Below, piece after piece: positions 1 to 64,000 of a DNA stretch of 64,000 nucleotides; the stretch's first letter is position 1, and each line of letters starts with the position of its first letter. The position numbers and the translations under genes were made by a program. Origin of the DNA: a virus. The stretch lies in the UHGV virus genome UHGV-0049167, one strand, 5' to 3'. The notes beneath the pieces are model-generated. The model was not told the DNA's origin, made no database searches, and worked only from the letters and a program-made list of their open reading frames with translations.

Positions 1-254
1 ATCATTTTATCAACGTCTTCCCTGATTTCAGACTTAATTTTTTCTTTATTATGAACAGCGTAAAATATATTCCATCCTATAAGTATTGTAACAGTAATAG
101 CCAACACGTCAACTTGAATGTCTGTTTGCATTTCTTTTGGACTGTCAGTTGAAATACACAGCATTCCTATGATTGAAGCAATCGCCAATGCGCAAGTAAT
201 AATACTTACACATATCAAGGCATTGGCAACATTCATCTTCGTTTCTGAATCCAT
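1..254 (-). CDS. small hydrophobic protein, N-terminal part (gene runs off window start)
   Basis: ATG at 254 on minus strand, frame open to window edge; translation MDSETKMNVANALICVSIITCALAIASIIGMLCI... contains a hydrophobic helix. Confidence 0.3.
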   Translation of the reverse strand, partial: MDSETKMNVANALICVSIITCALAIASIIGMLCISTDSPKEMQTDIQVDVLAITVTILIGWNIFYAVHNKEKIKSEIREDVDKM

Positions 255-292
255 ATTATTCGAGCATATATTTAATAATTTCCTTTTTCAAT

Positions 293-1039
293 TTATTTAG
301 TTGGCATCCCTAAAACCATTTGCCCGTGTGAATTATTTAAGACAAATTCGTATTTGATTTTAATGCCAAAACTTTGATTACATTTCCATATCAAATCCTG
401 CAAATAAAAATCATTTAATCCGCCGTTTGTAATAATTAAACCATTCTTTTCTTTTTCGTGAGAAGTTACACAAACAATGGATGCTGTTAATTTTAGTGAA
501 TTATAATATTGCTCTACGAATTTTTGAACTTTATCATTCTTTTGCGGAGAATTAAATTTTAATACAAGCATATTATTTATTCTTCCTCCTTTTGGGTCTA
601 TTGCAGGGTTGTTTTTCAATATTTCAATCTCTTTATTAAAGTTAGTTTTGATATCAGAAATAGTTTTATCTGTTTGTATAGCCTTTTCCTTTATTCCATC
701 TTTTAGTTCTTTGGCATTTATTATTTGCCAACTAACGGTAAAAACTACAAGTAATGCCAATATGCCGACTATGGCACCGATGTAATCGAAACCTAACTGA
801 TTAGGATGTGTCATACATAAGGCTGTAATACTAAAAAATAGAGCTAAGAAATTTGTACATACAAGAATAAAAGACTTTATACCTGTGGTTTTCTTTTTAG
901 CAAAATAAATAACAAATAAAATTAAAATCAAAAAGATTGCAACATCAATAACGTCGTTGTACTTATTTATAATATCGCCAATGCACTTAATCCATTGACA
1001 ATTTAGTAATAAACTCATTATTGTTGGTGAAGTTCCCAT
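293..1039 (-). CDS. integral membrane protein (N-terminal TM helices plus soluble C-terminal domain), function unknown
   Basis: 248-aa ORF; hydrophobic segments FLILILFVIYFA, FILVCTNFLALFFSITALC, IGAIVGILALLVVF; 1-nt gap after upstream regulator gene. Confidence 0.55.
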   Translation of the reverse strand: MGTSPTIMSLLLNCQWIKCIGDIINKYNDVIDVAIFLILILFVIYFAKKKTTGIKSFILVCTNFLALFFSITALCMTHPNQLGFDYIGAIVGILALLVVFTVSWQIINAKELKDGIKEKAIQTDKTISDIKTNFNKEIEILKNNPAIDPKGGRINNMLVLKFNSPQKNDKVQKFVEQYYNSLKLTASIVCVTSHEKEKNGLIITNGGLNDFYLQDLIWKCNQSFGIKIKYEFVLNNSHGQMVLGMPTK

Positions 1040-1040
1040 A

Positions 1041-1457
1041 TCAGCAATTACTTAATAATATTCTTTTATTTAACTCAACTATGGTTTTCATTATATTCTG
1101 CGCCTCCTCCAACAGAGATTGGTGCTTTTCGTAAAGCATATTCATTTCTTTCATTAAAGCAACCTTATCTTCCATTGAAAGATTTTCGCAGTTTGCTATA
1201 TTTTTGCTATCGTTTGCTATATTCTTGCTATGTTCATATTTTAGTCCGGCACCATTTACAAGCCATTCCCTGCTCACACCCATCTTTTCACAAATAGCAT
1301 TTATTAGTGGGTCGGGATTGCGTACACCTCGCAATATTGAAGATATTGTCGATTGAACAACGCCAGTTATTTCCGCTAAACCAATTTGATTCAGCGAATG
1401 CTCACGCATTATATCCTTTATGCGATTGCATATTTCAGTATTACGATTTTCTATCAT
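1041..1457 (-). CDS. XRE-family helix-turn-helix transcriptional regulator (repressor-like)
   Basis: N-terminal HTH-like segment LNQIGLAEITGVVQSTISSILRG; coiled-coil-like C-terminus; contains in-frame 21-bp tandem duplication. Confidence 0.75.
   Translation of the reverse strand: MIENRNTEICNRIKDIMREHSLNQIGLAEITGVVQSTISSILRGVRNPDPLINAICEKMGVSREWLVNGAGLKYEHSKNIANDSKNIANCENLSMEDKVALMKEMNMLYEKHQSLLEEAQNIMKTIVELNKRILLSNC
1191..1232. repeat. 21-bp tandem duplication x2 (19/21 identical) inside regulator gene, giving four TTGCTAT motifs at 10-11 bp spacing
   Basis: gtttgctatatttttgctatc / gtttgctatattcttgctatg read directly; encodes SKNIAND/SKNIANC. Confidence 0.8.
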
Positions 1458-1459
1458 GG

Positions 1460-1471
1460 CAAATATATTTG
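1460..1471. promoter_or_regulatory. 12-bp perfect palindrome CAAATATATTTG abutting the regulator start codon; candidate operator
   Basis: Palindrome read directly; half-site CAAATATA recurs at 1603-1610; about 15 such palindromes expected by chance in 64 kb, so position is the only support. Confidence 0.3.
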
Positions 1472-1661
1472 TGCTAATAATATGTTAATTAAAGCATTTA
1501 TATCGCATGTATTGCTTTATTATTGCTATATTTGCACCATTGAAATACAAAAACAGCGGTGTGGGGAGCGATGTTTATCGCACCTTTGGAACTTGACACT
1601 TGCAAATATAACGAAAATATCGCAAACCACACCTTGTTTTATATGAAATATATAAAGAATT

Positions 1662-1901
1662 ATGGATAAAAAAGCGGTAGTAACGGTAGACGACATCTTG
1701 CAGATTAAGCCCGGCACGTTTCGGGTGTTCTACTGCGGCACGGCATTGCAATGCCGCAGCGCACAGTCGCAGGTGCAATACGCAAAGCGTTATCGCAAGC
1801 CCGACGATGTGGGCGACTACACGACAAAGTGCGACTATGACAGATGCACGGTAACGGTGTCAGCCCTGCCCGTGATTGAAATGAAAGAGGTGAAACAATA
1901 A
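1662..1901 (+). CDS. hypothetical protein
   Basis: 79-aa ORF with ATG start, divergent from regulator gene. Confidence 0.45.
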   Translation: MDKKAVVTVDDILQIKPGTFRVFYCGTALQCRSAQSQVQYAKRYRKPDDVGDYTTKCDYDRCTVTVSALPVIEMKEVKQ

Positions 1902-1914
1902 AACAACTAACAAT

Positions 1915-2253
1915 ATGAAGCATTATAATTTTATTTGCGCGGCAACATTGCTGTTCCTTGCAAGCTGCACAAGCGCAACGCAAGACAGACTGCCGAAAAA
2001 TCCGAAAGACAAGGAAGTCTACAAGGACGACAACGGGAGCAGTTGGATATGGAATGCGGCTGCGGCCTGTTGGATGATGAGGGCGGCAAATGGGGCAACA
2101 TATCAATATCACCCTACGACGGGCAGCTTCACAAACGCTTCGGGAGCCAAGGTCACGCCGCCGACCAATGTGTCTCGTGGGCTTGTCGGCCATAGCGGAG
2201 GCGGCAGGGCTGTCTTTGGCAGCACAGGAAGGGGTGCGTCTGTATCAGCTTAA
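1915..2253 (+). CDS. predicted lipoprotein
   Basis: N-terminus MKHYNFICAATLLFLASCTS resembles signal peptide with lipobox Cys; Gly/Ser-rich C-terminus. Confidence 0.55.
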   Translation: MKHYNFICAATLLFLASCTSATQDRLPKNPKDKEVYKDDNGSSWIWNAAAACWMMRAANGATYQYHPTTGSFTNASGAKVTPPTNVSRGLVGHSGGGRAVFGSTGRGASVSA

Positions 2254-2264
2254 GAATATCAACC

Positions 2265-3368
2265 ATGAGACGGATAAACGTAAGGCCGCGCAACGGCTAC
2301 AAGCAAAAAATAGAGGAACTGGGCTTCTGTTTCCATGAGGGCTATTGGAAAGAGGAGGCTTGCTACGAGTTTGGCATGGCGGAGATTGAAGCCATCGAAA
2401 AGGCGACCAACGAATGCTATGCCATGTGCTGCGATGCCGTCCAGCACATGATAGACAGCGAAACGTTCCCAATGGACGGCATACCGCAAAGGCTGAAAGA
2501 CGCCATCGTGGCTTCGTGGGAGAAAGACGACCTGTCTCTATACGGAAGGTTCGATTTTGCTTTCGACGGCAATACGCCCAAGCTGCTGGAGTTCAACGCA
2601 GACACCCCAACATCGCTGCTTGAATGCTCCGTGATACAATGGGATTGGAAGCAAGAGGTGTTCCCCTCGTGCGACCAGTTCAACGGCATACATGAGGCTC
2701 TGGTGCAGAGCTTCCGCGACATACACGGGCGGTATGGCTTCGGAAAATACCACTTCGCCTGCTGCCGCGAAAACCTCGAAGACGAGGAGACCTTGCAATA
2801 CATATTGTCCGCCGCGATGGAGGCAGGGCTTGACGTGGCCGAAGTTTCAATGGAACAAATGCTCCTTGATGATGGCGTGTTCCGTACAGCAAACGGCGAC
2901 AGGGTGGAGTGCTGTTTCAAGTTATACCCATGGGAGTGGATGATGACCGAAAGCCCGGAGGGTTGCATGGCCGACACAGTGTGGATAGAGCCTCTTTGGA
3001 AGTCGCTAATGTCAAACAAACTCCTGCTAAGGGTACTTTACGACCTATATCCCGACTCGCCCTACATACTGAAATGTCAAAACGCCCCCAACGGATTGAA
3101 ATCTTACTGCAAAAAGCCGATATTCGGTCGTGAGGGAGCAAACGTGGTGCTTGTCAAGGATGGCTCTGTACTTGAACAGACTGGCGGTGAATATGGAAAC
3201 GATGGATATGTCTACCAGGAAATTGCCGACATACCATGCTTCGATGGCAAATATCCAATAATCGGCTCGTGGGTGATAGGCGGCGAGGCCGCCGGCATGG
3301 GCATCCGCGAATCGTCAACACGGATAACGGACAACATGAGCGAGTTCATTCCCCACATAATAAAGTAA
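2265..3368 (+). CDS. glutathionylspermidine synthase (GspS) family ATP-grasp-like amide ligase
   Basis: 367 aa; motif RFDFAFDGNTPKLLEFNADTPTS and overall length match my recollection of GspS/YgiC-type proteins. Confidence 0.75.
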   Translation: MRRINVRPRNGYKQKIEELGFCFHEGYWKEEACYEFGMAEIEAIEKATNECYAMCCDAVQHMIDSETFPMDGIPQRLKDAIVASWEKDDLSLYGRFDFAFDGNTPKLLEFNADTPTSLLECSVIQWDWKQEVFPSCDQFNGIHEALVQSFRDIHGRYGFGKYHFACCRENLEDEETLQYILSAAMEAGLDVAEVSMEQMLLDDGVFRTANGDRVECCFKLYPWEWMMTESPEGCMADTVWIEPLWKSLMSNKLLLRVLYDLYPDSPYILKCQNAPNGLKSYCKKPIFGREGANVVLVKDGSVLEQTGGEYGNDGYVYQEIADIPCFDGKYPIIGSWVIGGEAAGMGIRESSTRITDNMSEFIPHIIK

Positions 3369-3372
3369 CGAT

Positions 3373-3552
3373 ATGCTACTATTCAAAATCTCCGTCTTGA
3401 CGTTCAACGTCCTCATAACGCTCGCCTGCTTCTACGGTGTCTACAAGACATGGGCGCAGACAGACGGACAACACGCGATTCTTCTCACAGGGCTGGCGAT
3501 ACTTTGCCTCAATGTCCTGCTGTACACAACTTACTTCTGCATGACAATTTAA
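3373..3552 (+). CDS. small hydrophobic protein (59 aa)
   Basis: ATG at 3373, stop at 3550; translation MLLFKISVLTFNVLITLACFYGVY... is largely hydrophobic; below ORF-track length cutoff. Confidence 0.35.
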   Translation: MLLFKISVLTFNVLITLACFYGVYKTWAQTDGQHAILLTGLAILCLNVLLYTTYFCMTI

Positions 3553-3566
3553 AAAAGGAGGCAGTG

Positions 3567-3857
3567 ATGAAACCCAAATACAAGGTCGGAGAAATATTGA
3601 TTCCACGGCAATTGCCATCCAACTTGGCACTTCCTATGAATATGGATATTATTGCTTTAGTCAACAAACATTCTGGCTGTAAGTTTAAAGTGCAAGAGAT
3701 TGTGAAAGTTGACTCGGCTTTGCATACATGGTTTGAATACCATTTAGTAAAGGAATCGGGGAAGAGAGAGAGAATAACAATATCTGATAGGTATTCCAGG
3801 TACTTCAAGAAATCGAGGCGCATAACATTTAACTTCGGGTACAGACAGTATGATTGA
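3567..3857 (+). CDS. small protein, paralog 1 of a three-gene array (C-terminal ITFNFG motif)
   Basis: Internal ATG at 3567 preceded by AAGGAGG; C-terminus RITFNFGYRQYD. Confidence 0.5.
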   Translation: MKPKYKVGEILIPRQLPSNLALPMNMDIIALVNKHSGCKFKVQEIVKVDSALHTWFEYHLVKESGKRERITISDRYSRYFKKSRRITFNFGYRQYD

Positions 3858-4020
3858 TTGTGACAAATGTATTTTTCATAGCCTGTTTGGGTGCTCACCA
3901 CCCCGCGACATTGACTGCGAGACTGCAATGATAATATCATCTAAAGTACACAAGTCTAACCATTCATGTGGTAAACATATAACATTCAACTTCGGGCAAT
4001 ATGGAAAGGAAGATAGGTGA
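3850..4020 (+). CDS. small Cys-rich protein, paralog 2 (56 aa, not in ORF track)
   Basis: ATG at 3850 overlapping stop of previous gene; translation MIDCDKCIFHSLFGCSPPRDIDCETA...GKHITFNFGQYGKEDR; shares 18-nt repeat with paralog 1. Confidence 0.35.
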   Translation: MIDCDKCIFHSLFGCSPPRDIDCETAMIISSKVHKSNHSCGKHITFNFGQYGKEDR

Positions 4021-4228
4021 GACGTTCTATTTTGAGGGCCACAAGCTGAAAGTAATCGAACGAAAAGTTTGCGAAGGTTGCTTCTTCGCGCGACTGCCGT
4101 GCGAGCAGAAACGTTACCTTGACGTTCATGGATATTGCGCAAAATCAAGGACAGACGACCATTTTGTCAAATTCATAGAAATAACGCCAATGTCTACCCG
4201 CAAGCACATAAAGTTCAACTTCAAATAA
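4001..4228 (+). CDS. small Cys-rich protein, paralog 3
   Basis: 75 aa; CEGCFFARLPCEQ...C and C-terminus HIKFNFK resembling the other two. Confidence 0.45.
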   Translation: MERKIGETFYFEGHKLKVIERKVCEGCFFARLPCEQKRYLDVHGYCAKSRTDDHFVKFIEITPMSTRKHIKFNFK

Positions 4229-4242
4229 ACAATAAAAACAAT

Positions 4243-4644
4243 ATGGTAATGCACAAGGTAATACCAATCGAGATATACAACACCGACCTGCTGGTGTGCT
4301 TCGGCGACGTGCAAGGCGTAAAAGAAGCCTTGCAGGAATACATCGGCGATGAAAAGGCGGAGGAGACAATGCGCAACTTCGGAAAAGTGCGCGAATCCAC
4401 GCTTGCGCGAACTTGCATGGCTGCGAACGGCGGAGTGCTACTATGGATGCCATCGATACCCGACAATACAAAGGATTACGCGACGCTGGCGCATGAGGCA
4501 CTTCACGCTGCTGCTTATACAATGAGAAAGGCAGGCGTACCGTTCTCCACCGACACGGAAGAAGCATACGCCTACCTCATAGGTTACATAACATTGCAAA
4601 TAGAGGAGTTTATCGCCGCTTGCCAACAGGGCGGTGTTCCTTGA
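4243..4644 (+). CDS. small protein with HExxH motif (HEALH); possible minimal zinc-metallopeptidase fold
   Basis: Internal ATG at 4243; motif TLAHEALHAAAYTM. Confidence 0.45.
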   Translation: MVMHKVIPIEIYNTDLLVCFGDVQGVKEALQEYIGDEKAEETMRNFGKVRESTLARTCMAANGGVLLWMPSIPDNTKDYATLAHEALHAAAYTMRKAGVPFSTDTEEAYAYLIGYITLQIEEFIAACQQGGVP

Positions 4645-4843
4645 CCGTCGTACTCTTGTGCCTTTCGGCATACTTCTGAGTGACAAACTGCCCGGTCTTA
4701 GCGTCGCGGTAAAGCTCCTTTTCGTCAGTCTTTGCCATAAGCGAATAAGATTATAGGGATTCACGGCAATATCGCCGCTTACAGGAATCGTGGCAAACAC
4801 CATGCCAACGAATAAGATATAACAATTTAAAAACAAAATAATT

Positions 4844-5149
4844 ATGAAACGAATTACAGCTTACTTGAAAGACAAGATTGCCAACATCAAGGCCGAGAAC
4901 AGAGAGAAAAGAATCTATGCGACCATCGAGACTGCAAAAATCAACAAGGAGGGCGAGATTGCAGACGCAGAGGTTGGTATTGAGAAAGCCATCGAGGAGC
5001 TTGCCAGCACCGACAACGTGGGCGAAGTGATACAGCGCATATCTGACTACATGGACGACAAGGAGGAGGCGCAGCGCGGCATTGAGCGGCTGGAGGAGAT
5101 TAAGAAGTTCCTCTCCGAGGACATCGACACGGAGGCCGCAGAAAAATGA
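4844..5149 (+). CDS. hypothetical acidic coiled-coil protein
   Basis: 101-aa ORF rich in E/K/D. Confidence 0.45.
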   Translation: MKRITAYLKDKIANIKAENREKRIYATIETAKINKEGEIADAEVGIEKAIEELASTDNVGEVIQRISDYMDDKEEAQRGIERLEEIKKFLSEDIDTEAAEK

Positions 5150-5245
5150 AGCACACTAAGATAAAACACCGATTGGCGGCAAGCGTGAAATTTGATGGTT
5201 AGACGCTTAAAATTGCTTGCCGCCCCGATTTAATAAACAAGAAAT

Positions 5246-5461
5246 ATGGCAACACCAACGATAACAAGCAGGGGCAAAGTCCTCGAAGTTGAAAAAGTTT
5301 GGCTGAACAGCAAAGAGGCAGAAGCTTACTTGGGTATGTCGGCAGACTTTTTCAAGGATTTGAGAGCCAATGGGCAAATCCGCTTCTACAAGGTGCGTGG
5401 CGCGATATTTTACAAGAAGTCTGACATCGACAGGCTTGTCGAAAAAAGCAGGGTTGTTTAG
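5246..5461 (+). CDS. small helix-turn-helix DNA-binding protein (excisionase/MerR-like)
   Basis: 71 aa; segment WLNSKEAEAYLGMSADFFKDLRANGQIRFYKV resembles Xis-type HTH. Confidence 0.5.
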   Translation: MATPTITSRGKVLEVEKVWLNSKEAEAYLGMSADFFKDLRANGQIRFYKVRGAIFYKKSDIDRLVEKSRVV

Positions 5462-5462
5462 A

Positions 5463-5639
5463 ATGAACAAAGAAAGGAGACCCATAAAGCTCCGCTACGG
5501 CAAGGTGAAAGCATTGGCAAAGATATTCGGATGCTCGCGGATGACGGTTGAGCGCGCCCTACGGTGGGAGTTCGACACGGAACTTGCCGACAAAATACGC
5601 GAAAGGGCGGAGAGACTTGGGTTTATAAAAAGGTATTAG
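5463..5639 (+). CDS. small basic protein, possibly DNA-binding
   Basis: Internal ATG 1 nt after previous stop; 58 aa; KIFGCSRMTVERALRWEF resembles an HTH. Confidence 0.35.
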   Translation: MNKERRPIKLRYGKVKALAKIFGCSRMTVERALRWEFDTELADKIRERAERLGFIKRY

Positions 5640-5896
5640 CTATATCCATCATCAGGCACGGCGGTGCCAAGAAGTATTTCCATAAACTAAAGTTAAAACA
5701 TCATGCGTATGCCGCCCGTGAGGGTGGCATGCCTGAGCCGCCGGACAGTAAGGCTGTCATTACGCTTCGAGCGCGTCGGCGGCGCAACATGACAGGACTT
5801 TCTTTGACATATTGATATACGAAAGTAGAAGCCACGGACGAGACGGCAATCCATGACCCCGTGGCGAGGACTACGAGTAGGGCTGGAATAAAAAAT

Positions 5897-5915
5897 GAGG
5901 CGAGAACACCGCCTC
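5897..5915 (-). terminator. candidate intrinsic terminator (6-bp GC-rich stem, 7-nt loop, U6 tract on minus strand)
   Basis: gaggcg-agaacac-cgcctc with aaaaaa immediately upstream on plus strand (UUUUUU after hairpin on minus). Confidence 0.3.
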
Positions 5916-6139
5916 TTTAAAATATAATCAAGATTGTCGCCTGTCTTATACGGTGACAAGCGTGCGGTATGTAAAACTCCGCACGTCGGTTTGAACGAAC
6001 AATTCAGTCTTGGCTAAATGCTACGAAATGAGTCCGTCCCTGTTATTTTGTTAGGGGAAAGGTTATAAAGGGTGCGGTGTGGGCGACCGCTTCGGCTGAC
6101 GCTATGTACTGTAATATATGAATATCCCCGCGCTGTGCG

Positions 6140-6898
6140 CTATGGCACTGCTCCCGAAGAGGGCGCGGGGAACTGACCAACCAGCAGATTTTGGAGCTTG
6201 TACAATGAAAGAGAATAGCTATCATCCGCAGTATTCCGGAGATGACGGAAAAGAGCGTCAAGCGACGACCAGCGTCGCATGTCCCCGAATTGAAGGATTA
6301 TCTTCCACAGACAAGGATTCTTCTGAAAGAGAGGCAGCATCGTCGTTGATAGATTTGAGTAAATTCCCCGTTGGTACAAAGGTTGTCCGAGTTTATCCAG
6401 ATTTTGTTTTAGATATTCCCGACAGTTACTTTGAACGGTGCCGAGGTTTGCATTGCGGCAGTTCACAATCCAATCCTTTACGTGGTTATCTATCCGAAGA
6501 ACACCGCAAAGAGCAATTAGCCTATCTAAATGGCAGATTGCCGACAAATCGCAAATAGTCTCTTCGAACCACATCAAGCCGGTAACATTACCTGACGTGT
6601 TCCCGTTTATGAGGTGATGGCAGTACTCATGGGCAAATTGATATACCCACCGCCACAAGTCATCTCCTTTCACATGCAGGCATATGCGGTGTCCGGCTTC
6701 CCCCATACTGTAAATCTCAGGATGCCCGTCCTGATAACATATGATGCAATTGCTTGTGGTAAAAGCTTGGGTGCCTATCCAACTGGAAAAGTCTATTTGT
6801 ACTTGTTGCAGCAGCCTATGTACAATATGTTTATTATACGTTCCAAATTTGGGGTCTTCGGCTACGTAAATGTTGTCGGATATTCTGTTTGCTTTCAT
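6140..6898 (-). CDS. HExxH-motif protein, possibly ImmA/IrrE-like metallopeptidase domain
   Basis: Internal ATG start MKANRISD; motif QFAHEYCHHLING resembles HELGHILMH of the ImmA fusion at 27041-28096; a plus-strand ORF overlaps (see rejected). Confidence 0.4.
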   Translation of the reverse strand: MKANRISDNIYVAEDPKFGTYNKHIVHRLLQQVQIDFSSWIGTQAFTTSNCIICYQDGHPEIYSMGEAGHRICLHVKGDDLWRWVYQFAHEYCHHLINGNTSGNVTGLMWFEETICDLSAICHLDRLIALCGVLRIDNHVKDWIVNCRNANLGTVQSNCREYLKQNLDKLGQPLYQRGIYSNLSTTMLPLFQKNPCLWKIILQFGDMRRWSSLDALFRHLRNTADDSYSLSLYKLQNLLVGQFPAPSSGAVP

Positions 6899-7071
6899 AA
6901 GTTTTATTTGGCACAGCAAAGATACTAATAAATTGCACACGCATATGTTTTGAACAAGGTTTTATTTGGCGATTTAATCTCAGTGTGTGCAAATTCCCGT
7001 ACCCTTTTGTGAGGGTTGTAAGCGTCCACACCGGAACACGCACGGGAACCACACCAACTATATTATTATTT

Positions 7072-7284
7072 ATGTACCAGAAAATTCTTTTAGTTTCGGT
7101 ATGGCTGGTTGTTTCACTTCTCGTCGTTTCGCTTTTATGTGAAATGCTCTCGGCAAGCGACACCATATCCAACATGTGCGGCTTCGTGCTTCTGATAGCA
7201 TACGCCCTGCTAAGCGTCAAGACACGGTTATTTACAAAATTCAAGTTCAATAACAAAAACAACAACAAAATCAAGTTCAAATGA
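7072..7284 (+). CDS. small membrane protein (partner of SPFH protein, NfeD-like role possible)
   Basis: Internal ATG; hydrophobic LLVSVWLVVSLLVVSLL and GFVLLIAYALL; ATGA overlap with next gene. Confidence 0.4.
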   Translation: MYQKILLVSVWLVVSLLVVSLLCEMLSASDTISNMCGFVLLIAYALLSVKTRLFTKFKFNNKNNNKIKFK

Positions 7285-8075
7285 AAAAGAAAAACATTTT
7301 TATCATGGCGGTTGCCGCCTTATCCTGCATGTCGTGTTCCGAAAGGATAGATGCAGGCTGCGAGGGCATCTTGGTGAACATGTACGGCGACGACAAGGGA
7401 GTCGACGGCGTGAGTCTTTGCACCGGGCGCGTGTGGTACAACCCTTTCACCGAGGAAGTCTACGAGTACCCGACCTACGTGCAGACGATTGACTACAAGC
7501 CGTTCACAATCAACGCAAAGGACGGCTCGGAGTTCACCATCGACCCGACAATCTCGCTGAAAATAATCGACGGCAGGTCGCCCGTGGTGTTCAAGAAATA
7601 CCGCAAGGAGCTGAAAGACGTAATAGAGGGCACACTTTACAATTACGTGAAAGATGCTTTCCGCATACAGCTCAACCGCTACACTACGGACGAGATTGTA
7701 TCCAACAGGGCGTTGGTGGAAAAGAGCATCGAACAATACTTGTCGCAGACGCTCACAAAGGAGAATTTCAAGCTGGAGCAGCTCACGTCGGGGCTTAAGT
7801 ATCCCGACGTCATCGTCCAAAGCGTCAACGCCAAGAACAAGGCGGTGCAGGAAGCCATGAAGGTGGAGAACGAGCTTAAGGTGGTCGAGGCGGAAGCCAA
7901 GAAGAAAATAGTAGCCGCCGAAGCCGAGTACAAGGCAAACGAGCTGCGCACGAAGTCGCTCACCCCGGCTGTGCTGCAGAAGATGTGGATTGAGAAATGG
8001 GACGGGACAATTCCTACAGTCGTTACTGGAGGAAATTCATCTACATTTTTGGATTTAAGCAAATTAAAAAAATAA
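7281..8075 (+). CDS. SPFH/band-7 (prohibitin/stomatin-like) domain lipoprotein
   Basis: 264 aa; signal/lipobox-like MAVAALSCMSCS; SPFH-like core followed by Ala/Glu/Lys-rich coiled coil. Confidence 0.75.
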   Translation: MKKKNIFIMAVAALSCMSCSERIDAGCEGILVNMYGDDKGVDGVSLCTGRVWYNPFTEEVYEYPTYVQTIDYKPFTINAKDGSEFTIDPTISLKIIDGRSPVVFKKYRKELKDVIEGTLYNYVKDAFRIQLNRYTTDEIVSNRALVEKSIEQYLSQTLTKENFKLEQLTSGLKYPDVIVQSVNAKNKAVQEAMKVENELKVVEAEAKKKIVAAEAEYKANELRTKSLTPAVLQKMWIEKWDGTIPTVVTGGNSSTFLDLSKLKK

Positions 8076-8666
8076 CATGGAAAGAACTTATTTTGAAAGA
8101 CGGCAGCGAGCGTGATAGCGCAGGCCAAGAGTTTAGGCCTCGTAGGCAAGCACGCAGGTAGCAAACCCACAAAAAGGCTTGCACAAGCGATTGGGCATTA
8201 CAGCCAATACTGCTCTAAAATCGAGTAACCATTTCCCGTGCCGCACCGATGTTTTTCTGTCATAATTTGCAAAATCCGGGTGCTGCCCTTCGATGGGAGC
8301 ACGGGAACAATACATATGCTCATATGCAAAGTTTTAGTTTGTAAGACAGAGAGTCCGGAGGGACTCACGATTTCTTTACATCCTTGTCGCGAGGCAAGAT
8401 GTATTCATGTCTATTTTTACTCATATCATACCAGTCTGCTTTGCCGTGAGGCACGGCAGATTTCATGAAAATAGCAAAACCTACATATATATGAACAAAT
8501 CCGTGGTTCCAATTGCATGCGTGGCGTCAGGCACTGTCCACGCGCTGCTTAGCGGTGATGTCACAGCACTCGCCGTGTCACTCATATTCCTTACTTTCAC
8601 CTCATGGCGCGGCATGTACCGCGCATGGCTGCGTATGACACAGTCCTCCGGGAAAGGAGGCGCGCG

Positions 8667-8918
8667 ATGAGCTCCAACGTCCCGGCAGGCGCAGACTTCT
8701 GCCCTTACGCGCCATGGAACATGCCCGAGGCGGAGGAACGCGAGTGCGACGTCACGGTGACATACATCGACGACACAGGCGGAGACGCCACGCGCGGCGT
8801 CACAGTCCGGGCATACGGAGAGGATGACATCCCGCATGCCGTGTGTGACGCGCTCGGAGTCGAGCCGTGCCGGATTCTTGACATCAGGCTTCCTTTCAAC
8901 AGGCGCGTGATGTTTTAA
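8667..8918 (+). CDS. hypothetical protein
   Basis: ATG at 8667 preceded by AAGGAGG at 8654-8660; 83 aa. Confidence 0.35.
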   Translation: MSSNVPAGADFCPYAPWNMPEAEERECDVTVTYIDDTGGDATRGVTVRAYGEDDIPHAVCDALGVEPCRILDIRLPFNRRVMF

Positions 8919-8956
8919 TTAGCACAGAACATACAAACCAACCAGAATACAATTTT

Positions 8957-9838
8957 ATGAACAACACCACAACGTCAACGGGAGCCACAGCCGCTCCCGC
9001 ACAGAAACATTCAAGCATCCAGTCGCTTATGAACAGCCCGGCTGTAATGGCAAAGATAAGCAAGTGTCTCGGAACGGAGAAGAAAGCCGCCGCTTTCGCC
9101 AGCTCGGTAATATCGATAGCGACAGGCAGCGCGCAGCTGCGTGACTGCAATCCCACCACCATATTGGGAGCGGCTATGGTAGCCGCCACCCTCGACCTTC
9201 CGATTGTACCCACGCTCGGCATGGCATATATTGTCCCTTATAAAGGACAGTGTCAGTTCCAGATAGGCTACAAGGGGCTTATAGAGCTTGCCGAGCGCAG
9301 CGGAGTCTTCAGGAACATAATCGACGAGGTCGTATACGAGGGACAGCTTATGAGGAAGAACAAGTTCACCGGAGAATACGTCTTCGACGAGGACGCCAAG
9401 AAGTCCGACACCGTAATCGGCTACATGGCACGCTTCGACCTTACCAACGGCTTCTCAAAGACCATCTACTGGAGCAAGGAAGAGGTGGAGAGGCACGCCA
9501 GAAGATTCTCACAGGCTTACAGCAAGGGATACAGCACCCCATGGTCGACAGACTATGATACAATGGCGAGAAAGACCGTCCTTAAAGCCCTCTTCGCGAA
9601 ATATGCGCCCAAGAGCATATCGTATGCCCTGCAGACGGCAATCACTTTCGACCAGTCAGTCAGCGCTCCCAAACACACCGACAATATTTCCGAGGATGTG
9701 CTCGAGCTGAACTCTTTCGACGTGGTCTATGCTGACAACGACAGCAACGAGGCTGCTGTGGAAGCAAGGCAGGAGGCTGTACAGGAGCAGAAGAAGGCTG
9801 TCAGGGCAAAAACGGATGAAACACCGAAACTGTTATGA
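8957..9838 (+). CDS. recT: RecT-family single-strand annealing recombinase
   Basis: 293 aa; segments LGMAYIVPYKGQCQFQIGYKGLIELAERSG and size fit RecT family as I recall it. Confidence 0.7.
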   Translation: MNNTTTSTGATAAPAQKHSSIQSLMNSPAVMAKISKCLGTEKKAAAFASSVISIATGSAQLRDCNPTTILGAAMVAATLDLPIVPTLGMAYIVPYKGQCQFQIGYKGLIELAERSGVFRNIIDEVVYEGQLMRKNKFTGEYVFDEDAKKSDTVIGYMARFDLTNGFSKTIYWSKEEVERHARRFSQAYSKGYSTPWSTDYDTMARKTVLKALFAKYAPKSISYALQTAITFDQSVSAPKHTDNISEDVLELNSFDVVYADNDSNEAAVEARQEAVQEQKKAVRAKTDETPKLL

Positions 9839-11937
9839 ACAGATACGCCGCATACAGCCGTGAGCAGATAGAAGAGCTGCAATCCCATTACCTCATTGAC
9901 TCGTGGTCGTACTCTAAGGTGGCGACATTCGCGCGCAACGAGAAATCCTTTGAGAAGCAGTACGTCTACTACGACAAGGAGAAGCGCAGCGTCTCGTCCA
10001 TAGCGGGCAACGCCTACCACGAATCATTGAGGCTGTACTTCACAACCTTGAAGCAGGGCGGCACGGAGATTTCCTTGCCCGAGCTGGAGGAGTCAGCCTT
10101 CTCTTACATAGACAATGTTCCGGCGAACGAGTGGAAGCCGTCAAAGACATGTCCCACGGTAGAGGAGTGCCGTATCAAGGCATTCAAGTCCGTATCGTCA
10201 TTGCTGCGCAATTTCTACGGTGAGCGCACGGTCTATACTGATTCCATCGGAGAAGTTCTCGGTGTGGAGCTTTCCTGCCGCGAGTTCCTTACGGTCAACG
10301 GTGTGGATATACCGTTGCCGTGCAATGCGGTAATAGACCTTGTGTTCCGACATAAGGACGGACGTGTGATAATAGTGGACCACAAGACGCGCTCACGCTA
10401 TACGGATGAGGAGGAGGTCGCCTTCACTTGCGGCAAGCAGGCGGTGACTTATCTTCTCGCCTACGAGGCTAAGGAGGGCATTACTGCGGATGAGGTATGG
10501 TTCGTTGAGAACAAGGAAAGCGTGAACAAGAACGGCTCTCCGCAACTCGCAAGACAGGTCATGACTATGGATACGGACAGCCGCCGCCTTTATGAGGCGT
10601 TGCTTTACGAGCCGCTCCGCCGCATGGTGGAGGCAGTGTCCGACCCGGACTATGTGTTTGTTGCCAACGACACGGACAGCCTTTGCGACCGTGGCGCGCT
10701 GTTCAGCTTCTGGGCAAAGACCATGATAGCCGAGGTGTCAGACTTCGACATACCCGAGAATAAGAAAGAACTTATCACAAGACGTCAGCGCAAGATACGC
10801 GACGCGTCCCTTGCCGTGATAAGCCCCAAGACAATAAGCCTTTTCAAGAAAAAGGCGGCATCATTCATACAATATGATTTAACAGATACAGATATGAGCA
10901 ATCCGGAAAAGATAGAGCATGTGCTGCGTACGTTCGGCATACTCACGCAGGTGGCTCACGAGATGCAGGGTCATTCCTCGTGCACCTATCTGCTTGAGGC
11001 GAGCGCGGGAGTGAAAATCAGCCAGATTTCGAAATACAGGCTCGATATAGCCAATGCCCTCAATGTGCCATCAGTGAGAATAGGTGACAACCTCGTGGTT
11101 TACGAGGGCAAGTCATACCTTCCCGTCGAGGCTCCGGTAAAGGGCGGAGGCATCCTGTATTGGGACGTGAAATACCTTGAGGACAAGAACCGCATACCTC
11201 TCGGTGTGGACAATTTCGGAAATGTGATATGTTGGGACATCCACAATCATGCCACACCGCACATGCTTATATGCGGAGCCACAGGCAGCGGAAAATCCGT
11301 AAGTATAATAAGTACTGTCGAATACGCCCTTGAGGCAGGCATTAATGACATAACGATATTCGACCCGAAATACGAGTTCTGCGGTTACGCCTCGCGTCCC
11401 GGAGTCAAGGTCTACAATGAGATAGAGGACATAGAGGAGCAGATGCGGCTATGCGTCGAAGACATGCAGAGCCGTGCAAGAACCGGAGTCCATCAGCTTA
11501 AACTGATAGTGTTCGACGAGTTCGCGGATGCGGTGGCGTCGGCAAAGTCAGGTGCGGAGCTTGATATAAAGGAAATGGTCGAGGTCGGACAGCGGAAGGG
11601 TGATTTCGGCATGCTTGTCCCAAAAATGGAACTGAGGACGACAGGAAGGCTCAAATCGCTCGAGGAGAACCTGAAAATGCTGTTGCAGAAGGGACGCTCG
11701 CTCGGCTTCCGCATAATCGCCGCGACGCAGCGTGCGTCCGCCAATGTCATAACAGGTGACGCGAAGGTTAACTTCCCTGTGCTTGTATGCTTCCGCGTGC
11801 CTAAAGAGATAGACTCGAAGGTCGTCCTTGACGAGCCTGGGGCGGAAACCCTTAATGGCAAGGGCGACGGACTGATAAAAAGTCCCGAATACTTCGGACT
11901 CGTACGTTTCCAAGGATTTTATAAACCAAACCCATAA
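9835..11937 (+). CDS. fusion protein: N-terminal PD-(D/E)XK nuclease domain + C-terminal FtsK/SpoIIIE-like P-loop ATPase
   Basis: 700 aa; nuclease-like IDLVFRH...IIVDHKTR; Walker A LICGATGSGKS, Walker B LIVFDEF, FtsK-like IIAATQRASANVITGD; ATGA overlap with recT. Confidence 0.7.
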   Translation: MNRYAAYSREQIEELQSHYLIDSWSYSKVATFARNEKSFEKQYVYYDKEKRSVSSIAGNAYHESLRLYFTTLKQGGTEISLPELEESAFSYIDNVPANEWKPSKTCPTVEECRIKAFKSVSSLLRNFYGERTVYTDSIGEVLGVELSCREFLTVNGVDIPLPCNAVIDLVFRHKDGRVIIVDHKTRSRYTDEEEVAFTCGKQAVTYLLAYEAKEGITADEVWFVENKESVNKNGSPQLARQVMTMDTDSRRLYEALLYEPLRRMVEAVSDPDYVFVANDTDSLCDRGALFSFWAKTMIAEVSDFDIPENKKELITRRQRKIRDASLAVISPKTISLFKKKAASFIQYDLTDTDMSNPEKIEHVLRTFGILTQVAHEMQGHSSCTYLLEASAGVKISQISKYRLDIANALNVPSVRIGDNLVVYEGKSYLPVEAPVKGGGILYWDVKYLEDKNRIPLGVDNFGNVICWDIHNHATPHMLICGATGSGKSVSIISTVEYALEAGINDITIFDPKYEFCGYASRPGVKVYNEIEDIEEQMRLCVEDMQSRARTGVHQLKLIVFDEFADAVASAKSGAELDIKEMVEVGQRKGDFGMLVPKMELRTTGRLKSLEENLKMLLQKGRSLGFRIIAATQRASANVITGDAKVNFPVLVCFRVPKEIDSKVVLDEPGAETLNGKGDGLIKSPEYFGLVRFQGFYKPNP

Positions 11938-11939
11938 GT

Positions 11940-12350
11940 ATGGCAAACACGATAACAGGACGTGTCAGCAAGATAACGTCCGAACAGCAGATAACGGGCA
12001 TGTCGGGCAAGACGTTCACCAAGCGCACGCTTGTCCTCGACGCCTCGCGCTATGACCAGTATACAGGCGAGAAGAAATTCGACAACTATCCGAGTGTAGA
12101 GTTTTCAGGAGAGCTTATGAAAACCCTTGACAGCTTTAAGGAAGGCGATATGGTCGTGGTGTCGTTCGACATCAACGGCAGGGAGGTGAATGACGCGCAG
12201 ACCGGAGATGGCAGGTATTTCAACTCGATACGCGGCTACAGGATAGAGCGTTACGGGAACAGTGAGCGCACACAGGCACAGAGTACAGACAACGACCCGC
12301 AGGATTCCCTGCATGAGCAAGGGGATGCGGAAGGACAATTACCATTTTAA
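11940..12350 (+). CDS. hypothetical protein, possibly ssDNA-binding (DUF3127-like, tentative)
   Basis: 136 aa directly after recombination genes; family assignment from memory only. Confidence 0.5.
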   Translation: MANTITGRVSKITSEQQITGMSGKTFTKRTLVLDASRYDQYTGEKKFDNYPSVEFSGELMKTLDSFKEGDMVVVSFDINGREVNDAQTGDGRYFNSIRGYRIERYGNSERTQAQSTDNDPQDSLHEQGDAEGQLPF

Positions 12351-12363
12351 AATCAACAACATC

Positions 12364-12774
12364 ATGTATTACGAAATTACAGACCGTGTGACCCGCATGA
12401 AAGATGACGGCACGGAAAAAGAGACAAATGAACGCTATATCACGGACTGCCTTACATTCGCGGAGGCTGAGCGGAAAGGGATGGAGATGTATTCCGATTA
12501 CAATCTTGACGGTGACGTTGTGGCTATAAGACGTTCAAATATACGTGAAATCGTCAATGAGAATGAAGAAAAGGAATATTACTTCAGGGCAACAATAGCA
12601 GACATCTCCGTTGACGAGCATGGAAATGAGAAAGAGCTTAAATATTATGTGCTCATCCGTGCCGACGACCTCTCCGAGGCTACTGCCAAGGCAAACGAAT
12701 ACATGCGTCAGGGCTTGCAGGATATGCGTCTTGACGGCATCGTAAAGACAAGAATACTTGAACTCTTAAAATAA
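12364..12774 (+). CDS. hypothetical protein
   Basis: Internal ATG chosen to avoid overlap; 136 aa. Confidence 0.5.
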   Translation: MYYEITDRVTRMKDDGTEKETNERYITDCLTFAEAERKGMEMYSDYNLDGDVVAIRRSNIREIVNENEEKEYYFRATIADISVDEHGNEKELKYYVLIRADDLSEATAKANEYMRQGLQDMRLDGIVKTRILELLK

Positions 12775-12779
12775 CGACT

Positions 12780-13040
12780 ATGACACTGCAAGAAATCACC
12801 GAAACCATAAAGAAATGGCAGGAAGAAACTGGCAGCATATTTATCTTCCTTGCAAAAGATAACACGTCACCTGACGGCAAGAATATGATGTCCGCTTGCG
12901 TAGGTAAAGGCATTGATTTGTCATCCCTTATTGCTGCCGCCATGTCGGAGGACACCGATTTTGAAAGAATCTTCAAAATGGCGTTAACTGGATATGTACT
13001 TTACAACGCAACCAAACATTCATGCGGTTCGACGAACTGA
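12780..13040 (+). CDS. hypothetical protein
   Basis: 86-aa ORF. Confidence 0.45.
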   Translation: MTLQEITETIKKWQEETGSIFIFLAKDNTSPDGKNMMSACVGKGIDLSSLIAAAMSEDTDFERIFKMALTGYVLYNATKHSCGSTN

Positions 13041-13423
13041 AACGCCTATACACCGCGCCACGCACATACCGACCGCAGCATCACCACGAGGACAGCTTGC
13101 AGAAGGCGTGCGTGGCGTGGTTCGACTACACGCACAAGGACATAAGCCTTTACTTGCACCACTCGCCCAACGGCGGCTTCCACAACGCGAGCGAGGCGGC
13201 GAAATTCAAGGCGATGGGCGTGCGTGCCGGTTTCCCTGACCTCGTGCTGCTCGTGCCGAGAGGAAAATGTCCGTTCCTTGCCATAGAATTGAAATACGGC
13301 AGGAACAGACAGTCAGAGCGGCAGAAAGCCTACCAGGAGGCTCTGGAGGCAATCGGAGCGAGGTACGTGGTAGTGAGGACTCTGATAGAGTTCCGTAAAA
13401 CAGTTGAGGACTATTTGGAATGA
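13022..13423 (+). CDS. VRR-NUC domain nuclease
   Basis: Motif GFPDLVLLVPRGKCPFLAIELKYGRN matches VRR-NUC PD-(D/E)XK core. Confidence 0.7.
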   Translation: MRFDELKRLYTAPRTYRPQHHHEDSLQKACVAWFDYTHKDISLYLHHSPNGGFHNASEAAKFKAMGVRAGFPDLVLLVPRGKCPFLAIELKYGRNRQSERQKAYQEALEAIGARYVVVRTLIEFRKTVEDYLE

Positions 13424-14255
13424 CATGATGGACGAAGGATATATAACACTGAGCCGTCGTTTCTTCGCAAGCGAGATATGGAGGACGACCCGGGCTTTTA
13501 ACGAGAGCGAAGCGTGGCTCGACTTGATACAGTCGGCACGATTTGAGCCATCGGCGATAACATCGCGCATCGGGTGCTACGAAGTTACGTGGACGAGGGG
13601 ACAATATCCTGCATCCGTAAAGTTCCTCACAAAGAAATGGGGACGTTCCGAAAGGTGGGTGAAATCGTTTCTCGGAAAACTTCGCCGCGCCAAGATGATA
13701 ACCACTGACGCGGCGCAGGGGACTACCGTCATAACGCTTGTAAATTTTGACAGATATAACCCTATGCCAAGCCTGCCAGAAGAGGGCGGGCGACCTAACC
13801 CTGTGACCCAACTAAGCGAACTGACAGACAGTGGGTTACGTGGAATTGCGTCTAACCCCCTGACCCAACCCCGTCCAACCCCCGACCTACAAAAAAAAGA
13901 AAGATATAATATGCTTGAAGATAATAATGCGCGTATGCGTGTGCGCGAGGAAAGCTACGCCGATGAAGTCATGTCGTCACCCCAATGGATTGAGGACATG
14001 CAAAGGCTCTACAGAATACCTCCCGACATGCTCCGAGCCAAGTGCGACGAGTTCATGCTCGACTGCCGGTGCTATGGGCATACACACACAGACGCCGACG
14101 ACTTCAAGCGGCATTTCAACAACTGGCTGCGCGGCAGGCGTGACAGGGATTTAAAAAAACAGAAAGATGCAGACAATACCAAAGGACATGAAGATAGACG
14201 TCGCGGCTATGAAATCGCGGCTTCTGATGAGAAGGACTACTGCTCCACGTTTTAA
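13404..14255 (+). CDS. phage replication initiation / replisome organiser-like protein
   Basis: 283 aa; directly upstream of DnaC-like loader; contains iteron-like DNA repeats; assignment by context. Confidence 0.5.
   Translation: MRTIWNDMMDEGYITLSRRFFASEIWRTTRAFNESEAWLDLIQSARFEPSAITSRIGCYEVTWTRGQYPASVKFLTKKWGRSERWVKSFLGKLRRAKMITTDAAQGTTVITLVNFDRYNPMPSLPEEGGRPNPVTQLSELTDSGLRGIASNPLTQPRPTPDLQKKERYNMLEDNNARMRVREESYADEVMSSPQWIEDMQRLYRIPPDMLRAKCDEFMLDCRCYGHTHTDADDFKRHFNNWLRGRRDRDLKKQKDADNTKGHEDRRRGYEIAASDEKDYCSTF
13795..13869. repeat. iteron-like direct repeats CTAACC(CTG/CCC)TGACCCAAC x2 (16/18 identical, 57 bp apart) inside replication gene, followed by an A8 tract
   Basis: Repeats at 13795-13812 and 13852-13869 read directly; candidate origin. 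Confidence 0.4.
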
Positions 14256-14817
14256 GCTGGACGTCACCACGCGGCAGGCATATGACCTGATTACGGCGGC
14301 GTATTCAGCCGAAGTGGAGGCACGTAACGGAAAGTTCATCCTTGATGAGCATACAAAAACGCACGTGTGGTATGCGGCTAAGGCTCTGACCACGACGGAC
14401 AAGTTCGGCATAGCCTTCTGCGGCGAGGTGGGCAACGGCAAGACGACGCTAATGTCGGCAATATGCAACCTCACGTCATACCTCATGGGCAATGAGGACA
14501 GACACTTCAGGAAAATCAAGGCGACAGATATTGCGACGGTTTATGCAAACCGCAGTGATTTCAAGATTCTGTGCAACGATGAGTTCCTTGCCATTGATGA
14601 CATCGGCTGCGAACCGGCGGAAGTTATGTCGTACGGAAACATACTCACACCAACGGTGGAATTGCTTATGGCACGCTACGACATGCAGCTGTACACGATG
14701 TTCACCACCAACATCATGCCGAAGAAGATAAAGGACCGTTACGGAGAACGGATAGCGGACAGGCTGCGTGAGATGATGTATATTATACCGTTTACAAATC
14801 AGACGTACCGCCTATGA
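14167..14817 (+). CDS. DnaC/IstB-like AAA+ helicase loader
   Basis: Walker A FCGEVGNGKTTLMSAI; Walker B-like FLAIDDIG; start uncertain (89-nt overlap with upstream gene if 14167). Confidence 0.7.
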   Translation: MQTIPKDMKIDVAAMKSRLLMRRTTAPRFKLDVTTRQAYDLITAAYSAEVEARNGKFILDEHTKTHVWYAAKALTTTDKFGIAFCGEVGNGKTTLMSAICNLTSYLMGNEDRHFRKIKATDIATVYANRSDFKILCNDEFLAIDDIGCEPAEVMSYGNILTPTVELLMARYDMQLYTMFTTNIMPKKIKDRYGERIADRLREMMYIIPFTNQTYRL

Positions 14818-15044
14818 AGGAAAGTGAAATACGGAAGCTCCGTTCTTTCATGACACATGCGGAGAGTGTCTTTTCCGCATTGTCGAAATACAATACGTGT
14901 GACCTTGTCTCCATATTGGGACTACGTGCCTATAATGCATGGCGTATAGCACGCTACAAGGAACTGCCGCAAGTGCGCGGATATCTCAAAAAGAAACAAG
15001 AACATGAAAGTCTTAACACAAAACCTATTGAAGACGATGATTAA
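14814..15044 (+). CDS. hypothetical protein
   Basis: 76-aa ORF, ATGA overlap with previous gene. Confidence 0.4.
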   Translation: MKESEIRKLRSFMTHAESVFSALSKYNTCDLVSILGLRAYNAWRIARYKELPQVRGYLKKKQEHESLNTKPIEDDD

Positions 15045-15118
15045 TACACATGCTTCATTATTCAGCGGCATCGGCGGAGCCGAGATAGCCGCAGACAAAC
15101 GTATCAAACAAAATTTGT

Positions 15119-15631
15119 ATGGAAGAGATTTGGAAAGAAATTCCAGGTTACGAAGGACTTTATCAAGTCAGCAATCTTGGAAATGTACAAAGAATAAACG
15201 CATCCAATAGGCCATATCTTAATGGGCTTTTAAAACAATGGACAACGAAGGATGGTTATAAAATGGTTTCATTAAGAAATGCAAAAGGGAAACGGAAAGG
15301 TTTTCTTGTGCATCGGCTTGTGGCTATTTCTTTTGTCAATGGATATAATATTGATTTACAAGTTAATCATAAAAATGAAATAAAATCAGATAATCGCGCG
15401 GATAATTTAGAATGGGTTACTTGCATGGAAAATCTAAATTATGGCACACGAATACCCCGTGTAGCATTGTCATTAGGCAAGCCTGTTGTTTCTGTTAAAA
15501 ATTTGATTTTTGAAAAATATCCAAGCATTAAAGAAGCATCGAGAGTAACAGGCGTGTCGTCTGCTAATATACTTGCTGTACTGAAAGGCAAACGCAAACA
15601 CGCAGGCGGATATGTTTGGTATTACTTGTAG
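15119..15631 (+). CDS. HNH homing endonuclease with NUMOD4-like N-terminus
   Basis: WKEIPGYEGLYQVSNLGNV (NUMOD4-like); HRLVAISF...VNHKNEIKSDNRADNLEW (HNH-like). Confidence 0.75.
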   Translation: MEEIWKEIPGYEGLYQVSNLGNVQRINASNRPYLNGLLKQWTTKDGYKMVSLRNAKGKRKGFLVHRLVAISFVNGYNIDLQVNHKNEIKSDNRADNLEWVTCMENLNYGTRIPRVALSLGKPVVSVKNLIFEKYPSIKEASRVTGVSSANILAVLKGKRKHAGGYVWYYL

Positions 15632-15703
15632 CATATAGCCAGCTGTGGCATACGAGATATTCCGCGCGATAGCGCAAGTAGAAAACGAAAACCAGGAATC
15701 AAT

Positions 15704-15886
15704 ATGAAAATCACAATTTATTGGGCAACGGAGAACGCCCGCATAATAGACAATATCCGGCAGCGGTTCGGCATCGTAGAAGGCATGACGGTAAACGGAG
15801 AGAATATCGTCACCGTTACGGATGACGGACTTGCCGAACTGAGAAAATACGAAGCCGACGGCTTCATACAGTTGCGTAACAAATGA
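15704..15886 (+). CDS. hypothetical small protein
   Basis: 60-aa ORF. Confidence 0.35.
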   Translation: MKITIYWATENARIIDNIRQRFGIVEGMTVNGENIVTVTDDGLAELRKYEADGFIQLRNK

Positions 15887-15898
15887 AAATTCAAAACT

Positions 15899-16534
15899 AT
15901 GAAAAAAGAGACAGAAACGATTCATGGCTATAAAGGTTTTGACAAAGACCTGAAGTGCCGCGGCTTCCAGTACGAAACCGGCAAGGAGTATTCAACAGAT
16001 AAGGCTGTCGCCTGTAATACCGGCTTCCACTATTGTGAGAATCCGATGGATGTGCTAGGATTTTATCCACCGTGCGATGGTTCAGGAAACCCCAACAGAT
16101 TCTGTGAGGTGGAAGGCTCCGGTGATTTTGACAAGTCAAAAAGCGACAAACTCTGCTGTACGCATTTGAAAGTCAAGGCAGAGATAGGTCTGAACGGTCT
16201 TATAAAAGCAGGTGTGCAATTCATATTAAGCCGTGTAAAATGGAAAGACGACAAGGATACCAACACGGGCGACAGGTCAGCCGCCACCAACACGGGGAAC
16301 ATGTCAGCCGCAAGTGTTGATGGTAAGGATTCTGTTGCCATAGTGACAGGCAAGGACAGCAAGGCGAAAGGTGCTCTCGGCTGCTGGATAGTCCTTACGG
16401 AACGTGACAGTTGGAACGGTAAAACGTACCCTATAAAGGAGGTCAAGGCGTTCAAGGTAGACGGAGAGACAATAAAGTCCAACACTTGGTATAAGTTAGT
16501 CGACGGTGAGCCTATAGAAGTGAAGGAGGACTGA
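15899..16534 (+). CDS. hypothetical protein (Cys- and Gly-rich)
   Basis: 211-aa ORF. Confidence 0.5.
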   Translation: MKKETETIHGYKGFDKDLKCRGFQYETGKEYSTDKAVACNTGFHYCENPMDVLGFYPPCDGSGNPNRFCEVEGSGDFDKSKSDKLCCTHLKVKAEIGLNGLIKAGVQFILSRVKWKDDKDTNTGDRSAATNTGNMSAASVDGKDSVAIVTGKDSKAKGALGCWIVLTERDSWNGKTYPIKEVKAFKVDGETIKSNTWYKLVDGEPIEVKED

Positions 16535-16698
16535 TTGGCATGACACATACAGTACACTCATCGTCTTCCTTGTGGCTCGTTAAGCTGGCGGCATCGTTCG
16601 ACTTCTGCGACAGGGATGAGAAGCAGATGGTCTACCGAGTCCTTATATCCGCGTGGAAGTGGGGTAGGGATAGTTAGTTAATGTAAATTAAAAGAATA

Positions 16699-17265
16699 GT
16701 GAAAATGAAAAAGACATACAGGATTACGCTGCCGAAAGGCGCGAGAGTGGGAACAATTGACGCTAAAGTTGACAACGGTACACTCAATGTCACCGTTGGA
16801 CTGAGAAAGGGATACATACCGATAGACGGTGAAATAGTTGTTAACGGCATGGATACAATCGCCATCTATGCCGGGACTAATAAGACTGGAGGCATTATGA
16901 CTTACGCAGCACTTCACGGGCAACGTCTTCAAACGGTTGTCAGCGAGGAAGGTTGGGGATATACCTACGATTACCACCCCGCCACCGATGCCGAGAAGCG
17001 ACGCCTTTTCGACGCGCTCGCCAAACAGGGCAAGCGGTGGAACGCCGAGAAGAAGTGCATTGAAGACTTGCCGAGGTGGAGGGCGGTTTGTAGTGGCCTG
17101 TATTACATAGTTGATACGGATTTTTTTATCCGTGAAATGAAGGAAAAAGGCGAAAGAACAGACTGCGCATTATATAATGCTGGCAACTACTTCCGCACCC
17201 GTGAGGCAGCCGAAAAGGTAGCCTCGCAGATACGTGACATATTCAAGAACTCAAAGGCTGAATAG
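16699..17265 (+). CDS. hypothetical protein
   Basis: 188-aa ORF. Confidence 0.45.
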   Translation: MKMKKTYRITLPKGARVGTIDAKVDNGTLNVTVGLRKGYIPIDGEIVVNGMDTIAIYAGTNKTGGIMTYAALHGQRLQTVVSEEGWGYTYDYHPATDAEKRRLFDALAKQGKRWNAEKKCIEDLPRWRAVCSGLYYIVDTDFFIREMKEKGERTDCALYNAGNYFRTREAAEKVASQIRDIFKNSKAE

Positions 17266-17267
17266 GT

Positions 17268-18119
17268 ATGGAACGGGAAATAGGAGAGATATTCGAGTAC
17301 CGTGGCGAGTGGTATCAATGCATCGGGGCTCAAAAAAACGAAACAGGTAATTTGTGCAAACACTGTGATATGCGCTGTTCTCTTATAAGAAAATTCAAGG
17401 CATCTGAATGTCGTGCGGATTATCGTTCTGACTGTAGATACGTCATCTTCAAGAAGCTTGAGCATGTAGGCGACCCTTACCCGTTATACGACCACATCGT
17501 GCAGCGTTACGCAGGAGTGAAATTCCCCGTTGTCCTGACCGGAAAGCGGTTCATCAACTGCAACGCGTTCAACAACACCGTTGACATCGAAGTTGAACAA
17601 GACAAAACAAACAAAGAAGATATGGAAACAAACGAAAAGACAATTACAGTCCCTGAAGGCTGGGAGTTCGACCACCTGGACGAACGAGGCAACATCGTGC
17701 TGAAAGAGAAGAAGAAAGAGCTGCCCAAGACGTGGCTGAAATGCCTGTGTAGCATCAATGACGTGGAATTGATAGAAGAAGATAGCGAAGTTTATAAATG
17801 CCTTATAAGTGAATTGTCCGATGACGGGCGACTGTTTGGCGATAGCGACAGAAACATGTTGCCGCAAGGTCTCGGCAAGTCCATGCTCGCCCTCTGCCAG
17901 CTTCTCGTCTGCCGCAACGCCTGGTGGAAGCAATTGGGGTGGAAGCCTTATTGGACGGATGATAAAATGAAATATTGCATTAGTTACAAAGCAAATAAGA
18001 AAGAAAAGAACTCTTATTGGACGGTGAGCCGGATATTGGCTTTCCCCACCCCCGAAGTCCGCGACCAGTTCTTAGACACATTTGGTGACCTGATTGAAGA
18101 AGCAAAGGATCTGCTATGA
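17268..18119 (+). CDS. hypothetical protein
   Basis: 283-aa ORF. Confidence 0.45.
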   Translation: MEREIGEIFEYRGEWYQCIGAQKNETGNLCKHCDMRCSLIRKFKASECRADYRSDCRYVIFKKLEHVGDPYPLYDHIVQRYAGVKFPVVLTGKRFINCNAFNNTVDIEVEQDKTNKEDMETNEKTITVPEGWEFDHLDERGNIVLKEKKKELPKTWLKCLCSINDVELIEEDSEVYKCLISELSDDGRLFGDSDRNMLPQGLGKSMLALCQLLVCRNAWWKQLGWKPYWTDDKMKYCISYKANKKEKNSYWTVSRILAFPTPEVRDQFLDTFGDLIEEAKDLL

Positions 18120-18322
18120 GTGATTTATTTAGCAATGCTGACACCATTCAGCCGCAAGAATCAACCTTAGAAACGTGCCGCACTTGTATTCACCGCCAGC
18201 GGTGGGAGTGTGGTAGCAAGGTAATATCCTACTGCCGTGTGCGTAAGAGTAACCGCACTTTCAATGGATTACAGAAAGTGAAGTGCAACCAACAGGCGTG
18301 TAGCCAATATGTAAAGATATGA
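18116..18322 (+). CDS. small Cys-rich protein
   Basis: 68 aa; CRTCIHRQRWEC...C. Confidence 0.4.
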   Translation: MSDLFSNADTIQPQESTLETCRTCIHRQRWECGSKVISYCRVRKSNRTFNGLQKVKCNQQACSQYVKI

Positions 18323-18600
18323 AAAGAAGTGAATATAAAGTGGGTGAGTTCCTATATGGAATTCCAACAAGTGAAGAATCTGCGAAATACCACCCCGAAA
18401 ATCAAAGGGTATTCATCCATAACGGATATGTAGATGGTGACGGATACGGCATTTTGATTGGATGGAATGACGGTATAATCAAGAAAAGTACGGGATGGGG
18501 AAACTTCTGTTGGGGTGCGAATGTAAGGAAAGCCACAGATGAAGAAAAGGAGTCTTTTATGAAAGCTTTAATGAATCAAGATGTAATAAGATATTACTGA
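18319..18600 (+). CDS. hypothetical protein
   Basis: 93-aa ORF, ATGA overlap. Confidence 0.4.
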   Translation: MKRSEYKVGEFLYGIPTSEESAKYHPENQRVFIHNGYVDGDGYGILIGWNDGIIKKSTGWGNFCWGANVRKATDEEKESFMKALMNQDVIRYY

Positions 18601-18602
18601 TT

Positions 18603-18803
18603 ATGAAACAGAAAGTGACGATGTACCAAGCCGTGTGCGACGGGTGCGGAAGTAAGCATGGCTATGAATTTAGTGAAGGTATGGCAAGGTATATGGCGAA
18701 GATGTGCGATTGGGAAGAAATCGACGGCAAACTCTACTGCCCCGACTGCGTGGAGTGGGACGAAGAAACCGATAGTTACAAACCTAAAAAGGAGAAATTA
18801 TGA
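18603..18803 (+). CDS. small zinc-ribbon-like protein
   Basis: 66 aa; CDGCG...CPDC. Confidence 0.45.
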   Translation: MKQKVTMYQAVCDGCGSKHGYEFSEGMARYMAKMCDWEEIDGKLYCPDCVEWDEETDSYKPKKEKL

Positions 18804-19015
18804 ACATAGAAACCGTTAATTTAGTGTTGGAAATTGTAAAGTTAAAAAATCAATTAGATGACTTGCTAAGTGTTTTTGAATTATAATACCCCTACCAAAA
18901 TTACAATTACAAATGATACCGGTATTAGCAGGTCATTTGATGTTGAAATGATAACAGAGCTGAAATCGTATGCTTATGCAAGGGATAAAGAATTAGATAA
19001 AAAACTTGAAGAATT

Positions 19016-19201
19016 ATGAAGAGCATTTGGATAGCGAGAGATATGTTTGGCGACCTATGCATCTCATCCGAAAAGCCCGTTAGGAACAATGGATGTTGGG
19101 AGATATGTGATGGTATAGAGATATCAGACTCTGATTGGTTTCCCGACCTCACATGGGATAGCGAGCCAATCGAGTTGGTAATAAAAGAAAAGGAGGAATA
19201 A
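19016..19201 (+). CDS. hypothetical small protein
   Basis: 61-aa ORF. Confidence 0.35.
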   Translation: MKSIWIARDMFGDLCISSEKPVRNNGCWEICDGIEISDSDWFPDLTWDSEPIELVIKEKEE

Positions 19202-19212
19202 AAATTGCTTGG

Positions 19213-19401
19213 TTGGCAAAATGTATAGATGAAACTGAATACATCTTTGATAGAGAACCTTATAAAGAGGAAGGTTATTGGTATAATCCTCGTAGATGGG
19301 ATGGTGGTACAATTAAGCTGCCAAAAGGAACTATTGAGAAGATTATTGGTAAAGAGTTTAAATGGAATGATAACCCTGTAGAAATAAAAGAGGACAAATA
19401 A
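19213..19401 (+). CDS. hypothetical small protein
   Basis: 62-aa ORF. Confidence 0.35.
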   Translation: MAKCIDETEYIFDREPYKEEGYWYNPRRWDGGTIKLPKGTIEKIIGKEFKWNDNPVEIKEDK

Positions 19402-19706
19402 TGAAATACAGAAAGAAACCGGTTGTTATCGAAGCCGTGCAGTGGGCTGGCAATAACGAAGAAGATATAAAACGCTTTGCACCTGTTGCGGCGGTGTTCA
19501 AGTACATCGTGAGCAACGACAAAAGCACGTCATTGTGCATGGAGAAACCGCAGAGCGGATATATTGAAGCCGTGACATTGGAAATAAACACCTTGGAGGG
19601 CGTGATGCAAGCCTCACTCGGCGATTACATCATCCGTGGCGTGAACGGCGAGTATTACCCATGCAAGCCCGACATCTTCGAGAAAACATATGAAAAAGCG
19701 GAATGA
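19401..19706 (+). CDS. hypothetical protein
   Basis: 101-aa ORF. Confidence 0.4.
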   Translation: MKYRKKPVVIEAVQWAGNNEEDIKRFAPVAAVFKYIVSNDKSTSLCMEKPQSGYIEAVTLEINTLEGVMQASLGDYIIRGVNGEYYPCKPDIFEKTYEKAE

Positions 19707-19708
19707 TA

Positions 19709-19867
19709 ATGAGCAGGAATGAGATAATAATCCTCGTCGGCGTGCTATGTGTGTCGGTTGCCGTATGGCTTATGTATGACTTCGCCTGCTCCTTGATGAC
19801 ATTTGGCTTGTCTGCAATCCTTTACGGCATTGCAAAAGCCGCAATGCTACGAATGGAGGACACATGA
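19709..19867 (+). CDS. small membrane protein (52 aa, not in ORF track)
   Basis: ATG at 19709; translation MSRNEIIILVGVLCVSVAVWLMYDFACSLMTFGLSAILYGIAKAAM... Confidence 0.3.
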   Translation: MSRNEIIILVGVLCVSVAVWLMYDFACSLMTFGLSAILYGIAKAAMLRMEDT

Positions 19868-20001
19868 CCGACTTTGAGCGTGAGGCGTACCACAATGAGA
19901 TTGACTTCCTGCAAGCCGAGGTCGACAGGTACCGCCAGCAGAACAAACAACTGATGGAATTTATATTCAAACTTAAAAACAGAAATAGAAATGGGATGTG
20001 A
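19864..20001 (+). CDS. small coiled-coil protein (45 aa, not in ORF track)
   Basis: ATGA overlap with previous small ORF; MTDFEREAYHNEIDFLQAEVDRYRQQNKQLMEF... Confidence 0.3.
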   Translation: MTDFEREAYHNEIDFLQAEVDRYRQQNKQLMEFIFKLKNRNRNGM

Positions 20002-20563
20002 CATACATTTACGCCTTGAAAAAAGACTCAAAAAAGAAAAGGTGTGGAACAGATACTACACAGAGAAATGCGAGTGGCAAAATTGCGGAATAATCCCTTT
20101 TGACAGAACTTGGGGTGACCGGATATATGGTATGTTCGCTGTTTTGGCAAACGTGCGCAATCGATGGAATATCGAGCATATTCCCATACGTGGATTGCCG
20201 GATGACATCTGCCCTGCCACCTTGGAATGTTATGGTAAACCAATAAAGGATGAAATCAAAGACGCTTATGAAGACGAGAACTTTTATCTTACTTCCAAAG
20301 CAGAAGATTGGGTGAAAGACGGATTGAGCAGATATTACGTAGTGAGAGGGCGCAAGTTCTGCTCTTGCCCAGATTTCCATAGCGCGAACTGGTGTACGAC
20401 GCGTGAAATGGAAGATTGCATAAACAAGGTGTTCAAAGACGAAAAAGGAAACTTCAAACCGGAGGCAGAGCCTTATGAATGGCTTGCCCTGCTCGGCGCG
20501 ATGAAAGGTTATGAAAGCACCGGCGAATATGAGTGCAGGGCTATTTTTTTGTTTGACAATTAA
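19991..20563 (+). CDS. hypothetical protein
   Basis: 190-aa ORF. Confidence 0.45.
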   Translation: MGCDIHLRLEKRLKKEKVWNRYYTEKCEWQNCGIIPFDRTWGDRIYGMFAVLANVRNRWNIEHIPIRGLPDDICPATLECYGKPIKDEIKDAYEDENFYLTSKAEDWVKDGLSRYYVVRGRKFCSCPDFHSANWCTTREMEDCINKVFKDEKGNFKPEAEPYEWLALLGAMKGYESTGEYECRAIFLFDN

Positions 20564-20576
20564 AAGATTACGTAAA

Positions 20577-20862
20577 ATGGAACAAGACAACGTTATCGCA
20601 AAGGAATGCTCGCACTGCCACCGCACGTTGCCCGTCACGGAGTTCTACAAGAAGAAAGGCACGTCCGACGGTCTGCAATACTACTGCAAGCAGTGTCAAA
20701 TTGAGTTTAACAACGCCTACAAATGCAAGAAGAAGGCTTTCGGGGGGGGGGAATCCCGAACTCTCACGCTTCACGCCACGTCAGCTTATGGAGGAACTTA
20801 AAGCCCGCGGCTATACTGGAGAACTGAAATATGTACAAACAATAAATCTTGAAAGATTATGA
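20577..20862 (+). CDS. zinc-ribbon protein interrupted by a G10 tract; full-length product needs a 1-nt frame change at 20742-20751
   Basis: Frame 0 gives CSHCHRTLPVTEFYKKKGTSDGLQYYCKQCQ...GGG then early stop at 20801; +1 frame continues NPELSRFTPRQLMEELKARGYTGELKYVQTINLERL and ends at 20862 in ATGA overlap with next gene. Confidence 0.45.
20742..20751. repeat. G10 homopolymer tract inside coding sequence
   Basis: cgggggggggga read directly. Confidence 0.9.
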
Positions 20863-21815
20863 CACAGACCGGCATAATCGTCCTTCCGCATCAAATCAAA
20901 ATGAAAGCGTGTGAAATACAACTCGACTACGACACCGTAATGTCAAAGGTAAGCCGCCCGCTTGCAAGGAAGCTGGTACACTCCGTGGAGCTTTTGCGGA
21001 AGTCGGAGAAAATGGCGTTGCGCCTCGACCCCGAAAACGGCTTTTACCTTGCGTTCAGCGGCGGCAAGGACAGCCAATGCCTCTACCATGTCGCAAAGCT
21101 GGCCGGTGTCCGCTTCAAGGCTCACATGAACCTTACGAGCATAGACCCGCCCGAAGTCATCCGCTTCGTCAAGACGCAATACCCCGATGTGGAGCTAATC
21201 AAACCACGGATGAGCATTTACGAAATGGCTAAGAAAAAGCACATCTTGCCTACAAGGATTTTGCGCTGGTGTTGCGCCGAGTTCAAGGAAACGTCAGGCG
21301 TTGGCAAAATAACACTTGTCGGTGTGAGAAAAGAAGAAAGCGCACGGCGAGCCAAACGTGAGGAAATATCCACAGAGATAAAGGGCAAGCGCACTGAGGA
21401 AACCTTTGACCAATGGAGCGAACATGAGGAGAGCATGGTTGCGTGTGTCGGCGGTAAGGACAAAATCCTTGTATCGCCCATAATCTATTGGACGGAGCGC
21501 GACGTGTGGGAGTTCCTTAACGTGAACGGCATACCACACTGCGAACTCTACGACGAGGGTTATACACGCATTGGCTGCATCTGTTGCCCTATGTCGCAAC
21601 CATGGCAAAAAGCCAAAGAGATTAAACGTTGGCCGCACGTCAAACGCAATTGGATAAAGACAATCCAATGGCTGATAGACAACGGATATATCGACCACAA
21701 TTTCAACGACGCTGAAACAGGCTTTAGGTGGTGGATAAGCGGCAAGGGCTACAAGCAGTTCTACGCCGACGAGTTCCTGCAACAGAAAATTGAATTTAAA
21801 GACAAAGACCAATGA
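20859..21815 (+). CDS. phosphoadenosine phosphosulfate (PAPS) reductase family protein (PP-loop ATP pyrophosphatase fold)
   Basis: PP-loop motif YLAFSGGKDSQCLYHV; 318 aa. Confidence 0.7.
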   Translation: MTQTGIIVLPHQIKMKACEIQLDYDTVMSKVSRPLARKLVHSVELLRKSEKMALRLDPENGFYLAFSGGKDSQCLYHVAKLAGVRFKAHMNLTSIDPPEVIRFVKTQYPDVELIKPRMSIYEMAKKKHILPTRILRWCCAEFKETSGVGKITLVGVRKEESARRAKREEISTEIKGKRTEETFDQWSEHEESMVACVGGKDKILVSPIIYWTERDVWEFLNVNGIPHCELYDEGYTRIGCICCPMSQPWQKAKEIKRWPHVKRNWIKTIQWLIDNGYIDHNFNDAETGFRWWISGKGYKQFYADEFLQQKIEFKDKDQ

Positions 21816-21976
21816 AAGCGAGACATTGCGGCGAGTGCCGCCACTTCAAGAACGAGGACATCAACGGCGACGGCTGGTGCGGGAAGTACGACGTGGGCAG
21901 AAGATGTGGCAATGAGTGTTTGGCAAAGGAAAACAAAGGAAATACAAGGAAAATTTCCTCTAAAATCACAAGATAA
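21812..21976 (+). CDS. small Cys-rich protein (54 aa)
   Basis: ATGA overlap; MKARHCGECRHFKNEDINGDGWCGKYDVGRRCGNEC... Confidence 0.35.
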   Translation: MKARHCGECRHFKNEDINGDGWCGKYDVGRRCGNECLAKENKGNTRKISSKITR

Positions 21977-22009
21977 AATGGAGGGAAAGAATATTAATAC
22001 AAATAAGAT

Positions 22010-22372
22010 ATGACAAAAGAACAGATTGAAAAGGCGGCAACAGAAAGCTGTGTTATTGACAACAGCATCTTCAATCCAAAATACGTGCCGTATTATGAAC
22101 ATGGGTTTATAGATGGTGCCAACTGGCGCATCAACGCCGTGTGGCACAAGCCGTCGGCCTATGGCGATGAACTGACAAGGAACGTTGAGGTTATAGCAAA
22201 AACTAAAAGAGGCTATCGCTTTGGGATATTCGACATATTAGGCTGTTTCCACGAATATATAGCGTTTGTAAGCACATCAAATCTTGAATATGCGCTTTCC
22301 GATGTATTGGAATACGCGTATTTGGCTGATTTATTACCCGAAGGAAAGGAGGAAGAAGATGGAAGTCATTAA
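22010..22372 (+). CDS. hypothetical protein
   Basis: 120-aa ORF. Confidence 0.45.
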   Translation: MTKEQIEKAATESCVIDNSIFNPKYVPYYEHGFIDGANWRINAVWHKPSAYGDELTRNVEVIAKTKRGYRFGIFDILGCFHEYIAFVSTSNLEYALSDVLEYAYLADLLPEGKEEEDGSH

Positions 22373-22619
22373 GGTTACCAAAAGAACATACAGAGTGCTA
22401 CATGCTGTTGATAAGCCATTTTTGAAATTCGGACAGTTTCGCAGGACGAGAGAAAGTATAGGTCTTCCTGTTCAGAGGCGTTGTTTTAATTGCAACCGTA
22501 AGTTCAAGGATGACGATGATGTCTATTTAGTCATGCTAAAAGGAACTCTCAACAGATTGTTTTGTAAAAGCTGCAATGACAAGGCTTTGAATGATTTGAA
22601 GAAAGGAGGTCTGCAATGA
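22359..22619 (+). CDS. small Cys-containing protein
   Basis: Internal ATG preceded by AAGGAGG; CFNCNRKF...CKSC. Confidence 0.4.
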   Translation: MEVIKVTKRTYRVLHAVDKPFLKFGQFRRTRESIGLPVQRRCFNCNRKFKDDDDVYLVMLKGTLNRLFCKSCNDKALNDLKKGGLQ

Positions 22620-23365
22620 CAGCATACGTACGACAGGCTACGGCAGTGAGCAGCCAGCGCGCGATGGAGGTGTTCGAGCGTCTCAACTCACTCGTCAACC
22701 TTGTTATAGGAGCCGCCAACACAGTGGCGGGCAAGACAATGTTCGACGCCATAGAGAGAGTACGGAAGACACCGTACTACCGTTTCACTCTGAAGCGTCA
22801 CCTCAGGGAAGCGGAGAGGGCGTACTACGCCTATGAGAAACTTCACATCCAGAACTTCGGAGACCGGACGCAGCTCTTCTATGACTATCTTGACACAGTG
22901 GAGGAGGACATACAGCCGCATGTCGACATCCTGCGCTTCTCCATCAAGTCGCTGCTCGACAAGTACAGGCAGACCGAGACGGAGCTTAAATCCTATGTCG
23001 AGACCGCCCGCAATCTTCTGGCATACGCGGTACATCTTTACGATGTGCAGATAAAGACGGCTGACGAAGCCGCGCCCGGCATTCATTTTGACAAATACAT
23101 GAATCCTGCGCGGCTGTCACGCACCCTCTACCATTTTGAGCAGGCTGCTGACATGATATGCAAGACCGAGGACGGGATAACCATAGACCTGAACAAGGAC
23201 GCCAACGCCATGCTCGCCTTCCGTATCATAGAGAAGAAGCTGACGAGCGAGCGTTTCCTAAACCGTGTTGGCTATGAGGCGTTGAAGCTTAATCCTGAAT
23301 GCCGCAAATACATTACCGACGAGGATTGGAACGAGCTTGAAAGCAATTGCACGTCACAGGAATAG
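22616..23365 (+). CDS. hypothetical protein
   Basis: 249-aa ORF. Confidence 0.45.
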   Translation: MTAYVRQATAVSSQRAMEVFERLNSLVNLVIGAANTVAGKTMFDAIERVRKTPYYRFTLKRHLREAERAYYAYEKLHIQNFGDRTQLFYDYLDTVEEDIQPHVDILRFSIKSLLDKYRQTETELKSYVETARNLLAYAVHLYDVQIKTADEAAPGIHFDKYMNPARLSRTLYHFEQAADMICKTEDGITIDLNKDANAMLAFRIIEKKLTSERFLNRVGYEALKLNPECRKYITDEDWNELESNCTSQE

Positions 23366-23501
23366 AGGTATTTTTAGCATAAATATTAATTAGTTAAAAA
23401 TTTAAATAGTAAGATAATCGCAAGATGTTTGTTCTCATATAACTAATATTGTTTATGAAAAGTAATCGATTTCCCGATATTATGGTTATTTTTGCAAACA
23501 A

Positions 23502-24557
23502 ATGAATTTTGCCAAATTTTACGATATAAGTGATTGGGTAGAAAAGCCCTACATCAACACAAAAGGTACCAGGAACAAATGTATTGTCATAGACCCAGAT
23601 AGTGGTATTGAATATTATTTCAAAACCTCTATCCACAAAGGTGCTATGGACTACAAGACTGAGTTCTGGTCAGAAATCATAGCTTCCAAAGTTGGGCAAT
23701 ATCTGAATTTCAATGTGCTGGATTATAACATAGCCAAACATAAGGATGAAGTCGGTTGCCTCTCTATGTCTATGATAAAAGACGGTGAATGCCTTACGGA
23801 GGGTATAAGTCTACTGACAGGATTCGACAATACTTATCGACCGTCAGACAAAGATTCATATTCACAATACACTTTCCATTTCATTGAAGAGGCCATAAGC
23901 AGTTTCGGATTGTCAAAGAACATTGACGATGTTATCAGGACCATTATCTTTGACTCTATAATAGGGAATAGTGACAGGCATCAAGAAAACTGGGGGTTCA
24001 TCACGCCTTTTCAAGAAAAAACATTAACAAGGGAGGAGGCAAAAAGTTTTCTTGGAAGATTGAAAGAGCGCATCAAGAAGATACAGGATTCATCGCGTGG
24101 CAACAACGGAAACGTTCCTTTAGACGTCCACGTCAAGATACGGATTTTGCAAATTGTCGGTAAATACGCTCCGATATATGACAGTGGATGCTGTCTCGCA
24201 CGTGAAAAAAACGAAGGAGCCGTAAGGCAAATGCTTAATGACAAAATAATGTTCGACAGTTTTGTCAACCGTGGGCAGTCTGAAATACGTTGGGACGAAA
24301 GTGGGAGAAAGCTAAACCATTTCGAGTTGATAAAGCGCATAAAAGAAAAATATTACGAAGTCGTTACCGATACAATCAACCAAGTCATCGCCGTTTATGA
24401 TGAAAATAAGATACATGACATTGTATTTAACATAGACAAGCGCCTTCCTGACGTACTGAAAGCTGACGAACGTTGGGCTTTGTCTGATGACAGGAAAGAA
24501 TTGATATGTAGATTGATTGACGAACGTTTTAACAGACTAAAAAACATTATATTATGA
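23502..24557 (+). CDS. HipA-like (PI3/4-kinase fold) serine/threonine kinase domain protein
   Basis: Catalytic-loop-like DSIIGNSDRHQENWGF and APIYDSGCCLA; 351 aa, lacks long HipA N-terminal region; AT-rich upstream region. Confidence 0.6.
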   Translation: MNFAKFYDISDWVEKPYINTKGTRNKCIVIDPDSGIEYYFKTSIHKGAMDYKTEFWSEIIASKVGQYLNFNVLDYNIAKHKDEVGCLSMSMIKDGECLTEGISLLTGFDNTYRPSDKDSYSQYTFHFIEEAISSFGLSKNIDDVIRTIIFDSIIGNSDRHQENWGFITPFQEKTLTREEAKSFLGRLKERIKKIQDSSRGNNGNVPLDVHVKIRILQIVGKYAPIYDSGCCLAREKNEGAVRQMLNDKIMFDSFVNRGQSEIRWDESGRKLNHFELIKRIKEKYYEVVTDTINQVIAVYDENKIHDIVFNIDKRLPDVLKADERWALSDDRKELICRLIDERFNRLKNIIL

Positions 24558-25225
24558 AAAGATATATAAGACAAATCTACTTGGTATGGAGACGAGGTAG
24601 AAACGAAAGAAGAATAAAGGTCGGAAGAATTCTCCGTAATAGTACGGAGGGGGTACGGTTCATGTACATGTCAGAAGGAGTCAAGGAAGCAGTGGAAAAA
24701 GGATTCAATATGTATCCTGATTTTCCAGACCCAGGAAAAGTGTACCATAACAACGTGCTTGAAATATTTTCACAGAGGTTGAACAACACCGAACGTTCAG
24801 ATATACAAAAGTATTATGACTATTGGGAAATAAGCCCTGAGATGAAAGATGACAAATATTATGTGCTTGCCCAAACGCAAGGACTTCTGCCGACAGACAC
24901 ATTCGAGTTTCTTGCAGAATATTATCCGGTAAAGGATTTGCGTTTTACCAGCGAAATTTGTGGATTGACAAAAATGCAGCTTCCTAACGGAACTTTGAAA
25001 GAAGGTGATATGCTAAAATGGAAATTGGAGCCAAGTAATCCTTACGATAAATATGCCGTAAAGTTATATAAGGAGAATAAGGAATTAGGATATGTTAAAT
25101 TAATACACAGTAAGGTTTTCCATGATTCAAAATACAAAAAATTCGCTGTAAAGGTAAAAAGCGTAGAACAGAATGGACATATAAACAGGGTTTTTGTTTC
25201 CGTATCCACTATTAATGTCAGGTAA
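24554..25225 (+). CDS. HIRAN-domain protein
   Basis: C-terminal EPSNPYDKYAVKLYKENKELGYV resembles HIRAN signature; ATGA overlap with kinase gene. Confidence 0.55.
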   Translation: MKRYIRQIYLVWRRGRNERRIKVGRILRNSTEGVRFMYMSEGVKEAVEKGFNMYPDFPDPGKVYHNNVLEIFSQRLNNTERSDIQKYYDYWEISPEMKDDKYYVLAQTQGLLPTDTFEFLAEYYPVKDLRFTSEICGLTKMQLPNGTLKEGDMLKWKLEPSNPYDKYAVKLYKENKELGYVKLIHSKVFHDSKYKKFAVKVKSVEQNGHINRVFVSVSTINVR

Positions 25226-25250
25226 TTCCACTTTCACGATAAAAAGCATT

Positions 25251-25282
25251 AAGCCCGATTGCCAAATGTGGCGGTCGGGCTT
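25251..25282 (+). terminator. hairpin after HIRAN gene (8-bp stem aagcccga/tcgggctt, 16-nt loop); weak terminator candidate
   Basis: Inverted repeat read directly; no strong U tract on plus strand. Confidence 0.25.
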
Positions 25283-25316
25283 AATCTATCTATAAACATA
25301 ATTAAGACAAAACAAT

Positions 25317-25871
25317 ATGAACTTAAAGAAACTATCACAAAAAGCTTTTGAGACCGCAAAGGCGCACGGATGGCATGATGAAGAACTTCCTGACGAAACT
25401 TATTTGATGCTTATCATAACGGAGATAGCCGAAGCTGTACAGGCAGATCGCAATAACAGGCACACGGATATAGACCTTTTCAAAGCATTACTTGAAACAT
25501 ACGCCAAAGATGATGCTGTATTTAAGTATGAATTTGAGACACATATCAAAAACAACGTCGAGGATGAGCTTAGCGACATAATCATACGCTGTCTTGACCT
25601 TGCCGCGCTACGTAATTGCGACCTTTCCCTTGCAAAGGCTGTGACAGACGACAATATTTTTACAGTGAATGACGAGCTGCCAAAATTCGCTTTCAGGATG
25701 TGCTGGATGCTTACGTATGAAGCTGACACCTTGTGCAGCCGACTGAATTGCTGTATTGCTGGCGTCATCGCATACTGCCATCAAAAAGACATCGACATCG
25801 ACTTCTTCGTCGAGCAGAAGATGCGCTATAACAGACTCCGCCCATTTAAGCATGGGAATAAGAAATATTAA
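25317..25871 (+). CDS. MazG-like / all-alpha NTP pyrophosphohydrolase-like protein (tentative)
   Basis: 184 aa; AFETAKAHGWHDEE...LMLIITEIAEAVQADR resembles MazG-type helix. Confidence 0.45.
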   Translation: MNLKKLSQKAFETAKAHGWHDEELPDETYLMLIITEIAEAVQADRNNRHTDIDLFKALLETYAKDDAVFKYEFETHIKNNVEDELSDIIIRCLDLAALRNCDLSLAKAVTDDNIFTVNDELPKFAFRMCWMLTYEADTLCSRLNCCIAGVIAYCHQKDIDIDFFVEQKMRYNRLRPFKHGNKKY

Positions 25872-25878
25872 ACATATT

Positions 25879-26262
25879 ATGAAAATGAAAAATTTTGATT
25901 ACAAGACATCTTTTGAGGCTTTCGCCGTAATGGTAACGGCATGGGTTACATTCTTTCTGACTGACGTTTTCCTGCCGGAATGGTTATTCTGGTTATTCTT
26001 CTTGTTATTTGTCCTTATGCTGCTATGGTGCGCCGGTTACAAAAGACCTCATTACTGGTTCTATATCAGACACAGGCAGGACAACAAAAATGATGTGGGT
26101 GTCCTGAAGACATACAGTCCGTATACCCCGTTTTACGTTTTCGGGGATTCTGACGGAGTAATAAGCCAGAACTGCTTTGAAATCAGTTGTGATGACTACG
26201 AGAGATTGTTCGTATCTATAAACTCAGAAAAGGAGGAATCTGATGACACAGATGCCAAATGA
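25879..26262 (+). CDS. membrane protein
   Basis: Internal ATG; hydrophobic FAVMVTAWVTFFLTDVFLPEWLFWLFFLLFVLMLLW. Confidence 0.4.
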   Translation: MKMKNFDYKTSFEAFAVMVTAWVTFFLTDVFLPEWLFWLFFLLFVLMLLWCAGYKRPHYWFYIRHRQDNKNDVGVLKTYSPYTPFYVFGDSDGVISQNCFEISCDDYERLFVSINSEKEESDDTDAK

Positions 26263-26446
26263 TGTATACTCCGCCCGTCTGTTTGCCGAGGCGGAGCATC
26301 TGATTGCCATACATTGTCCGCGCTCGGCACAGGCTCCTGTGCGACGCATAGCAAGGCACGATGCCGATGTTTACGGGTTGGACTATGGGGAAGCTTTGGT
26401 GCGACGGCAGGGAGAGTTCTACGAAAGACTGTTCCCAGATGGCTGA
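26243..26446 (+). CDS. hypothetical small protein
   Basis: 67-aa ORF. Confidence 0.3.
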   Translation: MTQMPNDVYSARLFAEAEHLIAIHCPRSAQAPVRRIARHDADVYGLDYGEALVRRQGEFYERLFPDG

Positions 26447-26448
26447 TA

Positions 26449-26958
26449 CTACCACTGCCAAAGCCTATAATATACGGATATTCCTATGAAAGGTGTCGGT
26501 TTCATGTCTTTCCCTATACCGTAACCTGCGGCAATACCGACGCCAAGGAGCGGACTTTCCTTGTACCTTGTGACAGTTACAGTCTCGTGTCTCGGATATA
26601 CAAATATACTGTCAAGATTCGCGCGGAATCCGCTCACGTATGCGGTATAGGTACTGTCCTTATAGACTTTGGAAGTTATAGGCAGTGTCACCTTGACGCT
26701 GTCGCCTGTATTCCCGCCCTTCTCTTCGTATATCGTGTCTTTGCGGCAAGTCACGGGCAACGTCTCCGTAACATACCGTATCACCGTACTGTCTTTGGGT
26801 ACAGGATTCAAGAACGGAATGGTGTCTATATATGTAGTCCGTACTGTGTCCTGATTCGTTGTTTTCTTTCCGGCATTACTGCACTGGAGTATGTTGACGC
26901 ATAATGATGCGGTCAACAACACCGATACTACCACAAGCAATCCTTTAAATCTTCCCAT
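26449..26958 (-). CDS. secreted or membrane-anchored protein
   Basis: N-terminal signal-like MGRFKGLLVVVSVLLTASLCVNILQCS; 82 nt downstream of HTH-ImmA gene on same strand. Confidence 0.45.
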   Translation of the reverse strand: MGRFKGLLVVVSVLLTASLCVNILQCSNAGKKTTNQDTVRTTYIDTIPFLNPVPKDSTVIRYVTETLPVTCRKDTIYEEKGGNTGDSVKVTLPITSKVYKDSTYTAYVSGFRANLDSIFVYPRHETVTVTRYKESPLLGVGIAAGYGIGKDMKPTPFIGISVYYRLWQW

Positions 26959-27040
26959 GTTCTTTCATTTTTTATTAAACAAAAAGCGGCAACCCTTGAT
27001 ATGTGGGTCACCGCCTGTGTTGTATCAAAATAGATAATTG

Positions 27041-28096
27041 TTATATTAGTGGCTTTAATGATATTATCCTAGCAGATTTGCCGAATATCTTTATCAAGAC
27101 ATCCTCGGGCAAGCCTGTGCTTTCCGAAATCATGCTGATTGAATACCCCAATGTGTCCGATACCAGCCTATATGCCTGCTCAAAGACGGTAGGGCTGTCA
27201 ATAGGCACTTCGTAAGGTTCTTTCTTATTCCAATGACGTCTGCTGAACTCCATTCTCATAGACTTGTACTTCTCACTTGCAATGGCGTTTATGTTTTTTG
27301 CCTTTTCCAAAAGTGATGCCATGGAAACAAGCCAATACCGTTTCAGCTCAGGGAACTGTCCGAGTCTGACATTGTGCAAGGCGTTTCTGACAACTTGGGA
27401 GGGGAGAAGGAACTCCGATGCAAAAGCGTTCGCCTCTTTCTCCTTGTCTCTAATGCTGAATACCGGGAAACTTGGGCACTCGTGCATCAGTATGTGTCCC
27501 AGCTCATGTGCAAGCGTAAACCTTACCCTGTCGTTGCTTCTGTTCCTGTTCACGATGATAAGATGATTGCCTGCGTCAGTTATCAGGGAAACCCCGTCAA
27601 ACTCGTCGTTAGGACTGTCCCACATGTAAATGAATACCCCGTTTCGCTCAAGGAATTTGCAAATATCGGATATAGGCGACATGCCGAGCCTGTATTTGTT
27701 CCTTATGTGCCCGGCAAGTTCCTCCGGGCTTATGCCGTTGTCCATGTCGTAGTATCCAAATGAATAGTCAGGTATCTCGACAAATTCACTAAGCCAATCA
27801 AAACAATACGCAATCAGGGATATTGTCCTGTCTATCTCGTTGCGTGTCTTTACGGTTATGGTAGCCTTTTTCCTGTAATGCTTGCTGTCTACCTTGTTCA
27901 CAATATTCATGTCAAGGAATTTCATCGGGAAATCAAGCGTGGACATAATCAAACCAAGCATGTTGTCAGACAGCCCGCCAAACCCCTTTTCGTATTTTGA
28001 CAGGTTGGATTGCGACAGCCCTTTGACTTTTGCCGCGAGTGCGGTTTGCGTGAATCCCCTGTATTCCCTTGCGAATGTAAGCTGCTCACATTTCAT
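27041..28096 (-). CDS. XRE-type HTH domain fused to ImmA/IrrE-family (M78-like) metallopeptidase domain
   Basis: N-terminal HTH FTQTALAAKVKGLSQSNLSKYEKG; HExxH-type FTLAHELGHILMHE. Confidence 0.8.
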   Translation of the reverse strand: MKCEQLTFAREYRGFTQTALAAKVKGLSQSNLSKYEKGFGGLSDNMLGLIMSTLDFPMKFLDMNIVNKVDSKHYRKKATITVKTRNEIDRTISLIAYCFDWLSEFVEIPDYSFGYYDMDNGISPEELAGHIRNKYRLGMSPISDICKFLERNGVFIYMWDSPNDEFDGVSLITDAGNHLIIVNRNRSNDRVRFTLAHELGHILMHECPSFPVFSIRDKEKEANAFASEFLLPSQVVRNALHNVRLGQFPELKRYWLVSMASLLEKAKNINAIASEKYKSMRMEFSRRHWNKKEPYEVPIDSPTVFEQAYRLVSDTLGYSISMISESTGLPEDVLIKIFGKSARIISLKPLI

Positions 28097-28145
28097 AAGA
28101 CATTGCTTTTATAGTTCTTTTTTTAACAGACGGTGTGCCCTGCTG

Positions 28146-28739
28146 TTATTCTGCTTTCTTTTCTCCTGTCTCTTTCTTTTTCAGGCGGACAACAATCTCC
28201 TGCGTGTCTGTATTGGCAACCGGTACATTCACACCGTCTTCCATATAGGAAGTCCATTGAACCCCATCGTCATACAAGACAATTCTCGGGTTTACGAGCT
28301 GCCCGAAACCGTCCTTTGTATATCCGAAAATCAATATCGGCTCTTCCTTGCCTTCATCGCCTTGGAAAAGCGGTAATTGGTATTGGTTGACAATCGAATC
28401 TGAAAGTATTGTCGGAATGTAAGACGGCTTGTCATTCTTGTTCAATTTCTTGATGAGCATGAGCACACCGTTCCATCTGAATATTATCCTTCCGTATTTG
28501 CCTTTGTTCCAGTTCTCGGGAAATGTGAGAATGAAACTCTCTGTTATTTTTGCGTTAAGCAAAGGACCTACAAGCCTTGTCCTTGCTTCAGGTATGGTCA
28601 TATTTACTTCTTCATTGTAATTTGCCAAACCTGCGTAATACGCCTTGAAGATGTCCTCATAACAATCTTTTAGCAGTTCCAACGCTTCTTTTTTCGTGAT
28701 GCGTTTTCGTTTCTTAAAATTATTATTTATATTTGCCAT
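28146..28739 (-). CDS. hypothetical protein, first gene of HTH-ImmA cassette
   Basis: Internal ATG start MANINNNFKKRKR; 197 aa; no motif recognised. Confidence 0.5.
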   Translation of the reverse strand: MANINNNFKKRKRITKKEALELLKDCYEDIFKAYYAGLANYNEEVNMTIPEARTRLVGPLLNAKITESFILTFPENWNKGKYGRIIFRWNGVLMLIKKLNKNDKPSYIPTILSDSIVNQYQLPLFQGDEGKEEPILIFGYTKDGFGQLVNPRIVLYDDGVQWTSYMEDGVNVPVANTDTQEIVVRLKKKETGEKKAE

Positions 28740-28903
28740 ATAATTTAAATTTAAGACGGGCACACCGTCTGTAATTTCAGCCCTTATTGCCGTAAGGGCT
28801 TCTTATATGGTGCAAAGATATATAATTTCCCCAAATAATTGTATATAATTTTTCGAAAATATTGTATATTTAACGGCAACCCACAATGTCAAAGAACGCC
28901 TTT

Positions 28904-28932
28904 ACGACGGTTGCAAATTCCGCAACCGTCGT
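28904..28932. terminator. strong hairpin (11-bp perfect stem acgacggttgc/gcaaccgtcgt, 7-nt loop) 26 nt beyond endolysin stop
   Basis: Read directly; U-rich tract follows on plus strand, so orientation is ambiguous. Confidence 0.4.
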
Positions 28933-28958
28933 CAGTTATTTCCATTTTGGAAACGAGC

Positions 28959-29552
28959 TCACACTTTCCCCAAGTACGCCATGATGCCTTCCACGTGCAG
29001 CTCCACAATGGTTCGCTTGCCTTTCTCGCTCAGCAGATAGTCCACGTCCTCCCGGTTGTCCTGAAAAAGGTTTTCAGTCAGGACTGCGGGACAATTTGTG
29101 TCACGGCATATTGCGAGATTCTGTGTCCAATATGGCTCATCCTGTGAGTATCTTCGGACTTTCAGTCCTTGTGTCTCTGCCGCGTCAATCAGACGGCAGG
29201 CGAGCTCTTTGCTCTTCTTTGAAGCGTTGCGCGAGACATAAGCCGACCATCCTCTGGCGTCATGCCATTTGCCGTCGGCACCAGCCGCGTTACAGTGTAT
29301 TGAGACAAGTATCGCTTTCTTTCCTGTCGCGGCATAAATCCTGTTTGCCCTTTCGCACCGCTCTTTCAGGCTGATGTCGTTTTCCTCGGGCACAATGCGC
29401 TGCGCGTCATATCCACGTGCCTTGAGTTCCCTTTCAAGACGCACTGCAATCTCACGGGCGTATGCGTATTCGAGCAGGCGTCCGTCAGGCGACCGTTTCC
29501 CTGCGGTGTCCTTTCCGTGTCCCGCATCAAGTATAACTTTAAAATTTTCCAT
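28959..29552 (-). CDS. N-acetylmuramoyl-L-alanine amidase (Amidase_3-type endolysin)
   Basis: ILDAGHGKDTAGKRSPDG and SIHCNAAG motifs; last gene of minus-strand late operon. Confidence 0.8.
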   Translation of the reverse strand: MENFKVILDAGHGKDTAGKRSPDGRLLEYAYAREIAVRLERELKARGYDAQRIVPEENDISLKERCERANRIYAATGKKAILVSIHCNAAGADGKWHDARGWSAYVSRNASKKSKELACRLIDAAETQGLKVRRYSQDEPYWTQNLAICRDTNCPAVLTENLFQDNREDVDYLLSEKGKRTIVELHVEGIMAYLGKV

Positions 29553-29582
29553 GATTTATAATGTTGTAAAATGCGTTTATCG

Positions 29583-30191
29583 TCATATCTGGTCTGTCAT
29601 TCTGTGATAAAAGTCCAATTTTATATTGTCATATACTGCGCTGACGTTGGTGTAGGCTCTTCCGTTGTTCGCACCGTTCTCATTGTACAGCTCTCCCTCT
29701 ATTACTTTCGCCACCCATTCTGTCCATTCCGGATTACAGTACTCCGAGAGCTTTTTCCCACGGTAATGGAAATTGTCGAACTTGCTGTTCCTGTCCTCAT
29801 ACATGTTGCTCAGCAGGGTGCGTATCTTAGCCTTTGTCCTTTCCTTGTCGGCTATATGGTTCTCCTCCCTTATTTTCTTCAGGAGTCTGCATACTTTCTC
29901 CACCGCAAGGTCAAAGAACGCTCCGGATATGTTCTTTATCCGCAGTTGTGTCTCAGGCATCAGTCCCTCCGCTATCGTCACCATGACGTGGTTGTTGTTT
30001 TCCAGCTTTCCGTTAAGCTCGCGCAGCTCGTCAGTGTAGGATATTATGTTGCTTATCGCTGATTTGAACCAGCGGAAACATGCAATCATCAGACCTGAGG
30101 CGAGCAGCAGGAACACCGCGCAGATGACCATCATTATTCCATAGTCGCTTATGCCTTTTGCGACCTCCAATGTGCTTTGTACCTCGTTCAT
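29583..30191 (-). CDS. single-pass membrane protein in lysis cassette
   Basis: Internal ATG in ATGA overlap with upstream gene; TM segment IMMVICAVFLLLASGLMIACF. Confidence 0.45.
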   Translation of the reverse strand: MNEVQSTLEVAKGISDYGIMMVICAVFLLLASGLMIACFRWFKSAISNIISYTDELRELNGKLENNNHVMVTIAEGLMPETQLRIKNISGAFFDLAVEKVCRLLKKIREENHIADKERTKAKIRTLLSNMYEDRNSKFDNFHYRGKKLSEYCNPEWTEWVAKVIEGELYNENGANNGRAYTNVSAVYDNIKLDFYHRMTDQI

Positions 30192-30451
30192 ATCATCATC
30201 CTTATGCATTGTCCCACAACTGTTCCGACTGTTGTCAGCCCGAAGTCTGTCCAGTCCCATTTGCCGCCCCATTGCCTGTCTTTCAGTTCAAGGGCTGCCG
30301 CAACGCCTATGCCTGCGTATGCCGCACAGTATATATCATCCGCTCCCATACCGATAATCAGACCGCCAAGCAGATGCTTCCATCGGTTGCTTGTCTTAAA
30401 CCACATTATAATCTTGTTCATTCTCCCTTGTTTTTTTATTCGTACATACAT
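30188..30451 (-). CDS. small membrane protein (holin-like candidate)
   Basis: Internal ATG; hydrophobic LLGGLIIGMGADDIYCAAYAGIGVAAAL. Confidence 0.4.
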   Translation of the reverse strand: MYVRIKKQGRMNKIIMWFKTSNRWKHLLGGLIIGMGADDIYCAAYAGIGVAAALELKDRQWGGKWDWTDFGLTTVGTVVGQCIRMMI

Positions 30452-30503
30452 CAAGTCAAATGATAGGGCAGGGCATATGAGTCCCTGCCCTGGATGCCGG
30501 GAA

Positions 30504-30767
30504 TCAAACCACAAGCATCGCCACTACTCCAATGACAGCTCCCGCGAGCCACCACAGCAGGTTCTTCCACTTGTACGTGTCCTCCGTGGTGACATGTCTC
30601 ACCACCTCGGCGAACGCTCCGAAGAGCATAGGTGTGATGATTCCCATTATCCACGCGTTGACGCTGCCGAGGCTCTGTTCCTGCCACATGTACAGCATTG
30701 CGATTACCAGTCCTGCCACGAAGCCGAACCATCTGTTTGTCACGAATCTGATAACTTTTTCCTTCAT
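30504..30767 (-). CDS. holin-like small membrane protein
   Basis: 87 aa with 2-3 hydrophobic helices (FGFVAGLVIAMLYMW, IMGIITPMLFGAF, LWWLAGAVIGVVAMLVV). Confidence 0.45.
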   Translation of the reverse strand: MKEKVIRFVTNRWFGFVAGLVIAMLYMWQEQSLGSVNAWIMGIITPMLFGAFAEVVRHVTTEDTYKWKNLLWWLAGAVIGVVAMLVV

Positions 30768-30784
30768 AGTCTTTGGTTTTTAAA

Positions 30785-31441
30785 TTAAACAAGTTCCACA
30801 TATAATCCCACGAGCTCACTCAGATTGTGAGACATCGGAATCTGACTGTCTCTTGTGCATTTGTATTTTATTTCATCCTGTATGTAATACTTACCGTTGA
30901 ACAACTCCATAGGCGGTGCGTATGGTATCGGGTCGTCCTCCGTGCCCTCATGTTCCTCGTCAATATGTTTCCATATAGATGCGGTTTCCAAAGACGGACG
31001 CCAATTTGCCTGCGTCTTATGCGTTGTAAGTGCTTCCCAAAGGTCATCGTCACAGTTGTACTTTTCGCCTTTGTTGACGTCAATTCCTTCTTTCCATTCG
31101 GGATAAAACTCCTTAACTTTCAGAGCCTCGTTGTTAGACAGCGACATGGTGTTTATCTGTGCCTTTGTGTCTGCTGTCAATATCTGCATGGATAATACCT
31201 TTGCAAAGTCCTCATTTGGCTGCACGTAATCTTCTCCGTGTGTCCATGCCTCACTGTTCATAAGTTCCGTGAACTCGGCATTGTCGAACTTATACCTTTT
31301 TAAGGCATTAAATTCGTCAATATTCTTTACATACTCTTCGTGCAGCACTACTTGTGTCTTATCCACTGACTGACGCATTGTCGGAATAATCTCAATTCCG
31401 TGCGCCTTTGCTTGTGCTATTGTTGCTATTACAAATTTCAT
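30785..31441 (-). CDS. hypothetical phage protein
   Basis: 218-aa ORF in late operon. Confidence 0.45.
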   Translation of the reverse strand: MKFVIATIAQAKAHGIEIIPTMRQSVDKTQVVLHEEYVKNIDEFNALKRYKFDNAEFTELMNSEAWTHGEDYVQPNEDFAKVLSMQILTADTKAQINTMSLSNNEALKVKEFYPEWKEGIDVNKGEKYNCDDDLWEALTTHKTQANWRPSLETASIWKHIDEEHEGTEDDPIPYAPPMELFNGKYYIQDEIKYKCTRDSQIPMSHNLSELVGLYVELV

Positions 31442-31446
31442 ATTCT

Positions 31447-32532
31447 TTATTCTGTTGTTTGTTCACTCGGTAATACATAGTCTGCGTCTATATACTTTCT
31501 TATAAATGCCTTTATCTGTTGCTCGTCTAATGAGCGGTCAAAGAGGTAGGCGGAGTAGAAAACTATTCTTGCACATAAACCGTTGTTGGCAACTCTTACC
31601 TTACCGATAGTTACATCGTTTAAATTCTGGCTTTTCAAGCTACCCTTTGATATAGAAATTCCATTATAAGTCGTACTATTTACATATACAATATTTTTTT
31701 CAACTGACGCAGGCGAATCTAATTCAGTACTTGTTCCAAATAATATTATAGCGTTATTGGGATAATCTGTAGAGTTCGGTGCTCTTTCAAAACCTAATAT
31801 GTTGAAAGACGCATTATTACTATTTTGAAGTGAAATTCCAAATGGCAGTGAGATACCTTTGTATGAATAATTAGTATATTCTCTTACCATTATACATGTA
31901 AGTTCGTCAATAGTTCCGACTTGAGTTACTCCGTAATCATCCACGCCGTCAAAGACAAGAGCATCGGGGTATTCGGGGAGGAGTTGAATGGCAATATTCT
32001 TAAAATTCCCTTTAATAAATGGAGCTCTATTATAAGGACTATCCGACATTGTAGATTGAGGAACTGTATAAATTCCATCATTACGAATTTCTATATAATT
32101 CCATCCTAAAGAACTTGAACCTAAACAATAATAAATTCGTAAGTGTTCATCGGCATTAAGTCCAATTACTTTTATTTTGTATTCATTCCAAGTCCAATAG
32201 GATGAAATCCTTTCTAAATTAAGTGTCCCTGTAAAATTTTCTATTTTAATAGAAGTTTCAGTAACTTCAAAATTATATGTGTTGTAATTAAGATAGTTTT
32301 TACCATTTAATTTAGTTCTATATCCCCCATACCCGCTCATTTTGCTAAAAGCAAAGTTATTCAGCGTAATATCATGCCCATTACCCGTCAAATCACGCAA
32401 TACATTTCTATCAGCATCATCATTGCTCTTTCCTGCCGCCGACCATGCCGCGATAAGTCCCGGGTAATTTATGTTGCTGTCGCTCTTTTTAAGCGCGTTG
32501 GCTATCATAAGCCTGCGTCTATATATGCTCAT
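31447..32532 (-). CDS. putative tail fibre / receptor-binding-like structural protein
   Basis: 361 aa, Asn/Ser/Thr/Tyr-rich beta-like composition; assignment by context. Confidence 0.4.
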   Translation of the reverse strand: MSIYRRRLMIANALKKSDSNINYPGLIAAWSAAGKSNDDADRNVLRDLTGNGHDITLNNFAFSKMSGYGGYRTKLNGKNYLNYNTYNFEVTETSIKIENFTGTLNLERISSYWTWNEYKIKVIGLNADEHLRIYYCLGSSSLGWNYIEIRNDGIYTVPQSTMSDSPYNRAPFIKGNFKNIAIQLLPEYPDALVFDGVDDYGVTQVGTIDELTCIMVREYTNYSYKGISLPFGISLQNSNNASFNILGFERAPNSTDYPNNAIILFGTSTELDSPASVEKNIVYVNSTTYNGISISKGSLKSQNLNDVTIGKVRVANNGLCARIVFYSAYLFDRSLDEQQIKAFIRKYIDADYVLPSEQTTE

Positions 32533-34223
32533 GCCGCACCTCCCATGACTGCTATATTATTGACTATGCTCACTTGATATGTCTTGCTTGCTTCTATGGT
32601 GCTGTCGCCTATCCACTTTACGTCATCGGGCAGCGACAATGTGGTCGGAGTCGCACCGCTTGTGAACTCGAACATGTATTCCTCCCGTATATCCGTGTCT
32701 CCGCTGGCGAATGTAAGTGTGAGGCTTGTCACCTCTCCGAACACATAGAGTATGCCCGGCTTCAGTTCCTGTGTCACCTCGCTGCCCTCAACCTCCACAC
32801 GTCCGCGCATATCGTCAATTTCCTTTTTTGTGTAATATCCCGAAAGGTCTGTTGCCGGATAGAACCCACGGCTCATACTCAGACCGTCATCATGACCTTC
32901 GGTGCACCAATATGCCATCTTGTCCTGTACCGAGTAGAACAGGCGGTTATGATAGCCTGTGTCGTACGCATCAGGGCTATCCCAAAAGCCTGTTCTATTC
33001 CACTCCGAATAAAGCTTCCCTGTCTCTGATTTGTAAGCATAGAAAGCATATCCGGCAGAAGTGCCTGTGAATTCAGCGCAAACACCGTCGAAATCATCTC
33101 CCGCGTTCTCTCCGTGGGCAATCTCATGTGACAGCTTCGTTGAAATCCATAGCAGCGGAAGCACATGCCTTCTGTTCAAATCACGTACGGGCATCGTCCC
33201 TCCGCCTCCGAGCAGTATGTCCTCATCGCTCTTGCCCTTGTATGCAAATGTCTTGCTCCATTCGGGAATAGAATCTGGATAGTCATTGCCCAAGGAAAGA
33301 CTGACGCGCTTTTTGATATATTGAGGCTGGTCTCCATTAAAATCAACCATCCCCCTGCAGAAGGAAATTGTATAATGATTGTGATGGTCAATTGCATGCT
33401 GGTCAAGAAAATCTATAAACAGATGTTCCCTTGGGTCAATCTGTCCATAAAGCCGATGCACTCCGGAAAGAACTCTTATGTCGCTTACGTCAAATCTGTA
33501 GTCTCCAGCATAAGGTAAATCTCCAAAAATTACATTATCCCCGTAACTTTCATCTTTGTTGTATGCCAATCTCGGTAGATATAAGGCATAGTTTTCTTTT
33601 AGACATTCTTCTGCTGTGGCAGGATATGATAAGTCAGTGCTCTTTAATGCAATTCCTATCATGCCATCGTATCCACGAAGCCAAACCGGATGACCCTTGA
33701 CAAGTATCTTCTTTTTCAAGGCATCGGTGTCTCGCATATCAATCACCTCATGCCCTCCACCCGTAATAAGAGCCGCCCATTCCTCTTCCGAGCCTTCATA
33801 CCCGTGCAGCACGGCTATCTCATAGGCGGACAGACCGTTGCCCGGCACACTGATGTCCATGTCAAGCTCGATGTTCACGGTGCCGGTCTCCACACCCTCG
33901 TCGCTGCTTATTGACACAAGCTCGAAGGCGCATGCCTCATCCACGGTGTTGCGGTTGTTGTCGCCCCAATCCTCGGTAAGTGTCACCGTATACGCGCCTG
34001 TCCACTGCTGCTGTGTGCCCGTCCATCCTGCTATCAGCTCCTCTCCTGACTGTACTACAGGAAGGCTCACGCTGCCGAGAATGTTGCGCAGCATAAGACC
34101 TATTTTCTTTCCCTCGAGGTTCTCTGCACCGCCACGGCGTGTAAGCCTTATGCGCAGAATGATGTCGTTTCCTATTCTTATACGTCTCATGGTCTGTCTC
34201 CTTTCTTTACTGTTCCGGCTCAC
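32529..34223 (-). CDS. putative tail/baseplate structural protein
   Basis: 564-aa ORF; overlaps neighbours in operon. Confidence 0.45.
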   Translation of the reverse strand: MSRNSKERRQTMRRIRIGNDIILRIRLTRRGGAENLEGKKIGLMLRNILGSVSLPVVQSGEELIAGWTGTQQQWTGAYTVTLTEDWGDNNRNTVDEACAFELVSISSDEGVETGTVNIELDMDISVPGNGLSAYEIAVLHGYEGSEEEWAALITGGGHEVIDMRDTDALKKKILVKGHPVWLRGYDGMIGIALKSTDLSYPATAEECLKENYALYLPRLAYNKDESYGDNVIFGDLPYAGDYRFDVSDIRVLSGVHRLYGQIDPREHLFIDFLDQHAIDHHNHYTISFCRGMVDFNGDQPQYIKKRVSLSLGNDYPDSIPEWSKTFAYKGKSDEDILLGGGGTMPVRDLNRRHVLPLLWISTKLSHEIAHGENAGDDFDGVCAEFTGTSAGYAFYAYKSETGKLYSEWNRTGFWDSPDAYDTGYHNRLFYSVQDKMAYWCTEGHDDGLSMSRGFYPATDLSGYYTKKEIDDMRGRVEVEGSEVTQELKPGILYVFGEVTSLTLTFASGDTDIREEYMFEFTSGATPTTLSLPDDVKWIGDSTIEASKTYQVSIVNNIAVMGGAA

Positions 34224-35550
34224 CGTAGCCGTTTATATCTGTGTCTGCCTCTATATATGCTCTGAAACCGTTCGCTTCCTGCGGTTCCTGAAGATGATAC
34301 ACAAGACCTCCTGTTCCAAGCGTGTATGCTCCGGCAGGCACTGTTGTTTTGCAGTAGAATCCCTTCATTGTGACCCCATTATATGTCACCGGCAGCGGTT
34401 CCGTCTCCCATTGTGAGACATTGGCTATGATATACTCGGAAGCGGGACTGTCACCGCCCGGTTTAAAAAGATACGGCTTGCCAGCCTCAATTGATGTGAC
34501 TTTGGTAAAGTGCAAGGTTTTCCCTTCTATTGAAGTATATTCCGAAACCTCCGTCCCTTCACCGAATACGCCCGCTATGTCCGTCACGTTGAACGGCAGG
34601 CACAAAGAGTGCCAGACACCCGCACCGAACGTCCTTTTAAGCGTAACGGACACTGTCAGCCCGAGCTTTGCGCAGCTCTCTATCACGGTCTGATTATAAT
34701 GTCCGTCAGACGACTGGTCAAGAGTGACGGCAGAGAGTGGGGTGGAGGAGGCTGTCAGTCCGGCAATGTTCTCCGGAGGATATGTGAAATACCATCGGAA
34801 ACCTTTCATCGTGTTCACGCTCACGTTTGAATGGTACAGCTGTCCCGAGCTGAACAGATAGCATCCCTCGGGCAGAGCGTATATCTTGCCGTATGAAGGA
34901 TGGAACTTAAGTGAGCCGTAAGCAGGCTCAGGCGCGGCAGACACGACAGAGTCTATGTCCTCGAACACATACACACTGTCTGATGGCGGGTCAGCTGTCG
35001 GGACGACGACATAGCATTGTCCGGCATCCATGCCGTCCGTCACTTCGGTAAGCCGCAGGTTCGGGTCGTCTGTCAGACCTCCGTATGCGTAAACTTTTGT
35101 CCCCTCACCGAACGCAGCCGCAATCTGTGCGGTGCTTAAAGAGAACGGCAGTACGAACGTGTTGTAGATGTCCTTCTTGACACCGCTTCGTTTTACCTTT
35201 ACCGTCAGTCCGGTGCCTTCCACCGCGTTTACGGGTGTCTCGGACTCCTCGTCAAGAATCAGCTCGGATGTGCTGTCACGCACGCACGCCTTATCCGGCA
35301 GGCTCTCGCATTCAAGGCGCATCCGCAGCCCTTTGTCAATTTCCAGCATATGGAGCATGACGCTTCCTTCGCGCCTCTCGTATCTCGACCAAGTATGCGT
35401 CACGGTCATTCCCATGCCCGGCAGTCCCGCATACAGTGTGATACCGCTTTCCGGCTCACCGTCTATCTGTAATATTCCCTCACCGCCATGTGTCCATTCC
35501 GCATGCCACATTCCTCCGGTTTTGGAAAAGTTCAATGTTGTCAATGTCAT
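34207..35550 (-). CDS. putative tail structural protein with internal duplicated module
   Basis: Internal ATG at 35550 preceded by AGGAGG; repeated FxLPFxxxxxxIAxxFGEGTxV modules. Confidence 0.5.
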   Translation of the reverse strand: MTLTTLNFSKTGGMWHAEWTHGGEGILQIDGEPESGITLYAGLPGMGMTVTHTWSRYERREGSVMLHMLEIDKGLRMRLECESLPDKACVRDSTSELILDEESETPVNAVEGTGLTVKVKRSGVKKDIYNTFVLPFSLSTAQIAAAFGEGTKVYAYGGLTDDPNLRLTEVTDGMDAGQCYVVVPTADPPSDSVYVFEDIDSVVSAAPEPAYGSLKFHPSYGKIYALPEGCYLFSSGQLYHSNVSVNTMKGFRWYFTYPPENIAGLTASSTPLSAVTLDQSSDGHYNQTVIESCAKLGLTVSVTLKRTFGAGVWHSLCLPFNVTDIAGVFGEGTEVSEYTSIEGKTLHFTKVTSIEAGKPYLFKPGGDSPASEYIIANVSQWETEPLPVTYNGVTMKGFYCKTTVPAGAYTLGTGGLVYHLQEPQEANGFRAYIEADTDINGYGEPEQ

Positions 35551-35572
35551 ATACTGTCCTCCTGTTTTTTTA

Positions 35573-38500
35573 TCATAAATATATGTTTCCGTTCGTGTCC
35601 GTGTCATCATCGTCAATGCGATTAATCTGTATCATCTGCACCCTGTCATAATTCATGTATACGGCTGTTGTCGTTATCATGCTGCCGTAGTATACGGTGC
35701 CGCTTCCCGGTTGTACGATTCCGATGTTCGAGAATCTGTATACATTGCGCGAGCACCATTGTCTGGAGAAATCCACCTTTTCCGCATAGTCATCCTCATA
35801 TCGCGTATAGTCCATTGGCGGTGTGTCCATAGGCGAGCCTATCATGAACGATTCCGGATTGTCCTGCGCCCACATTCCTGTGACAGCCTGTGCCGTGGTC
35901 ACATTACCCTGCTCCATGAACCATCTGCCGTTCGCGGCTCTTGCAATCTCCGGAGTGGAGGCGTAGTCACCGCTGAGATATGTGTCGTTTACGCGCCCTG
36001 CAAGATACATGTACAAAGGTGTTTTCGTGTACACATGACCATATTGGAATATGGTGTTCATTATCTGTTTGTTGCCAACGATGTCGCCTACGGTGGAGAA
36101 TGTGGCCCCTGTCAGCTGCAGGCGTCCGTATTTGCTGCTGGTCTCCCACCGTTCTTCCGAGACATCCTTGCCGGACAGTCCCCACGGTCCGAGGTCATAA
36201 AGGAACGTACCGTCATTGTCATAATAGGACAGTACCATGTATGAGCCGTTATATCCCATTTTGATGTTGGTCACACCGTTAGGGTTCTTTACCTCAATCA
36301 GTCCTCCCTTTATCTCCACATGCCCCTGTCCTTCGTCCATCGTGCGGAGCATCACACCTGTAAGGGTGCCCGCCTCGTCGATTGTGGTGACTGTCTCGCC
36401 GGAGTTGTTCTGTATCTCGAAGTTGTCGGCAGTGACCTTTATGCGCTTGTGTTCAATGTCTATCCCTGTCGCCTGCAGCTCGTCGCGCGTGATTGTCTCC
36501 GAACGCCAGTCGGTCGCCTCGCTGCCTTTCTCCAGCTTCACTCCGCATATCCAGACCTCTCCCTGTGCAGAACTGTCCGGCATGAGCCGTGCCGCTATCA
36601 GGCTCTTCCCTCCGCTTACGTCATTGCGAGTGCTCCATGTCACCTGATAACGGTTCCATCCGCTTTCAAGCGTGAACTGCACGAATCCGTCTGTCACACC
36701 TGTCTGGTTCTTCGTCCCCGGACTTGTGACCCAGTCGGTGCAGTTCGGATAGAAGTACGAGCCGATGCTGCCTGTGCCGCGCGCCCAGAATGAGAGCGTA
36801 TACTGTACGCCCGGCTCGGGCACCACGTTGCGCCATGTGATGACGTCCTTGTATGATGTCCCGGCTTCGTTCACACCGTGTGCCACGCTTATTTTTTCTC
36901 CGTAAGGTGTCGTGTATGCTCCTGCCTCTACGGTATCCTGTACGGTGCATTGGCTGAAGTCCGATGTTCCTGGAAGAAGATTCGGTCTTTTAAGCCTGTC
37001 CTCCGCGCTGAGTCCCCAGTCTGTCGCGTCCGCACCTGTCTCTATCTTGGGACGCGACACGGACGAGTATCCTGATGATATGCCCTGTATATACAGGTTA
37101 CACTGCTCTACCGACGCCACAGCCTTGTCCTGTATCCTGTGTGTGGAGCTTATGCGTCCCTCGAACGTGTCCGTGGATGTTATCTGCCTCCATGTCCCGA
37201 GATACTGCGTACTGCCGTCGGCATACCGTATCATGGGCTCCATGCCGATACGTCTGTTGCCTGATGCTGCCGGAACCGCAGATACGGTCTTGACAAGACA
37301 TGATACGGTTATTGTCTTTCCGCGCAGGCTTGACACATCCCCGATTGTGTAGACCTTGTTCCCGTTCCCTGTCAGGAATATGTCAGGAGTGGTCACCATG
37401 TTTCCGTCCTTTGCCCCAAGATAGCCGACTTTAAGGCTTATGCTGTCCGTCTCAGCCTTAATCTGCGATGAGAGTGCCATGGACGATACAGTGAAGGACA
37501 GGCGGCAGCTCACACTGCGGGTCTCCCCGCCCAGCGTTGCCTGTGCCGTAATCTGTACCCATCCCGCTCCGTATGGCACCGAACCTCCCCAGTCTGCCGT
37601 ATATGTCCCTATTGCGGTTATTGTAACCTGTGCCCCGTTGCGTGACGCAAGACAGTGCATAGGCTCTATGGCGGTAATTGTGACAGTCATCTCGCGCGTG
37701 CCGAGCCATGCGCGCAGACGTGATGTCGCATCCTGCATGCTCACCACACCGTCACTGTCAGCCTCCAATGTTATGGCGGCAGGGTCAAGTGCCCATGAGA
37801 AGCCGTCCTGCCCGTCCGTGCCGGGTTCACCGTCACTTCCGTCCGCTCCGTCCTCACCGCGTATCCGTGTCCACTTATATGAGGTAACGCTTGTCGGGTC
37901 ATATGAGTTGAAGTCTACGCATTGCCCGAGCCACGCGCCCGGTGTCTCACCGTTGTTTGCTGTGAACGTCTTTCCCCCGTCGTCGGAATATTTGATGTGA
38001 AGGTAGCTTGTCTTTCCGTCCGTACCGTTGGTTCCCGGTATTCCCTGCTCCCCATCATACCCTTGGAAGCGTGACCACGTGTAGTCCGAAGGGTCGTCGC
38101 TGTCTGCCTCCGTGAAGTCAACGTATGTGCCGATGTAGAGGTTGGGAACTTCTGACATTGGAGTCCCGTTGGAGTTTGCCGAGTATTTAACATGGAAATA
38201 TGTCGTACGACCGTCCTCTCCTGCGGGTCCCGGAACGCCCTGCTCCCCCTTGTCTCCTTTTTCTCCGGTATCACCCTTTATCTTTGACCATTTATAATCG
38301 GACGGTGTTCCGCTGTCTGTAGGATTCGTGTCTGTAAGGACTCCAATCCAGTCACCGCTGTCCTCTCCGTTGTTTCCGGTAAAGGTGACGCCTCCGTCGT
38401 TAGAGTATTTGATATGGAGATAATATGTCGTGCCGTCAGTCCCATTCACGCCCGGCAAGCCCTGTTCTCCCTGTATGCCTTCAAATCTTGACCAAGTGTA

Positions 38501-41500
38501 GTCAGATGCATCAGTACTGTCTGTTTCTGTAAAATCGACGTAAGTACCTATGTATTTGTCAGGCGTCTCGGTCATGGGCGTACCGCTCGCGTTCGCAGAA
38601 TACTTTATGTGGAAGTAGCTTGTACGTCCGTCCGCACCGGGTGTTCCGGGTATGCCTTGCTCGCCTTGCGGTCCTTGTAATCCTTGAAGCCCCTGCTCGC
38701 CTCTATCACCTTTGTCTCCTTTGTCGCCCTTTATCTTCAACCAAGTGTATTCTGACGAGTCTGTGCTGTCGTCAGCGTTGGTGTCTGTCATGACGCCAAT
38801 CCACGCGCCCGGTGTCTCACCGTTGTTTGCTGTGAACGTCTTTCCCCCATCATCGGAGTATTTGATGTGAAGATAATATGTAAGCCCGTCCACACCGTTG
38901 GTTCCCGGTATTCCCTGCTCCCCATCATACCCTTGGAAGCGTGACCACGTGTAGTCCGAAGGGTCGTCGCTGTCTGCCTCCGTGAAGTCAACGTATGTGC
39001 CGATGTAGAGGTTGGGTGTCTCGGTCATGGGATTTCCGTTCTCGTTTGAAGAATATTTCACATGGAAGTATGTGGTCTTTCCGTCATGACCGGGTGCCCC
39101 GTCTTTACCGGCTACACCGGGAATACCCTGCTCTCCTTGCGGACCCTGCGGTCCCTGTATGTTTCCGGCATTCACCCACTTGTCACCGTCCCACACCCAT
39201 AAGTCTCCGTCTATGAGCCATGCGTCACCGACCGCGTTGCCGTCCTGCGGGAGTTCGGAAGAGTCATTCTTCGAACCTTTCAGATTGAATGAAGTCCCGT
39301 CCTCTCCACGGAATTTGCTCCATGTATAGTCGGAAGGATTGTCGCTTTCCTGTGCGCTCTCTTTGTTTACGGCTATGCCTATATATTTTGTCGTGTCTGA
39401 AGGGGTCTGATACATAGGCTCACCGTCCGGACTGTCAGAGTAGGCAATCCATGTATAGAGAGTCTCACCGTCCTCGCCCTTTGCTCCCGGCACTCCGTCC
39501 TCGCCTTTTATCTCTGACCAGGTATAGTCCGATGGATTGTCGCTTTCCTGTGCGGTATTCTTGTTATATGCGAATCCAATGTATTTCTTTCCGGAAGGGT
39601 CGTTGGATATGCCTCCTCCTTCAGCGGTGTCGGAATATCTTATCCATGTGTAAAGTGTCTTCCCGTCCTCACCGGACGGTCCTGGTACACCCTGTGGTCC
39701 CATGTCACCTTTCTCACCCTGCTGTCCGTCCATACCTCTGAAACGTGCCCATGTATAATCAGAGGGGACATCGCTCGCTGTAGGGTTAAAATCCACGCGT
39801 GTACCGATAAATACATCCGGAGTCTCACTCATGGGCACACCGTCAGGATTCGGTGAATATCTTATGTGAAAATATGTGGTTTTCCCGTCTGCTCCGTCTT
39901 CTCCAGCCGGACCCTGTATTTTTCCTGCGTTTGCCCATGCGCTGCCGTCCCATACCCACAGATAGCCGTTCACGAGATACGCGTCTCCTGTGCTGTTCCC
40001 TGTTGGCGGCAGCATGCTCTCGTCATCAACGCTTCCCTTCACAGTGAATGACGTGCCGTCCTTTCCGTCAGTACCTTTAATCCTTGACCATGCATAGTCG
40101 CTGTAGACGAGAGCCACGTCGCTCTCCGTGCGGTCTGTGCATATGCCGAGCATGAGCCAGTCTTTTGCCGTGCTCTGGGATTTGTCCTTTGTCCAGTCGT
40201 CCGGACCGTTTCCCCATGCAAGGTGCGTGTAGCTGACAAGACCGGAAGTGTCCACATCCAGCTCGCCTCTTATCTTATTGCCGTTAGCCGCGAACCATGT
40301 CGTGCGGTACTGGCTTAGAGAAAAACTTGTGATTCCGTTGTATTGCGCGAATGACGGACTCTCCAGCTCGGTATCCGGAGTGGAGTGGGCGGCTATTATT
40401 ATCGCATGGCTGCGCGCTGTGTCGTCACCACGGTGTCCGCACAGACAAACGCTGTCACCCTCTGCAGGCTCAAGGCTGTCAGCCGCGCACGTGGCTTCAG
40501 ACACTTCAATCCAATGGCACTTTCTGTCCTCACCGTCAATGTTCCGTGTTCCGCTCCCTGTTGCCGTGACAAGTCTCCACCATAGTCTGTTTCCTGCATC
40601 ATATGATGTCCCCTCGGCAAGATTGGATGTCATTGCCAGAGCCTGGTCTCCGACCTTCCACATGTTCTGCACGGCTCTGCCGTCGCTGTCCTCCGCCAGC
40701 CACCACAGACGCCATGCTCCGCTTATTCTTTCGACAGAGCGTACCGTGCAGTTAGCAGCGGACAGTATCAGTTGACCTCCGACGCTGTTCAGCTCATCTA
40801 TGACAAGCTCGAAGAAATGTGCCCTTCCTGTCACGGTCAGCGTTTTCATTGTGGCTTCGTCGGCAAGAAGTTTCTTCAGCCGTGCGGTACCGTCCGCATC
40901 TATGCCGTAGTCTCCGTCTCCCACAAGCAGCCCTTTGAGGAATGTTATAATATCCAAGGCTGTGTCCGGACTGTCTTTCCGCAGAAAATACTTCGCGCAT
41001 TGTGCTAAAATGTCACCACGCATGCCATAAGTCAGGGATGTAAGTATCTCTGTTTTTATGGAATCGAGCTGTGCTCTGAATGAGGATTGAGACACGGTCA
41101 GGGTGTCTGTTAAATCCACACTTATTTCATAAAGTATGCTATCATCGGCTTTACAAGTATAGTTGCTGACATACAGAAGATGCTCTTCTTGATTATATCT
41201 TACTGTCAGACGTGTATTTTCATTCAGCAATGAGGTGAAGTCCTCATTTAATGCCAGATATACACGGGAAAATTTTATTGAATATGTGAATTTCTCATCA
41301 TTATTCCCTTTCATGTAAGCAATAAGAGCCGCATCCAGTCTTTTTTCCGCTTCCCGTATGTAGGATTCAGGAAGAGAAATGCCAGTTATGACAAATGTAT
41401 CGCCTATTGACGGACGATATCCTTGTGCCGCGTTCGGCATAATGACACCAAAGGTATCTGTTTCTTTTTTTACGGCTATCCATACTTCATATTCGCTGGT

Positions 41501-43735
41501 GTCCTGCTGGCGTGAAACGTAACTGTTTGTATCACGTGAAGGCAGGATATAGTCTCCTTCATATTTGTCCGCATTAGAACTGTTGACCTTGCGAAGATTG
41601 CCTTGTGCGTCTGTCATGACAGGGTTATAGAATTTGTATCTGTCACCATCGGCATACTTGTCCACCCCGATAACGAAACGGCATGCGGCGCAGTTGCCGC
41701 TTGTCATCTCTATTGCAGCCTCTTCGCTTTCTAATGCATGCTCAAAAATATTGAAGCCTCCACTTCCGTTATATACATGTAGTTTTATATAGAAATATGA
41801 ATGAAGGTATTCGTCACTATTGTCTTTAAGGACATCGCTATCATCCGTATCAAACCGTATGTCAGCTATTTCACCTATCAACTGACCTTGAATGTTTTTT
41901 ATCCCTTTTATTGTCGGGACTATATCTTCAAATGAAGTCGTCCCTTCGTGAGGGTTCAATTCATTGTATACATTATTAAATATATATTTATTTCCTGATT
42001 CATCTTCATCTTCATATGTATTATTGACTGCATTATAGTAGCGTTCCGCTCCTCCACTTTCTCTGTATATAGAGGGCATCAGGCTCTGAGAGGGAGTTAT
42101 CCACTCTCTTCCTGTAATATTAATTATGGCTGGTGTGTGGTCACCGCTGTCCTCCACAACATTCCATTCACCGCCTGAGAAATCCAAATGCGAAGGCGCA
42201 TACGGAACATTGTTTACATCAGACAGCGTTATTCCGCTTTTACTGTATGCGATGTTATTCCCATCTCCATATGAGAAATAATACAGTTCTCCGCCACTTT
42301 TCTGATATGTTATGGATGATTTTGCATTTAACGTCATTCCTATAGTCGCCTGGCTGTTGGTCGCTCCGCTTCCTGAGAAAATGGCGTAAGCAGTCCCTTT
42401 AATCACAACTTGAAACCATCCGCTGGCATGGAAGGTATATTCATAGTCCTTCCAACCTGACAATATTTCTATTTTATCACTTATAGAATCATCCTCATTC
42501 GGATTATAGTCGTCTCTCCATATTCCAATACTTATTGTATTTTTAAGGTTTCTGTCCCCTCCGTAGCTATTTGACGATACTTTCTGCCATGAAAGTGATA
42601 AATCTGCGTCACCGCTGATTTTTCTGAAAGTCAAAAAGGATTCATTGAAAACAAACCGAAGTTTGTCTCCCTCTTGTGCATTTATTTTCAGTCTGAAAGA
42701 TATCGTGATATAGGTGTTGCCTATACCTGTTCCAAAATAGAATATGTCTGTAGCCTCCCTGTTGCTTATTACTGTGGGGCTATATGCATTATAAAAAGGA
42801 GCAGTCTGTCCGATGTCTGCGCTGGCATCCGTGTTTGACACCTTTTTAAGTCTATATGCGGTATATGGGGAACTGTTGTATTTTAGTATCTCATTTAAGG
42901 AGATATCTGCTACTTCAGATTTGTCAATGTTCTCTGTGTCGAAACTCGCGTTGCCCTCCGCACTCATGTTTGGATAGTACCATGGCAAATTTTTTGTGCC
43001 TCCAGTACCGGTTATCCTCGTGATAATCCTGTAATTGGCATTTGTTTTCTGAATAGACAACAGAGCATTGTCATTACCATATTCTATCGGAGTTGTTATT
43101 ACATTCTCTGTATATCCTACGTGGCAGGTCTTCCCTGTCCAATAATAGGCGAGTCCATATACATTATATATATCCTGTAGAGCCTCTGCAATGAACTTGT
43201 CTTCTATACTGACATCTTTGCCCTCAGAAGTTATGCCTTCGTCAATGACAATATGGAAACCTTCTTGTTTGTCTTTATTATATAGACCGCTGTAAATCAA
43301 TGAATCGTTGAGCCGGGCAACAAACTCGTGTACATCACCGAAGAAATGTACTTTAGATGTGTTGCTTCTGTATCGGTCTTTATATTGGGCTTCAGTATCT
43401 TCTGTTACCACATCAAGGAAATACACGTTTTCAAGTATCTCCCTTTCACTTACAAATGTGACCTCATGTTTGTATGTTATCTCAGAATTGTCTTTGGATG
43501 ATGACGGCTTTTGCCTTATATAATACTTCTCTCCGCCAAATTCTATATACTCGTTTAATGTCCATTCATTGTCAAGACATCTTGGGAATTTCAATGTAGC
43601 CGTGAAGGTCGGTGCGCCGCCCATGCGTTGTGCGTCATAGGTGTATGTACCTATGACCGCTTTTTCTGTAGACGAAGGAAAATATTCTTTCACTCCGTTT
43701 GTGTCACGCATTATGTATAAGCTCTTCTTCTCCAT
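35573..43735 (-). CDS. giant 2720-aa structural protein with collagen-like Gly-X-Y tracts and tandem ~85-140-aa modules; putative tail fibre / host-recognition protein
   Basis: Uninterrupted 8163-nt ORF; GPQGVPGPSGEDG, GDKGDKGDRGEQGLQGLQGPQGEQGIPG; repeated YTWSRFQGYDGEQGIPG...YYLHIKYSDDGGKTFT modules. Confidence 0.8.
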   Translation of the reverse strand: MEKKSLYIMRDTNGVKEYFPSSTEKAVIGTYTYDAQRMGGAPTFTATLKFPRCLDNEWTLNEYIEFGGEKYYIRQKPSSSKDNSEITYKHEVTFVSEREILENVYFLDVVTEDTEAQYKDRYRSNTSKVHFFGDVHEFVARLNDSLIYSGLYNKDKQEGFHIVIDEGITSEGKDVSIEDKFIAEALQDIYNVYGLAYYWTGKTCHVGYTENVITTPIEYGNDNALLSIQKTNANYRIITRITGTGGTKNLPWYYPNMSAEGNASFDTENIDKSEVADISLNEILKYNSSPYTAYRLKKVSNTDASADIGQTAPFYNAYSPTVISNREATDIFYFGTGIGNTYITISFRLKINAQEGDKLRFVFNESFLTFRKISGDADLSLSWQKVSSNSYGGDRNLKNTISIGIWRDDYNPNEDDSISDKIEILSGWKDYEYTFHASGWFQVVIKGTAYAIFSGSGATNSQATIGMTLNAKSSITYQKSGGELYYFSYGDGNNIAYSKSGITLSDVNNVPYAPSHLDFSGGEWNVVEDSGDHTPAIINITGREWITPSQSLMPSIYRESGGAERYYNAVNNTYEDEDESGNKYIFNNVYNELNPHEGTTSFEDIVPTIKGIKNIQGQLIGEIADIRFDTDDSDVLKDNSDEYLHSYFYIKLHVYNGSGGFNIFEHALESEEAAIEMTSGNCAACRFVIGVDKYADGDRYKFYNPVMTDAQGNLRKVNSSNADKYEGDYILPSRDTNSYVSRQQDTSEYEVWIAVKKETDTFGVIMPNAAQGYRPSIGDTFVITGISLPESYIREAEKRLDAALIAYMKGNNDEKFTYSIKFSRVYLALNEDFTSLLNENTRLTVRYNQEEHLLYVSNYTCKADDSILYEISVDLTDTLTVSQSSFRAQLDSIKTEILTSLTYGMRGDILAQCAKYFLRKDSPDTALDIITFLKGLLVGDGDYGIDADGTARLKKLLADEATMKTLTVTGRAHFFELVIDELNSVGGQLILSAANCTVRSVERISGAWRLWWLAEDSDGRAVQNMWKVGDQALAMTSNLAEGTSYDAGNRLWWRLVTATGSGTRNIDGEDRKCHWIEVSEATCAADSLEPAEGDSVCLCGHRGDDTARSHAIIIAAHSTPDTELESPSFAQYNGITSFSLSQYRTTWFAANGNKIRGELDVDTSGLVSYTHLAWGNGPDDWTKDKSQSTAKDWLMLGICTDRTESDVALVYSDYAWSRIKGTDGKDGTSFTVKGSVDDESMLPPTGNSTGDAYLVNGYLWVWDGSAWANAGKIQGPAGEDGADGKTTYFHIRYSPNPDGVPMSETPDVFIGTRVDFNPTASDVPSDYTWARFRGMDGQQGEKGDMGPQGVPGPSGEDGKTLYTWIRYSDTAEGGGISNDPSGKKYIGFAYNKNTAQESDNPSDYTWSEIKGEDGVPGAKGEDGETLYTWIAYSDSPDGEPMYQTPSDTTKYIGIAVNKESAQESDNPSDYTWSKFRGEDGTSFNLKGSKNDSSELPQDGNAVGDAWLIDGDLWVWDGDKWVNAGNIQGPQGPQGEQGIPGVAGKDGAPGHDGKTTYFHVKYSSNENGNPMTETPNLYIGTYVDFTEADSDDPSDYTWSRFQGYDGEQGIPGTNGVDGLTYYLHIKYSDDGGKTFTANNGETPGAWIGVMTDTNADDSTDSSEYTWLKIKGDKGDKGDRGEQGLQGLQGPQGEQGIPGTPGADGRTSYFHIKYSANASGTPMTETPDKYIGTYVDFTETDSTDASDYTWSRFEGIQGEQGLPGVNGTDGTTYYLHIKYSNDGGVTFTGNNGEDSGDWIGVLTDTNPTDSGTPSDYKWSKIKGDTGEKGDKGEQGVPGPAGEDGRTTYFHVKYSANSNGTPMSEVPNLYIGTYVDFTEADSDDPSDYTWSRFQGYDGEQGIPGTNGTDGKTSYLHIKYSDDGGKTFTANNGETPGAWLGQCVDFNSYDPTSVTSYKWTRIRGEDGADGSDGEPGTDGQDGFSWALDPAAITLEADSDGVVSMQDATSRLRAWLGTREMTVTITAIEPMHCLASRNGAQVTITAIGTYTADWGGSVPYGAGWVQITAQATLGGETRSVSCRLSFTVSSMALSSQIKAETDSISLKVGYLGAKDGNMVTTPDIFLTGNGNKVYTIGDVSSLRGKTITVSCLVKTVSAVPAASGNRRIGMEPMIRYADGSTQYLGTWRQITSTDTFEGRISSTHRIQDKAVASVEQCNLYIQGISSGYSSVSRPKIETGADATDWGLSAEDRLKRPNLLPGTSDFSQCTVQDTVEAGAYTTPYGEKISVAHGVNEAGTSYKDVITWRNVVPEPGVQYTLSFWARGTGSIGSYFYPNCTDWVTSPGTKNQTGVTDGFVQFTLESGWNRYQVTWSTRNDVSGGKSLIAARLMPDSSAQGEVWICGVKLEKGSEATDWRSETITRDELQATGIDIEHKRIKVTADNFEIQNNSGETVTTIDEAGTLTGVMLRTMDEGQGHVEIKGGLIEVKNPNGVTNIKMGYNGSYMVLSYYDNDGTFLYDLGPWGLSGKDVSEERWETSSKYGRLQLTGATFSTVGDIVGNKQIMNTIFQYGHVYTKTPLYMYLAGRVNDTYLSGDYASTPEIARAANGRWFMEQGNVTTAQAVTGMWAQDNPESFMIGSPMDTPPMDYTRYEDDYAEKVDFSRQWCSRNVYRFSNIGIVQPGSGTVYYGSMITTTAVYMNYDRVQMIQINRIDDDDTDTNGNIYL
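37931..38146. repeat. ~216-bp direct repeat, copy 1 (inside giant gene)
   Basis: Near-identical to 38801-39016; last ~125 bp identical by eye. Confidence 0.85.
38801..39016. repeat. ~216-bp direct repeat, copy 2 (870 bp downstream of copy 1)
   Basis: Near-identical to 37931-38146. Confidence 0.85.
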
Positions 43736-45219
43736 CAGGCTACATTGTTTATAGGTGCATTTTTGTTTGTGCCATCCGTAGTCTTGTTCCGTTTTGACTC
43801 TTCAGCCAATCTCATTTCCTCATCAGGAGTGGAAACGGTATTTTTTTCAATTCCCGTCTTAGTGGAAATGATACCGGATCCTTTCAGAGTGCAAAGCATC
43901 TGGTTATAAGTATTCTCATCGAACGGCTGCCACATTTTAAACTTGCAGGATATTTTCATTCTGGCAAATTCTGTTACCGCATTCGGATTCTCACCTTTAT
44001 TTACAAGTTCTTTAGCCAGTCCTTCCTTGAAAAGTCTCGCATGTTTATCCGCAAAATTCTGCCATTCTATTACGTTTTGAGCCGCACCTTCTATATCGAA
44101 AGAACGTGTTATTTGCATTGCCAGACCGGAGATGTCCCCGCTTGACTTAACATCCTTGGGAAGGATGAATGTTACGGATGCTCCTATCTGAATCTTGTCA
44201 AGAATGTCTTGCATCGCATTAAGCATTCCTTCATTTGTAGGTGGAGAGAGGAACTTTGCGTCTCCCTTGCCGTCAATCGATGCGTCTTGAAGCATAATTG
44301 AACCTGCTATTTGACGGGCGTCTTCCTTAAAACGCCCTTTGAGATATAAAATCCCCCATCCATGACGCTTTTCTATTACAGTAAAGATGTTGTAAATAAT
44401 CTCAAATGTTTCTATCAGATTCTGGACGTTGTTCCATGCGACATCACCGCGCTTTGTTATAAGCGGTATCTCACTGAAGCCGTGAGCCTCTTGGCTCTCT
44501 ATATGCCAACCGTCAACGTTCGTCAGACGGTACAGGTTCGTGTCGTCGTATGCGTCTATGTGCTGCACGTTGTCACCGTCGGCATAATATACACATTCCA
44601 TCACCCGGTCACCGTTGTCGTCGTTGTGTGATATGATGACATATCCGTCCTCGTATGATATTATCCGCCCCCTGATTTCACCTTTATAGTTGAAATACAT
44701 CAGAAGTCCGATGTCGCCAAGTCCCATCTGCCCGTATACAGCCTTTGTCCCCAATCCGTCCTGATTGCGCTCTGTCCAATGCCATTTCAGGTCAGCAAAG
44801 TTTTTTTTCAATGTTTCGGAAGGATTGCTGTCATGCAATGTAAATACTCTGGGATTGCCGCATAATGCAAGTGTCTTTTTTTGTCTTATTCTTTCTTGAA
44901 AGGCAAGAGCGGTACGCTTGAACTTTATTTCATAGAATGCTCCGTCATTGGCTTTGACACAAATTGACGGCATATTTTCGTCAAAAAGTACCTCATGGCT
45001 GTCCGGGTCAAGTTCTTTCATGAACTTGTCCTGTGTGACAATGGTCTTCATTACGTTTGGAAGCACAGCCCGACGTAAGGCGGACACATTCTCTTCCGCC
45101 CCACAGTTGTTGTCGTACACGGAATATGTACTGCTGCCTCTTGTAAACGGCTTCTTCATCAGCATTTCTTCCGGATGAGACAACAGCCATTCTACAATTT
45201 CCTTACGTGTTCTGTTCAT
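43735..45219 (-). CDS. putative portal protein
   Basis: 494 aa between terminase genes and structural genes; by size and position only. Confidence 0.45.
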   Translation of the reverse strand: MNRTRKEIVEWLLSHPEEMLMKKPFTRGSSTYSVYDNNCGAEENVSALRRAVLPNVMKTIVTQDKFMKELDPDSHEVLFDENMPSICVKANDGAFYEIKFKRTALAFQERIRQKKTLALCGNPRVFTLHDSNPSETLKKNFADLKWHWTERNQDGLGTKAVYGQMGLGDIGLLMYFNYKGEIRGRIISYEDGYVIISHNDDNGDRVMECVYYADGDNVQHIDAYDDTNLYRLTNVDGWHIESQEAHGFSEIPLITKRGDVAWNNVQNLIETFEIIYNIFTVIEKRHGWGILYLKGRFKEDARQIAGSIMLQDASIDGKGDAKFLSPPTNEGMLNAMQDILDKIQIGASVTFILPKDVKSSGDISGLAMQITRSFDIEGAAQNVIEWQNFADKHARLFKEGLAKELVNKGENPNAVTEFARMKISCKFKMWQPFDENTYNQMLCTLKGSGIISTKTGIEKNTVSTPDEEMRLAEESKRNKTTDGTNKNAPINNVA

Positions 45220-45752
45220 ACTGCGCTTCCTTTGTCTTTAAGTCCGTAATACTTCATGCACGCTTCTTTTGTCGGCATATAGGTACACTCTCTGTTGGTG
45301 TGTGGACATATAATGTCATGTTTCTGAGGCACGACTATTATGCGTTTTTGCGTCTGGCTGGCTTCCATCTCAAACTTATCGTTTAGTTTCACGCGGATGT
45401 CTGCCTCCATTTTCACAGCGTCCTTCGCGTCAATCTTCTTACTTTCGGCAAGAACCTTTATCTCTTTCAGCAAACGTATAAGTTCCGTCTTGTTCTGCTC
45501 ACGTGTTATAAGTTCTTCGTTTACCGAGCCTATGCCGAAAGGTTCAAGCAAATCCCGTAATTTTATCATCCTCGGAGCACGATAGTGTGCTTCAGCATCC
45601 GTTGCAGTCCTGCCGTACGCCATTTTGTACGCCACAGATTTATCGGCGAACGTATCGCACAGCACAGCAAAGGCTATGTCTTTATCACTCACTGTAGCCC
45701 ACTCCTGCCGTGCGCTTTTGAGTATAACCTTTATGTCGTCTTTCTTTATCAT
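45216..45752 (-). CDS. hypothetical protein, possibly terminase small subunit-like
   Basis: 178 aa; SVAYKMAYGRTATDAEA loosely resembles TerS helix; unusual position after TerL. Confidence 0.4.
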   Translation of the reverse strand: MIKKDDIKVILKSARQEWATVSDKDIAFAVLCDTFADKSVAYKMAYGRTATDAEAHYRAPRMIKLRDLLEPFGIGSVNEELITREQNKTELIRLLKEIKVLAESKKIDAKDAVKMEADIRVKLNDKFEMEASQTQKRIIVVPQKHDIICPHTNRECTYMPTKEACMKYYGLKDKGSAV

Positions 45753-45767
45753 GAAGTTTTGTATATT

Positions 45768-47390
45768 TTAACTCCACAATGTGGAGTCATATATGCTACG
45801 TCTGACGTATGTTTTACTCTCAACTTCTTCATCCCTCCCTCTCGAGAAACCTTCTTCTATCTCTGTCCCGTATTCGAGATTTACACATGGATACATCCTT
45901 ATAGCACAGGGGTCCAACAAGTCCATTGAACGTCCGTACCCAAGCCGTAAGTTCATCTGTTTCTTGTTCATAAGTCTTTTCTTTCCTGAAGGCATGTCGA
46001 TAAATCTTACGACAGCGCACTCATCCTGAAACTCATTCTCTACTGTAACTCTGAACTTCAGGTTCTGATGTGTGTATGTGGATTGCGCTACGTTATCTGC
46101 AAAAGTGATTTGCCCTCTGTTTATCATGTTTACAAGGCGGAGATAACACAGGTCTTTCATCGTCGCTGCCGTCAGGTAGTATAACCCCATTGGCTTTGTT
46201 GATGAGAGGTAAGCTATTGCGTCCGGTATGTAGTCATTGAAATACCGTCCTGCGGTGCCGTCAAATATTATGTGGCTATCCGGAGTCTCGTTTTTATCCG
46301 CGAAAATTTTTACTCTTTGCGCGTTCTCTTTAGGAGTTGTGTGGCTTACTATTAGTATGTCGGTGACATGGAAACCGTTCCATGCCAATGCCACCATGTT
46401 GTCTGTACCATAATCAGCCAAGTCCACAGTTACCCACCTGTCTCCGTTAACGGCAGGGGCTGCCATAAAACAGTCTCTTGCCTTGTCGCTTGGTATCGGT
46501 ATGTCTACGTCCTCGTCGGGGTCAGCGTTGAAGTTCCCAAGCATTGACAGTGCCATATTGCCACCTGAAGCGGCAACGCTGCCTATATAGCCAGGGTTGC
46601 GTTCCATCAAGTCTTTATTTTGTGACACCATGCCCTGATAGAACACGAACGATTTTATCAGGTGTTCATAAGAAAAATTGCCGTTTAACCTTTTTAATTT
46701 GTTTTCTATGTCTATGCGGCATTTCCGATAGACTTCCTCTTTCGTGTCACCCCAGACGACATCCTTAACCGTAGCCCCGTTTATGTAAAAATATCTTACA
46801 ACACCGTCACGTTCGGGATTTACATAGCCGTCTAATCCTACATACCAGTCAAGGAATGTTCTCGACCAATGGCTGCGCTTCGGGTTGAACGTGGCAAAGA
46901 ATTTCCCGGTAAACGTCTTGCTCTGCCCACGGTTACGGGTCATCACGTATGTGAACGCCTCCCATGACATCTCGGTCAACTCGTCTATGGCTATCGCGTC
47001 ATACTCCCATCCTTTTGCACGCTCTCGCAACTTATCCATATTGGAGTCGTCGATGTACGTCAAATCGCAGAACGTGCCGATGGGGAAGCTGATGCGCGGG
47101 CTGTCCGACTCGCGTACCTTTATATAGTCAGTACCGAACACTTGCTTGAATTTCTCCACGAAACCGCCGCCCGCCTTTTGGTTGCCAAGGCTTCGGCGGC
47201 TTATCAGGCATCGGAAATCAGGGTCGGTCATCAGTGGCTCGGCAAAGGCAAGAAGCAAGCCCAGCGACTTGCCGCCACCCGCTGCACCGCCGCCGAACAC
47301 CACGTCTACATTGGTGCTGGCGAACATATGCTGGAATGGAGAATTCGGTTTCCAAGTAATGTCCTTTATGTTACTTTGACTGTCTGACAT
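45768..47390 (-). CDS. terminase large subunit
   Basis: Walker A VVFGGGAAGGGKS, Walker B DAIAIDELTE; 540 aa. Confidence 0.85.
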   Translation of the reverse strand: MSDSQSNIKDITWKPNSPFQHMFASTNVDVVFGGGAAGGGKSLGLLLAFAEPLMTDPDFRCLISRRSLGNQKAGGGFVEKFKQVFGTDYIKVRESDSPRISFPIGTFCDLTYIDDSNMDKLRERAKGWEYDAIAIDELTEMSWEAFTYVMTRNRGQSKTFTGKFFATFNPKRSHWSRTFLDWYVGLDGYVNPERDGVVRYFYINGATVKDVVWGDTKEEVYRKCRIDIENKLKRLNGNFSYEHLIKSFVFYQGMVSQNKDLMERNPGYIGSVAASGGNMALSMLGNFNADPDEDVDIPIPSDKARDCFMAAPAVNGDRWVTVDLADYGTDNMVALAWNGFHVTDILIVSHTTPKENAQRVKIFADKNETPDSHIIFDGTAGRYFNDYIPDAIAYLSSTKPMGLYYLTAATMKDLCYLRLVNMINRGQITFADNVAQSTYTHQNLKFRVTVENEFQDECAVVRFIDMPSGKKRLMNKKQMNLRLGYGRSMDLLDPCAIRMYPCVNLEYGTEIEEGFSRGRDEEVESKTYVRRSIYDSTLWS

Positions 47391-47441
47391 ATTGCAAATA
47401 TACTTTATGTCTATTTAGATAATGCTTTGATTTTCAACAAT

Positions 47442-47459
47442 ATTGGACATATGTCCAAT
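47442..47459. promoter_or_regulatory. 18-bp perfect palindrome ATTGGACATATGTCCAAT in divergent region between terminase and head operons; candidate operator
   Basis: Read directly; ~0.2 such palindromes expected by chance in 64 kb. Confidence 0.4.
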
Positions 47460-47537
47460 TATAAGCTTTAATGATTTCATCTAAACGACTAACAATCATA
47501 AATTTGCATCATGAGTTAACATTAAAACACTATATAT

Positions 47538-48185
47538 ATGAAGTTTACGAGCGAACAGCTAACAGAAGCACTGAAAGCTAAACTCACGCCCAACGGCAAA
47601 AAACTTGCGATGAGCGAGAGGACACTGAAAGCCAATGTGGAAAGGCTCTACAAAAGGCTGGAGAAAAGTGATGACGAAACCGAACTTGATGATGTTGTCA
47701 AAGAGTATCTTCCTGATTTCGAAGAGATTGACGGCAACGTCCGCAAGGATAATTCCGATTTCGTGAACACTTGGAAAAAGGAACATCCCGACACAAAACA
47801 AGATGACAAACGCGATGACAAACGCGATGACAAGCAAGGCGACCGGCTCGACACGCTTCTGCAAGAAATTAAGGAACTGAAGGCTGAGCGTGAGAAAGAC
47901 AAGGCTGAGAAGGTCGCCAAGGAGAAACGTGCGGAATTGTTGTCCATGTTCAAGGAAAAGGGCATTGAGGATGAGGATTGGGCAGCCTCATATCTAAAGA
48001 AACTCAACGTCAACGCTGATACAGACACCGAAGCTGAGACAAACGATGCTCTCACGCTTTACAATAAGTCGAAATCGCACGTTGACACCAGTGGAACACC
48101 GCGACGAGCCGGAGGCGGCGCGACAGATCCGAAAGATGAGTTTGCCGATGTGGTTGACATTCTCAAAAGTGAAAGACGGATGTAA
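47538..48185 (+). CDS. scaffolding-like charged coiled-coil protein
   Basis: 215 aa, highly charged, DDKRDDKRDDKQ repeat; first gene of head operon. Confidence 0.45.
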   Translation: MKFTSEQLTEALKAKLTPNGKKLAMSERTLKANVERLYKRLEKSDDETELDDVVKEYLPDFEEIDGNVRKDNSDFVNTWKKEHPDTKQDDKRDDKRDDKQGDRLDTLLQEIKELKAEREKDKAEKVAKEKRAELLSMFKEKGIEDEDWAASYLKKLNVNADTDTEAETNDALTLYNKSKSHVDTSGTPRRAGGGATDPKDEFADVVDILKSERRM

Positions 48186-48214
48186 TATTTAACAAAAAAA
48201 ACTACAAGGAAACA

Positions 48215-48967
48215 ATGGAAAATTTCTATTCGCAGATTTTGCAGAACAGTGGCGTGTTTTTGGGACGCACATTGGTTCAGGCGCATGGAAGCATAGGCGG
48301 GCATCGTCATGTTTTCGTAAAATGGCAGGGTAGCGGAAAGGACGGCTTGATATTCCCCACGGTAGGTGGAATATTGAAAAATCCGTTCAAGGGTAACGCT
48401 AAGATATATGCCGGTGACCTGATTGAGTATAATCCCGGCATAGTCGATGATAAGGGAGCGACATTGAAAGTTTTGAAAACTTATGAAGTCGCAAAAGAAG
48501 ACTCTTCAGGCACTGGAACTACCGTTTATCTCGTTCGTGACGGGTATCATCACATTCCATTCGTTGGTGACAACATCATGGTTGCGCCTTCATCCATAGA
48601 TGGTACGGGAACCGGTGTGACAGTCACTGCTGTTGAAAAGACGACGGAAGGTGGAGCTGATGTATGGAAACTTACTGTCAGTGCTGCTGTCGGTACTTTG
48701 ACAAAAGGTCAGGTGCTTGTGGAGGCTGCTGCTGCGGGCGCATCGCAAAAGGCGATGGTCACCAATCCCAATGCATATGCACCGTGTGATTTTGATTTCA
48801 TATTTGACCCGGCATCAGGCGATGATGATTTCGAGGGAGCGCGCTACATGATGACCCCCTGCATCGCAAACGAGGACACCAAACTTTACATCAACAAGAT
48901 GTCACCTCTGCCCGACACAATCAAGTCACTTAACCGTAGTCGGGTAGAAGGATGGTTTAACCTGTAA
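48215..48967 (+). CDS. phage head protein (decoration/capsid-associated, tentative)
   Basis: 250-aa ORF between scaffold-like and capsid-like genes. Confidence 0.4.
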   Translation: MENFYSQILQNSGVFLGRTLVQAHGSIGGHRHVFVKWQGSGKDGLIFPTVGGILKNPFKGNAKIYAGDLIEYNPGIVDDKGATLKVLKTYEVAKEDSSGTGTTVYLVRDGYHHIPFVGDNIMVAPSSIDGTGTGVTVTAVEKTTEGGADVWKLTVSAAVGTLTKGQVLVEAAAAGASQKAMVTNPNAYAPCDFDFIFDPASGDDDFEGARYMMTPCIANEDTKLYINKMSPLPDTIKSLNRSRVEGWFNL

Positions 48968-48988
48968 AAACAAGAGGAGGACAATACG

Positions 48989-50167
48989 ATGAAATTTGAC
49001 TTTAATAGTTCAAGATACGCCAAATTCTTTTCCGACAAGAGTAACAGGCGTTTCTTGCAGACATTCATTGATACGGAAGGTATCCTTTATACAAATTATG
49101 GTTGGTATCTGACGCAGGGACGACGAGCCTCTGCACCGACGCCTACTGATAACAGTGGTGTAGCCACGTTCACGGTCAAAGCCCGTAAGGCTGAAGCCGC
49201 TCCGCTTATGGACATGCGTGCTCCACTTGGTGACAGCAACCAGATGGATAAGGAAGGTCTGAGTTTCTACAGCGCGACCATTCCCGATTTCATCGCCCCA
49301 GGTTTTGTGGAGACTGCCATGGAACGTGAGTACCGCATCCGTCAGTTTGAACTGTTCGGTAACGATGCAGACATCGTAGCACAGTGGGTACATGAAGTAC
49401 AGATGCAGAAAGATTCTGCTGATGCCACTATGAATTATATGACCGCGCAACTTATGACCACAGGAAAGATAGATTACAGTACTATCGGACGTGGCATTAA
49501 AGCTCCGTTACATAAGGCAGACATCCCTGCGGAGAATTTTGTCAAGGCGGGTGAGAAAATATGGACTGCGGCTGACTGTAAGCTGCTTGAGCAAATGAAG
49601 AACATAGAGGACGCATACCGTGAGAAGCGCAACTATACCGGTGCGCTCGTTTGGCAGGTACCGCGTAAGATGTACTTTGAGATTATTCTCGAAAATGCAC
49701 AGGTTAAAGAACTTATCGCAGACTATAAAAAGAATCCACTGGCTTATCAGGCTACTACTGAAGGTCAGTCGTTCACAGAAGTCGCTTTCCGGCAGGCTGT
49801 AATAGACTATCAGGGTGTTTCGCCTATTGAGGTCGTTACTGAGAAAGAGCGTAACAAAACTCACACATCAGACACTTTCATCCATGGATGGAAAGAGAAC
49901 GTGGCGGTGCTTCGTCCAGCCGGAGACGCTGTCGAGTTTGAGTACACTGAAAATCTTGACCAGATAATGTTCAAGAAATATGGCTCCAAGGCTATAACCA
50001 AGGTGTTTGCCCAGACAAACAACGGGTTGGCTACCCTTGTGAATACGACACTTAACAATGGACAATATCAGGAATGGCATACAGACCTGATGATGTCAGC
50101 ATGTCCGGCTCTCATCGAGTTCCCTGACCATCTGATTGTAGACACATCAACAGCCGACACGGAATAA
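48989..50167 (+). CDS. putative major capsid protein
   Basis: 392 aa, size and position typical of HK97-fold capsid protein. Confidence 0.5.
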   Translation: MKFDFNSSRYAKFFSDKSNRRFLQTFIDTEGILYTNYGWYLTQGRRASAPTPTDNSGVATFTVKARKAEAAPLMDMRAPLGDSNQMDKEGLSFYSATIPDFIAPGFVETAMEREYRIRQFELFGNDADIVAQWVHEVQMQKDSADATMNYMTAQLMTTGKIDYSTIGRGIKAPLHKADIPAENFVKAGEKIWTAADCKLLEQMKNIEDAYREKRNYTGALVWQVPRKMYFEIILENAQVKELIADYKKNPLAYQATTEGQSFTEVAFRQAVIDYQGVSPIEVVTEKERNKTHTSDTFIHGWKENVAVLRPAGDAVEFEYTENLDQIMFKKYGSKAITKVFAQTNNGLATLVNTTLNNGQYQEWHTDLMMSACPALIEFPDHLIVDTSTADTE

Positions 50168-50193
50168 CGCCGTGTCGTGCCAACAATACGCTT

Positions 50194-50577
50194 ATGGATT
50201 GCAAATTCAATATAATCGAGGAGCTCAGCGGTCTTACGAGATTTGTCTTTGACAAGGCTCTGCTTGTGCGTATCGCGCGCGAGTGTGGTGTCTTGAATAT
50301 AACAAACCCGATAGATTTCACAAAAGACAGGAAGGAGGCATGTGAGATACTTCTGCTGAAGTCTGTCATTCTCGGACCGTACATGACAGCAAGCTCTACT
50401 AATCAGCATGGTGCGTGGACAAAGACCGTAGGAGCGGAACAGCTTGACTCAAATGCGATTGACCGTATTTTGTCCCGTCTCAGGTTTCTGTGCAAGAAAC
50501 ATGGAGACAACGATACCCTCGAAGAAGTCGAGTCACAGCTCGGTTATATGGAATGGATAAATGAGGAGGAGTGCTGA
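50194..50577 (+). CDS. head-tail connector/adaptor candidate
   Basis: 127-aa ORF after capsid gene. Confidence 0.35.
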   Translation: MDCKFNIIEELSGLTRFVFDKALLVRIARECGVLNITNPIDFTKDRKEACEILLLKSVILGPYMTASSTNQHGAWTKTVGAEQLDSNAIDRILSRLRFLCKKHGDNDTLEEVESQLGYMEWINEEEC

Positions 50578-50939
50578 TGTTCACAGACCGCAATTCTCAT
50601 ATAGAATTCGAATACAAGGGAACATTCTACCGCATAGACGACTACAAGAGTCCGGACGGTGACCTCATAGACAGCAACCAGAATGAGGAAGAGACCGTGA
50701 TACTTGAAACAATGTGTGACATACAGGAGACGCGCAAAGCGTTTGCCACTGATGTAATCAAGAAAGAATACACGGTTTACTTCCCTTTTAAAGCAGATGA
50801 CGGACTGCCTCCGGCATTAAAGCCTGGAATTTATTTCCGGTCAGAAATGTACGGAATGGCTATCGACGGTATGGTGACAGGTGTATATCCGACTCAGATG
50901 GGAGGATGCACGGCTTATATCACAGGCTCTGACGTATGA
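50577..50939 (+). CDS. head-tail joining protein candidate
   Basis: Internal ATG preceded by GAGGAGGA; 120 aa. Confidence 0.35.
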   Translation: MFTDRNSHIEFEYKGTFYRIDDYKSPDGDLIDSNQNEEETVILETMCDIQETRKAFATDVIKKEYTVYFPFKADDGLPPALKPGIYFRSEMYGMAIDGMVTGVYPTQMGGCTAYITGSDV

Positions 50940-50949
50940 CACGCGAGGT

Positions 50950-51399
50950 ATGGCAAAGACTCTGAAACAACAGGCTACAGAACAATTGATATCGCAGTTG
51001 GCGAATGAAGGTGTCCGTATACTCCGACAATGTGTGGAACAGCGTGACTACACACACCGCTCATATAACCTCTACGATAGCTATGGCTACGGGGTCTATA
51101 TGAGTGGCAAACTGCAACGCTACGGCTTTCTCGGTACGCAAAAAGCTTCAGACCCTCGCGAATGGTATGGAGAAAATGTCCGGGGGCGCGAAGAGATACT
51201 TGAATTCCTGACCTCCGGTTATAAGCCATCACAGAATATCGAGCTTGTCATTGCGGCAGCGATGCCTTACGCATCCGTATTGGAAAGCGGCAAGGGACTG
51301 AGGCATAAATATAAGGTCATATCAATGTCGTACGACATGTTGAGAGACATAGCTCAAAAATACAACGGAACTGTAAAGACGATAACAGGAAATGGATGA
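50950..51399 (+). CDS. phage structural protein candidate
   Basis: Internal ATG start MAKTLKQQ; 149 aa. Confidence 0.35.
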   Translation: MAKTLKQQATEQLISQLANEGVRILRQCVEQRDYTHRSYNLYDSYGYGVYMSGKLQRYGFLGTQKASDPREWYGENVRGREEILEFLTSGYKPSQNIELVIAAAMPYASVLESGKGLRHKYKVISMSYDMLRDIAQKYNGTVKTITGNG

Positions 51400-51787
51400 A
51401 AAGGCAAAAAGAATTTCGCGCATAGAGAATTTCTTTTCCATGCTGCTTACAGGCAAAGGAATATCTGACCACATATTTGTTGGCGACTTGCCGCCTACTA
51501 CGGGAAGAAGCTGGCAGAATATGGTTCTCGTAGATGTTAACAGGCATACAGATTACGACTCGCATGCTTCCGGTTCTGCATCCATATTCCTTTACGCACG
51601 CCCGAAAGGCACGGGACCGGTGAAGAATGTCGCCATGCTTGACAGTATGGAGGAAGCCTTGAACGTGACCATAAAAGAAGCACAGGACAACAGTTATGTG
51701 ATAAGCGAGAACTGGCGTGACTCGGGCTATGACAACGACCGCAACTTCCACTATAACATTGTGAACGTGAGCGTATTAATAAGATAA
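51392..51787 (+). CDS. phage structural protein candidate
   Basis: 131-aa ORF. Confidence 0.35.
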   Translation: MDEKAKRISRIENFFSMLLTGKGISDHIFVGDLPPTTGRSWQNMVLVDVNRHTDYDSHASGSASIFLYARPKGTGPVKNVAMLDSMEEALNVTIKEAQDNSYVISENWRDSGYDNDRNFHYNIVNVSVLIR

Positions 51788-51826
51788 CAGGATAACAACA
51801 CAAAATTAAAGAAAGGAAATAATATC

Positions 51827-52429
51827 ATGGCAACAGTAAAGAAAACAGGAGCTACATCTGTAAAGGTGGCAAAGCCTAAATTCATTTTCGCTACTCTGTT
51901 GACTAAAGGCAGTGGTGGAGAATATGAAAAAAGTGATACTACATACCAGTTCGAACATGTATTGCGTGACAGCACATCGCTGACGCAGGACGAGAACACG
52001 ACCAACGCCATTGAGAACGAAGTCTCTGACGAGGCTATCATGCAGAATGTGACACTTGGCGCATGGCAGTTCACATCCACTATTGAGGATATTCAGAAAG
52101 ACCTCGTAAAGGATATGTGTGGCTTCACGGTTGATGGGGAGAAAGCTTATGCACCGGCTTCATACACGGAAAGGTTTGCGGAAGTCGCAGTCGTGCTTGA
52201 CGCAGGAACGGACGCTGAAGGAGAGCAGAAGTATGTCGCATATGTCGTTCCGAAACTGCAACTCAATACCAGACTGATTCTTGAGTCTCTTAGTACAAGC
52301 ATGGCTGGATTCACCCTTGCCGGAACAGCACAGTCTACAGAAATGACAATCACAGGGAGCAAGACTGTAAGCTCTCCGATGTACATTGATATGGACTATA
52401 CTCTGCCGACGGCAGGTGTCGGTGGATAA
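51827..52429 (+). CDS. putative major tail (tube) protein
   Basis: 200 aa, positioned before chaperone pair and tape measure. Confidence 0.45.
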   Translation: MATVKKTGATSVKVAKPKFIFATLLTKGSGGEYEKSDTTYQFEHVLRDSTSLTQDENTTNAIENEVSDEAIMQNVTLGAWQFTSTIEDIQKDLVKDMCGFTVDGEKAYAPASYTERFAEVAVVLDAGTDAEGEQKYVAYVVPKLQLNTRLILESLSTSMAGFTLAGTAQSTEMTITGSKTVSSPMYIDMDYTLPTAGVGG

Positions 52430-52526
52430 CAGGAGCGGTTTGATTGGTTTTCAGGGATAACAATTATTATTTGGCAGGGGCGGCGGCAGACATTACCGCC
52501 GCCCTTTTCGATAAAATCACAACTAT

Positions 52527-53042
52527 ATGAAAAACGACAGCAAAGGTAAGGTCACGCCTCAGACACCGCTCTCAGATGAAGCCATGGAGGCTCTTGTGCG
52601 GCTGATGAACGACAGTCCCACGGTGAAAAAGCTCCATGGTACGGAATGGGAGATACATGCGCTGAAACCCGGTGCTCAGTGGCTGATAGCAGAGGAAGCG
52701 TGCAAGATTGTTAAGAAAGAAAAGATGTCAATGGGTGACGTGATAAAGGAAATGGCAGGAAATATCCCGTCGGTCGCGCGTATACTCACAATAGCACTGC
52801 TCAACGATAAGGATAGAATCAACAGCGACGAATACAATAAGGTCTACGACACGCTTCTTTGGGGAGATTACAGGCAAAGGGATTGGGCTGAATTGCTTTT
52901 CGAGATTATAAAGCTTATGGAAGTGGATTTTTTCTTCGCGAATACCAATGCGGTTCAGACGTTGAGAGAGACGACGCTCGGAAGAAAGATGACGGAGGAG
53001 GAACAAGAATCATCCCGTCACGCACGGAATGGGGTCAAATGA
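52527..53042 (+). CDS. putative tail assembly chaperone
   Basis: 171 aa immediately upstream of tape measure. Confidence 0.4.
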   Translation: MKNDSKGKVTPQTPLSDEAMEALVRLMNDSPTVKKLHGTEWEIHALKPGAQWLIAEEACKIVKKEKMSMGDVIKEMAGNIPSVARILTIALLNDKDRINSDEYNKVYDTLLWGDYRQRDWAELLFEIIKLMEVDFFFANTNAVQTLRETTLGRKMTEEEQESSRHARNGVK

Positions 53043-53242
53043 TTGATTTCCTACGTGCCAACCCGTGGTGTTCGCGTGAAGAATATTTATGGAGTATGAC
53101 TGTATCGCAGATACGGCTTGCATCTCTTGATTTCTCTCATGTGGAATATATGGACAAAGGCGACAGCAGCCAGCATACTATAAACATCGAGAGTGCTGAT
53201 GACCTGAAAAACCTTAGTGACCTCGGTTTCCCAATAATTTGA
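53039..53242 (+). CDS. small protein between chaperone and tape measure
   Basis: 67 aa, ATGA overlap with chaperone gene. Confidence 0.3.
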   Translation: MIDFLRANPWCSREEYLWSMTVSQIRLASLDFSHVEYMDKGDSSQHTINIESADDLKNLSDLGFPII

Positions 53243-53266
53243 TAACCAATAAAAAGAGACATATTT

Positions 53267-56200
53267 ATGAGCGGAGAAATTGGAAGCGCACTTGTAATAC
53301 CTGAAAGCGTACTTGACTCATTTAAAGATGCTGATGAATGGTTGGCAAAATTACAAAAGAGGATTTATGATACCGGTGATATTTCCGGAAGGTCTTTTGG
53401 TAAAATGGTAAATGGGACAACCCGTTTTTCCTCGGTGCTTGACGCTGTCATACAAAAGCTGAAGGAAGTGGAGAAATCGTCGGTAAACGCCTCTACGGCA
53501 TTTAATGCCATGAGCGGGGCAAAATTCGGGAATGCGGCAACGCAGGCGGAGAAGCTGAACACAAGTATAGTGAGAGCAGCGGAAAACATAGAGAGGCTCA
53601 CATCTGCTACAAGAGACAGACAAGGCGATTCCGGACTGAAGAACATCAGTGTTACATTAGATGCTCTATGGAAAAAATTAAAAGATACCCGCGTAGAGCT
53701 GGAGCTGTATTGGAAGTATATATCTACAGGTAAAAAGGACAATGTCGAATTTGGGCAAAAGGGACTTAATGAAGCATCCAAGACTGCTGATGCGCTTATG
53801 CGACAAATCACTGCTCTTGACGCTGCCTATAAACAGCTACGGAGGAGTTCAGCCAACGTAAATGACATGAAAGGGCAGACGCTCGCGGACATGCGACAGT
53901 CTGACATTTTGAGGAAAATGTCAGAATATTACCGTGATATGGAACGGTCGTCTGCTGCTGCGGCAAAAGAAGCCGAGAAGAGAGCCAGGTCGGAGGAAAA
54001 AGCGGCAAAAGCCCAATCTAAAATATACCAGCAACAGAACTATGCCCGTAATACCACATATGCGGGAGCGTTAAGCTTTGCTGAGGACGCAAATACGATA
54101 AACCGACGTACCCAAGCCATTAAATACTTGCAGGAGGCTCGCGCAGCACTGTCTGCCACAGACAGTGAGTATGCATCCAAGCTTCGTACCCTTAATGACC
54201 GTATCAAGCAGTTGAATGCCGCAAATAACGAGGCTATAGCGGGAAGCAAAAACCTTGTGAACGAGCATCGTCGTCTGTTCGATATAACCGGGCAGCTGTC
54301 ACGGTCGTTTGCGCTCCTGTTTTCAGTGTCGCAGATACGTGGATATATTGCAAATGTCGCTACGGTACGTGGGGAGTTCGAGATGTCACAACGCTCACTT
54401 GAAGCGATACTGCAAAACAAGACACAGGCTGACGAAATTTTTGCCAAGACGGTTGAACTTGCCGTTAAATCGCCTTTTCGCATAAAGGACTTGGTTCAGT
54501 ATACACGGCAGCTTGCCGCCTACCGTATAGAATCAGACAAACTGTTTGATACCACCAAACGCCTTGCTGATGTCTCTGCAGGTCTTGGCGTGGATATGCA
54601 GAGACTTATTCTTGCTTACGGACAGGTAAAGGCTGCCGCATATCTGCGCGGTTCGGAAGTACGCCAGTTCACGGAGGCAGGTGTGAATATGTACGGGGAA
54701 CTGCAACGTTATTTTCAGGAGGTCAAAGGTGAGGCATATACCACAGCGCAAATTGTTGACATGATAAGCAAGCGCATGGTGACGTTCCAAGACGTGGAAG
54801 CTGTCTTTGAGAGAATGACAAGTGACGGAGGCATCTTCTTCAACATGCAGGAGATACAGGCTGAAACCTTGCAGGGCAAGATAAGCAATTTCCAGGACTC
54901 TCTTGATGTCATGTTAAATTCCATAGGCAAGGCAAACGAAGGTCTCTTGAAGGGTGCGATAGATGGAGCGACGGCATTGCTTGAACATTGGGAGGAACTT
55001 GTGGACGTCGGCAAGGCACTTGCAGCCATACTTCTTACAATCAAAGCACGTTCAATGTTCCTGAACTCGACGTTGGGAATCGCTTTTACACAAGCAGACA
55101 CAAAAGGTCTCGCGCGTTACAAAGCCTTGTTTGTCAACGCTTTCACCAGCATGGGAAATGCTGTAAAATCTTTTGGGACAATCGCAAAAACATCTCTTGT
55201 CGGACTCGGAATTTTTGCTGCCATCGAATTGATAACAACCGCAATAGGTAAATGGAGCGATTATAATAAAAAAGTCAAGGAGGCGCAGGAAGATACCATA
55301 AAGACAAGAGAAGAAATAAGGAAAATATCAAGTGCTTATAATGACCTCGCGGATACGGCAACAACCGCTGACACAAAGGATTTGCAGAAAAACATTGACA
55401 AACGTAGGATTGCCCTGCAAAGGCTCATTGACAGCGCGGCGAAAGACGGTCTGGTATTAAAGATAAACGTGGAGGAGGTAAAAGATGAGGATTTAAACAA
55501 GACGTTTGACAGTGTAGAGAAGAAATATAAGGATTTCGTTGATGAACTGGAGATAATCAGGCGGAACTATGCCGAGAGTAACAGAAAATTGGTCTTTGAT
55601 GGAATTGACGATGACCGTGAAGATTACAAAAACGCTGTTCTTGACTTTCTTTCACAATCGTCCAAAATAGAAACAGCCGTTGCTATAGTGAATGCCAATT
55701 ATGACAAGGCAACGGCAGCCACAAAGAAATATTTTGACGAGATAAGGGCAGGGCAGAAAGCCGGCGAATCGAACCTTGATTATATGCGGCGAATGGCAGC
55801 AGCCTTGCAGCAAATGAATGTGCATTTAGGAGGAAATATTTATGCAACTCCAGGATGGCTGGACGGAGTGGAGGGGATGGTAGACATTGTGGACACCTAC
55901 AATTCTGTAGAGAAAGCCGGGGCTGCGTTGGAGAAAGAGTACGAGAAAGTGTTCGGGGACTTGCGTGATAAATACAAAAACGACCCGATTAAGATAAAAG
56001 CCGCTATTGATAAGGTCGCAGCTGAAGAGGATTGGAGCCAATATGACCGGGAGTTGGCTTACAGACATTTTGGAATCAATGTCAAGATAAACAAGGACAC
56101 TATGGAGCAGGAGGTATCGTGGGTTGATGACTACCTCTCGAATTTCTTTGCCAAGAAAAAGTACGGAGTCAGCCTTGTTGTAAAGGAAGTCACGGATGGA

Positions 56201-59014
56201 AAGGCTCTTAGCGAATTTCTTAAGAAGGGTGACGACGCAGCGAAAGCGGCTAAGAACTGGCAAGAGCTTGAAAGACGAATATCGGCTGTTGGTAAGAATG
56301 TCAAGCAAATTAAGGTTGATGACTCTATAAGAAAATTGTTTAAGGCTGGAGATATAAGGCTAAGTGGAGAAACAATAGATGTTTCGACATTAAAAGACGT
56401 AATCGCTGAATACAAGAAAGCCGCGACTGAAACGTCTGAAAGTCTTGGTGTTGACCCTTTTTCTAAAGAAAATGCCAAGAGTGCCAAGTCTGCCGCCAAG
56501 CAGCAGCGTGACATCCTTCAGGAGCAGATTTCTCTTCTGAAAGAGATGATGGAGGTGTATGAGAAACTGACGCCTATGATTAGCGATGAAAACGCGGCAA
56601 AGAGAGTCCTGGAAGAATACCGTGACGACCTTCAGTATGTGAAGATGGACAAGAGTATCATAGACTCGTTCGTGCCGACTAAAGAAGGTATGATAAAAGC
56701 CTTGAATCAGCTTTTGCCAACGATAACGGACTTCAAGAAAAAGGCTGAGGTGATGAAGCTGATAAGCAAGTATGAGATAGAAATCGACTCTGACGAATTG
56801 AAAAAGCAGCTTGATGGTGCCGAGAAGGAAGCTGACCGCATATTCTCCAATCTCGACCTATTTAGAAAGCTGAAGGAGCAAGGGCTTGACGACGGTGCAA
56901 TACAGCGTATGTTCGGCAATCTGACAATGAGTTTTGAGGATGCGAGGAAACAGCTTGACTCCCTGTATGCCGACAAGCAGGGCGGGGATTGGACTAAGCA
57001 GAAAGAAGAGCAGTTCGATAAGCTCACGAAGAAAATCAACGATTTCAACCTTGCACAGACTCAGGACATCCTAAAGGATTACGGCAAACAGCTTGACGAA
57101 CGCCTGAAACTTGACCTGTGGTATATCAATGAGCGCGCAAAAATTGAGAATAAAGAGCTGAAGTTTACGCCAGAGCAACGTGAAGAATATATACAAGCCC
57201 TTGACAGGCAAAAAGCAGAAAAAGCAGCAAATCTTGAATGGGAGCAGTTTAAGAATACCGAAACATACATTGAGATGTTCAACAATCTCGACAATGTGTC
57301 CTCACACATGTTGGAGCGCATGAGAGAGAAGCTTGAAGCCCTTAAAAGTTCTCTGAAAGGTCTGTCCCCTGAACAGCTTAAAGTCATTCAGGAACAGATA
57401 AACAAAATCGACGATGAGATACTGGAACGCAATCCGTTGAAAGATTTTGGTAAAAATCTCAATCAATTTTCCAATGCTTCAAAAAGTATAAAAGAACTTG
57501 AAAAAACATATGATGTTGAGAAGCAAAAACTTGAAGAACTTGAAGACAAACTCGATGAAGCGGCTGAACACGTCAACAAGTTAAACGAGGCATATGCAAA
57601 ACTCTCCGACAGTGACAAGCGAGGTGATGCTGGGACAGAACTCAATAATGAGATAAATGACGCGAAAAGGCAATACGACGAAATAAATAAAAAGGTTAAT
57701 GAGCAGGAGAAAAACGTTGCCAATGTCACGAAAGAACTCAATAAGTGGCAAAGAATGCTCAAAACTCTTGGAGGGCAGTTTGAGTATATCGGTTCATGGT
57801 TCGGTGCCATTTCATCAGGAGTAACCGAAATATCCGCCAACCTTGAAAACGTTTTCGGCACAATGTCTGACGGCATCCGTGACACAATCGAGAGCATTTC
57901 CGATATTGCAGGAGGATTGGGACAGACTGCCAGCGGCATAGGGCAACTTGTCGCGCCAGGTGGATTGCTCAACCCCTCGGCATGGGTAAGCACCATTGGC
58001 GGTATTACTAAGACCATAGGCTCATTATTCAATATCGGAGACAAGAAAAAAGAACGTCAGATAAAAAGACTGACAGAGCAGGTCGAGAGCCTCCAACATG
58101 CCTATGAAAACCTTGAACAAGAACAGTCTGATGCATGGAGCATTACAGAACTTGATAAATACACGGAGAAGCTGAAGGATAATCTCGAAATGCAAAATGC
58201 CAACCTGCGTGCTATGATTGCTGCGGAGGAGGACAAGAAGAAAAAGGATAAGGACCGCATAAAGGAGTGGCGGGAACAGATAGAGGAAAATGAGAAAGCA
58301 ATAAAAAAGGCACAAGACACATTGCAGGAGGAAATTGGAGGATTCGGCTCAAAGGCAAATTATAAGTCTGCGGCACAAGCTTTTGCGGACGCATGGGTTG
58401 ACGCATTCAATGAAGGTTCTGACACACTCGCTGCACTTGAAAGCCAATTGGATGAGGTGTTTGATAATTTGTTAAAAAAACAAGTCAGCTATCGTGTGGC
58501 AGACAATATTATCAACAGTTTGTTGAAGCCTCTTGACGATGCGCTTGTGAATTATGACGGTTCATCGTCTTCATTGCAAAGTCTGAGACAATCATTGGAG
58601 AAAATACGCGAGGAATCTCCAGAAACGCTTAAAGCGTTTGACGAAGCCATGAAATCAATCGCAGATATCCTCGGGTTTAAATTTGGTGCCGGTGCGGATT
58701 CTGAATCAAGCCTTTCTGCCCTGCAGCAGGGCATACAAGGAGTAACGGAACAAACGGCTGAAGCCCTTGAAGCTTTGCTTAACTCTATTCGCTTCTTTGT
58801 CGCGAAACAGACTGAGGACATAGCTGCCATCCGAGCCTTGTTGTCGGGCAGTCAGTCCATCGACATGTCCTCAACCGACAATCCGATGGTTACCATACTG
58901 CGTGAACAGGCAGGGTATTTAAGAAGTATGTTATCTATAATGACTGATATGTGGAACCAAGCCTTTGCTCCGGGACATCCCAAAGGCGGCAGAGGATTAA
59001 AGGTTTTCATGTAG
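53267..59014 (+). CDS. tail tape measure protein
   Basis: 1915 aa, long coiled-coil regions, hydrophobic central segments (SLVGLGIFAAIELITTAIG). Confidence 0.85.
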   Translation: MSGEIGSALVIPESVLDSFKDADEWLAKLQKRIYDTGDISGRSFGKMVNGTTRFSSVLDAVIQKLKEVEKSSVNASTAFNAMSGAKFGNAATQAEKLNTSIVRAAENIERLTSATRDRQGDSGLKNISVTLDALWKKLKDTRVELELYWKYISTGKKDNVEFGQKGLNEASKTADALMRQITALDAAYKQLRRSSANVNDMKGQTLADMRQSDILRKMSEYYRDMERSSAAAAKEAEKRARSEEKAAKAQSKIYQQQNYARNTTYAGALSFAEDANTINRRTQAIKYLQEARAALSATDSEYASKLRTLNDRIKQLNAANNEAIAGSKNLVNEHRRLFDITGQLSRSFALLFSVSQIRGYIANVATVRGEFEMSQRSLEAILQNKTQADEIFAKTVELAVKSPFRIKDLVQYTRQLAAYRIESDKLFDTTKRLADVSAGLGVDMQRLILAYGQVKAAAYLRGSEVRQFTEAGVNMYGELQRYFQEVKGEAYTTAQIVDMISKRMVTFQDVEAVFERMTSDGGIFFNMQEIQAETLQGKISNFQDSLDVMLNSIGKANEGLLKGAIDGATALLEHWEELVDVGKALAAILLTIKARSMFLNSTLGIAFTQADTKGLARYKALFVNAFTSMGNAVKSFGTIAKTSLVGLGIFAAIELITTAIGKWSDYNKKVKEAQEDTIKTREEIRKISSAYNDLADTATTADTKDLQKNIDKRRIALQRLIDSAAKDGLVLKINVEEVKDEDLNKTFDSVEKKYKDFVDELEIIRRNYAESNRKLVFDGIDDDREDYKNAVLDFLSQSSKIETAVAIVNANYDKATAATKKYFDEIRAGQKAGESNLDYMRRMAAALQQMNVHLGGNIYATPGWLDGVEGMVDIVDTYNSVEKAGAALEKEYEKVFGDLRDKYKNDPIKIKAAIDKVAAEEDWSQYDRELAYRHFGINVKINKDTMEQEVSWVDDYLSNFFAKKKYGVSLVVKEVTDGKALSEFLKKGDDAAKAAKNWQELERRISAVGKNVKQIKVDDSIRKLFKAGDIRLSGETIDVSTLKDVIAEYKKAATETSESLGVDPFSKENAKSAKSAAKQQRDILQEQISLLKEMMEVYEKLTPMISDENAAKRVLEEYRDDLQYVKMDKSIIDSFVPTKEGMIKALNQLLPTITDFKKKAEVMKLISKYEIEIDSDELKKQLDGAEKEADRIFSNLDLFRKLKEQGLDDGAIQRMFGNLTMSFEDARKQLDSLYADKQGGDWTKQKEEQFDKLTKKINDFNLAQTQDILKDYGKQLDERLKLDLWYINERAKIENKELKFTPEQREEYIQALDRQKAEKAANLEWEQFKNTETYIEMFNNLDNVSSHMLERMREKLEALKSSLKGLSPEQLKVIQEQINKIDDEILERNPLKDFGKNLNQFSNASKSIKELEKTYDVEKQKLEELEDKLDEAAEHVNKLNEAYAKLSDSDKRGDAGTELNNEINDAKRQYDEINKKVNEQEKNVANVTKELNKWQRMLKTLGGQFEYIGSWFGAISSGVTEISANLENVFGTMSDGIRDTIESISDIAGGLGQTASGIGQLVAPGGLLNPSAWVSTIGGITKTIGSLFNIGDKKKERQIKRLTEQVESLQHAYENLEQEQSDAWSITELDKYTEKLKDNLEMQNANLRAMIAAEEDKKKKDKDRIKEWREQIEENEKAIKKAQDTLQEEIGGFGSKANYKSAAQAFADAWVDAFNEGSDTLAALESQLDEVFDNLLKKQVSYRVADNIINSLLKPLDDALVNYDGSSSSLQSLRQSLEKIREESPETLKAFDEAMKSIADILGFKFGAGADSESSLSALQQGIQGVTEQTAEALEALLNSIRFFVAKQTEDIAAIRALLSGSQSIDMSSTDNPMVTILREQAGYLRSMLSIMTDMWNQAFAPGHPKGGRGLKVFM

Positions 59015-59098
59015 ACTCTATACTCATACGCTGGGCAAGAGTATAAAAAGCCCCGGCACCTGAAAGTTTTGTCGCCAAACAAACCTTATAATACGATA

Positions 59099-59416
59099 AT
59101 GCCTACCGTAGAAGTGCCGAGGCGTATGACTCCGACCTACGATAGGCATTATTATTTAAATAAGATTTGTTTGGCATCTGCAAATTTAAAAAAATTTTTT
59201 GATATGACAAGATTTTCAGGGAAGAATAGACGAGAAAGTACAATAATTCGTGATAACAATGTTCATAAGCTGTATCACGATTTATGTTTAGAGCTTGGCA
59301 ATGTGTCAACAGTTGTCTCAAAGCAATATATTTATGAACGGATAAGCGAAAAAATTGGACTGGGACGGCAAACTATAGCATTTATCCTTAACCACACAAA
59401 ACCAACAAAAAAATAG
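59099..59416 (+). CDS. small protein with C-terminal HTH-like segment
   Basis: Internal ATG; VSKQYIYERISEKIGLGRQTIAFILNH; AT-rich context. Confidence 0.35.
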   Translation: MPTVEVPRRMTPTYDRHYYLNKICLASANLKKFFDMTRFSGKNRRESTIIRDNNVHKLYHDLCLELGNVSTVVSKQYIYERISEKIGLGRQTIAFILNHTKPTKK

Positions 59417-59552
59417 TATTTAATAATTACCGTTTTTAAGGTATTTGTTGTGTTTTTATCGGTAAGTAACTTTTCATTTAGGTTTAGGTTTTTGCGAACT
59501 TTGCTGCACGGTTAATATTGACCGCAACAACACAACAAACAATCTGAACTTT

Positions 59553-60506
59553 ATGGAAAGAACTTATGTTTTTAACAGTGACGGCAACTCCGGAGGCGCG
59601 CGTTATGACATCAATGCTATGCTTCCCGGAATGCTGAATAGGGGAATTGACCCTGGTGTGCTGGCACTGATGAATGGCAACGGTGGCTTCGGTGGGCAAA
59701 ACGGAATCTGGGGAGTGATTTATCTTGCAATCGTTGCAAGTATCTTCGGGTGGAACAACGGAGGCTTCGGAGGTTTCGGCTCACGTGGCGGCAACGGACT
59801 GCCAGCGGAACTCGCAGGCAACGCGGGACGCGAACTGCTGATGCAAGCAATCCAAGGCAACGCGAGTGCAATCAACCAAATCGCGTCAACGCTCAACTGC
59901 TCGAGCCAGCAAATCGAGAGTGCACTGTGCAACATCCAGAACAGCATTGGACTGACCGGAACACAGATTATCAACGCCATTCAGAGCGGTGACAACGGTA
60001 TCGTAAACCAGCTGTCAACCTGCTGCTGCAACATCCTTCAGGCAGTGGAGCGTCAGGGCTACGAAAGCCGCCTGGCAACATGCGAGCAGACGCACACGCT
60101 CGTAGACACCGCGAACAACAACGCCCTCTCGCTCCGTGACGGCGCAACGGCCAACACCAACGCCATACTCGCGAAGCTCGACGCGATGCAGAACCAGGCG
60201 CTGCAGGACAAAATCGCAGCCCTCACGGCAGAGAAGGCAACGCTCCAGAGCGAAATCTCACAGCGCAACCAGAACGCCACTATCCTCAACGCCGTAGGCC
60301 AGCAAATCGCACCTTTGGCAGCAGGACTGCAGACACTCCAGAGCGACGTCGACGGTATCAAATGCAAGTTGCCCAACACCGTACCTGTACAATGGCCTAA
60401 TATAGTCGGTGTAAACACAGACTTATACAAGGCTGCCGCAGTGGGTGCCGCCGCAGGCCAGTACGCAGGTTATGGATGCGGATACACGCCGACGTTTTGG
60501 AACTAA
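59553..60506 (+). CDS. Gly-rich / Gln-Asn-rich coiled-coil protein with hydrophobic helix and Cys triplet
   Basis: 317 aa; GGFGG repeats flanking IWGVIYLAIVASIFGW; STCCCNILQ; visibly GC-richer than neighbours. Confidence 0.5.
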   Translation: MERTYVFNSDGNSGGARYDINAMLPGMLNRGIDPGVLALMNGNGGFGGQNGIWGVIYLAIVASIFGWNNGGFGGFGSRGGNGLPAELAGNAGRELLMQAIQGNASAINQIASTLNCSSQQIESALCNIQNSIGLTGTQIINAIQSGDNGIVNQLSTCCCNILQAVERQGYESRLATCEQTHTLVDTANNNALSLRDGATANTNAILAKLDAMQNQALQDKIAALTAEKATLQSEISQRNQNATILNAVGQQIAPLAAGLQTLQSDVDGIKCKLPNTVPVQWPNIVGVNTDLYKAAAVGAAAGQYAGYGCGYTPTFWN

Positions 60507-60525
60507 GCAAGGAAAGGAGGCTACC

Positions 60526-60951
60526 ATGTGGGAATTTTTCTTAGGACTTCCTTTCAACTTCCCCGCGCTCGGGCGAAACAACTACAACACCATACCGAGC
60601 GCAGGGGTCACCGTCGGCACCGACGCGGTTACGATAGAACTGCCCGCGCACTCGCTCTACAGGCGCAACTACGTAGGCTCGTTCTACCTCAACCTACGCA
60701 CGGCCATCCCTACGGGAACGACCACAACGCTGCCCGTCAACATCAGCTCCAACGGAGTGTCGCTCCCCCTTATGGAAACCGAGGGCACGCCAGTGACGGT
60801 GGCCAACATCACCGGGGCGGGCATCTACGAAATCCACTACAACCGCTACACCAACGAGCTGTATCTCGTGAACGCAGGTTACAGACAGGCTGCTGCTGCG
60901 GCAGCTACACAGGAAGCGGCTACGGCAGACTTTGACAAATTCAGAAAATAA
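60526..60951 (+). CDS. hypothetical protein (GC-richer gene)
   Basis: Internal ATG preceded by AAGGAGG; 141 aa. Confidence 0.45.
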   Translation: MWEFFLGLPFNFPALGRNNYNTIPSAGVTVGTDAVTIELPAHSLYRRNYVGSFYLNLRTAIPTGTTTTLPVNISSNGVSLPLMETEGTPVTVANITGAGIYEIHYNRYTNELYLVNAGYRQAAAAAATQEAATADFDKFRK

Positions 60952-60972
60952 CAATATTAAAGCAACACAAGG

Positions 60973-61503
60973 ATGTTTCAGAATCTACGAGAAAATTCGC
61001 AGTTGTTCATACTGCATAAGGACGGCAATCCATATTTAGAATATGGTACAGTGTCAAGCGTTACAGCTCCCAAGCCAAAATATCCGGTGTCTCCGGCTCC
61101 TATGGGGACATTCCCGCAGATGGAGATGGTGGTGGACATTATGGTGAACATAGGCGGGCAGGTAGTCCCGCTTAAGGACTTGAAAGCTAACGCCGACATA
61201 GACGACAACGGTACGGTAGTGGTATCATGCTCAAAAGACGCGATTAACAGTGAGGTGTCCATGATGAGACAAAAGAGTATGGATATTCTTAGCAGTACAG
61301 ATTATCACAAGAATGTCATGGCATGCTGTGACAAGATGCTGAATGACCTTAATCCTGAAATAGCTGCCAAGCGTAAGCAGGATGAAGAGATTAGAGGCAT
61401 GAAGGAGCAGATGAATACCATAGTGAAAAGTATGAATATGCTTGCCGAGCAGAACAGGCAGCTGATGGAACAGCTCGGAGTTTCTGATACATCGCAAAAA
61501 TAA
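60973..61503 (+). CDS. hypothetical protein
   Basis: 176-aa ORF. Confidence 0.45.
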   Translation: MFQNLRENSQLFILHKDGNPYLEYGTVSSVTAPKPKYPVSPAPMGTFPQMEMVVDIMVNIGGQVVPLKDLKANADIDDNGTVVVSCSKDAINSEVSMMRQKSMDILSSTDYHKNVMACCDKMLNDLNPEIAAKRKQDEEIRGMKEQMNTIVKSMNMLAEQNRQLMEQLGVSDTSQK

Positions 61504-61510
61504 ATAAACT

Positions 61511-61798
61511 ATGGGAATGTGGACAATAATGGAGGAAGGACGTGACGGATACGGTCGCGACTTCGGAATGAGAGGCGGTGAGTCTGAACAGGCCTACAGA
61601 CAGGGATTTGAGGATGGCTGCCGCCACGGTTACAAGAAGGCAATGATGGAGGCTCATGAAGATATAGGCTTCCGTAACGGACGTTCTTATGGCGGTGGGT
61701 CATACGGCAATCGTATGTCGGGCTACCAGCCCGAGGATACGTGGTCTGATGACATGGGCGAACGCCGTCATCGTAGGGCTAACGGACAGTTCTATTAA
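61511..61798 (+). CDS. hypothetical Gly/Arg-rich protein
   Basis: 95-aa ORF. Confidence 0.4.
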   Translation: MGMWTIMEEGRDGYGRDFGMRGGESEQAYRQGFEDGCRHGYKKAMMEAHEDIGFRNGRSYGGGSYGNRMSGYQPEDTWSDDMGERRHRRANGQFY

Positions 61799-61859
61799 AA
61801 AACAGGACGAAGAGTGAGGAAATGAAATCTTCACTCTTCATTTTTCATTCTTAAAATAA

Positions 61860-62282
61860 ATGATTATGCAAAGACTTGACACATATGATGAGATGCCGGA
61901 AGGAATGAGGCGATATCTATCTCAGTACGGATGGCATTTTTCAAAAAAACTCTGTGAATGTGCCATAAAAGACATGCGCACACTCAACAAGGTCACAGGC
62001 AAGAAAGAGCCGATGGAGATTATTTCCAAGGAAACAGTGGAAGATCTGTTGAAAAAATATAACTTGAATGTTGATAATTGTAAGGGTTATGATGCCGTCT
62101 ACGTATGGCATATGGCAAAGGCGGATTATTTTAAAAGCTCTGTTGTTGACGAGGCTCATCTGGCGTTGTTCGTGAAAGATTATCTGGACGATACCGATGG
62201 TTACGACGGCGTGGCTCTTACACGCTATCTTGCTGACTGTATCGGAAACGGGACTCCTGTCGAATGGGAAGATGTATTATGA
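61860..62282 (+). CDS. hypothetical protein
   Basis: 140-aa ORF. Confidence 0.4.
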   Translation: MIMQRLDTYDEMPEGMRRYLSQYGWHFSKKLCECAIKDMRTLNKVTGKKEPMEIISKETVEDLLKKYNLNVDNCKGYDAVYVWHMAKADYFKSSVVDEAHLALFVKDYLDDTDGYDGVALTRYLADCIGNGTPVEWEDVL

Positions 62283-62707
62283 TTGTACAGGATTTCGGTT
62301 TGCCAGACTATGACTGGAGGATTAGGGTATACTATGCTGTGACGACTTATTGGACAGATGTCATAGTTAATGACCTCATGCGTATCGGTTGTGGGGGATG
62401 TGAGTTGCGTGATGCTTATATGAGTCTCAGACGCGGAGAACTTGATACCGAACTTACATATTCCAACCGAAGCACGCATGAGAGCATCATGGTTATCGGT
62501 CTAACATCATCAGCCGCGCAGTTCCAGAACTCACTCGACCATGAGAAAGGGCATCTCATCAAACATATATCTGTCGCCTTCGGTCTTGACCCTTATGGTG
62601 AAGAGCAACAGTATTTAAGCGGGGAAATAGGGCAGAGGATGTTTCCCGTTGCCCGGAAGTTCCTTTGTGAGCATTGCAGGAGAAAACTTTATGAAGAAAG
62701 ATATTGA
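62279..62707 (+). CDS. hypothetical protein with HExxH-like motif (DHEKGHLIKH)
   Basis: Internal ATG in ATGA overlap with previous gene. Confidence 0.4.
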   Translation: MIVQDFGLPDYDWRIRVYYAVTTYWTDVIVNDLMRIGCGGCELRDAYMSLRRGELDTELTYSNRSTHESIMVIGLTSSAAQFQNSLDHEKGHLIKHISVAFGLDPYGEEQQYLSGEIGQRMFPVARKFLCEHCRRKLYEERY

Positions 62708-62811
62708 CATATTGATAGAAAAAGCGGACGGCATGAAGTACTGCGACTTCTGCCGCTTGCTCTTCGTCCTCTATTGGAACTTAGGTACGGAATAAGAGGA
62801 TTTCCCTAAAA

Positions 62812-63336
62812 TTACAATCCCTTTCTCCTCCCATACTCACATATCAGCAAGGCGTCGCACTTGTTGTCGTCATCGTCCTTGCATCTCTCTGTCCTACGGA
62901 AGTCTATGCGGGGGAAAAGACGCTTTCCCGCGTTCAGCGAGGTTTTTTTTGTATCAATCCTCCTGAGGGTCTTCCCGTTTGTACATTTCGACTTATACTC
63001 CTTATCTTGATTAATCCATATCTCACCCTGCCATATCTTAGGCTGAACAAGATGGTATGGAATACCCAATGCTGTAAGAATCCCTATAAGTATTCCATTG
63101 ATTTTTCCAAATGCGAATGTAGATTTTGCAGACGAGCCTAATATTGCATGTACTTCTTCCATACAGCATACGACGTTACAGTCGCTTGCAAAAATTATAC
63201 CTTTAAGAAAGTCCACAATCTTTGCATATCCGGCATCCTTTATCGAAAGGAAGTCTTTCATCCCGTTCGCATACATTACGGCTATGAACCCTGCACTTCC
63301 AGGGTCTATCCCTATATAAACTCTTCCGCTATCCAT
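62812..63336 (-). CDS. RuvC-like Holliday junction resolvase
   Basis: N-terminal VYIGIDPGSAGFIAV resembles RuvC motif; 174 aa. Confidence 0.6.
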   Translation of the reverse strand: MDSGRVYIGIDPGSAGFIAVMYANGMKDFLSIKDAGYAKIVDFLKGIIFASDCNVVCCMEEVHAILGSSAKSTFAFGKINGILIGILTALGIPYHLVQPKIWQGEIWINQDKEYKSKCTNGKTLRRIDTKKTSLNAGKRLFPRIDFRRTERCKDDDDNKCDALLICEYGRRKGL

Positions 63337-63365
63337 TCGTCAGTATTTTGTGTTGTATAGTGTTT

Positions 63366-63830
63366 TTACAGTGTATTCTGCTCATTGACCTCATTTTTCT
63401 TATTATTCCCGTCAGCCTTGCCTTTATCGACCTTAATCTCAACAAACTCTCCTTTTCCGAGCCTCGCCCTGTTTATGCAATCGCCAATCCATTGCAACAG
63501 GTAAGACAAATGTTCGTTGTGCCCTCCATATTCTCGTGCCAATGGCAATACGTTCATAAAAGCGTCAAATACGTGTGAAGCCTCATGGCAGATATTACCC
63601 ATTGTCATGTTTGTCTTGCCTTTGAAAACCACCAGTTCGCCATACTTGCCGTCCGCTTTCGAACATACTTCTGTAAAAGTCGTTGCAAAACAGTCCTTGT
63701 CATCCCATTTAATCTCATCTCCGTCATGCTCCGTGAAGCAACTCTGTATCTCCGCCCCTGTGGCCTGTGGCATCACCCACAGCTTTCTCGGATATATCAC
63801 CGGGTCGTATTCATAATAGCCTTTCTTCAT
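63366..63830 (-). CDS. hypothetical protein
   Basis: Internal ATG start MKKGYYEY (track start is GTG). Confidence 0.45.
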   Translation of the reverse strand: MKKGYYEYDPVIYPRKLWVMPQATGAEIQSCFTEHDGDEIKWDDKDCFATTFTEVCSKADGKYGELVVFKGKTNMTMGNICHEASHVFDAFMNVLPLAREYGGHNEHLSYLLQWIGDCINRARLGKGEFVEIKVDKGKADGNNKKNEVNEQNTL

Positions 63831-64000
63831 ACTTTTTCCTTTACACACCACTTAAATTTGTTCCATAATCCTTCTTTCATAAGCAATATCATTTGTTTGT
63901 CGTTTGTTTCCCTATATGATACATCGAACATACCTTGCATTGGTAAATCCCATACCCTTGCAGCCCCTTGGCCTCTATAAACGCCTCGGCCTCGTCCTTG
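63827..64000 (-). CDS. C-terminal fragment of a gene entering from beyond window end
   Basis: Minus-strand frame open from window edge to TGA at 63827-63829 in ATGA overlap with next gene. Confidence 0.25.
   Translation of the reverse strand, partial: QGRGRGVYRGQGAARVWDLPMQGMFDVSYRETNDKQMILLMKEGLWNKFKWCVKEKV

Follow-up and report, generated by a model that had tools for sequence, protein, structure and literature searches.

The canonical HipBA module of E. coli K-12 is a type II toxin-antitoxin system in which HipA blocks translation by phosphorylating GltX, and TrpS is the target of the related kinase HipT. HipA has 440 aa with a built-in N-subdomain, and the HTH antitoxin HipB is encoded upstream of it. 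The HipBST systems of E. coli O127:H6 and Legionella pneumophila (PDB 7AB3, 8EZR, 7VKB) are tricistronic and contain HipB, together with a stand-alone HipS of about 100 aa encoded upstream of the kinase. HipS neutralises HipT by means of Trp65, which is wedged next to the Gly-rich loop (PMC10627512). A pairing of a Hip kinase with a HIRAN-domain protein was named hipIN, and its fused form hipL, by Gerdes et al. 2021 (PMC8262856), who proposed that phage DNA ends sensed by HIRAN trigger abortive infection. Actinobacteria, Firmicutes and Proteobacteria plus Cyanobacteria are the sources of the published HipI subclades, whose kinases have 279-321 aa, and the main text of that study mentions neither Bacteroidetes, nor prophages, nor CtkA (PMC8262856). 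The same combination of a HipA protein and a HIRAN-domain protein is listed in PADLOC as the candidate phage-defence system PDC-M03. A literature search retrieved no later experimental paper on hipIN or PDC-M03 dealing with toxicity, neutralisation, DNA binding or phage defence, and the name of an author, "Hirano", accounts for the matches to "HIRAN" in Millman 2022 and a 2026 review. The pairing is therefore not new, having already been published as a predicted module. An earlier note on the DNA studied here, which knew of no characterised system with such a pairing, was right in that no CHARACTERISED system was found, the entry for experimentally analysed modules in clade XI being "None" (PMC8262856), but it overlooked hipIN and PDC-M03.

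The window, i.e. the whole stretch of 64,000 nucleotides that was analysed, belongs to a temperate Bacteroidota (Bacteroides-type) phage of roughly 70 kb. Its temperate nature is documented by contigs linking the phage to bacterial genes and by a 74.8-kb contig that joins its two ends. Metagenomes and IMG/VR are the only known sources of the phage, one contig (L081) being 99% identical, and no GenBank phage was matched in a megablast of the 20 kb surrounding the cassette. The cassette consists of two ORFs on the + strand, both starting with ATG, at 23502-24557 (351 aa) and 24554-25225 (223 aa). These are the positions and the overlap given in the earlier note, which had also recognised the AT-rich region in front of them. 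The features of the cassette are the following:

23366..23501, + strand, AT-rich intergenic spacer of 136 nt with a GC content of 0.22, presumed promoter region (from sequence and GC)
23487-23494, + strand, Bacteroides-type -7-like box TATTTTTG in the spacer, a match to TAnnTTTG
23502..24557, + strand, short HipA/CtkA-fold Ser/Thr-type kinase of 351 aa, HipI-like / PDC-M03A, without HipA N-subdomain-1
23556..23579, + strand, conserved N-terminal loop N19-T20-K-G22-T23-R24-N-K26 of the kinase, with T20, G22, T23, R24 and K26 invariant
23964..23993, + strand, catalytic loop G155-N-S-D158-R-H-Q-E-N163-W164, D158 being the catalytic Asp, invariant in the alignment
23997..24164, + strand, variable insert specific to the clade (residues 166-221), located after the catalytic loop and before the Mg-binding Asp
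24168..24188, + strand, Mg-binding motif A223-P-I-Y-D227-S-G229, with I225, Y226, D227 and G229 invariant
24554..24557, + strand, ATGA start/stop overlap (4 nt) of the kinase and partner genes, translational coupling (from sequence)
24554..24949, + strand, N-terminal HipS-like domain of the partner, about residues 1-132, better conserved than any other part of the system
24950..25225, + strand, C-terminal HIRAN domain of the partner, about residues 133-219, plus the stop codon
25245..25287, + strand, strong hairpin located 20 nt past the partner stop codon (RNA fold dG -29.1 kcal/mol, z -7.2 vs 200 shuffles)

The cassette forms a low-GC island (0.38 vs 0.45 in the flanks) between the AT-rich spacer and the hairpin. 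The hairpin is likely to be the transcription terminator of the cassette or the end of its mRNA; it was missed by the terminator scan because no T-run follows it. At the other end, little weight is given to the presumed promoter upstream of the kinase gene. The -7-like box TATTTTTG is a weak indication since TAnnTTTG is not enriched in the window (53 occurrences vs 42 +/- 7 expected from shuffles), and neither the sigma-70 promoter scan nor the terminator scan gave an enrichment over shuffles.

The kinase matches the PADLOC model PDC-M03A with an E value of 8e-60 (8.1e-60), and its adjacent partner, overlapping by 4 nt, matches PDC-M03B with an E value of 1.5e-30. The closest relative of the kinase, in sequence (E 1e-13 in a PDB profile search) as well as among solved structures, is the Helicobacter pylori protein CtkA (JHP0940; PDB 3AKJ/3AKK/3AKL), whose deposited entry calls it a "proinflammatory kinase". 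In the Foldseek comparison, the AF2 model (pLDDT 84.6) gave CtkA first (E 3e-12, TM 0.81), followed by HipA (3e-6) and the HipT of L. pneumophila (1e-5), and the fold covers the core-only kinases CtkA and HipT at full length. The window kinase is thus closer in fold to CtkA than to HipT. The HipA_C search suggested in the earlier note did not reach the Pfam cutoff (22.2 bits vs a gathering score of 30.5, E 1.3e-4), so that the assignment as a kinase relies on the PDC-M03A match, the CtkA profile match and the fold match to CtkA, HipA and HipT. Likewise, since the profile comparison of both family alignments with E. coli K-12 HipA was not significant (E about 0.07-0.12; hhalign E 0.067 for the kinase), the relationship to HipA is based on fold and motifs.

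The HipA/CtkA-type catalytic motifs read in the earlier note (GNSDRHQENW and APIYD) are present, and in an alignment of 35 diverse homologues the columns N156, D158, R159, H160, Q161, N163, W164, I225, Y226, D227 and G229 are invariant. The catalytic loop aligns with CtkA GNFDRHNGNWGF and the Mg-binding motif with CtkA IAPIFDCG, the two proteins having GN-DRH--NWGF and APIxDxG in common. On E. coli HipA, GATDGHAKNF places D158 on D309 and N163 on N314, in an alignment that taken alone is not statistically significant; superfamily and catalytic chemistry (the equivalents of D309, N314 and D332) are those of HipA. Our data show a kinase of HipA/CtkA fold, predicted to be catalytically intact, which is devoid of the HipA N-terminal lid and, as noted earlier, shorter than canonical HipA (351 vs 440 aa). 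From its position and its G-x3-K spacing, we infer that the loop of residues 19-26 would be the counterpart of the Gly-rich loop of Hip kinases, involved in ATP binding and autophosphorylation. This loop is not glycine-rich, though it has the G-x3-K spacing and invariant Thr residues; T20 and T23, both invariant, are candidate phospho-sites.

The size of 351 aa is explained by the variable insert of about 55 aa, the distant HipI-like kinases being shorter overall (289-303 aa). No insert separates the catalytic loop from the Mg-binding Asp in CtkA, where this region has about 20 residues. Predicted in the insert are one strand, one helix and a disordered loop rich in Lys and Glu (pLDDT < 50 at residues 190-210), and its mean pairwise identity is 0.17, vs 0.49 for the remaining kinase. 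The mainly Bacteroidota and phage clade carrying this insert is described here for the first time.

The partner ends, as proposed before, in a HIRAN domain, which exceeds the Pfam gathering score (PF08797, 29.9 vs 24.7) and has the motif N162-P-Y-D165-K-Y-A-V ... L178-G-Y-V181. Among the aligned partners, N162 never varies and D165 is conserved in at least 90% of the sequences, while residue 164 is mostly Tyr or Phe but variable. In HLTF, the pocket that binds the 3'-OH end is formed by Asp94, Tyr93, Tyr72 and Phe142. The HMM alignment sets N162-P-Y164-D165 on the N-P-Y-D of HLTF; for Tyr72 and Phe142 no counterpart was recognised in the partner HIRAN, some of the aromatic DNA-stacking positions not being recognisably conserved, so that the pocket is only partly recognisable. 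In the eukaryotic HLTF and Rad5, HIRAN is part of SWI/SNF helicase-RING proteins acting in replication fork remodelling, whereas that of the window is attached to a kinase regulator. The N-terminal domain of the partner is, in the predicted structure, a HipS-like fold, i.e. the equivalent of the HipBST antitoxin and of HipA N-subdomain-1, although no counterpart of HipS Trp65 or Glu63 could be mapped in it. For this reason the partner is more than the DNA-end sensor of the earlier note, and the implied absence of any antitoxin-like element does not hold. The predicted structures of both proteins are confident, and our results show that the lid missing from the kinase is supplied by the HipS-like domain of the partner, which is rigidly connected to HIRAN. 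Conservation is higher in the partner than in the kinase, in part because of the hypervariable kinase insert; the gap persists when the HipS-like domain (mean identity 0.58) is compared with the insert-free kinase (0.49). Such a conservation is atypical for a fast-evolving labile antitoxin.

Both genes remain together in nearly all loci. The kinase and a HipS-like-HIRAN partner are kept in 138 of the 140 evaluable loci, which span several phyla, either with a separate partner gene directly downstream (118 loci, 113 by tblastn and 5 more by profile HMM) or as a single kinase-HipS-like-HIRAN protein of 546-554 aa (20 loci); a fused form also exists in the close clade (P0245, 560 aa). Seven loci had no partner by tblastn, of which five have one by profile HMM; of the other two, L145 and L123, the former encodes a canonical HipA of 440 aa. 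In L147 the partner seemed to lack its N terminus, but the DNA is identical and the shortening is an artefact of gene calling. The -4 (ATGA) junction is the modal arrangement (78/114 bicistronic pairs), and the divergences of kinase and partner are correlated (r = 0.84). Together, these data show two genes that are co-inherited, co-evolving, translationally coupled and sometimes fused, which settles the co-occurrence question raised in the earlier note. Distant relatives, both bicistronic and fused, have both genes homologous to those of the window at 22-29% identity (viral contigs and GenBank phages of Clostridioides and Vibrio); from sequence similarity, and not from a tree, they are consistent with a single family.

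The other neighbours in the window are not syntenic with the pair elsewhere. The MazG-like pyrophosphatase (25317-25871) was rejected as a third component, as its presence beside the pair is limited to this phage lineage. A protein with HTH and M78 domains (27041-28096, minus strand) was rejected as a HipB substitute: it lies on the opposite strand, matches at 2 of 145 loci (L081, which is the same phage, and L016), and is missing from L146, a variant of the phage with an identical kinase. As it is the sole nearby HTH gene, and as the 249-aa product upstream of the kinase had no match in a Pfam search, the earlier observation that no HipB-type HTH gene is adjacent is confirmed.

Compared with HipBST, the window pair has no HipB and its HipS-like domain is downstream of the kinase and fused to HIRAN; the upstream HTH antitoxin and the built-in N-subdomain of canonical HipBA are both absent. 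The closest counterpart is hipIN, with which the pair shares a short core-only kinase, a putative ATP-binding loop near the N terminus, the lack of HipB, fused kinase-HipS-HIRAN relatives, the catalytic and Mg2+-binding motifs (D158-R-H-x-x-N163 and D227, invariant in the 35 homologues) and the hypothesised role in an abortive infection triggered by DNA ends. It differs from hipIN in its kinase of 351 aa with the insert of about 55 aa, its mainly Bacteroidota clade and its location on a phage, the likeness being drawn from the shared features.

The pair occurs in prophages, on a conjugative plasmid and in chromosomes. In a second lineage of Bacteroides prophages it is beside lysis genes and an integrase, in the Clostridioides phage phiCDKH02 between an ImmA/XRE lysogeny module and the integrase, and in Vibrio Vinavirales elements it adjoins the integrase. 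The chromosomal copies are lone insertions among housekeeping genes, and those sampled are not in obvious defence islands. This recurrent placement at lysis, lysogeny or integrase cargo sites, seen in the temperate phages of three phyla, is newly described here. Our results support the view of a self-contained mobile module, a candidate of toxin-antitoxin or anti-phage type. The same type had been proposed in the earlier note, whose pairing of a HipA-family kinase with a HIRAN protein is retained and whose refuting condition, a lack of conserved synteny, is not borne out (138/140 loci), the partner being in addition HipS-like.

On balance, we favor a hipIN-type (PDC-M03) two-gene cargo module of a temperate Bacteroidota phage, in which DNA ends trigger a growth arrest by the kinase. 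By analogy with HipS on HipT, the HipS-like domain would dock beside the N-terminal ATP-binding loop and keep the kinase inactive. HIRAN would bind free DNA 3' ends, for example those of an infecting phage or of replication and packaging intermediates, and this binding would release or re-orient the HipS-like domain. The freed kinase could then phosphorylate an essential host factor, most likely an aminoacyl-tRNA synthetase or another component of translation if HipA and HipT are taken as models. The infected lysogen would stop growing (abortive infection or superinfection exclusion), which would protect the population of prophage carriers and would incidentally make the prophage hard to lose.

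Other hypotheses have to be weighed against this one. A classical addiction module, stabilising the prophage by post-segregational killing with a labile antitoxin partner and no phage sensing, is rather improbable in our opinion; DNA binding would there fall to HIRAN in the place of HipB, for instance to regulate the module itself or to anchor the complex on DNA. Hip modules are indeed type II toxin-antitoxin systems, a mobile low-GC two-gene insert found in prophages, a conjugative plasmid and chromosomes has the distribution typical of them, and the phage carries another such pair (HigB-like and HTH_3) at its att end. However, HIRAN domains recognise DNA ends and not operator sequences (PMC8262856), the single-polypeptide fusions of 20 loci cannot use a differential degradation of the antitoxin, and the kinase is the less conserved of the two proteins. 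An equally doubtful proposal is that of a split enzyme, in which the HipS-like domain completes the kinase in the manner of HipA N-subdomain-1, and HIRAN brings the active complex to DNA ends for the phosphorylation of replication, repair or phage proteins, in the service of the phage life cycle (lysis-lysogeny decision, host takeover) or of a DNA-damage response. As the homologous HipA N-subdomain belongs to an active enzyme, "inhibitor" is not the sole reading of the HipS-like domain. On the other side, HipS is inhibitory in the only split system tested (PMC10627512), no conserved neighbour gene stands out as a candidate substrate, and the cassette appears independent of phage partners because it is found outside phages among housekeeping genes. 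That the cassette is cargo without activity or in decay, or that two unrelated genes are neighbours by chance, is very improbable and effectively refuted by conservation: the HipA_C score below the gathering threshold would fit decay, but the catalytic residues are all invariant in 35 diverse homologues, 23 or more contigs of different samples carry an identical kinase protein, the pair stays together in 138 of 140 loci across several phyla, neither ORF is interrupted and the two structure predictions are confident.

Extending the favored hypothesis of a growth arrest triggered by DNA ends, we tentatively suggest that HipN-like partners may be the sensor subunit of a kinase gated by DNA 3' ends and not labile antitoxins, and that temperate phages from three or more phyla (Bacteroidota, Bacillota, Vibrio) could carry this switch at integrase and lysis sites so that their lysogens abort superinfection; such a kinase-based immune sensor would read free DNA ends directly, and the Bacteroidota insert could be a surface for target recognition or for evading anti-defence.

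The hipIN/hipL (PDC-M03) modules have been predicted since 2021 to couple the recognition of DNA ends to a growth-arresting kinase, and the window cassette offers a well-defined member for testing this, being intact, highly conserved, present in many gut-type metagenome samples and clearly bounded as a unit, with natural fused relatives that would simplify the biochemistry. If the model is true, a kinase-based mechanism triggered by DNA ends would be added to the prophage-encoded immunity of a dominant gut phylum, and the recurrence of the pair at the cargo sites of unrelated temperate phages would be explained. If the sensor model fails, the rival reading, in which a split HipA holoenzyme is brought to DNA ends, would revise the current view of HipS-like domains.

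The two overlapping genes reported in the earlier note, a kinase gene and its partner, are present in the window exactly where they had been placed and share an ATGA overlap.

23366-23501: AT-rich spacer upstream of the kinase, GC 0.22
23502-24557, + strand: kinase, ORF of 351 aa
23997-24164, + strand: kinase insert (residues 166-221) that separates the catalytic loop from the Mg-binding Asp
24554-25225, + strand: partner, ORF of 223 aa
25245-25287: strong hairpin after the cassette, dG -29.1 kcal/mol, z -7.2

The unit is thus composed of two genes within 23366-25290. The cassette forms a compositional island, with a GC content of 0.38 against 0.45 on either side, and the AT-rich region noticed earlier upstream of the kinase corresponds to the spacer. 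No HTH gene adjoins the cassette, in agreement with the reported absence of an adjacent HipB-type gene.

The kinase motifs quoted before (G155-NSDRHQENW-164 and A223-PIYD-227) were both recovered. Alignment of 35 homologues sharing 44-89% identity with the query shows residues N156, D158, R159, H160, Q161, N163, W164, I225, Y226, D227 and G229 to be invariant, along with the N-terminal loop T20-x-G22-T23-R24-x-K26 and K41; the quoted motifs are therefore family-defining residues and not chance strings. The match to Pfam HipA_C fell under the curated cutoff (22.2 vs 30.5 bits, E 1.3e-4), and the kinase was therefore assigned through the PADLOC model PDC-M03A (E 8e-60), the PDB profile of H. pylori CtkA (E 1e-13) and fold comparison of a confident AF2 model (pLDDT 84.6). 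The top Foldseek match of this model is CtkA (E 3e-12, TM 0.81), the closest solved relative, followed by S. oneidensis HipA (3e-6), Legionella HipT (1e-5) and E. coli HipA (approximately 1e-4). Overall hhalign comparison of E. coli K-12 HipA with the kinase or the partner was not significant (E 0.07-0.12), although short local alignments placed GNSDRHQENW on HipA GATDGHAKNF, and partner residues 22-44 on HipA 12-34, at the expected positions. Taken together, the alignment and the model show what is predicted to be a catalytically intact core kinase without the HipA lid. Its length of 351 aa, compared with 279-321 aa in the published families, is due to the insert of approximately 55 aa, which is hypervariable, Lys/Glu-rich and partly disordered (mean identity 0.17, as opposed to 0.49 outside it) and is lacking in CtkA and the shorter HipI-like kinases.

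The strings quoted for the partner (N162-PYDKYAV and L178-GYV) are also present, and the protein exceeds the curated Pfam HIRAN cutoff (29.9 vs 24.7 bits). Its AF2 model consists of two tightly packed domains (pLDDT 89.5, pTM 0.86), the N-terminal one resembling HipS and the N-subdomain-1 of HipA. The description as a HIRAN protein was thus correct for the C-terminal part and had overlooked the modelled HipS-like domain, so that the "missing antitoxin" would reside inside the partner. According to this model, the partner supplies, fused to HIRAN, the lid-like HipS domain that the kinase lacks. When the partner profile was searched exhaustively against 1.84 billion entries, 967 cluster representatives matched at E <= 1e-3, 432 of them at E <= 1e-10; the family is widespread without being large.

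To the conserved synteny of the pair, 80 genome and 65 viral loci with kinase relatives contributed, the former almost all from Bacteroidota, with a few Planctomycetaceae, Oscillibacter, Butyricicoccaceae and Ruminiclostridium MAGs. In 133 of the 140 loci whose sequence extends far enough 3' of the kinase, tblastn located a co-oriented partner match that begins a few dozen bases or less after the kinase match, and profile HMMs recovered a HipS-like plus HIRAN gene in five more; the last two are L123 and L145, the latter a canonical 440-aa HipA. A single protein of 546-554 aa, ordered kinase, HipS-like and HIRAN, is encoded in 20 viral loci; these belong to distant clades (within L117-L144). 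The close Bacteroidota clade contains one fused form of 560 aa (P0245), which may reflect either a genuine fusion or a 1-nt indel in the ATGA overlap. Kinase and partner genes most often meet at a -4 (ATGA-type) junction (78 of 114 pairs), and the pairwise divergences of the two proteins are correlated (r = 0.84). These data show an obligate linkage of the two proteins, natural fusions included.

The window is phage, with PHROG and Pfam matches that include RecT, the PDDEXK-FtsK fusion, endolysin, portal, large terminase, major head protein and tape measure; these are listed below together with other features of the window and its flanks.

2265-3368, + strand: glutathionylspermidine synthase (phrog_6215, E 1e-110; Pfam GSP_synth in related contigs)
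7281-8075, + strand: SPFH/Band_7 family protein, among the early genes (Pfam E 2e-20)
8957-9838: RecT
9835-11937, + strand: PDDEXK nuclease and FtsK/SpoIIIE-type ATPase fusion, 700 aa, directly after RecT
20859-21815, + strand: PAPS-reductase-family gene
25317-25871, + strand: MazG-like nucleotide pyrophosphatase, directly after the cassette hairpin (phrog_9236, E 1e-49)
26449-26958, - strand: DUF6808 protein
27041-28096, - strand: HTH_3 + Peptidase_M78 (ImmA/IrrE-like) fusion, 351 aa (PADLOC RmrA E 1e-58; phrog_2439 "transcriptional regulator" E 2e-74)
28959-29552, - strand: endolysin
35573-43735, - strand: very large ORF of 2720 aa in the structural region
43735-45219, - strand: portal
45768-47390, - strand: large terminase
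48989-50167: major head protein
53267-59014: tape measure
L163:13408-14069 and L165:912-1573 (contigs extending past the window): HigB-like toxin and HTH_3 pair, just outside the window ends

The glutathionylspermidine synthase is an uncommon auxiliary metabolic gene for a phage, and the PDDEXK-FtsK fusion an unusual recombination-module architecture. The 2720-aa ORF lies between the portal and genes 34207-35616 and 32529-34223, which have no PHROG match. An IMG/VR contig (UViG_3300029749_000466) is 99% identical. At least 23 contigs, which come from different samples and include one of 229 kb, encode the identical kinase protein. Both window edges are flanked outside by the same HTH_3 and HigB-like pair, an 80-aa gene and a 2.3-kb gene-free stretch. 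Beyond this region lie bacterial genes (Peptidase_S41, asparaginase) in L163 and the other end of the phage in the 74.8-kb contig L165, from which we estimate a temperate phage of approximately 70 kb. The flanking region, which also carries a second TA-like cargo, is likely its att region; an integrase was not identified.

The cassette is located where the rightward early and replication genes meet the leftward lysis and structural genes, with DUF6808, the repressor-like HTH+M78 gene and the endolysin as neighbours. Sites of a similar kind recur elsewhere. A second Bacteroides prophage lineage, whose kinase is 62% identical, has Amidase_3, DUF6808, kinase, partner, two small ORFs and integrase in that order, with variable host DNA after them. 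In the Clostridioides phage phiCDKH02, HipA-domain and HIRAN-domain genes lie between an ImmA/XRE lysogeny module and the integrase, the pair adjoins the integrase in Vibrio Vinavirales elements, and it is a lone insertion amid housekeeping genes in two chromosomal contexts. These contexts show that the pair is mobile and placed as cargo in temperate phages.

The neighbours are far less constant. Among the loci compared, the PAPS reductase has no match; the MazG-like pyrophosphatase, the small ORFs and the 249-aa gene upstream match only L081, from the same phage, and the HTH+M78 gene matches L016 in addition. The pyrophosphatase accompanies the pair in this phage lineage only and is therefore considered outside the module. 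Relatives of the cassette kinase act via the stringent response, and the position of a MazG-like enzyme beside it is of possible interest. The HTH_3 + Peptidase_M78 fusion, which matches the NCBIfam "spr1629 family repressor/antitoxin" under its cutoff, is probably a phage repressor/anti-repressor module; variant L146 lacks it and keeps the cassette. DUF6808, the only neighbour recurring in the second lineage, adjoins an Amidase_3 endolysin in each of the two (L089-L094, L099, L151-L154) and is probably a component of the lysis module, not of the kinase system. The region upstream is mosaic: the PAPS-reductase gene, also in L149, is swapped in L146-L148 (for a DNA methylase in L146 and an HNH endonuclease in L148), and the cassette and three small upstream genes are constant.

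The architecture was defined by Gerdes, Baerentsen and Brodersen in 2021 (PMC8262856), with hipIN for the separate pair and HipL for the fused kinase-HipS-HIRAN form. They proposed that HIRAN senses DNA ends of invading phages or replication intermediates, rendering the kinase active and causing abortive infection, and their table lists zero experimentally analysed modules in the hipIN clade. A 2025 NAR paper terms HipI/HIRAN a predicted toxin/antitoxin and finds one third of diDNase genes adjoining such pairs in Gram-positive bacteria. Our literature search found no functional study of the hipIN pairing, two apparent matches for HIRAN being the author name Hirano. The remark that no characterised system with this pairing was known therefore holds for function, whereas the pairing itself had been described; likewise, the toxin-antitoxin or anti-phage interpretation is partly supported, as it named the right module class and missed both that description and the HipS-like domain. 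The cassette is, with high confidence, a hipIN/PDC-M03-type module. The published HipI subclades comprise Actinobacteria, Firmicutes and Proteobacteria plus Cyanobacteria, and the main text of PMC8262856 makes no mention of Bacteroidetes or prophages and does not discuss CtkA. The differences here, namely a mainly Bacteroidota and often phage-borne clade, the insert, CtkA as closest solved relative, and recurrent cargo sites at integrase, lysis and lysogeny genes in three phyla, are refinements of a known kind and not a new kind.

Mean pairwise identity is highest in the HipS-like domain (0.58). In the kinase it is 0.53 for the N-lobe, 0.44 for the C-lobe and 0.17 for the insert, with HIRAN (0.46) between the two lobes. 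The putative "antitoxin" side is thus the better conserved, the HipS-like domain exceeding even the insert-free kinase (0.49), and in 77 of 78 genome loci tblastn similarity is higher for the partner than for the kinase. Type II TA pairs do not usually have an antitoxin better conserved than the toxin. Together with the fused forms and the rigid two-domain packing (pTM 0.86), this pattern suggests that the partner is a sensor or regulator subunit built into the system, and not a labile, disposable antitoxin. A classical addiction module with HIRAN as DNA tether or autoregulator would also be a mobile two-gene unit, and in view of this pattern we consider it unlikely. Decaying cargo or chance adjacency is effectively excluded by the conservation data.

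We slightly favor, as a whole, the following mechanism, its steps from docking to arrest being given in order of decreasing support. The HipS-like domain would bind the kinase where HipA carries its N-subdomain-1, the best-supported step, and the bound kinase would be held inactive; in the structure of HipT with HipS, Glu63 and Trp65 of HipS enter alongside the Gly-rich loop, which is thereby held in an outward, ATP-incompatible state (PMC10627512). HIRAN would bind free 3' DNA ends, which would relieve the inhibition, and the kinase would then phosphorylate an essential translation factor and arrest the cell, the least-supported step. Such arrest would exclude superinfecting phages and incidentally stabilise the prophage. 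As a further rival, we regard a split holoenzyme, with the partner activating the kinase and directing it to DNA ends, as unlikely, to the same degree as the addiction module. The architecture itself will not surprise a specialist; the locus provides a clean, abundant and phage-borne test case for a four-year-old hypothesis (PMC8262856).

Follow-up and report, generated by a model that had tools for sequence, protein, structure and literature searches.

RosmerTA systems are recognised as anti-phage systems, and an rmrA deletion mutant was found not to be transformable, which its authors considered possibly due to toxicity (10.1101/2022.05.11.491447). The toxin-first gene order is the commoner one among Rosmer systems (58%), and one of them, RmrTA of the Gordonia phage Kita, is phage-encoded and defends against coliphages; the Kita toxin carries a C-terminal membrane segment and depolarises the membrane (PMC10440598). 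RipA, the Rosmer toxin of Streptococcus pneumoniae RipAB (Spr1630/Spr1629), acts via the hydrophobic partner-binding pocket of DnaN (PMC12795458). In both RipAB and Kita RmrTA, the partner protein is the toxic one and is counteracted by the HTH-M78 protein (PMC12795458; PMC10440598). M78 and HTH pairs are also known to control induction in ICEBs1 and in many prophages (PMC10440598). The mechanism of RosmerTA is unsettled, and these systems are largely unstudied in gut Bacteroidales.

The window analysed here is the whole 64,000-nucleotide stretch of the virus genome UHGV-0049167. Its minus-strand region 28870-26977 was read, with a probability of roughly 75%, as a self-contained two-gene toxin-antitoxin or abortive-infection module of the RosmerTA kind. 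The module is dispensable cargo of a Bacteroidales (Prevotella/Segatella-type) phage and is placed inside the lysis cassette. The toxin candidate is called T and its partner A in the following, and the features of the locus were as follows:

29552-28959, same stretch: upstream gene, Amidase_3 endolysin
28904-28932, minus strand: terminator-like 12-bp hairpin directly 3' of the endolysin stop codon, the upstream module boundary
28881-28898, minus strand: conserved block GTTCTTTGACATTGTGGG upstream of the repeats, seen in the phage-borne copies
28813-28870, minus strand: family-specific promoter/operator, consensus over 65 distinct upstream regions
28779-28800, minus strand: leader hairpin 1, 8-bp stem AGCCCTTA/TAAGGGCT, loop CGGCAA, with covariation
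28758-28772, minus strand: 5' arm of the long-range duplex, ACAGACGGTGTGCCC, ending 18 nt before the T start codon
28770-28754, minus strand: local hairpin 2, overlapped by the 5' duplex arm
28739-28146, minus strand: T ORF, 197 aa counted from the ATG
28365-28385, minus strand: codons Q119-Y-Q121-L-P-L124-F125 of T, a Q-x-[S/P/D]-L-F motif with an acidic loop after it
28126-28140, minus strand: 3' arm of the long-range duplex, GGGCACACCGTCTGT, starting 5 nt after the T stop and ending 29 nt before the A start
28096-27041, minus strand: A ORF, 351 aa, RmrA-type antitoxin
28069-27923, minus strand: XRE HTH of A (Pfam HTH_3, residues 10-58)
27592-27302, minus strand: M78 Zn-peptidase of A (Pfam Peptidase_M78, residues 169-265)
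27508-27494, minus strand: HELGH of A (residues 197-201)
27016-26977, minus strand: intrinsic terminator, 12-bp stem and UUUUUGUUU, the downstream module boundary before the DUF6808 gene
26958-26449, minus strand: third ORF, 169 aa, Pfam DUF6808

All the ORFs, the HELGH motif and both hairpins named in the original prediction were located on the minus strand as it had placed them. A longer T ORF starting from a GTG at 28763 was judged unlikely and rejected, since the homologues begin at the ATG-equivalent position and the GTG sits within hairpin 2. The T-A pair is served by a conserved promoter region of its own and is flanked by terminators. Folding of the 66-nt stretch around the upstream hairpin (28904-28932) gave -26.2 kcal/mol with z = -4.7, and the terminator in the gap between A and DUF6808 (27016-26977) gave z = -3.7; the latter is also kept in a sister phage that does not carry T-A. 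The operator consists of two tandem units of approximately 25 bp, ATACAAT-N10-AAATTATAT, at 28867-28843 and 28844-28820, and the second one continues into a Bacteroidetes-type -7 box TATCTTTG (28820-28813). Since the promoter is of the Bacteroidetes type, a sigma-70 promoter scan was uninformative here. T was present in all 23 viral contigs defined by the operator pattern, and A came next in the 22 of them that continue past T.

Profile searches revealed that A is, by its domain matches, an RmrA-type protein over its full length, combining an XRE HTH with an M78 Zn-peptidase, which bore out the HTH-ImmA/IrrE fusion with HELGH that had been proposed. The HTH_3 and Peptidase_M78 matches both exceeded the Pfam cut-offs, and 14 RmrA models of PADLOC matched, the best with an E-value of 1e-58 over residues 3-343 (full length). 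A also matched phrog_2439 (E 2e-74), and its protease domain matched capP (E 8.5e-20, PADLOC). Against the NCBIfam spr1629-family antitoxin model, A scored 108.6 bits, far below the equivalog cut-off of NF052239 (335 bits), while relatives from Firmicutes phages and ICEs reached 222-237 bits. Full-length relatives of A were present in 29 GenBank phages.

T is a candidate RmrT-type toxin belonging to a small undescribed family of approximately 200 aa whose genes occur only immediately 5' of such an A gene. The family comprised 115 clusters, with only 109 representatives among 1.84 billion proteins. No match of T could be found in Pfam, PHROG, NCBIfam, PADLOC or PDB, and 68 diverse relatives yielded nothing meaningful against family databases and PDB, apart from scattered unrelated single PADLOC hits. 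A PADLOC match of T to Orf5 (E 0.003) was dismissed as it spans the N-terminal helices only. Neither megablast of the region nor a tblastn search with T gave a match among 50,697 GenBank phages. The protein had been described as one with no recognisable motif, and remote-homology searching and structure prediction placed it in no structural or housekeeping family. T was not recognised by any PADLOC model of a RosmerTA toxin, and PADLOC would not call the system; because RmrT is heterogeneous by definition, this lowers automatic detection and not the functional analogy. T would thus represent a toxin family invisible to current defence-finding tools, and since these tools cannot see it, such systems are under-counted in gut phages and Prevotella/Segatella genomes.

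Profile-profile comparison (hhalign) of the T family with the family of gp35 of the Gordonia phage Howe gave a probability of 77% (E 2e-5, 161 columns). The Howe gp35 gene is the upstream partner of gp34, which is RmrA-type (PADLOC, 2e-59), and T is probably a remote homologue of this RmrA partner, judging from the profile alignment. The same comparison with Firmicutes toxins carrying NKQ[FY][DN]LF reached a probability of only 8%, and homology of T to Firmicutes Rosmer toxins is not claimed.

The sequence Q121-L-P-L-F125 of T matches the beta-clamp-binding consensus, which is QL[S/D]LF or, more generally, QxxLF (PMC12309361). A Q.[SPD]LF motif followed by acidic residues was found in 44/44 members of the clade to which the window belongs; in the wide T family, Q..LF occurred in 28 of 68 members, and the most distant members do not carry the clamp-like motif. 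In the structural model, this motif falls within a part of the chain that is folded with confidence (pLDDT about 91), where packing may be the reason for the conservation of L124 and F125, and the clamp-motif reading of T is weak. By analogy with what is reported for RipA, it is conceivable, though rather doubtful, that T blocks replication by inserting this motif into the hydrophobic beta-clamp cleft. Together with the RipA-DnaN result, the motif offers a testable hypothesis for the target of the toxin.

The AF2 model of T was confident (pLDDT 83) and predicted an alpha/beta fold with a disordered, conserved C-terminal Lys/Glu-rich tail ending in KKAE. Three fold searches with this model gave no significant match, and restriction-endonuclease-like folds stood on top in all three at non-significant scores: EcoRV, Sau3AI-C and HincII in Foldseek against PDB (E 0.2-1), and several PD-(D/E)xK proteins in BFVD (E 0.1-1). 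Such folds would suggest a different, nucleic-acid-directed activity for T. The invariant or near-invariant positions of the family were K97, P105, R84, K98, L99, T110, Q119, G139 and Y140, and no acidic residue was conserved, neither those of the PD-(D/E)xK catalytic D...(D/E)xK pattern nor any other, so the nuclease reading was set aside. Hydrophobic segments are lacking in T (Kyte-Doolittle 19-residue maximum 1.0), which is predicted to be soluble.

The linkage of T and A was evaluated across related loci. An A homologue followed T directly in 37/37 close loci and in all 52 distant loci having downstream sequence, and the sequence identities of T and A co-varied across loci. In Segatella copri chromosomes the pair was found in polysaccharide loci, elsewhere it adjoined QatABCD and a PIN toxin-antitoxin pair, and in a Bacteroides prophage it lay after a GH108 lysin and before Mrr. 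The pair moves as one piece among phages, prophages and the defence neighbourhoods of chromosomes. A sister phage with flanks 93-98% identical at the protein level does not carry T-A and has kept an operator remnant and the DUF6808 gene; since this near-identical phage exists without the pair, T-A is dispensable. PADLOC also indicated PDC-M03-like genes in the window.

These data bear on the original prediction, which had paired a protease-coupled HTH regulator with an unknown effector and had suggested that the latter may be, for instance, an abortive-infection or anti-defence factor. The pairing was borne out, with A of the RmrA type and T as its obligate partner, and the proposed check on distribution among related phages revealed T and A linked throughout, with DUF6808 separable. 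An abortive-infection-type toxin is the best reading of T, because it has an obligate RmrA-type partner and matches no structural or housekeeping family. Nothing was found for the anti-defence half of the proposal, against which stands the occurrence of the same pair in bacterial chromosomes beside defence genes.

The distribution also weighs on a reading of the pair as a phage regulatory switch, with A as a fused ImmR/ImmA- or IrrE/DdrO-type repressor/anti-repressor and T as the phage gene under its control, such as a host-takeover protein that stops host replication during lytic growth. T-A does sit beside late genes in the phage, M78 and HTH pairs do control ICEBs1 and many prophage inductions (PMC10440598), and a clamp-binding-like motif would also suit a phage replication inhibitor. 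However, the same pair, with the same promoter, also has non-prophage copies in the chromosomes of Segatella copri and next to QatABCD and PIN defence genes, is missing from the near-identical sister phage, and has no adjoining integrase or early-gene control region. As A moreover matches the RmrA models along its whole length, a phage switch is improbable.

It is similarly improbable that the roles are reversed or shared, with the M78 peptidase domain of A as the effector, following an older proposal of COG2856 as the toxin, and T as a sensor, adaptor or substrate. In RipAB and Kita RmrTA the partner protein is the toxic one, the rmrA deletion mutant could not be transformed, possibly because of toxicity (10.1101/2022.05.11.491447), and it is T, not A, that is faster-evolving and replaceable, as expected for Rosmer toxins. 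These points outweigh the lack of recognisable catalytic residues or a fold match in T, a Lys/Glu-rich tail ending in KKAE that could be a protease substrate, and a RosmerTA mode of action that is not settled in the literature (PMC10440598).

The leader of the operon was examined by folding and covariation analysis. The 96-nt leader folded at -26.9 kcal/mol (z = -3.4), and none of 200 shuffles was as good. In hairpin 1, 93.5% of the cells were paired compared to 74% in shuffles and 31-49% in slid controls, and seven of the eight pairs changed on both sides. G.U pairs were almost absent (3 cells), so this hairpin could also be a DNA palindrome. The two leader hairpins that had been predicted are real, folded as described and conserved; the second does fold locally and is better described as one arm of a duplex bracketing the T ORF.

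This duplex joins a leader segment of 10-20 nt to a segment just 3' of the T stop, and their complementarity has been kept despite many sequence changes. In the window, the arms 28772-28758 and 28140-28126 were complementary at 15/15 bases, and their pairing was retained when the 717-nt transcript was folded to its minimum free energy. Of the 57 distinct loci, 53 had an ungapped duplex of 10 bp or more, the arms showing 42 different sequences. Cognate arm duplexes averaged -26.8 kcal/mol compared to -12.7 kcal/mol for non-cognate ones; the cognate partner was the best of 57 for 32 leaders and among the top five for 50. An Rfam scan of 26300-29100 returned only one spurious snoRNA match, no antisense RNA was seen at the locus, and no literature description of such a long-range duplex could be found for Rosmer systems.

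Gene-bracketing inverted repeats are typical of Bacteroidales invertible regions, and the repeats flanking T might act as DNA, either as recombination sites of an invertible or exchangeable toxin cassette or as a duplicated operator; the nearly all Watson-Crick pairing of hairpin 1 would suit this as well. Yet T had the same orientation as the promoter and A in 119/119 loci examined, no linked recombinase was present in the chromosomal and prophage contexts looked at, and the 42 distinct arm cores across clades would not be tolerated by a site-specific recombinase or a conserved HTH. The arm mismatches were biased to G.U in the mRNA sense (38 compared to 15 A.C), and the sense-strand duplex was more stable than the antisense one (-26.8 and -24.6 kcal/mol). 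In view of sense stability, G.U bias and fixed orientation, the invertible-DNA reading was disfavoured, and action of the repeats at the DNA level is quite improbable.

Taken as RNA, the long-range duplex would close a 617-nt loop around the complete T cistron, 18 nt ahead of the start codon. From this geometry, its role would probably be to limit or time the translation of T with respect to that of A. This could come about by fold-back inhibition, by a stem for RNase III processing, or by opening through the ribosome terminating on T. The duplex, which covaries strongly, makes a clean candidate for controlling a protein-antitoxin operon after transcription.

The third ORF had been proposed as part of a three-gene minus-strand cassette. 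The ORFs are indeed adjacent, and the N-terminus of the DUF6808 protein is strongly hydrophobic (Kyte-Doolittle 19-residue maximum 2.44 at residue 6), but the terminator at 27016-26977 between A and DUF6808, together with the distribution data, places DUF6808 outside the unit. In nine other viral contigs (L027-L035) it is located on the upstream side of T, within a holin-endolysin cassette in L027, the one looked at in detail, and in over 25 viral contigs devoid of T-A it is the gene immediately after the endolysin. Joint action of T, A and DUF6808, the last as a regulated secreted effector, is very improbable: the window and two near-identical contigs do have the three genes side by side in one orientation, but a strong terminator intervenes, DUF6808 changes sides or stands beside the endolysin on its own as described, is retained in the sister phage that does not carry T-A, and is absent from all chromosomal T-A loci. 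DUF6808 is better annotated as a lysis-cassette gene of such phages.

By analogy with tested RosmerTA systems, T would act as a toxin that A neutralises. A would also repress the operon, its HTH domain binding the tandem repeats of the operator. Infection by another phage, or another stress, would then free T and stop the cell, so that the lysogen population may be protected. A bolder version, in which the T family forms a new class of beta-sliding-clamp poisons with an internal QxSLF on an inactivated nuclease-like scaffold, gated by a hok-like fold-back of the operon mRNA, is unlikely. If true, a type II Rosmer system would also use a type-I-style RNA control of its toxin cistron and would be spread by gut Bacteroidales phages.

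Among known systems, ImmR/ImmA of ICEBs1, IrrE/DdrO and CapH/CapP share the M78 Zn-peptidase chemistry and the XRE HTH with A. Each of these has two separate proteins that govern a neighbouring operon (excision, DNA repair or CBASS), whereas the domains are fused in A and its only regulated partner is T. Unlike an ImmR/ImmA-type switch, T-A also lies at the lysis end, has chromosomal copies and is dispensable. In hok/sok type I toxin mRNAs, the 5' leader pairs with a segment 3' of the toxin ORF and encloses the toxin cistron, the pairing being preserved by covariation; fold-back inhibition in hok/sok was reportedly described by Gerdes and colleagues. The covarying long-range pairing that encloses the T ORF resembles this arrangement. 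However, T, soluble and 197 aa long, is no small hydrophobic toxin and is encoded together with a protein antitoxin, the 3' arm is intercistronic instead of lying at the mRNA end, and the antitoxin is a protein, with no antisense RNA seen.

Kita RmrTA provides the precedent for a phage carrying such a module, although its toxin has a membrane segment and T has no hydrophobic one. RipAB shares the antitoxin architecture and the toxin-first order, A matching the spr1629-family model at 108.6 bits compared to the equivalog cut-off of 335 bits. RipA acts via the DnaN pocket and T has an invariant QxxLF-type motif; their termini differ, RipA being compared only by the ends recovered from published primers (MLNQDLFDSLE... 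and ...PRIEKQEGQK). A pneumococcal homologue, P0291, was rejected as RipA since its antitoxin scored 237 bits compared to 335 bits and its N-terminus differs from the RipA primers. The gp35/gp34 pair of Howe, which has relatives in Gordonia and Brachybacterium, resembles T-A in that gp35 (approximately 206 aa) is the upstream partner and shares the co-linear motifs FK[KR], PT, GY and W with T at about 12% sequence identity. It differs in its actinobacterial host and in overlapping genes, which leave no spacer and no long-range duplex; gp35 also has no internal QxSLF, and its acidic tail at the C-terminus contains the invariant sequence LPQ(L/I)DLSEV instead. Compared with RosmerTA in general, T matches no known Rosmer toxin model, and T and A are non-overlapping, with a conserved spacer of approximately 50 nt that holds one duplex arm. 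The locus resembles RosmerTA in being a toxin-first two-gene operon with an XRE HTH and M78/ImmA antitoxin and a toxin of no known function, carried in defence neighbourhoods and phages.

The window is a phage genome that encodes a terminase, a major head protein and RecT. All three minus-strand ORFs of the original prediction were present and are listed here together with the neighbouring elements of the same strand.

29552-28959, minus strand: Amidase_3 endolysin (Pfam/PHROG match), the gene upstream of T
28881-28898, minus strand: block GTTCTTTGACATTGTGGG, upstream of the operator repeats, recognised by its recurrence across copies
28867-28843 and 28844-28820, minus strand: tandem units of ~25 bp, ATACAAT-N10-AAATTATAT, recognised by upstream conservation
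28820-28813, minus strand: Bacteroidetes-type -7 box TATCTTTG, continuous with the second repeat unit, recognised by upstream conservation
28739-28146, minus strand: T, 197 aa, the candidate toxin
28096-27041, minus strand: A, 351 aa, with HTH_3 at residues 10-58 and Peptidase_M78 at residues 169-265 (Pfam, above cut-offs)
26958-26449, minus strand: third ORF, 169 aa, with a strongly hydrophobic N-terminus, Pfam DUF6808

The HTH-ImmA/IrrE fusion claimed for A could be confirmed by these domains, with HELGH located at residues 197-201. PADLOC analysis of A revealed matches to 14 RmrA models (best E 1e-58, nearly the whole protein covered), phrog_2439 was matched at 2e-74, and full-length relatives of A were present in 29 GenBank phages. 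RmrA is the antitoxin, and RmrT the toxin, of RosmerTA, a two-gene toxin-antitoxin and anti-phage defence kind. An rmrA deletion mutant was not transformable, for which its authors named toxicity as a possible cause (10.1101/2022.05.11.491447). The ImmA/Rosmer antitoxin node has many unrelated toxins as partners, with a toxin-first order in 58%, and a phage-encoded Rosmer example from Gordonia phage Kita protects against coliphages (PMC10440598).

An A homologue was located directly 3' of T on the same strand in 37/37 close loci and in all 52 distant loci with room downstream. A search with the promoter pattern found 23 viral contigs, and A came next in each of the 22 that extend beyond T. The pair occurred in polysaccharide loci of Segatella copri, at one site that has QatABCD and a PIN toxin-antitoxin pair as its neighbours, and in a Bacteroides prophage between a GH108 lysin (before) and an Mrr-type nuclease (after). 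The third gene had been assigned to the same cassette, a claim that did not hold: in nine viral contigs (L027-L035) DUF6808 preceded T, and in L027, the one examined in detail, it was part of a holin-endolysin cassette, after holin and endolysin; in over 25 contigs that lack T-A it came directly after the Amidase_3 endolysin. Further, a terminator-like 12-bp hairpin and U-tract (27016-26977) sets A and DUF6808 apart in the window; this arrangement and the DUF6808 distribution rule out a three-gene cassette. In a sister phage (L128, IMGVR_UViG_3300045988_126137) the flanking proteins were 93-98% identical and T-A was missing. At 5640-5760 of that contig the tandem-repeat promoter/operator region was kept up to the -7 box and ran straight into the final ~13 nt of A, followed by the terminator and DUF6808; the junction resembles a scar left by deletion between short AT-rich microhomologies. 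Because this sister phage lacks the pair and DUF6808 is distributed independently of it, T-A is dispensable cargo inside the lysis cassette.

The DUF6808 protein itself (window 26449-26958, minus strand) has an N-terminal membrane anchor and a Gly-rich C-terminus, and in many viral contigs from Bacteroidales (noted in L113-L119 and L128) its gene comes directly after that of the endolysin. It is probably a component of the lysis cassette, and possibly spanin-like. A second defence-like pair lies on the opposite strand, 1.2 kb from the T-A module: overlapping genes for a HipA-like kinase-fold protein (23502-24557, plus strand) and a HIRAN-domain protein (24554-25225, plus strand), which matched the PADLOC candidate defence system PDC-M03A/B at 8e-60 and 1.5e-30. 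A MazG-like pyrophosphatase gene (25317-25871, plus strand; phrog_9236, 1e-49) is overlapped by a 168-aa ORF (25756-26262, plus strand) that contains hydrophobic segments and matched no family. Other cargo and oddities occur at 2265-3368, 20859-21815 and 53267-59014 (plus strand) and at 35573-43735 (minus strand); the phage cargo includes a glutathionylspermidine-synthase-like and a PAPS-reductase-like protein, and two giant ORFs encode 2720 and 1915 aa.

The description of the 197-aa protein as unknown was borne out, as T had no match in Pfam, PHROGs, NCBIfam or PADLOC; nor had 68 diverse relatives in these databases. A longer T ORF with a GTG start at 28763 was unsupported, since the homologues start at the ATG-equivalent position and the GTG lies inside the second leader hairpin. 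The T family comprised 115 clusters at 90% identity, with only 109 representatives, all of ~200 aa, among 1.84 billion proteins; named members came from Bacteroides, Segatella copri and Prevotella, and none was found among 50,697 GenBank phages. The AlphaFold2 model of T was a confident alpha/beta fold (pLDDT 83, pTM 0.76), with pLDDT below 50 only at the two ends, residues 1-5 and residues 173-197, the latter with the Lys/Glu-rich C-terminal tail. The family profile found nothing among PDB sequences, and Foldseek produced no significant match to the model (best E 0.2 in PDB, 0.13 in BFVD). Restriction-endonuclease-like proteins ranked at the top of all three fold searches at non-significant scores. 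The invariant or near-invariant positions were K97, P105, R84, K98, L99, T110, Q119, G139 and Y140; no acidic residue was conserved in the family, and thus a canonical PD-(D/E)xK nuclease is unsupported.

In Gordonia phage Howe, the 206-aa gp35 precedes an RmrA-type gp34 (PADLOC 2e-59). Comparison of the gp35-family profile with the T family gave a probability of 77% and E 2e-5 over 161 aligned columns, and T is probably one branch of a broader, uncharacterised superfamily of Rosmer partners. Rosmer partners of Firmicutes phages and ICEs aligned only weakly with the T family (probability 8%), and homology to them is not claimed. The proteins paired with RmrA-type genes in phages of Enterococcus and Lacticaseibacillus and on a conjugative element of Streptococcus pneumoniae (L098, L099, L100; alignment A9) form one family of ~220 aa that conserves the motif NKQ[FY][DN]LF; their antitoxins reach 222-237 bits on the NCBIfam 'spr1629 family repressor/antitoxin' model, under its cut-off.

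All 44 members of the window's T clade carry Q-x-[S/P/D]-L-F and, after it, acidic residues; the motif fits the beta-clamp-binding consensus QL[S/D]LF or QxxLF, where positions 1, 4 and 5 weigh most (PMC12309361). In S. pneumoniae, DnaN is an interaction partner of the Rosmer toxin RipA, and mutations in the clamp's hydrophobic pocket suppress RipA toxicity (PMC12795458); the RipA N-terminus, taken from published primers, reads MLNQDLFD... This motif and the RipA-DnaN precedent make clamp poisoning a concrete hypothesis for T, albeit a rather unlikely one, as the motif sits in a confidently folded segment of the model and is missing from the most distant relatives. An invariant LPQ(L/I)DLSEV is found at the C-terminus of the gp35 family, within an acidic tail (L097 851-1471; alignment A7); it likewise resembles a clamp-binding hexapeptide but is placed elsewhere than the T motif.

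Conservation was higher in the ~58 bp that precede the transcript than in the proteins, and the tandem repeats there are a putative operator to which the HTH domain of A would bind. Most of the phage-borne copies had the GTTCTTTGACATTGTGGG block, as did the scar of the sister phage; it was absent from the S. copri chromosomal copies that were examined first (L001-L005). Both predicted leader hairpins folded, the 96-nt leader reaching -26.9 kcal/mol (z = -3.4). Hairpin 1 (28800-28779) was backed by covariation: in a structure-blind MAFFT alignment of 44 leaders, 93.5% of cells were paired compared to 74% in shuffles and 31-49% in slid controls, and both sides had changed in 7/8 pairs. There were almost no G.U pairs, so this hairpin may instead be a DNA palindrome.

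Hairpin 2 (28770-28754) was part of a larger pairing, in which leader positions 28772-28758 (ACAGACGGTGTGCCC) are perfectly complementary to 28140-28126, an arm that begins 5 nt past the T stop codon. The arms are 617 nt apart, the chance expectation of such a match within the window is ~0.1, and the duplex was included in the minimum-free-energy fold of the 717-nt transcript. Arm sequences varied across the family (42 distinct cores) with complementarity retained: an ungapped duplex was present at 53 of the 57 distinct loci (length 10-20 bp, median 14), the 5' arm ending a median 19 nt upstream of the T start codon and the 3' arm starting a median 8 nt downstream of the stop codon. Cognate leader/spacer pairs averaged -26.8 kcal/mol compared to -12.7 (sd 5.6) for non-cognate pairs, and out of the 57 spacers the cognate one ranked first for 32 leaders and among the top five for 50. 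In mRNA sense, G.U mismatches outnumbered A.C (38 vs 15), the sense duplex was more stable than the antisense duplex, and T shared the orientation of the promoter and A in all 119 loci. From this evidence we conclude that the predicted pairing acts at the RNA level within the T-A mRNA, enclosing the toxin cistron. The duplex may limit T translation, comparable to hok-type fold-back inhibition, serve as an RNase III processing stem, or be opened by the ribosome terminating on T. A 12-nt exact copy of the 5' arm (GACGGTGTGCCC) at 39833-39847 (minus strand), inside the 2720-aa ORF and on the same strand, may be due to chance or represent a second pairing partner. The RNA elements had no Rfam family match.

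An ImmR/ImmA-type induction switch was rejected on three counts: HTH and peptidase are fused, T-A is in the wrong place for such a switch, and it occurs in chromosomes as well. A RipAB equivalog, the Rosmer pair of S. pneumoniae, was also rejected, A scoring 108.6 bits on the spr1629 model against a cut-off of 335. T-A is a RosmerTA-type module in architecture and predicted function: it combines an RmrA antitoxin with an adjacent partner gene, and differs in that T is unmatched by the known RmrT models, a difference that is not defining as Rosmer toxins are heterogeneous. New to this kind of system are the toxin family, its family-specific promoter, and the covarying long-range RNA bracket predicted around the toxin cistron.

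Follow-up and report, generated by a model that had tools for sequence, protein, structure and literature searches.

What does a gene of 2720 codons encode when it directly follows the portal gene of a gut phage, and is the repeated array within it genuine? The question matters because little is established about how siphophages of gut Bacteroidales recognise their hosts, and annotation is lacking for most structural genes of these phages. We addressed it in a 64,000-nt stretch of phage DNA (hereafter the window). Our reading, to which we assign a probability of about 75% and which draws largely on structure models, is that the gene encodes the Tal-type tail-tip hub of a long-tailed siphophage of gut Bacteroidales and that this hub continues at its C-terminal end into a single central fibre.

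The gene and its neighbourhood

The ORF, on the minus strand (43735→35573), is intact, and its translation contains no internal stops. A sequence-only reading of the same DNA had described one giant 2720-aa ORF, and the ORF listing confirmed a single frame open across 35573–43735; the strand had been left unstated there. The window carries the siphophage genes MCP and TerL together with a portal of the SPP1 type and a 1915-aa tape-measure protein (TMP). The main features are:

35573–43735, minus strand: the whole gene, a putative hub-fibre fusion, Tal-like with a C-terminal central fibre (ORF listing, translation, homologues)
43735–45219, minus strand: SPP1-type portal gene, directly upstream (PF05133, E 4e-23; phrog_64; junction sequence)
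53267–59014, plus strand: TMP, 1915 aa, on the divergent arm and apart from the hub gene (phrog_9959, E 8.6e-98)
32529–35550, minus strand: pair of downstream genes (447/469 aa; 564 aa) carried along with the fibre cassette (block common to contig L021)
8957–11937, plus strand: phage RecT and a PD-(D/E)XK nuclease/FtsK-like ATPase, candidate recombination machinery (PF03837, E 1.9e-45; PF12705; PF01580)

The portal gene and the giant gene overlap by 1 nt, the TGA stop of the former and the ATG of the latter forming a TGATG junction. PF20155 (TMP_3) matches the TMP orthologues in the related contigs L001 and L004. Small genes without an assigned role stand 3′ of the TMP gene; no informative Pfam, PHROG or PDB match was obtained for the 317-aa ORF located there at 59553–60506, nor for the 447-aa and 564-aa ORFs downstream of the giant gene. 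No Dit was recognised within the window, and the giant gene adjoins neither the TMP gene nor any recognisable distal tail protein gene. A tRNA scan found no tRNA, and a megablast search of 50,697 phage records with the 20 kb surrounding the gene returned no match.

The N-terminal region has a predicted hub fold

The first ~900 residues were predicted to adopt a gp27-like baseplate-hub/Tal fold, which was matched by two methods. The region and the stalk that follows it were divided as below:

42956–43735, minus strand: first conserved half of the putative hub, aa 1–260
42116–42952, minus strand: variable beta-rich insert in the hub, aa ~262–540 (non-conserved in the family alignment; all-beta model)
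41036–42115, minus strand: second conserved half of the hub and helical neck, aa 541–900 (densest invariant residues of the family)
40241–41035, minus strand: proximal stalk, aa 901–1165, which holds the recombination breakpoint at 40966, aa 924 (L021/L022 identity; model)

The insert at aa ~262–540 was modelled as all-beta with a pLDDT of about 85; it is absent from the homologue P0068 and replaced in P0014. Helices were predicted at aa 790–810 and 885–900, and comparison of aa 541–900 with the N-terminus of the L022 protein gave an hhalign probability of 95.7%. In the monomer model the proximal stalk is of low confidence at aa 901–985 and beta-rich at 988–1150.

The hub assignment rests on predicted structure because, at the level of sequence, none of the hub families was matched. 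Pfam searches of aa 1–1215 returned no hub/Tal family, only weak or irrelevant N-terminal matches (e.g., P22_Tail-4, E 0.17; sub-segments searched at E up to 1), and those of 26 family members no hub family either, only CBM_5_12 in four members. Neither the family sequence profile nor, by phmmer, the whole protein matched an entry in the PDB. Lytic domains (peptidase, lysozyme, esterase) were found neither in the whole-protein Pfam scan nor in ten segments searched at E up to 1, which sample most of the protein, aa 1341–1539 and 1681–1974 of the array lying outside them; the word 'lysin' in the Tal name is thus inapplicable here. A cell-wall-degrading domain is not universal among Tal proteins.

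At least 668 metagenomic homologues of the N-terminal 1166 aa were retrieved, one of which is named 'tail protein [Caudoviricetes sp.]' at its source; most members of this hub family have no collagen array. The gp27-like fold of the first ~900 residues points to a tail-tip hub with a C-terminal fibre rather than to a free-standing fibre. The label 'fibre' given to the gene earlier is therefore right for part of the protein and incomplete as a description of the whole.

Collagen-like tracts and beta modules form a repeated array

Downstream of the stalk, the protein consists of alternating Gly-X-Y tracts and small beta modules:

37796–40240, minus strand: array of Gly-X-Y tracts and beta modules, aa 1166–1980 (PF01391, PF21470, BppA and PHROG matches)
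38621–39073, 38204–38620 and 37796–38203, minus strand: the last three A-G6-B units
38801–39016, minus strand: near-identical repeat, copy 1, aa 1574–1645 (203/216 identical to copy 2)
37931–38146, minus strand: near-identical repeat, copy 2, aa 1864–1935, 870 nt from copy 1 (203/216 identity)

All Gly-X-Y tracts fall within aa 1221–1980 and are 3–12 triplets (9–36 residues) long; ten have at least four triplets (216 residues) and eleven at least three (225 residues), against a mean of 4 and a maximum of 36 residues in such tracts of the shuffled protein. The Pfam Collagen family (PF01391) scored 64.9 bits (cut-off 27.2). Twelve modules alternate with the tracts, as had been proposed from the letters for collagen-like tracts interleaved with beta-rich modules. 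Ten of the twelve, 47–55 aa long, are of the type 'T.Y.HI.YS...YIG..D....SDY.W...G' and the other two of the type 'GDAYLV..W.W.G..W...G.IQG'. PF21470 (BppU-like_C) scored 50.5 bits over the whole protein (cut-off 27), a sum of many partial matches to profile positions 2–25 of 59, and 26.3 bits on one two-module segment. The module profile matched Tuc2009 BppA (5e7t_B, E 3.7e-5) at residues 6–18 and 199–230; on this profile evidence the modules are relatives of the pair of segments on either side of the CBM in that protein. Many PHROG tail-fibre families also matched the array, with E values down to 1e-170, and these 'fibre' matches are confined to it, with none in the N-terminus.

At the DNA level, the two 216-nt repeats are identical at 203 of 216 positions and share a 123-nt exact run, whereas the longest exact repeat in 50 codon-shuffled versions of the gene was 16 nt. 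The claim of two nearly identical segments of ~216 bp with further diverged copies was thus upheld, a third copy (38343–38632) being 65% identical and a further pair (39320–39388 and 39518–39586) 77% identical. The 216-nt patch begins midway through one module, ends midway through the following one and is not a whole repeat unit. Among the remaining modules, third-codon-position identity is 30–46% vs. an amino-acid identity of 54–74%; judged by this codon pattern, most modules are old copies kept similar at the protein level, and the one 216-nt patch has been homogenised recently.

Targets of diversity-generating retroelements are common in Bacteroides phage fibres. No template/variable repeat pair was found, the only long repeats of the 64-kb window being inside the array, and hypervariation of this type was dropped as a candidate. 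A reverse transcriptase was not matched among the ten large ORFs scanned.

The distal region

The last part of the protein was divided into two segments:

36491–37423, minus strand: probable tandem CBM-like jelly rolls, aa ~2105–2415 (sub-threshold PF02018, PHROG, Foldseek; tentative)
35576–36490, minus strand: distal C-terminal region, aa 2416–2720, with the conserved motif TGIDIEHKRIKVTADNFEIQNNSGE (12 weak homologues)

Over aa ~2105–2415, PF02018 (CBM_4_9) scored 20.2 bits, below its cut-off of 25.9, and phrog_19846 and phrog_5983 ('tail protein') also matched. An AF2 model of the C-terminal 746 aa, built on a 13-sequence alignment, had a mean pLDDT of 39, with values of 60–79 at aa ~2265–2410 and about 25 at aa 2416–2720. 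Foldseek searches with this low-confidence model returned tandem CBM22, CBM4, CBM16 and BppA; the CBM assignment is tentative because the model is poor. The C-terminus had only 12 homologues, of 27–32% identity, in 5.8 billion proteins, and the columns of the TGIDIEHKRIKVTADNFEIQNNSGE motif are invariant among these weak homologues. The distal 740 residues thus have few database counterparts, and two CBM-like jelly rolls probably stand at their start.

The post-portal position is conserved in the lineage

In the textbook gene order of siphophages, TMP is followed by Dit and Tal. In the window and in L001–L004, the hub gene instead stands 3′ of the portal gene, on the arm opposite the TMP gene, and not directly downstream of TMP/Dit genes; the order TerL-178aa-portal-hub recurs in L001–L004 at 36–98% identity. 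In the cultured Bacteroides phage C3_41T2LP, a 2498-aa tail protein gene is found a few genes after the portal gene. The post-portal position is therefore conserved across the lineage, this cultured phage included: it had been called atypical for a fibre, which is so when set against the textbook order but not within the lineage. A head or neck fibre, suggested by the portal neighbour, was rejected on the predicted hub fold.

The array is reproduced on another hub and shorter in assemblies of close relatives

The whole array recurs in L021 and L022, at 97–98% identity and with no gaps, joined to a different hub located 3′ of the tape-measure gene. As IMG/VR contigs the two are separate, originating in datasets 3300029749 and 3300045988. 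Both reproduce nt 2770–8163 of the giant gene at 97.8% without gaps, and in both the high identity begins at window position 40966. The shared block of L021 (96.9%, window 32319–40966) includes both downstream genes, and that of L022 (98.1%, no gaps, window 33814–40966) covers only part of the 564-aa gene. In L022 the fibre gene is an intact ORF of 2355 aa. The same array on a different hub shows cassette exchange: the whole fibre and one or two downstream genes have moved, as a 7–8.6-kb cassette, to a distantly related hub of a different phage lineage. Since L021 and L022 reproduce the array gap-free and the L022 ORF is intact, the array of the window is not an artefact. Collapse, chimerism or an interrupted ORF had been named in advance as grounds for abandoning the claim, and these independent assemblies reproduced the array.

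Near-identical relatives have shorter arrays than the window, by 163 aa in L001, 325 aa in L006 and 618 aa in L020. These deletions are always in register with module boundaries, and that of L020 includes exactly the 870 nt between the two 216-nt repeats, the loss that a crossover between these copies would be predicted to cause. The L001 crossover lies inside diverged modules without a long shared k-mer, and the interior of the downstream 469-aa gene is missing in L001 and L020. Each of the three is also frameshifted, the lesions being duplications of 7 nt and 43 nt and a deletion of 20 nt. Because the 43-nt tandem duplication breaks the frame on the L006 contig, its protein P0001 is not clean evidence of a change in repeat number and was dropped as such. 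All three are short-read metagenome assemblies, in which an exact repeat of 123 nt is long enough to collapse; given this and the frameshift in each, their shortening may be assembly collapse. The idea that the repeats mediate expansion and contraction of the fibre gains from the comparison, through in-register losses and the 870-nt deletion, but is not proved by it.

Alternative explanations

We consider it unlikely that the protein is a lateral tail fibre or a receptor-binding protein on a baseplate whose hub is another protein. Several of its PHROG matches are labelled 'tail fiber protein' or 'host range and adsorption protein', and the gene is far from that of the TMP, 3′ of which stand small genes annotated with no function. 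These labels, however, all fall within the array, while the ~900 N-terminal residues match baseplate hub/Tal structures by two methods and no second gene of the window was recognised as hub-like. In L022, moreover, a distant homologue lies where Tal genes canonically stand, following the TMP and a small (140-aa) tail protein. Still less should be expected of the view that the array mainly acts as a gut adhesin for mucus or host glycans, like Ig-like decoration domains, and not as a spacer for host recognition; of the explanations weighed here we find it the least credible. Its modules have relatives among the segments of a carbohydrate-binding accessory protein and the array is dispensable in most family members, but at 47–55 aa the modules are without the CBM insert (BppA residues 30–185), and the array is placed between hub and distal binding domains, the position of a spacer.

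That the giant ORF or its repeat count arose in assembly, as a chimera or a mis-resolved metagenomic repeat, is very unlikely. The exact repeat, at 123 nt, is of a length similar to short reads and k-mers, and related assemblies disagree in exactly the array region, with frameshifts and small tandem duplications typical of mis-joins. Against this stand the gap-free matches from the two separate datasets, the reproduction of nt 4741–5688 in L006 and of nt 1–4818 in L001, a frame open for 2720 codons, and the L001 crossover, which no long shared k-mer accounts for.

A model of the hub and its fibre

We thus favour a tail-tip hub that continues into a central fibre. By analogy with known siphophage Tal proteins, three copies would make up a ring closing off the tail tube beneath the distal tail protein, with their C-terminal parts joined into one trimeric fibre. 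Within it, the collagen tracts may be thin spacers and the beta modules nodes of registration or trimerisation; a triple helix in tracts of 9–36 residues would owe its stability to the trimeric modules on either side. With about 0.29 nm for each residue, the 225 collagen residues would span about 65 nm, to which the modules would add their own length, and the distal CBM-like and terminal domains may bind host surface polysaccharide. On the same reading, the 216-nt repeats and the GACGGAAAG-type Gly-X-Y junctions are in-frame crossover points, with host RecA or the phage's own RecT as candidate agents.

A more tentative proposal, which we regard as possible but doubtful, is that the central fibre is adjustable in length (about 2720, 2557, 2395 and 2102 aa), changing on population timescales by in-register recombination at module/Gly-X-Y junctions, possibly through RecT, in phages 95–99% identical elsewhere, and that the fibre in its entirety, together with one or two genes downstream of it, has also very recently (97–98% nt identity) jumped between lineages with differing hub-gene positions. 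The RecT/nuclease genes of the window are a candidate link to the fibre array. Collagen-like repeats have been proposed as recombination hotspots in phages, and a deletion in such a repeat altered the host range of a virophage (PMC7242381). If the proposal is true, fibre length would tune reach through Bacteroidales capsules of different thickness. One full-length array, three shortened ones and one cassette transfer make up a natural series in which fibre length and cassette swapping can be set against host range. The structure-based assignment would also give a putative function, tail-tip hub with central fibre, to >668 unannotated metagenomic proteins. Current understanding is not overturned, collagen-like repeats in antireceptors having already been discussed as recombination-prone spacers, since Duplessis and Moineau 2001 according to the citation in PMC5601072.

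Comparison with known systems

The closest cultured relative is the 2498-aa 'tail protein' of C3_41T2LP (OR296439), 27% identical over aa 551–1139. Its genome has the same layout as the window, with divergent head genes, TerL, portal and then the giant tail protein, but three small genes separate the last two. The LoVEphage paper (PMC8525569) held no information on the giant protein, and a literature search on C3_41T2LP and B. uniformis MB20-41 found no paper naming the strain.

Other nearest hubs are the S. aureus 80alpha gp59 Tal (PDB 6v8i), Mu gp44, the MuSo2 43-kDa protein and T4 gp27. The 80alpha Tal ends in a C-terminal SGNH hydrolase and has no fibre, whereas the window protein has no recognisable enzyme domain, a ~280-aa hub insertion and an 1800-aa fibre. 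In Tuc2009 BppA (PDB 5e7t chain B; PF21470), a peripheral baseplate accessory protein, residues 6–18 and 199–230 align with the 47–55-aa window module; they are the N-terminal and junction segments flanking the CBM, packed together, and the CBM occupies residues 30–185 (PMC4742702). BppA thus holds a 155-residue CBM between the two segments, while in the window modules they are contiguous, have no CBM insert and are repeated with collagen tracts between them.

Among the closest known systems is the extended Tal ('antireceptor'; e.g., DT1 ORF18) of S. thermophilus cos/pac phages (Moineauvirus/Brussowvirus; PMC7533335, PMC5601072). Its layout of a gp27-like N-terminal hub, a long collagen-like region and BppA-related elements recalls that predicted for the window protein; next come CBM-like domains, only tentatively assigned in the window protein, and in both layouts a terminal domain, of unknown fold in the streptococcal protein. 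The hub of the pac group B Tal carries inserted domains, to which the insert at aa ~262–540 is comparable (PMC7533335), and collagen-like repeats flank variable host-range regions or separate antireceptor domains (PMC5601072). The streptococcal Tal is highly variable in length (890–2020 aa) and follows TMP-Dit; the window protein is larger (2720 aa), follows the portal, comes from a phage of Gram-negative Bacteroidales, carries its BppA-related modules as 'empty' stems without a CBM insert, repeated 10 times, and has a hub with no detectable sequence similarity to the streptococcal one. The design of hub, collagen and CBM-like domains is already known from dairy streptococcal phages, and the window gene is a large, well-documented example of it. 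What it adds is that this Gram-positive-phage design (gp27-like hub, collagen-like stalk, CBM-like domains) would be found in phages of Gram-negative gut anaerobes as well.

Architecture of the giant protein

As the sequence-only reading had it, the region 35573-43735 is occupied by a single 2720-aa ORF; the ORF list places it on the minus strand, and its translation contains 0 internal stops. The product divides into three parts, aa 1 to ~1165, an array at aa 1166-1980, and aa 1981-2720. Gly-X-Y sequence is confined to aa 1221-1980, where 10 tracts have at least four triplets (216 residues) and 11 at least three (225 residues), while same-composition shuffled proteins contained a mean of 4 and a maximum of 36 such residues. 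Pfam Collagen scored 64.9 bits vs. a cut-off of 27.2, and the proposed interleaving of collagen tracts with beta modules was confirmed. With Gn for n Gly-X-Y triplets and the other symbols for small beta modules, the array reads:

beta0-G3-C-G4-A-G9-A'-G5-A'-(GEDGTS)-C-G9-[A-G6-B-G12]-[A-G6-B-G8]-[A-G6-B-G7]

Modules A, A', B and beta0 (47-55 aa) follow the consensus T.Y.HI.YS...YIG..D....SDY.W...G, and module C (45 aa) reads GDAYLV..W.W.G..W...G.IQG. A profile of ten modules matched one solved protein, the Tuc2009 'minor structural protein 5' (BppA, a baseplate accessory protein; 5e7t_B; E 3.7e-5), over BppA residues 6-18 and 199-230. In BppA, the N-terminal segment 3-29 packs on the junction segment 186-229, both flanking the carbohydrate-binding domain 30-185 (PMC4742702). 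As the match falls on the segments flanking the CBM, the array modules appear to be 'empty' BppA-type stems without a CBM. Many PHROG tail-fibre families matched the array (E down to 1e-170); the module type is thus widespread.

Metagenomic proteins that share the first part, aa 1 to ~1165, number at least 668 and measure 1300-2030 aa; the source of one names it 'tail protein [Caudoviricetes sp.]'. Conservation is strong at aa 1-260 and 540-900; aa 262-540 are variable and missing or replaced in some members. Pfam gave no match to this region, the family profile none in the PDB, and no lytic domain was found in the giant protein. The AlphaFold2 model of aa 1-1166 (51-sequence alignment, mean pLDDT 79.2) has a hub fold: the Foldseek top ranks were filled by 22 tail-tip (hub/Tal) proteins, contractile injection system hubs among them, with T4 gp27 at ranks 39-40 with weak E-values. 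From this predicted-fold match we assign the giant protein, by fold alone, as a Tal-type hub bearing a C-terminal fibre. The hub domain of phage 80alpha, a relative of T4 gp27, sits at the tip of the baseplate as a trimeric ring (PMC7048315).

The distal region is rare, with only 12 homologues found for aa 1981-2720 (27-32% identity). Pfam CBM_4_9 reached 20.2 bits at aa ~2307-2375, under its cut-off, and aa 2136-2415 were matched by phrog_19846 and phrog_5983 ('tail protein'). Foldseek with the C-terminal model returned tandem CBM22, CBM4, CBM16 and BppA. It is likely, though not established given the poor model (pLDDT 39 overall, 60-79 at aa ~2265-2410 only), that aa ~2105-2415 fold as two CBM-like jelly rolls. 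The last ~300 residues gave no assignable fold.

Genome context

The window is a siphophage with two divergent arms. One arm carries the head and tail genes listed here:

48989-50167: MCP, in the arm with tail genes
53267-59014 (+): tape measure (TMP), 1915 aa, same arm, with small tail genes

By the rule of about 0.15 nm of tail per TMP residue, the 1915-aa TMP would correspond to a tail some 290 nm in length, which is very long. No distal tail protein (Dit) was recognised after the TMP, where only short ORFs of 317, 168 and 176 aa occur.

On the other arm, TerL is followed by a 178-aa gene, the portal and the giant gene, beyond which lie four genes (469, 564, 361 and 218 aa). The SPP1-type portal (PF05133, E 4e-23) lies directly upstream of the giant gene in the direction of transcription, its TGA stop overlapping the giant gene's ATG, in agreement with the placement read from the DNA. 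That reading called the position atypical; it does depart from the textbook siphophage order TMP-Dit-Tal, but is normal in this lineage. The same layout is seen in the related loci L001-L004 (homologues 98%, 42%, 36% and ~40% identical), and the cultured Bacteroides uniformis phage C3_41T2LP has a similar one (TerL, portal, three small genes, 2498-aa 'tail protein'); this recurrence indicates that the after-portal position is a conserved trait. Relatives occur in MAG contigs binned mainly to Prevotella and other Bacteroidales, and TerL is 25-28% identical to TerLs of Bacteroides and Parabacteroides phages. In L003, the 36%-identity relative, the TerL-position gene (L003:5148-7868) encodes 906 aa vs. 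~540 and has LAGLIDADG/Hom_end domains, which would fit the insertion of an intein or a homing endonuclease; the product is called TerL by synteny, with no terminase family listed for it.

Further features were observed elsewhere in the window:

1-2000: low G+C, 0.34 vs. 0.45-0.55 elsewhere
2265-3368: glutathionylspermidine-synthase-like gene (PF03738, E 6.5e-131)
8957-11937 (+): RecT-family annealing protein (293 aa, PF03837, E 1.9e-45) and, 3' of it, a 700-aa PD-(D/E)XK nuclease-FtsK/HerA-like ATPase fusion, an unusual RecT partner
20859-21815: PAPS-reductase-like gene
23502-24557: weak HipA_C-like match
27041-28096 (-): 351-aa HTH regulator with metalloprotease domain, ImmA/IrrE style (phrog_2439, E 2e-74; phrog_87)

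The left end (1-3368) could represent either the host side of a prophage border or an auxiliary gene of the phage, and the HTH-metalloprotease protein hints at a temperate lifestyle.

Exchange of the fibre cassette

L021 and L022 are IMG/VR contigs of separate datasets. Both align with the window starting at 40966 (aa 924) and stay aligned across the whole array and the C-terminus; upstream of aa 924 they diverge from it. Identity is 98.1% over 7153 nt with 0 gaps in L022, where the match takes in the 469-aa gene but only part of the 564-aa one, and 96.9% over 8652 nt in L021, where it spans both. L022 has the gene as an unbroken 2355-aa ORF, preceded by genes for a 1506-aa tape measure and a 140-aa tail protein; the N-terminus of its product is only a remote relative of the window hub (hhalign against aa 540-960, probability 95.7%). 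The near-identical array and C-terminus, joined to a remote hub in a different gene order, argue that a complete fibre cassette was exchanged at aa 924, in a recent transfer between two genome layouts with distantly related hubs. The array is thus independently reproduced, with the frame intact in the window and L022; judged from these sequences, the window's own array is neither collapsed nor chimeric and is not an artefact.

The 469-aa ORF directly downstream of the giant gene (34207-35616, probable ATG at 35550) moves with the cassette. Its interior (34227-35448) is present at 97-98% in L021 and L022 and absent in the closest relatives, L001 and L020, L001 retaining a 35-aa remnant ORF. Neither a family nor a PDB entry matched the product, which may serve the fibre as an accessory or assembly protein.

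Age of the repeats and array length

The near-identical DNA repeats noted earlier (37931-38146 and 38801-39016) agree at 203/216 positions and open with a 123-nt exact run, vs. a longest exact repeat of 16 nt in codon-shuffled controls. Diverged copies were also present: identity is 65% for a third copy and 77% within another module pair. Most modules share 54-74% of amino acids vs. 30-46% of third codon positions, indicative of purifying selection on the fold and not of recent duplication; they are ancient, and the 216-nt patch alone among the repeats is recent. As the patch crosses module boundaries (mid-A to mid-B), gene conversion or recombination is indicated rather than whole-unit duplication.

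Array differences in near-identical relatives
L001 (95-96% to window): lacks one 151-aa A-B unit and 12 aa of Gly-X-Y tract; other lesion, 7-nt tandem duplication (GGGGAGC) in a Gly-X-Y tract, gene split 1766 + 781 aa
L006 (96-98% to window): 975 nt missing, join at the 10-nt microhomology TGACGGAAAG; other lesion, 43-nt tandem duplication in module A
L020 (99% over hub and upstream genes): 975-nt deletion as in L006, plus a second deletion; other lesion, 20-nt deletion in hub

All these length differences keep to the register of the module boundaries, the outcome that recombination predicts. The L001 crossover lies within diverged B modules, where a long shared k-mer is absent; the second L020 deletion is exactly the 870 nt between the 216-nt repeats, with one A-B unit left. 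The repeat-driven expansion or contraction proposed earlier agrees with these deletions, yet all come from short-read assemblies with an extra lesion each, and the 123-nt exact repeat is a typical collapse site; real array-length variation is therefore probable but unproven. Collagen-like repeats have been proposed as phage recombination hotspots, and a repeat deletion altered virophage host range (PMC7242381).

The gene is broken in 4/5 near-identical relatives compared, and no two share a lesion (in L001 at 15240-15300, window gene nt ~5681; in L006 at 7310-7360; in L020 at 12507-12520; in L021 at ~15134, a nonsense codon within the ADNFEIQNN motif). Mistakes in assembly or sequencing may account for this, or the gene may really be inactivated.

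Proposed mechanism and relation to known systems

We propose that a trimeric hub ring at the tail tip would carry one central trimeric fibre, with collagen tracts as spacers and beta modules as trimerisation nodes. At the collagen rise of 0.29 nm per residue, the tracts alone would contribute about 65 nm. The distal domains may bind polysaccharide, and length variants would arise by recombination at the repeats, with the phage RecT and nuclease genes (8957-11937) as candidate contributors. The analysis provides annotation for a large unannotated gut-phage protein family, and a natural series for probing effects of fibre length and cassette on host range.

The hub-collagen-CBM design is already known, and the window protein adds a further example. 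The extended Tal of S. thermophilus cos/pac phages (890-2020 aa) begins with a domain resembling gp27, into which further domains are inserted in pac group B, and continues with 100-500 aa of collagen-like sequence, BppA-like CBMs, a short collagen linker and an unknown terminal domain (PMC7533335). The window protein shares this architecture, with likely CBM-like domains, but differs in host phylum, size, gene position after the portal, a hub without sequence similarity, and the tenfold repetition of CBM-less BppA stems.
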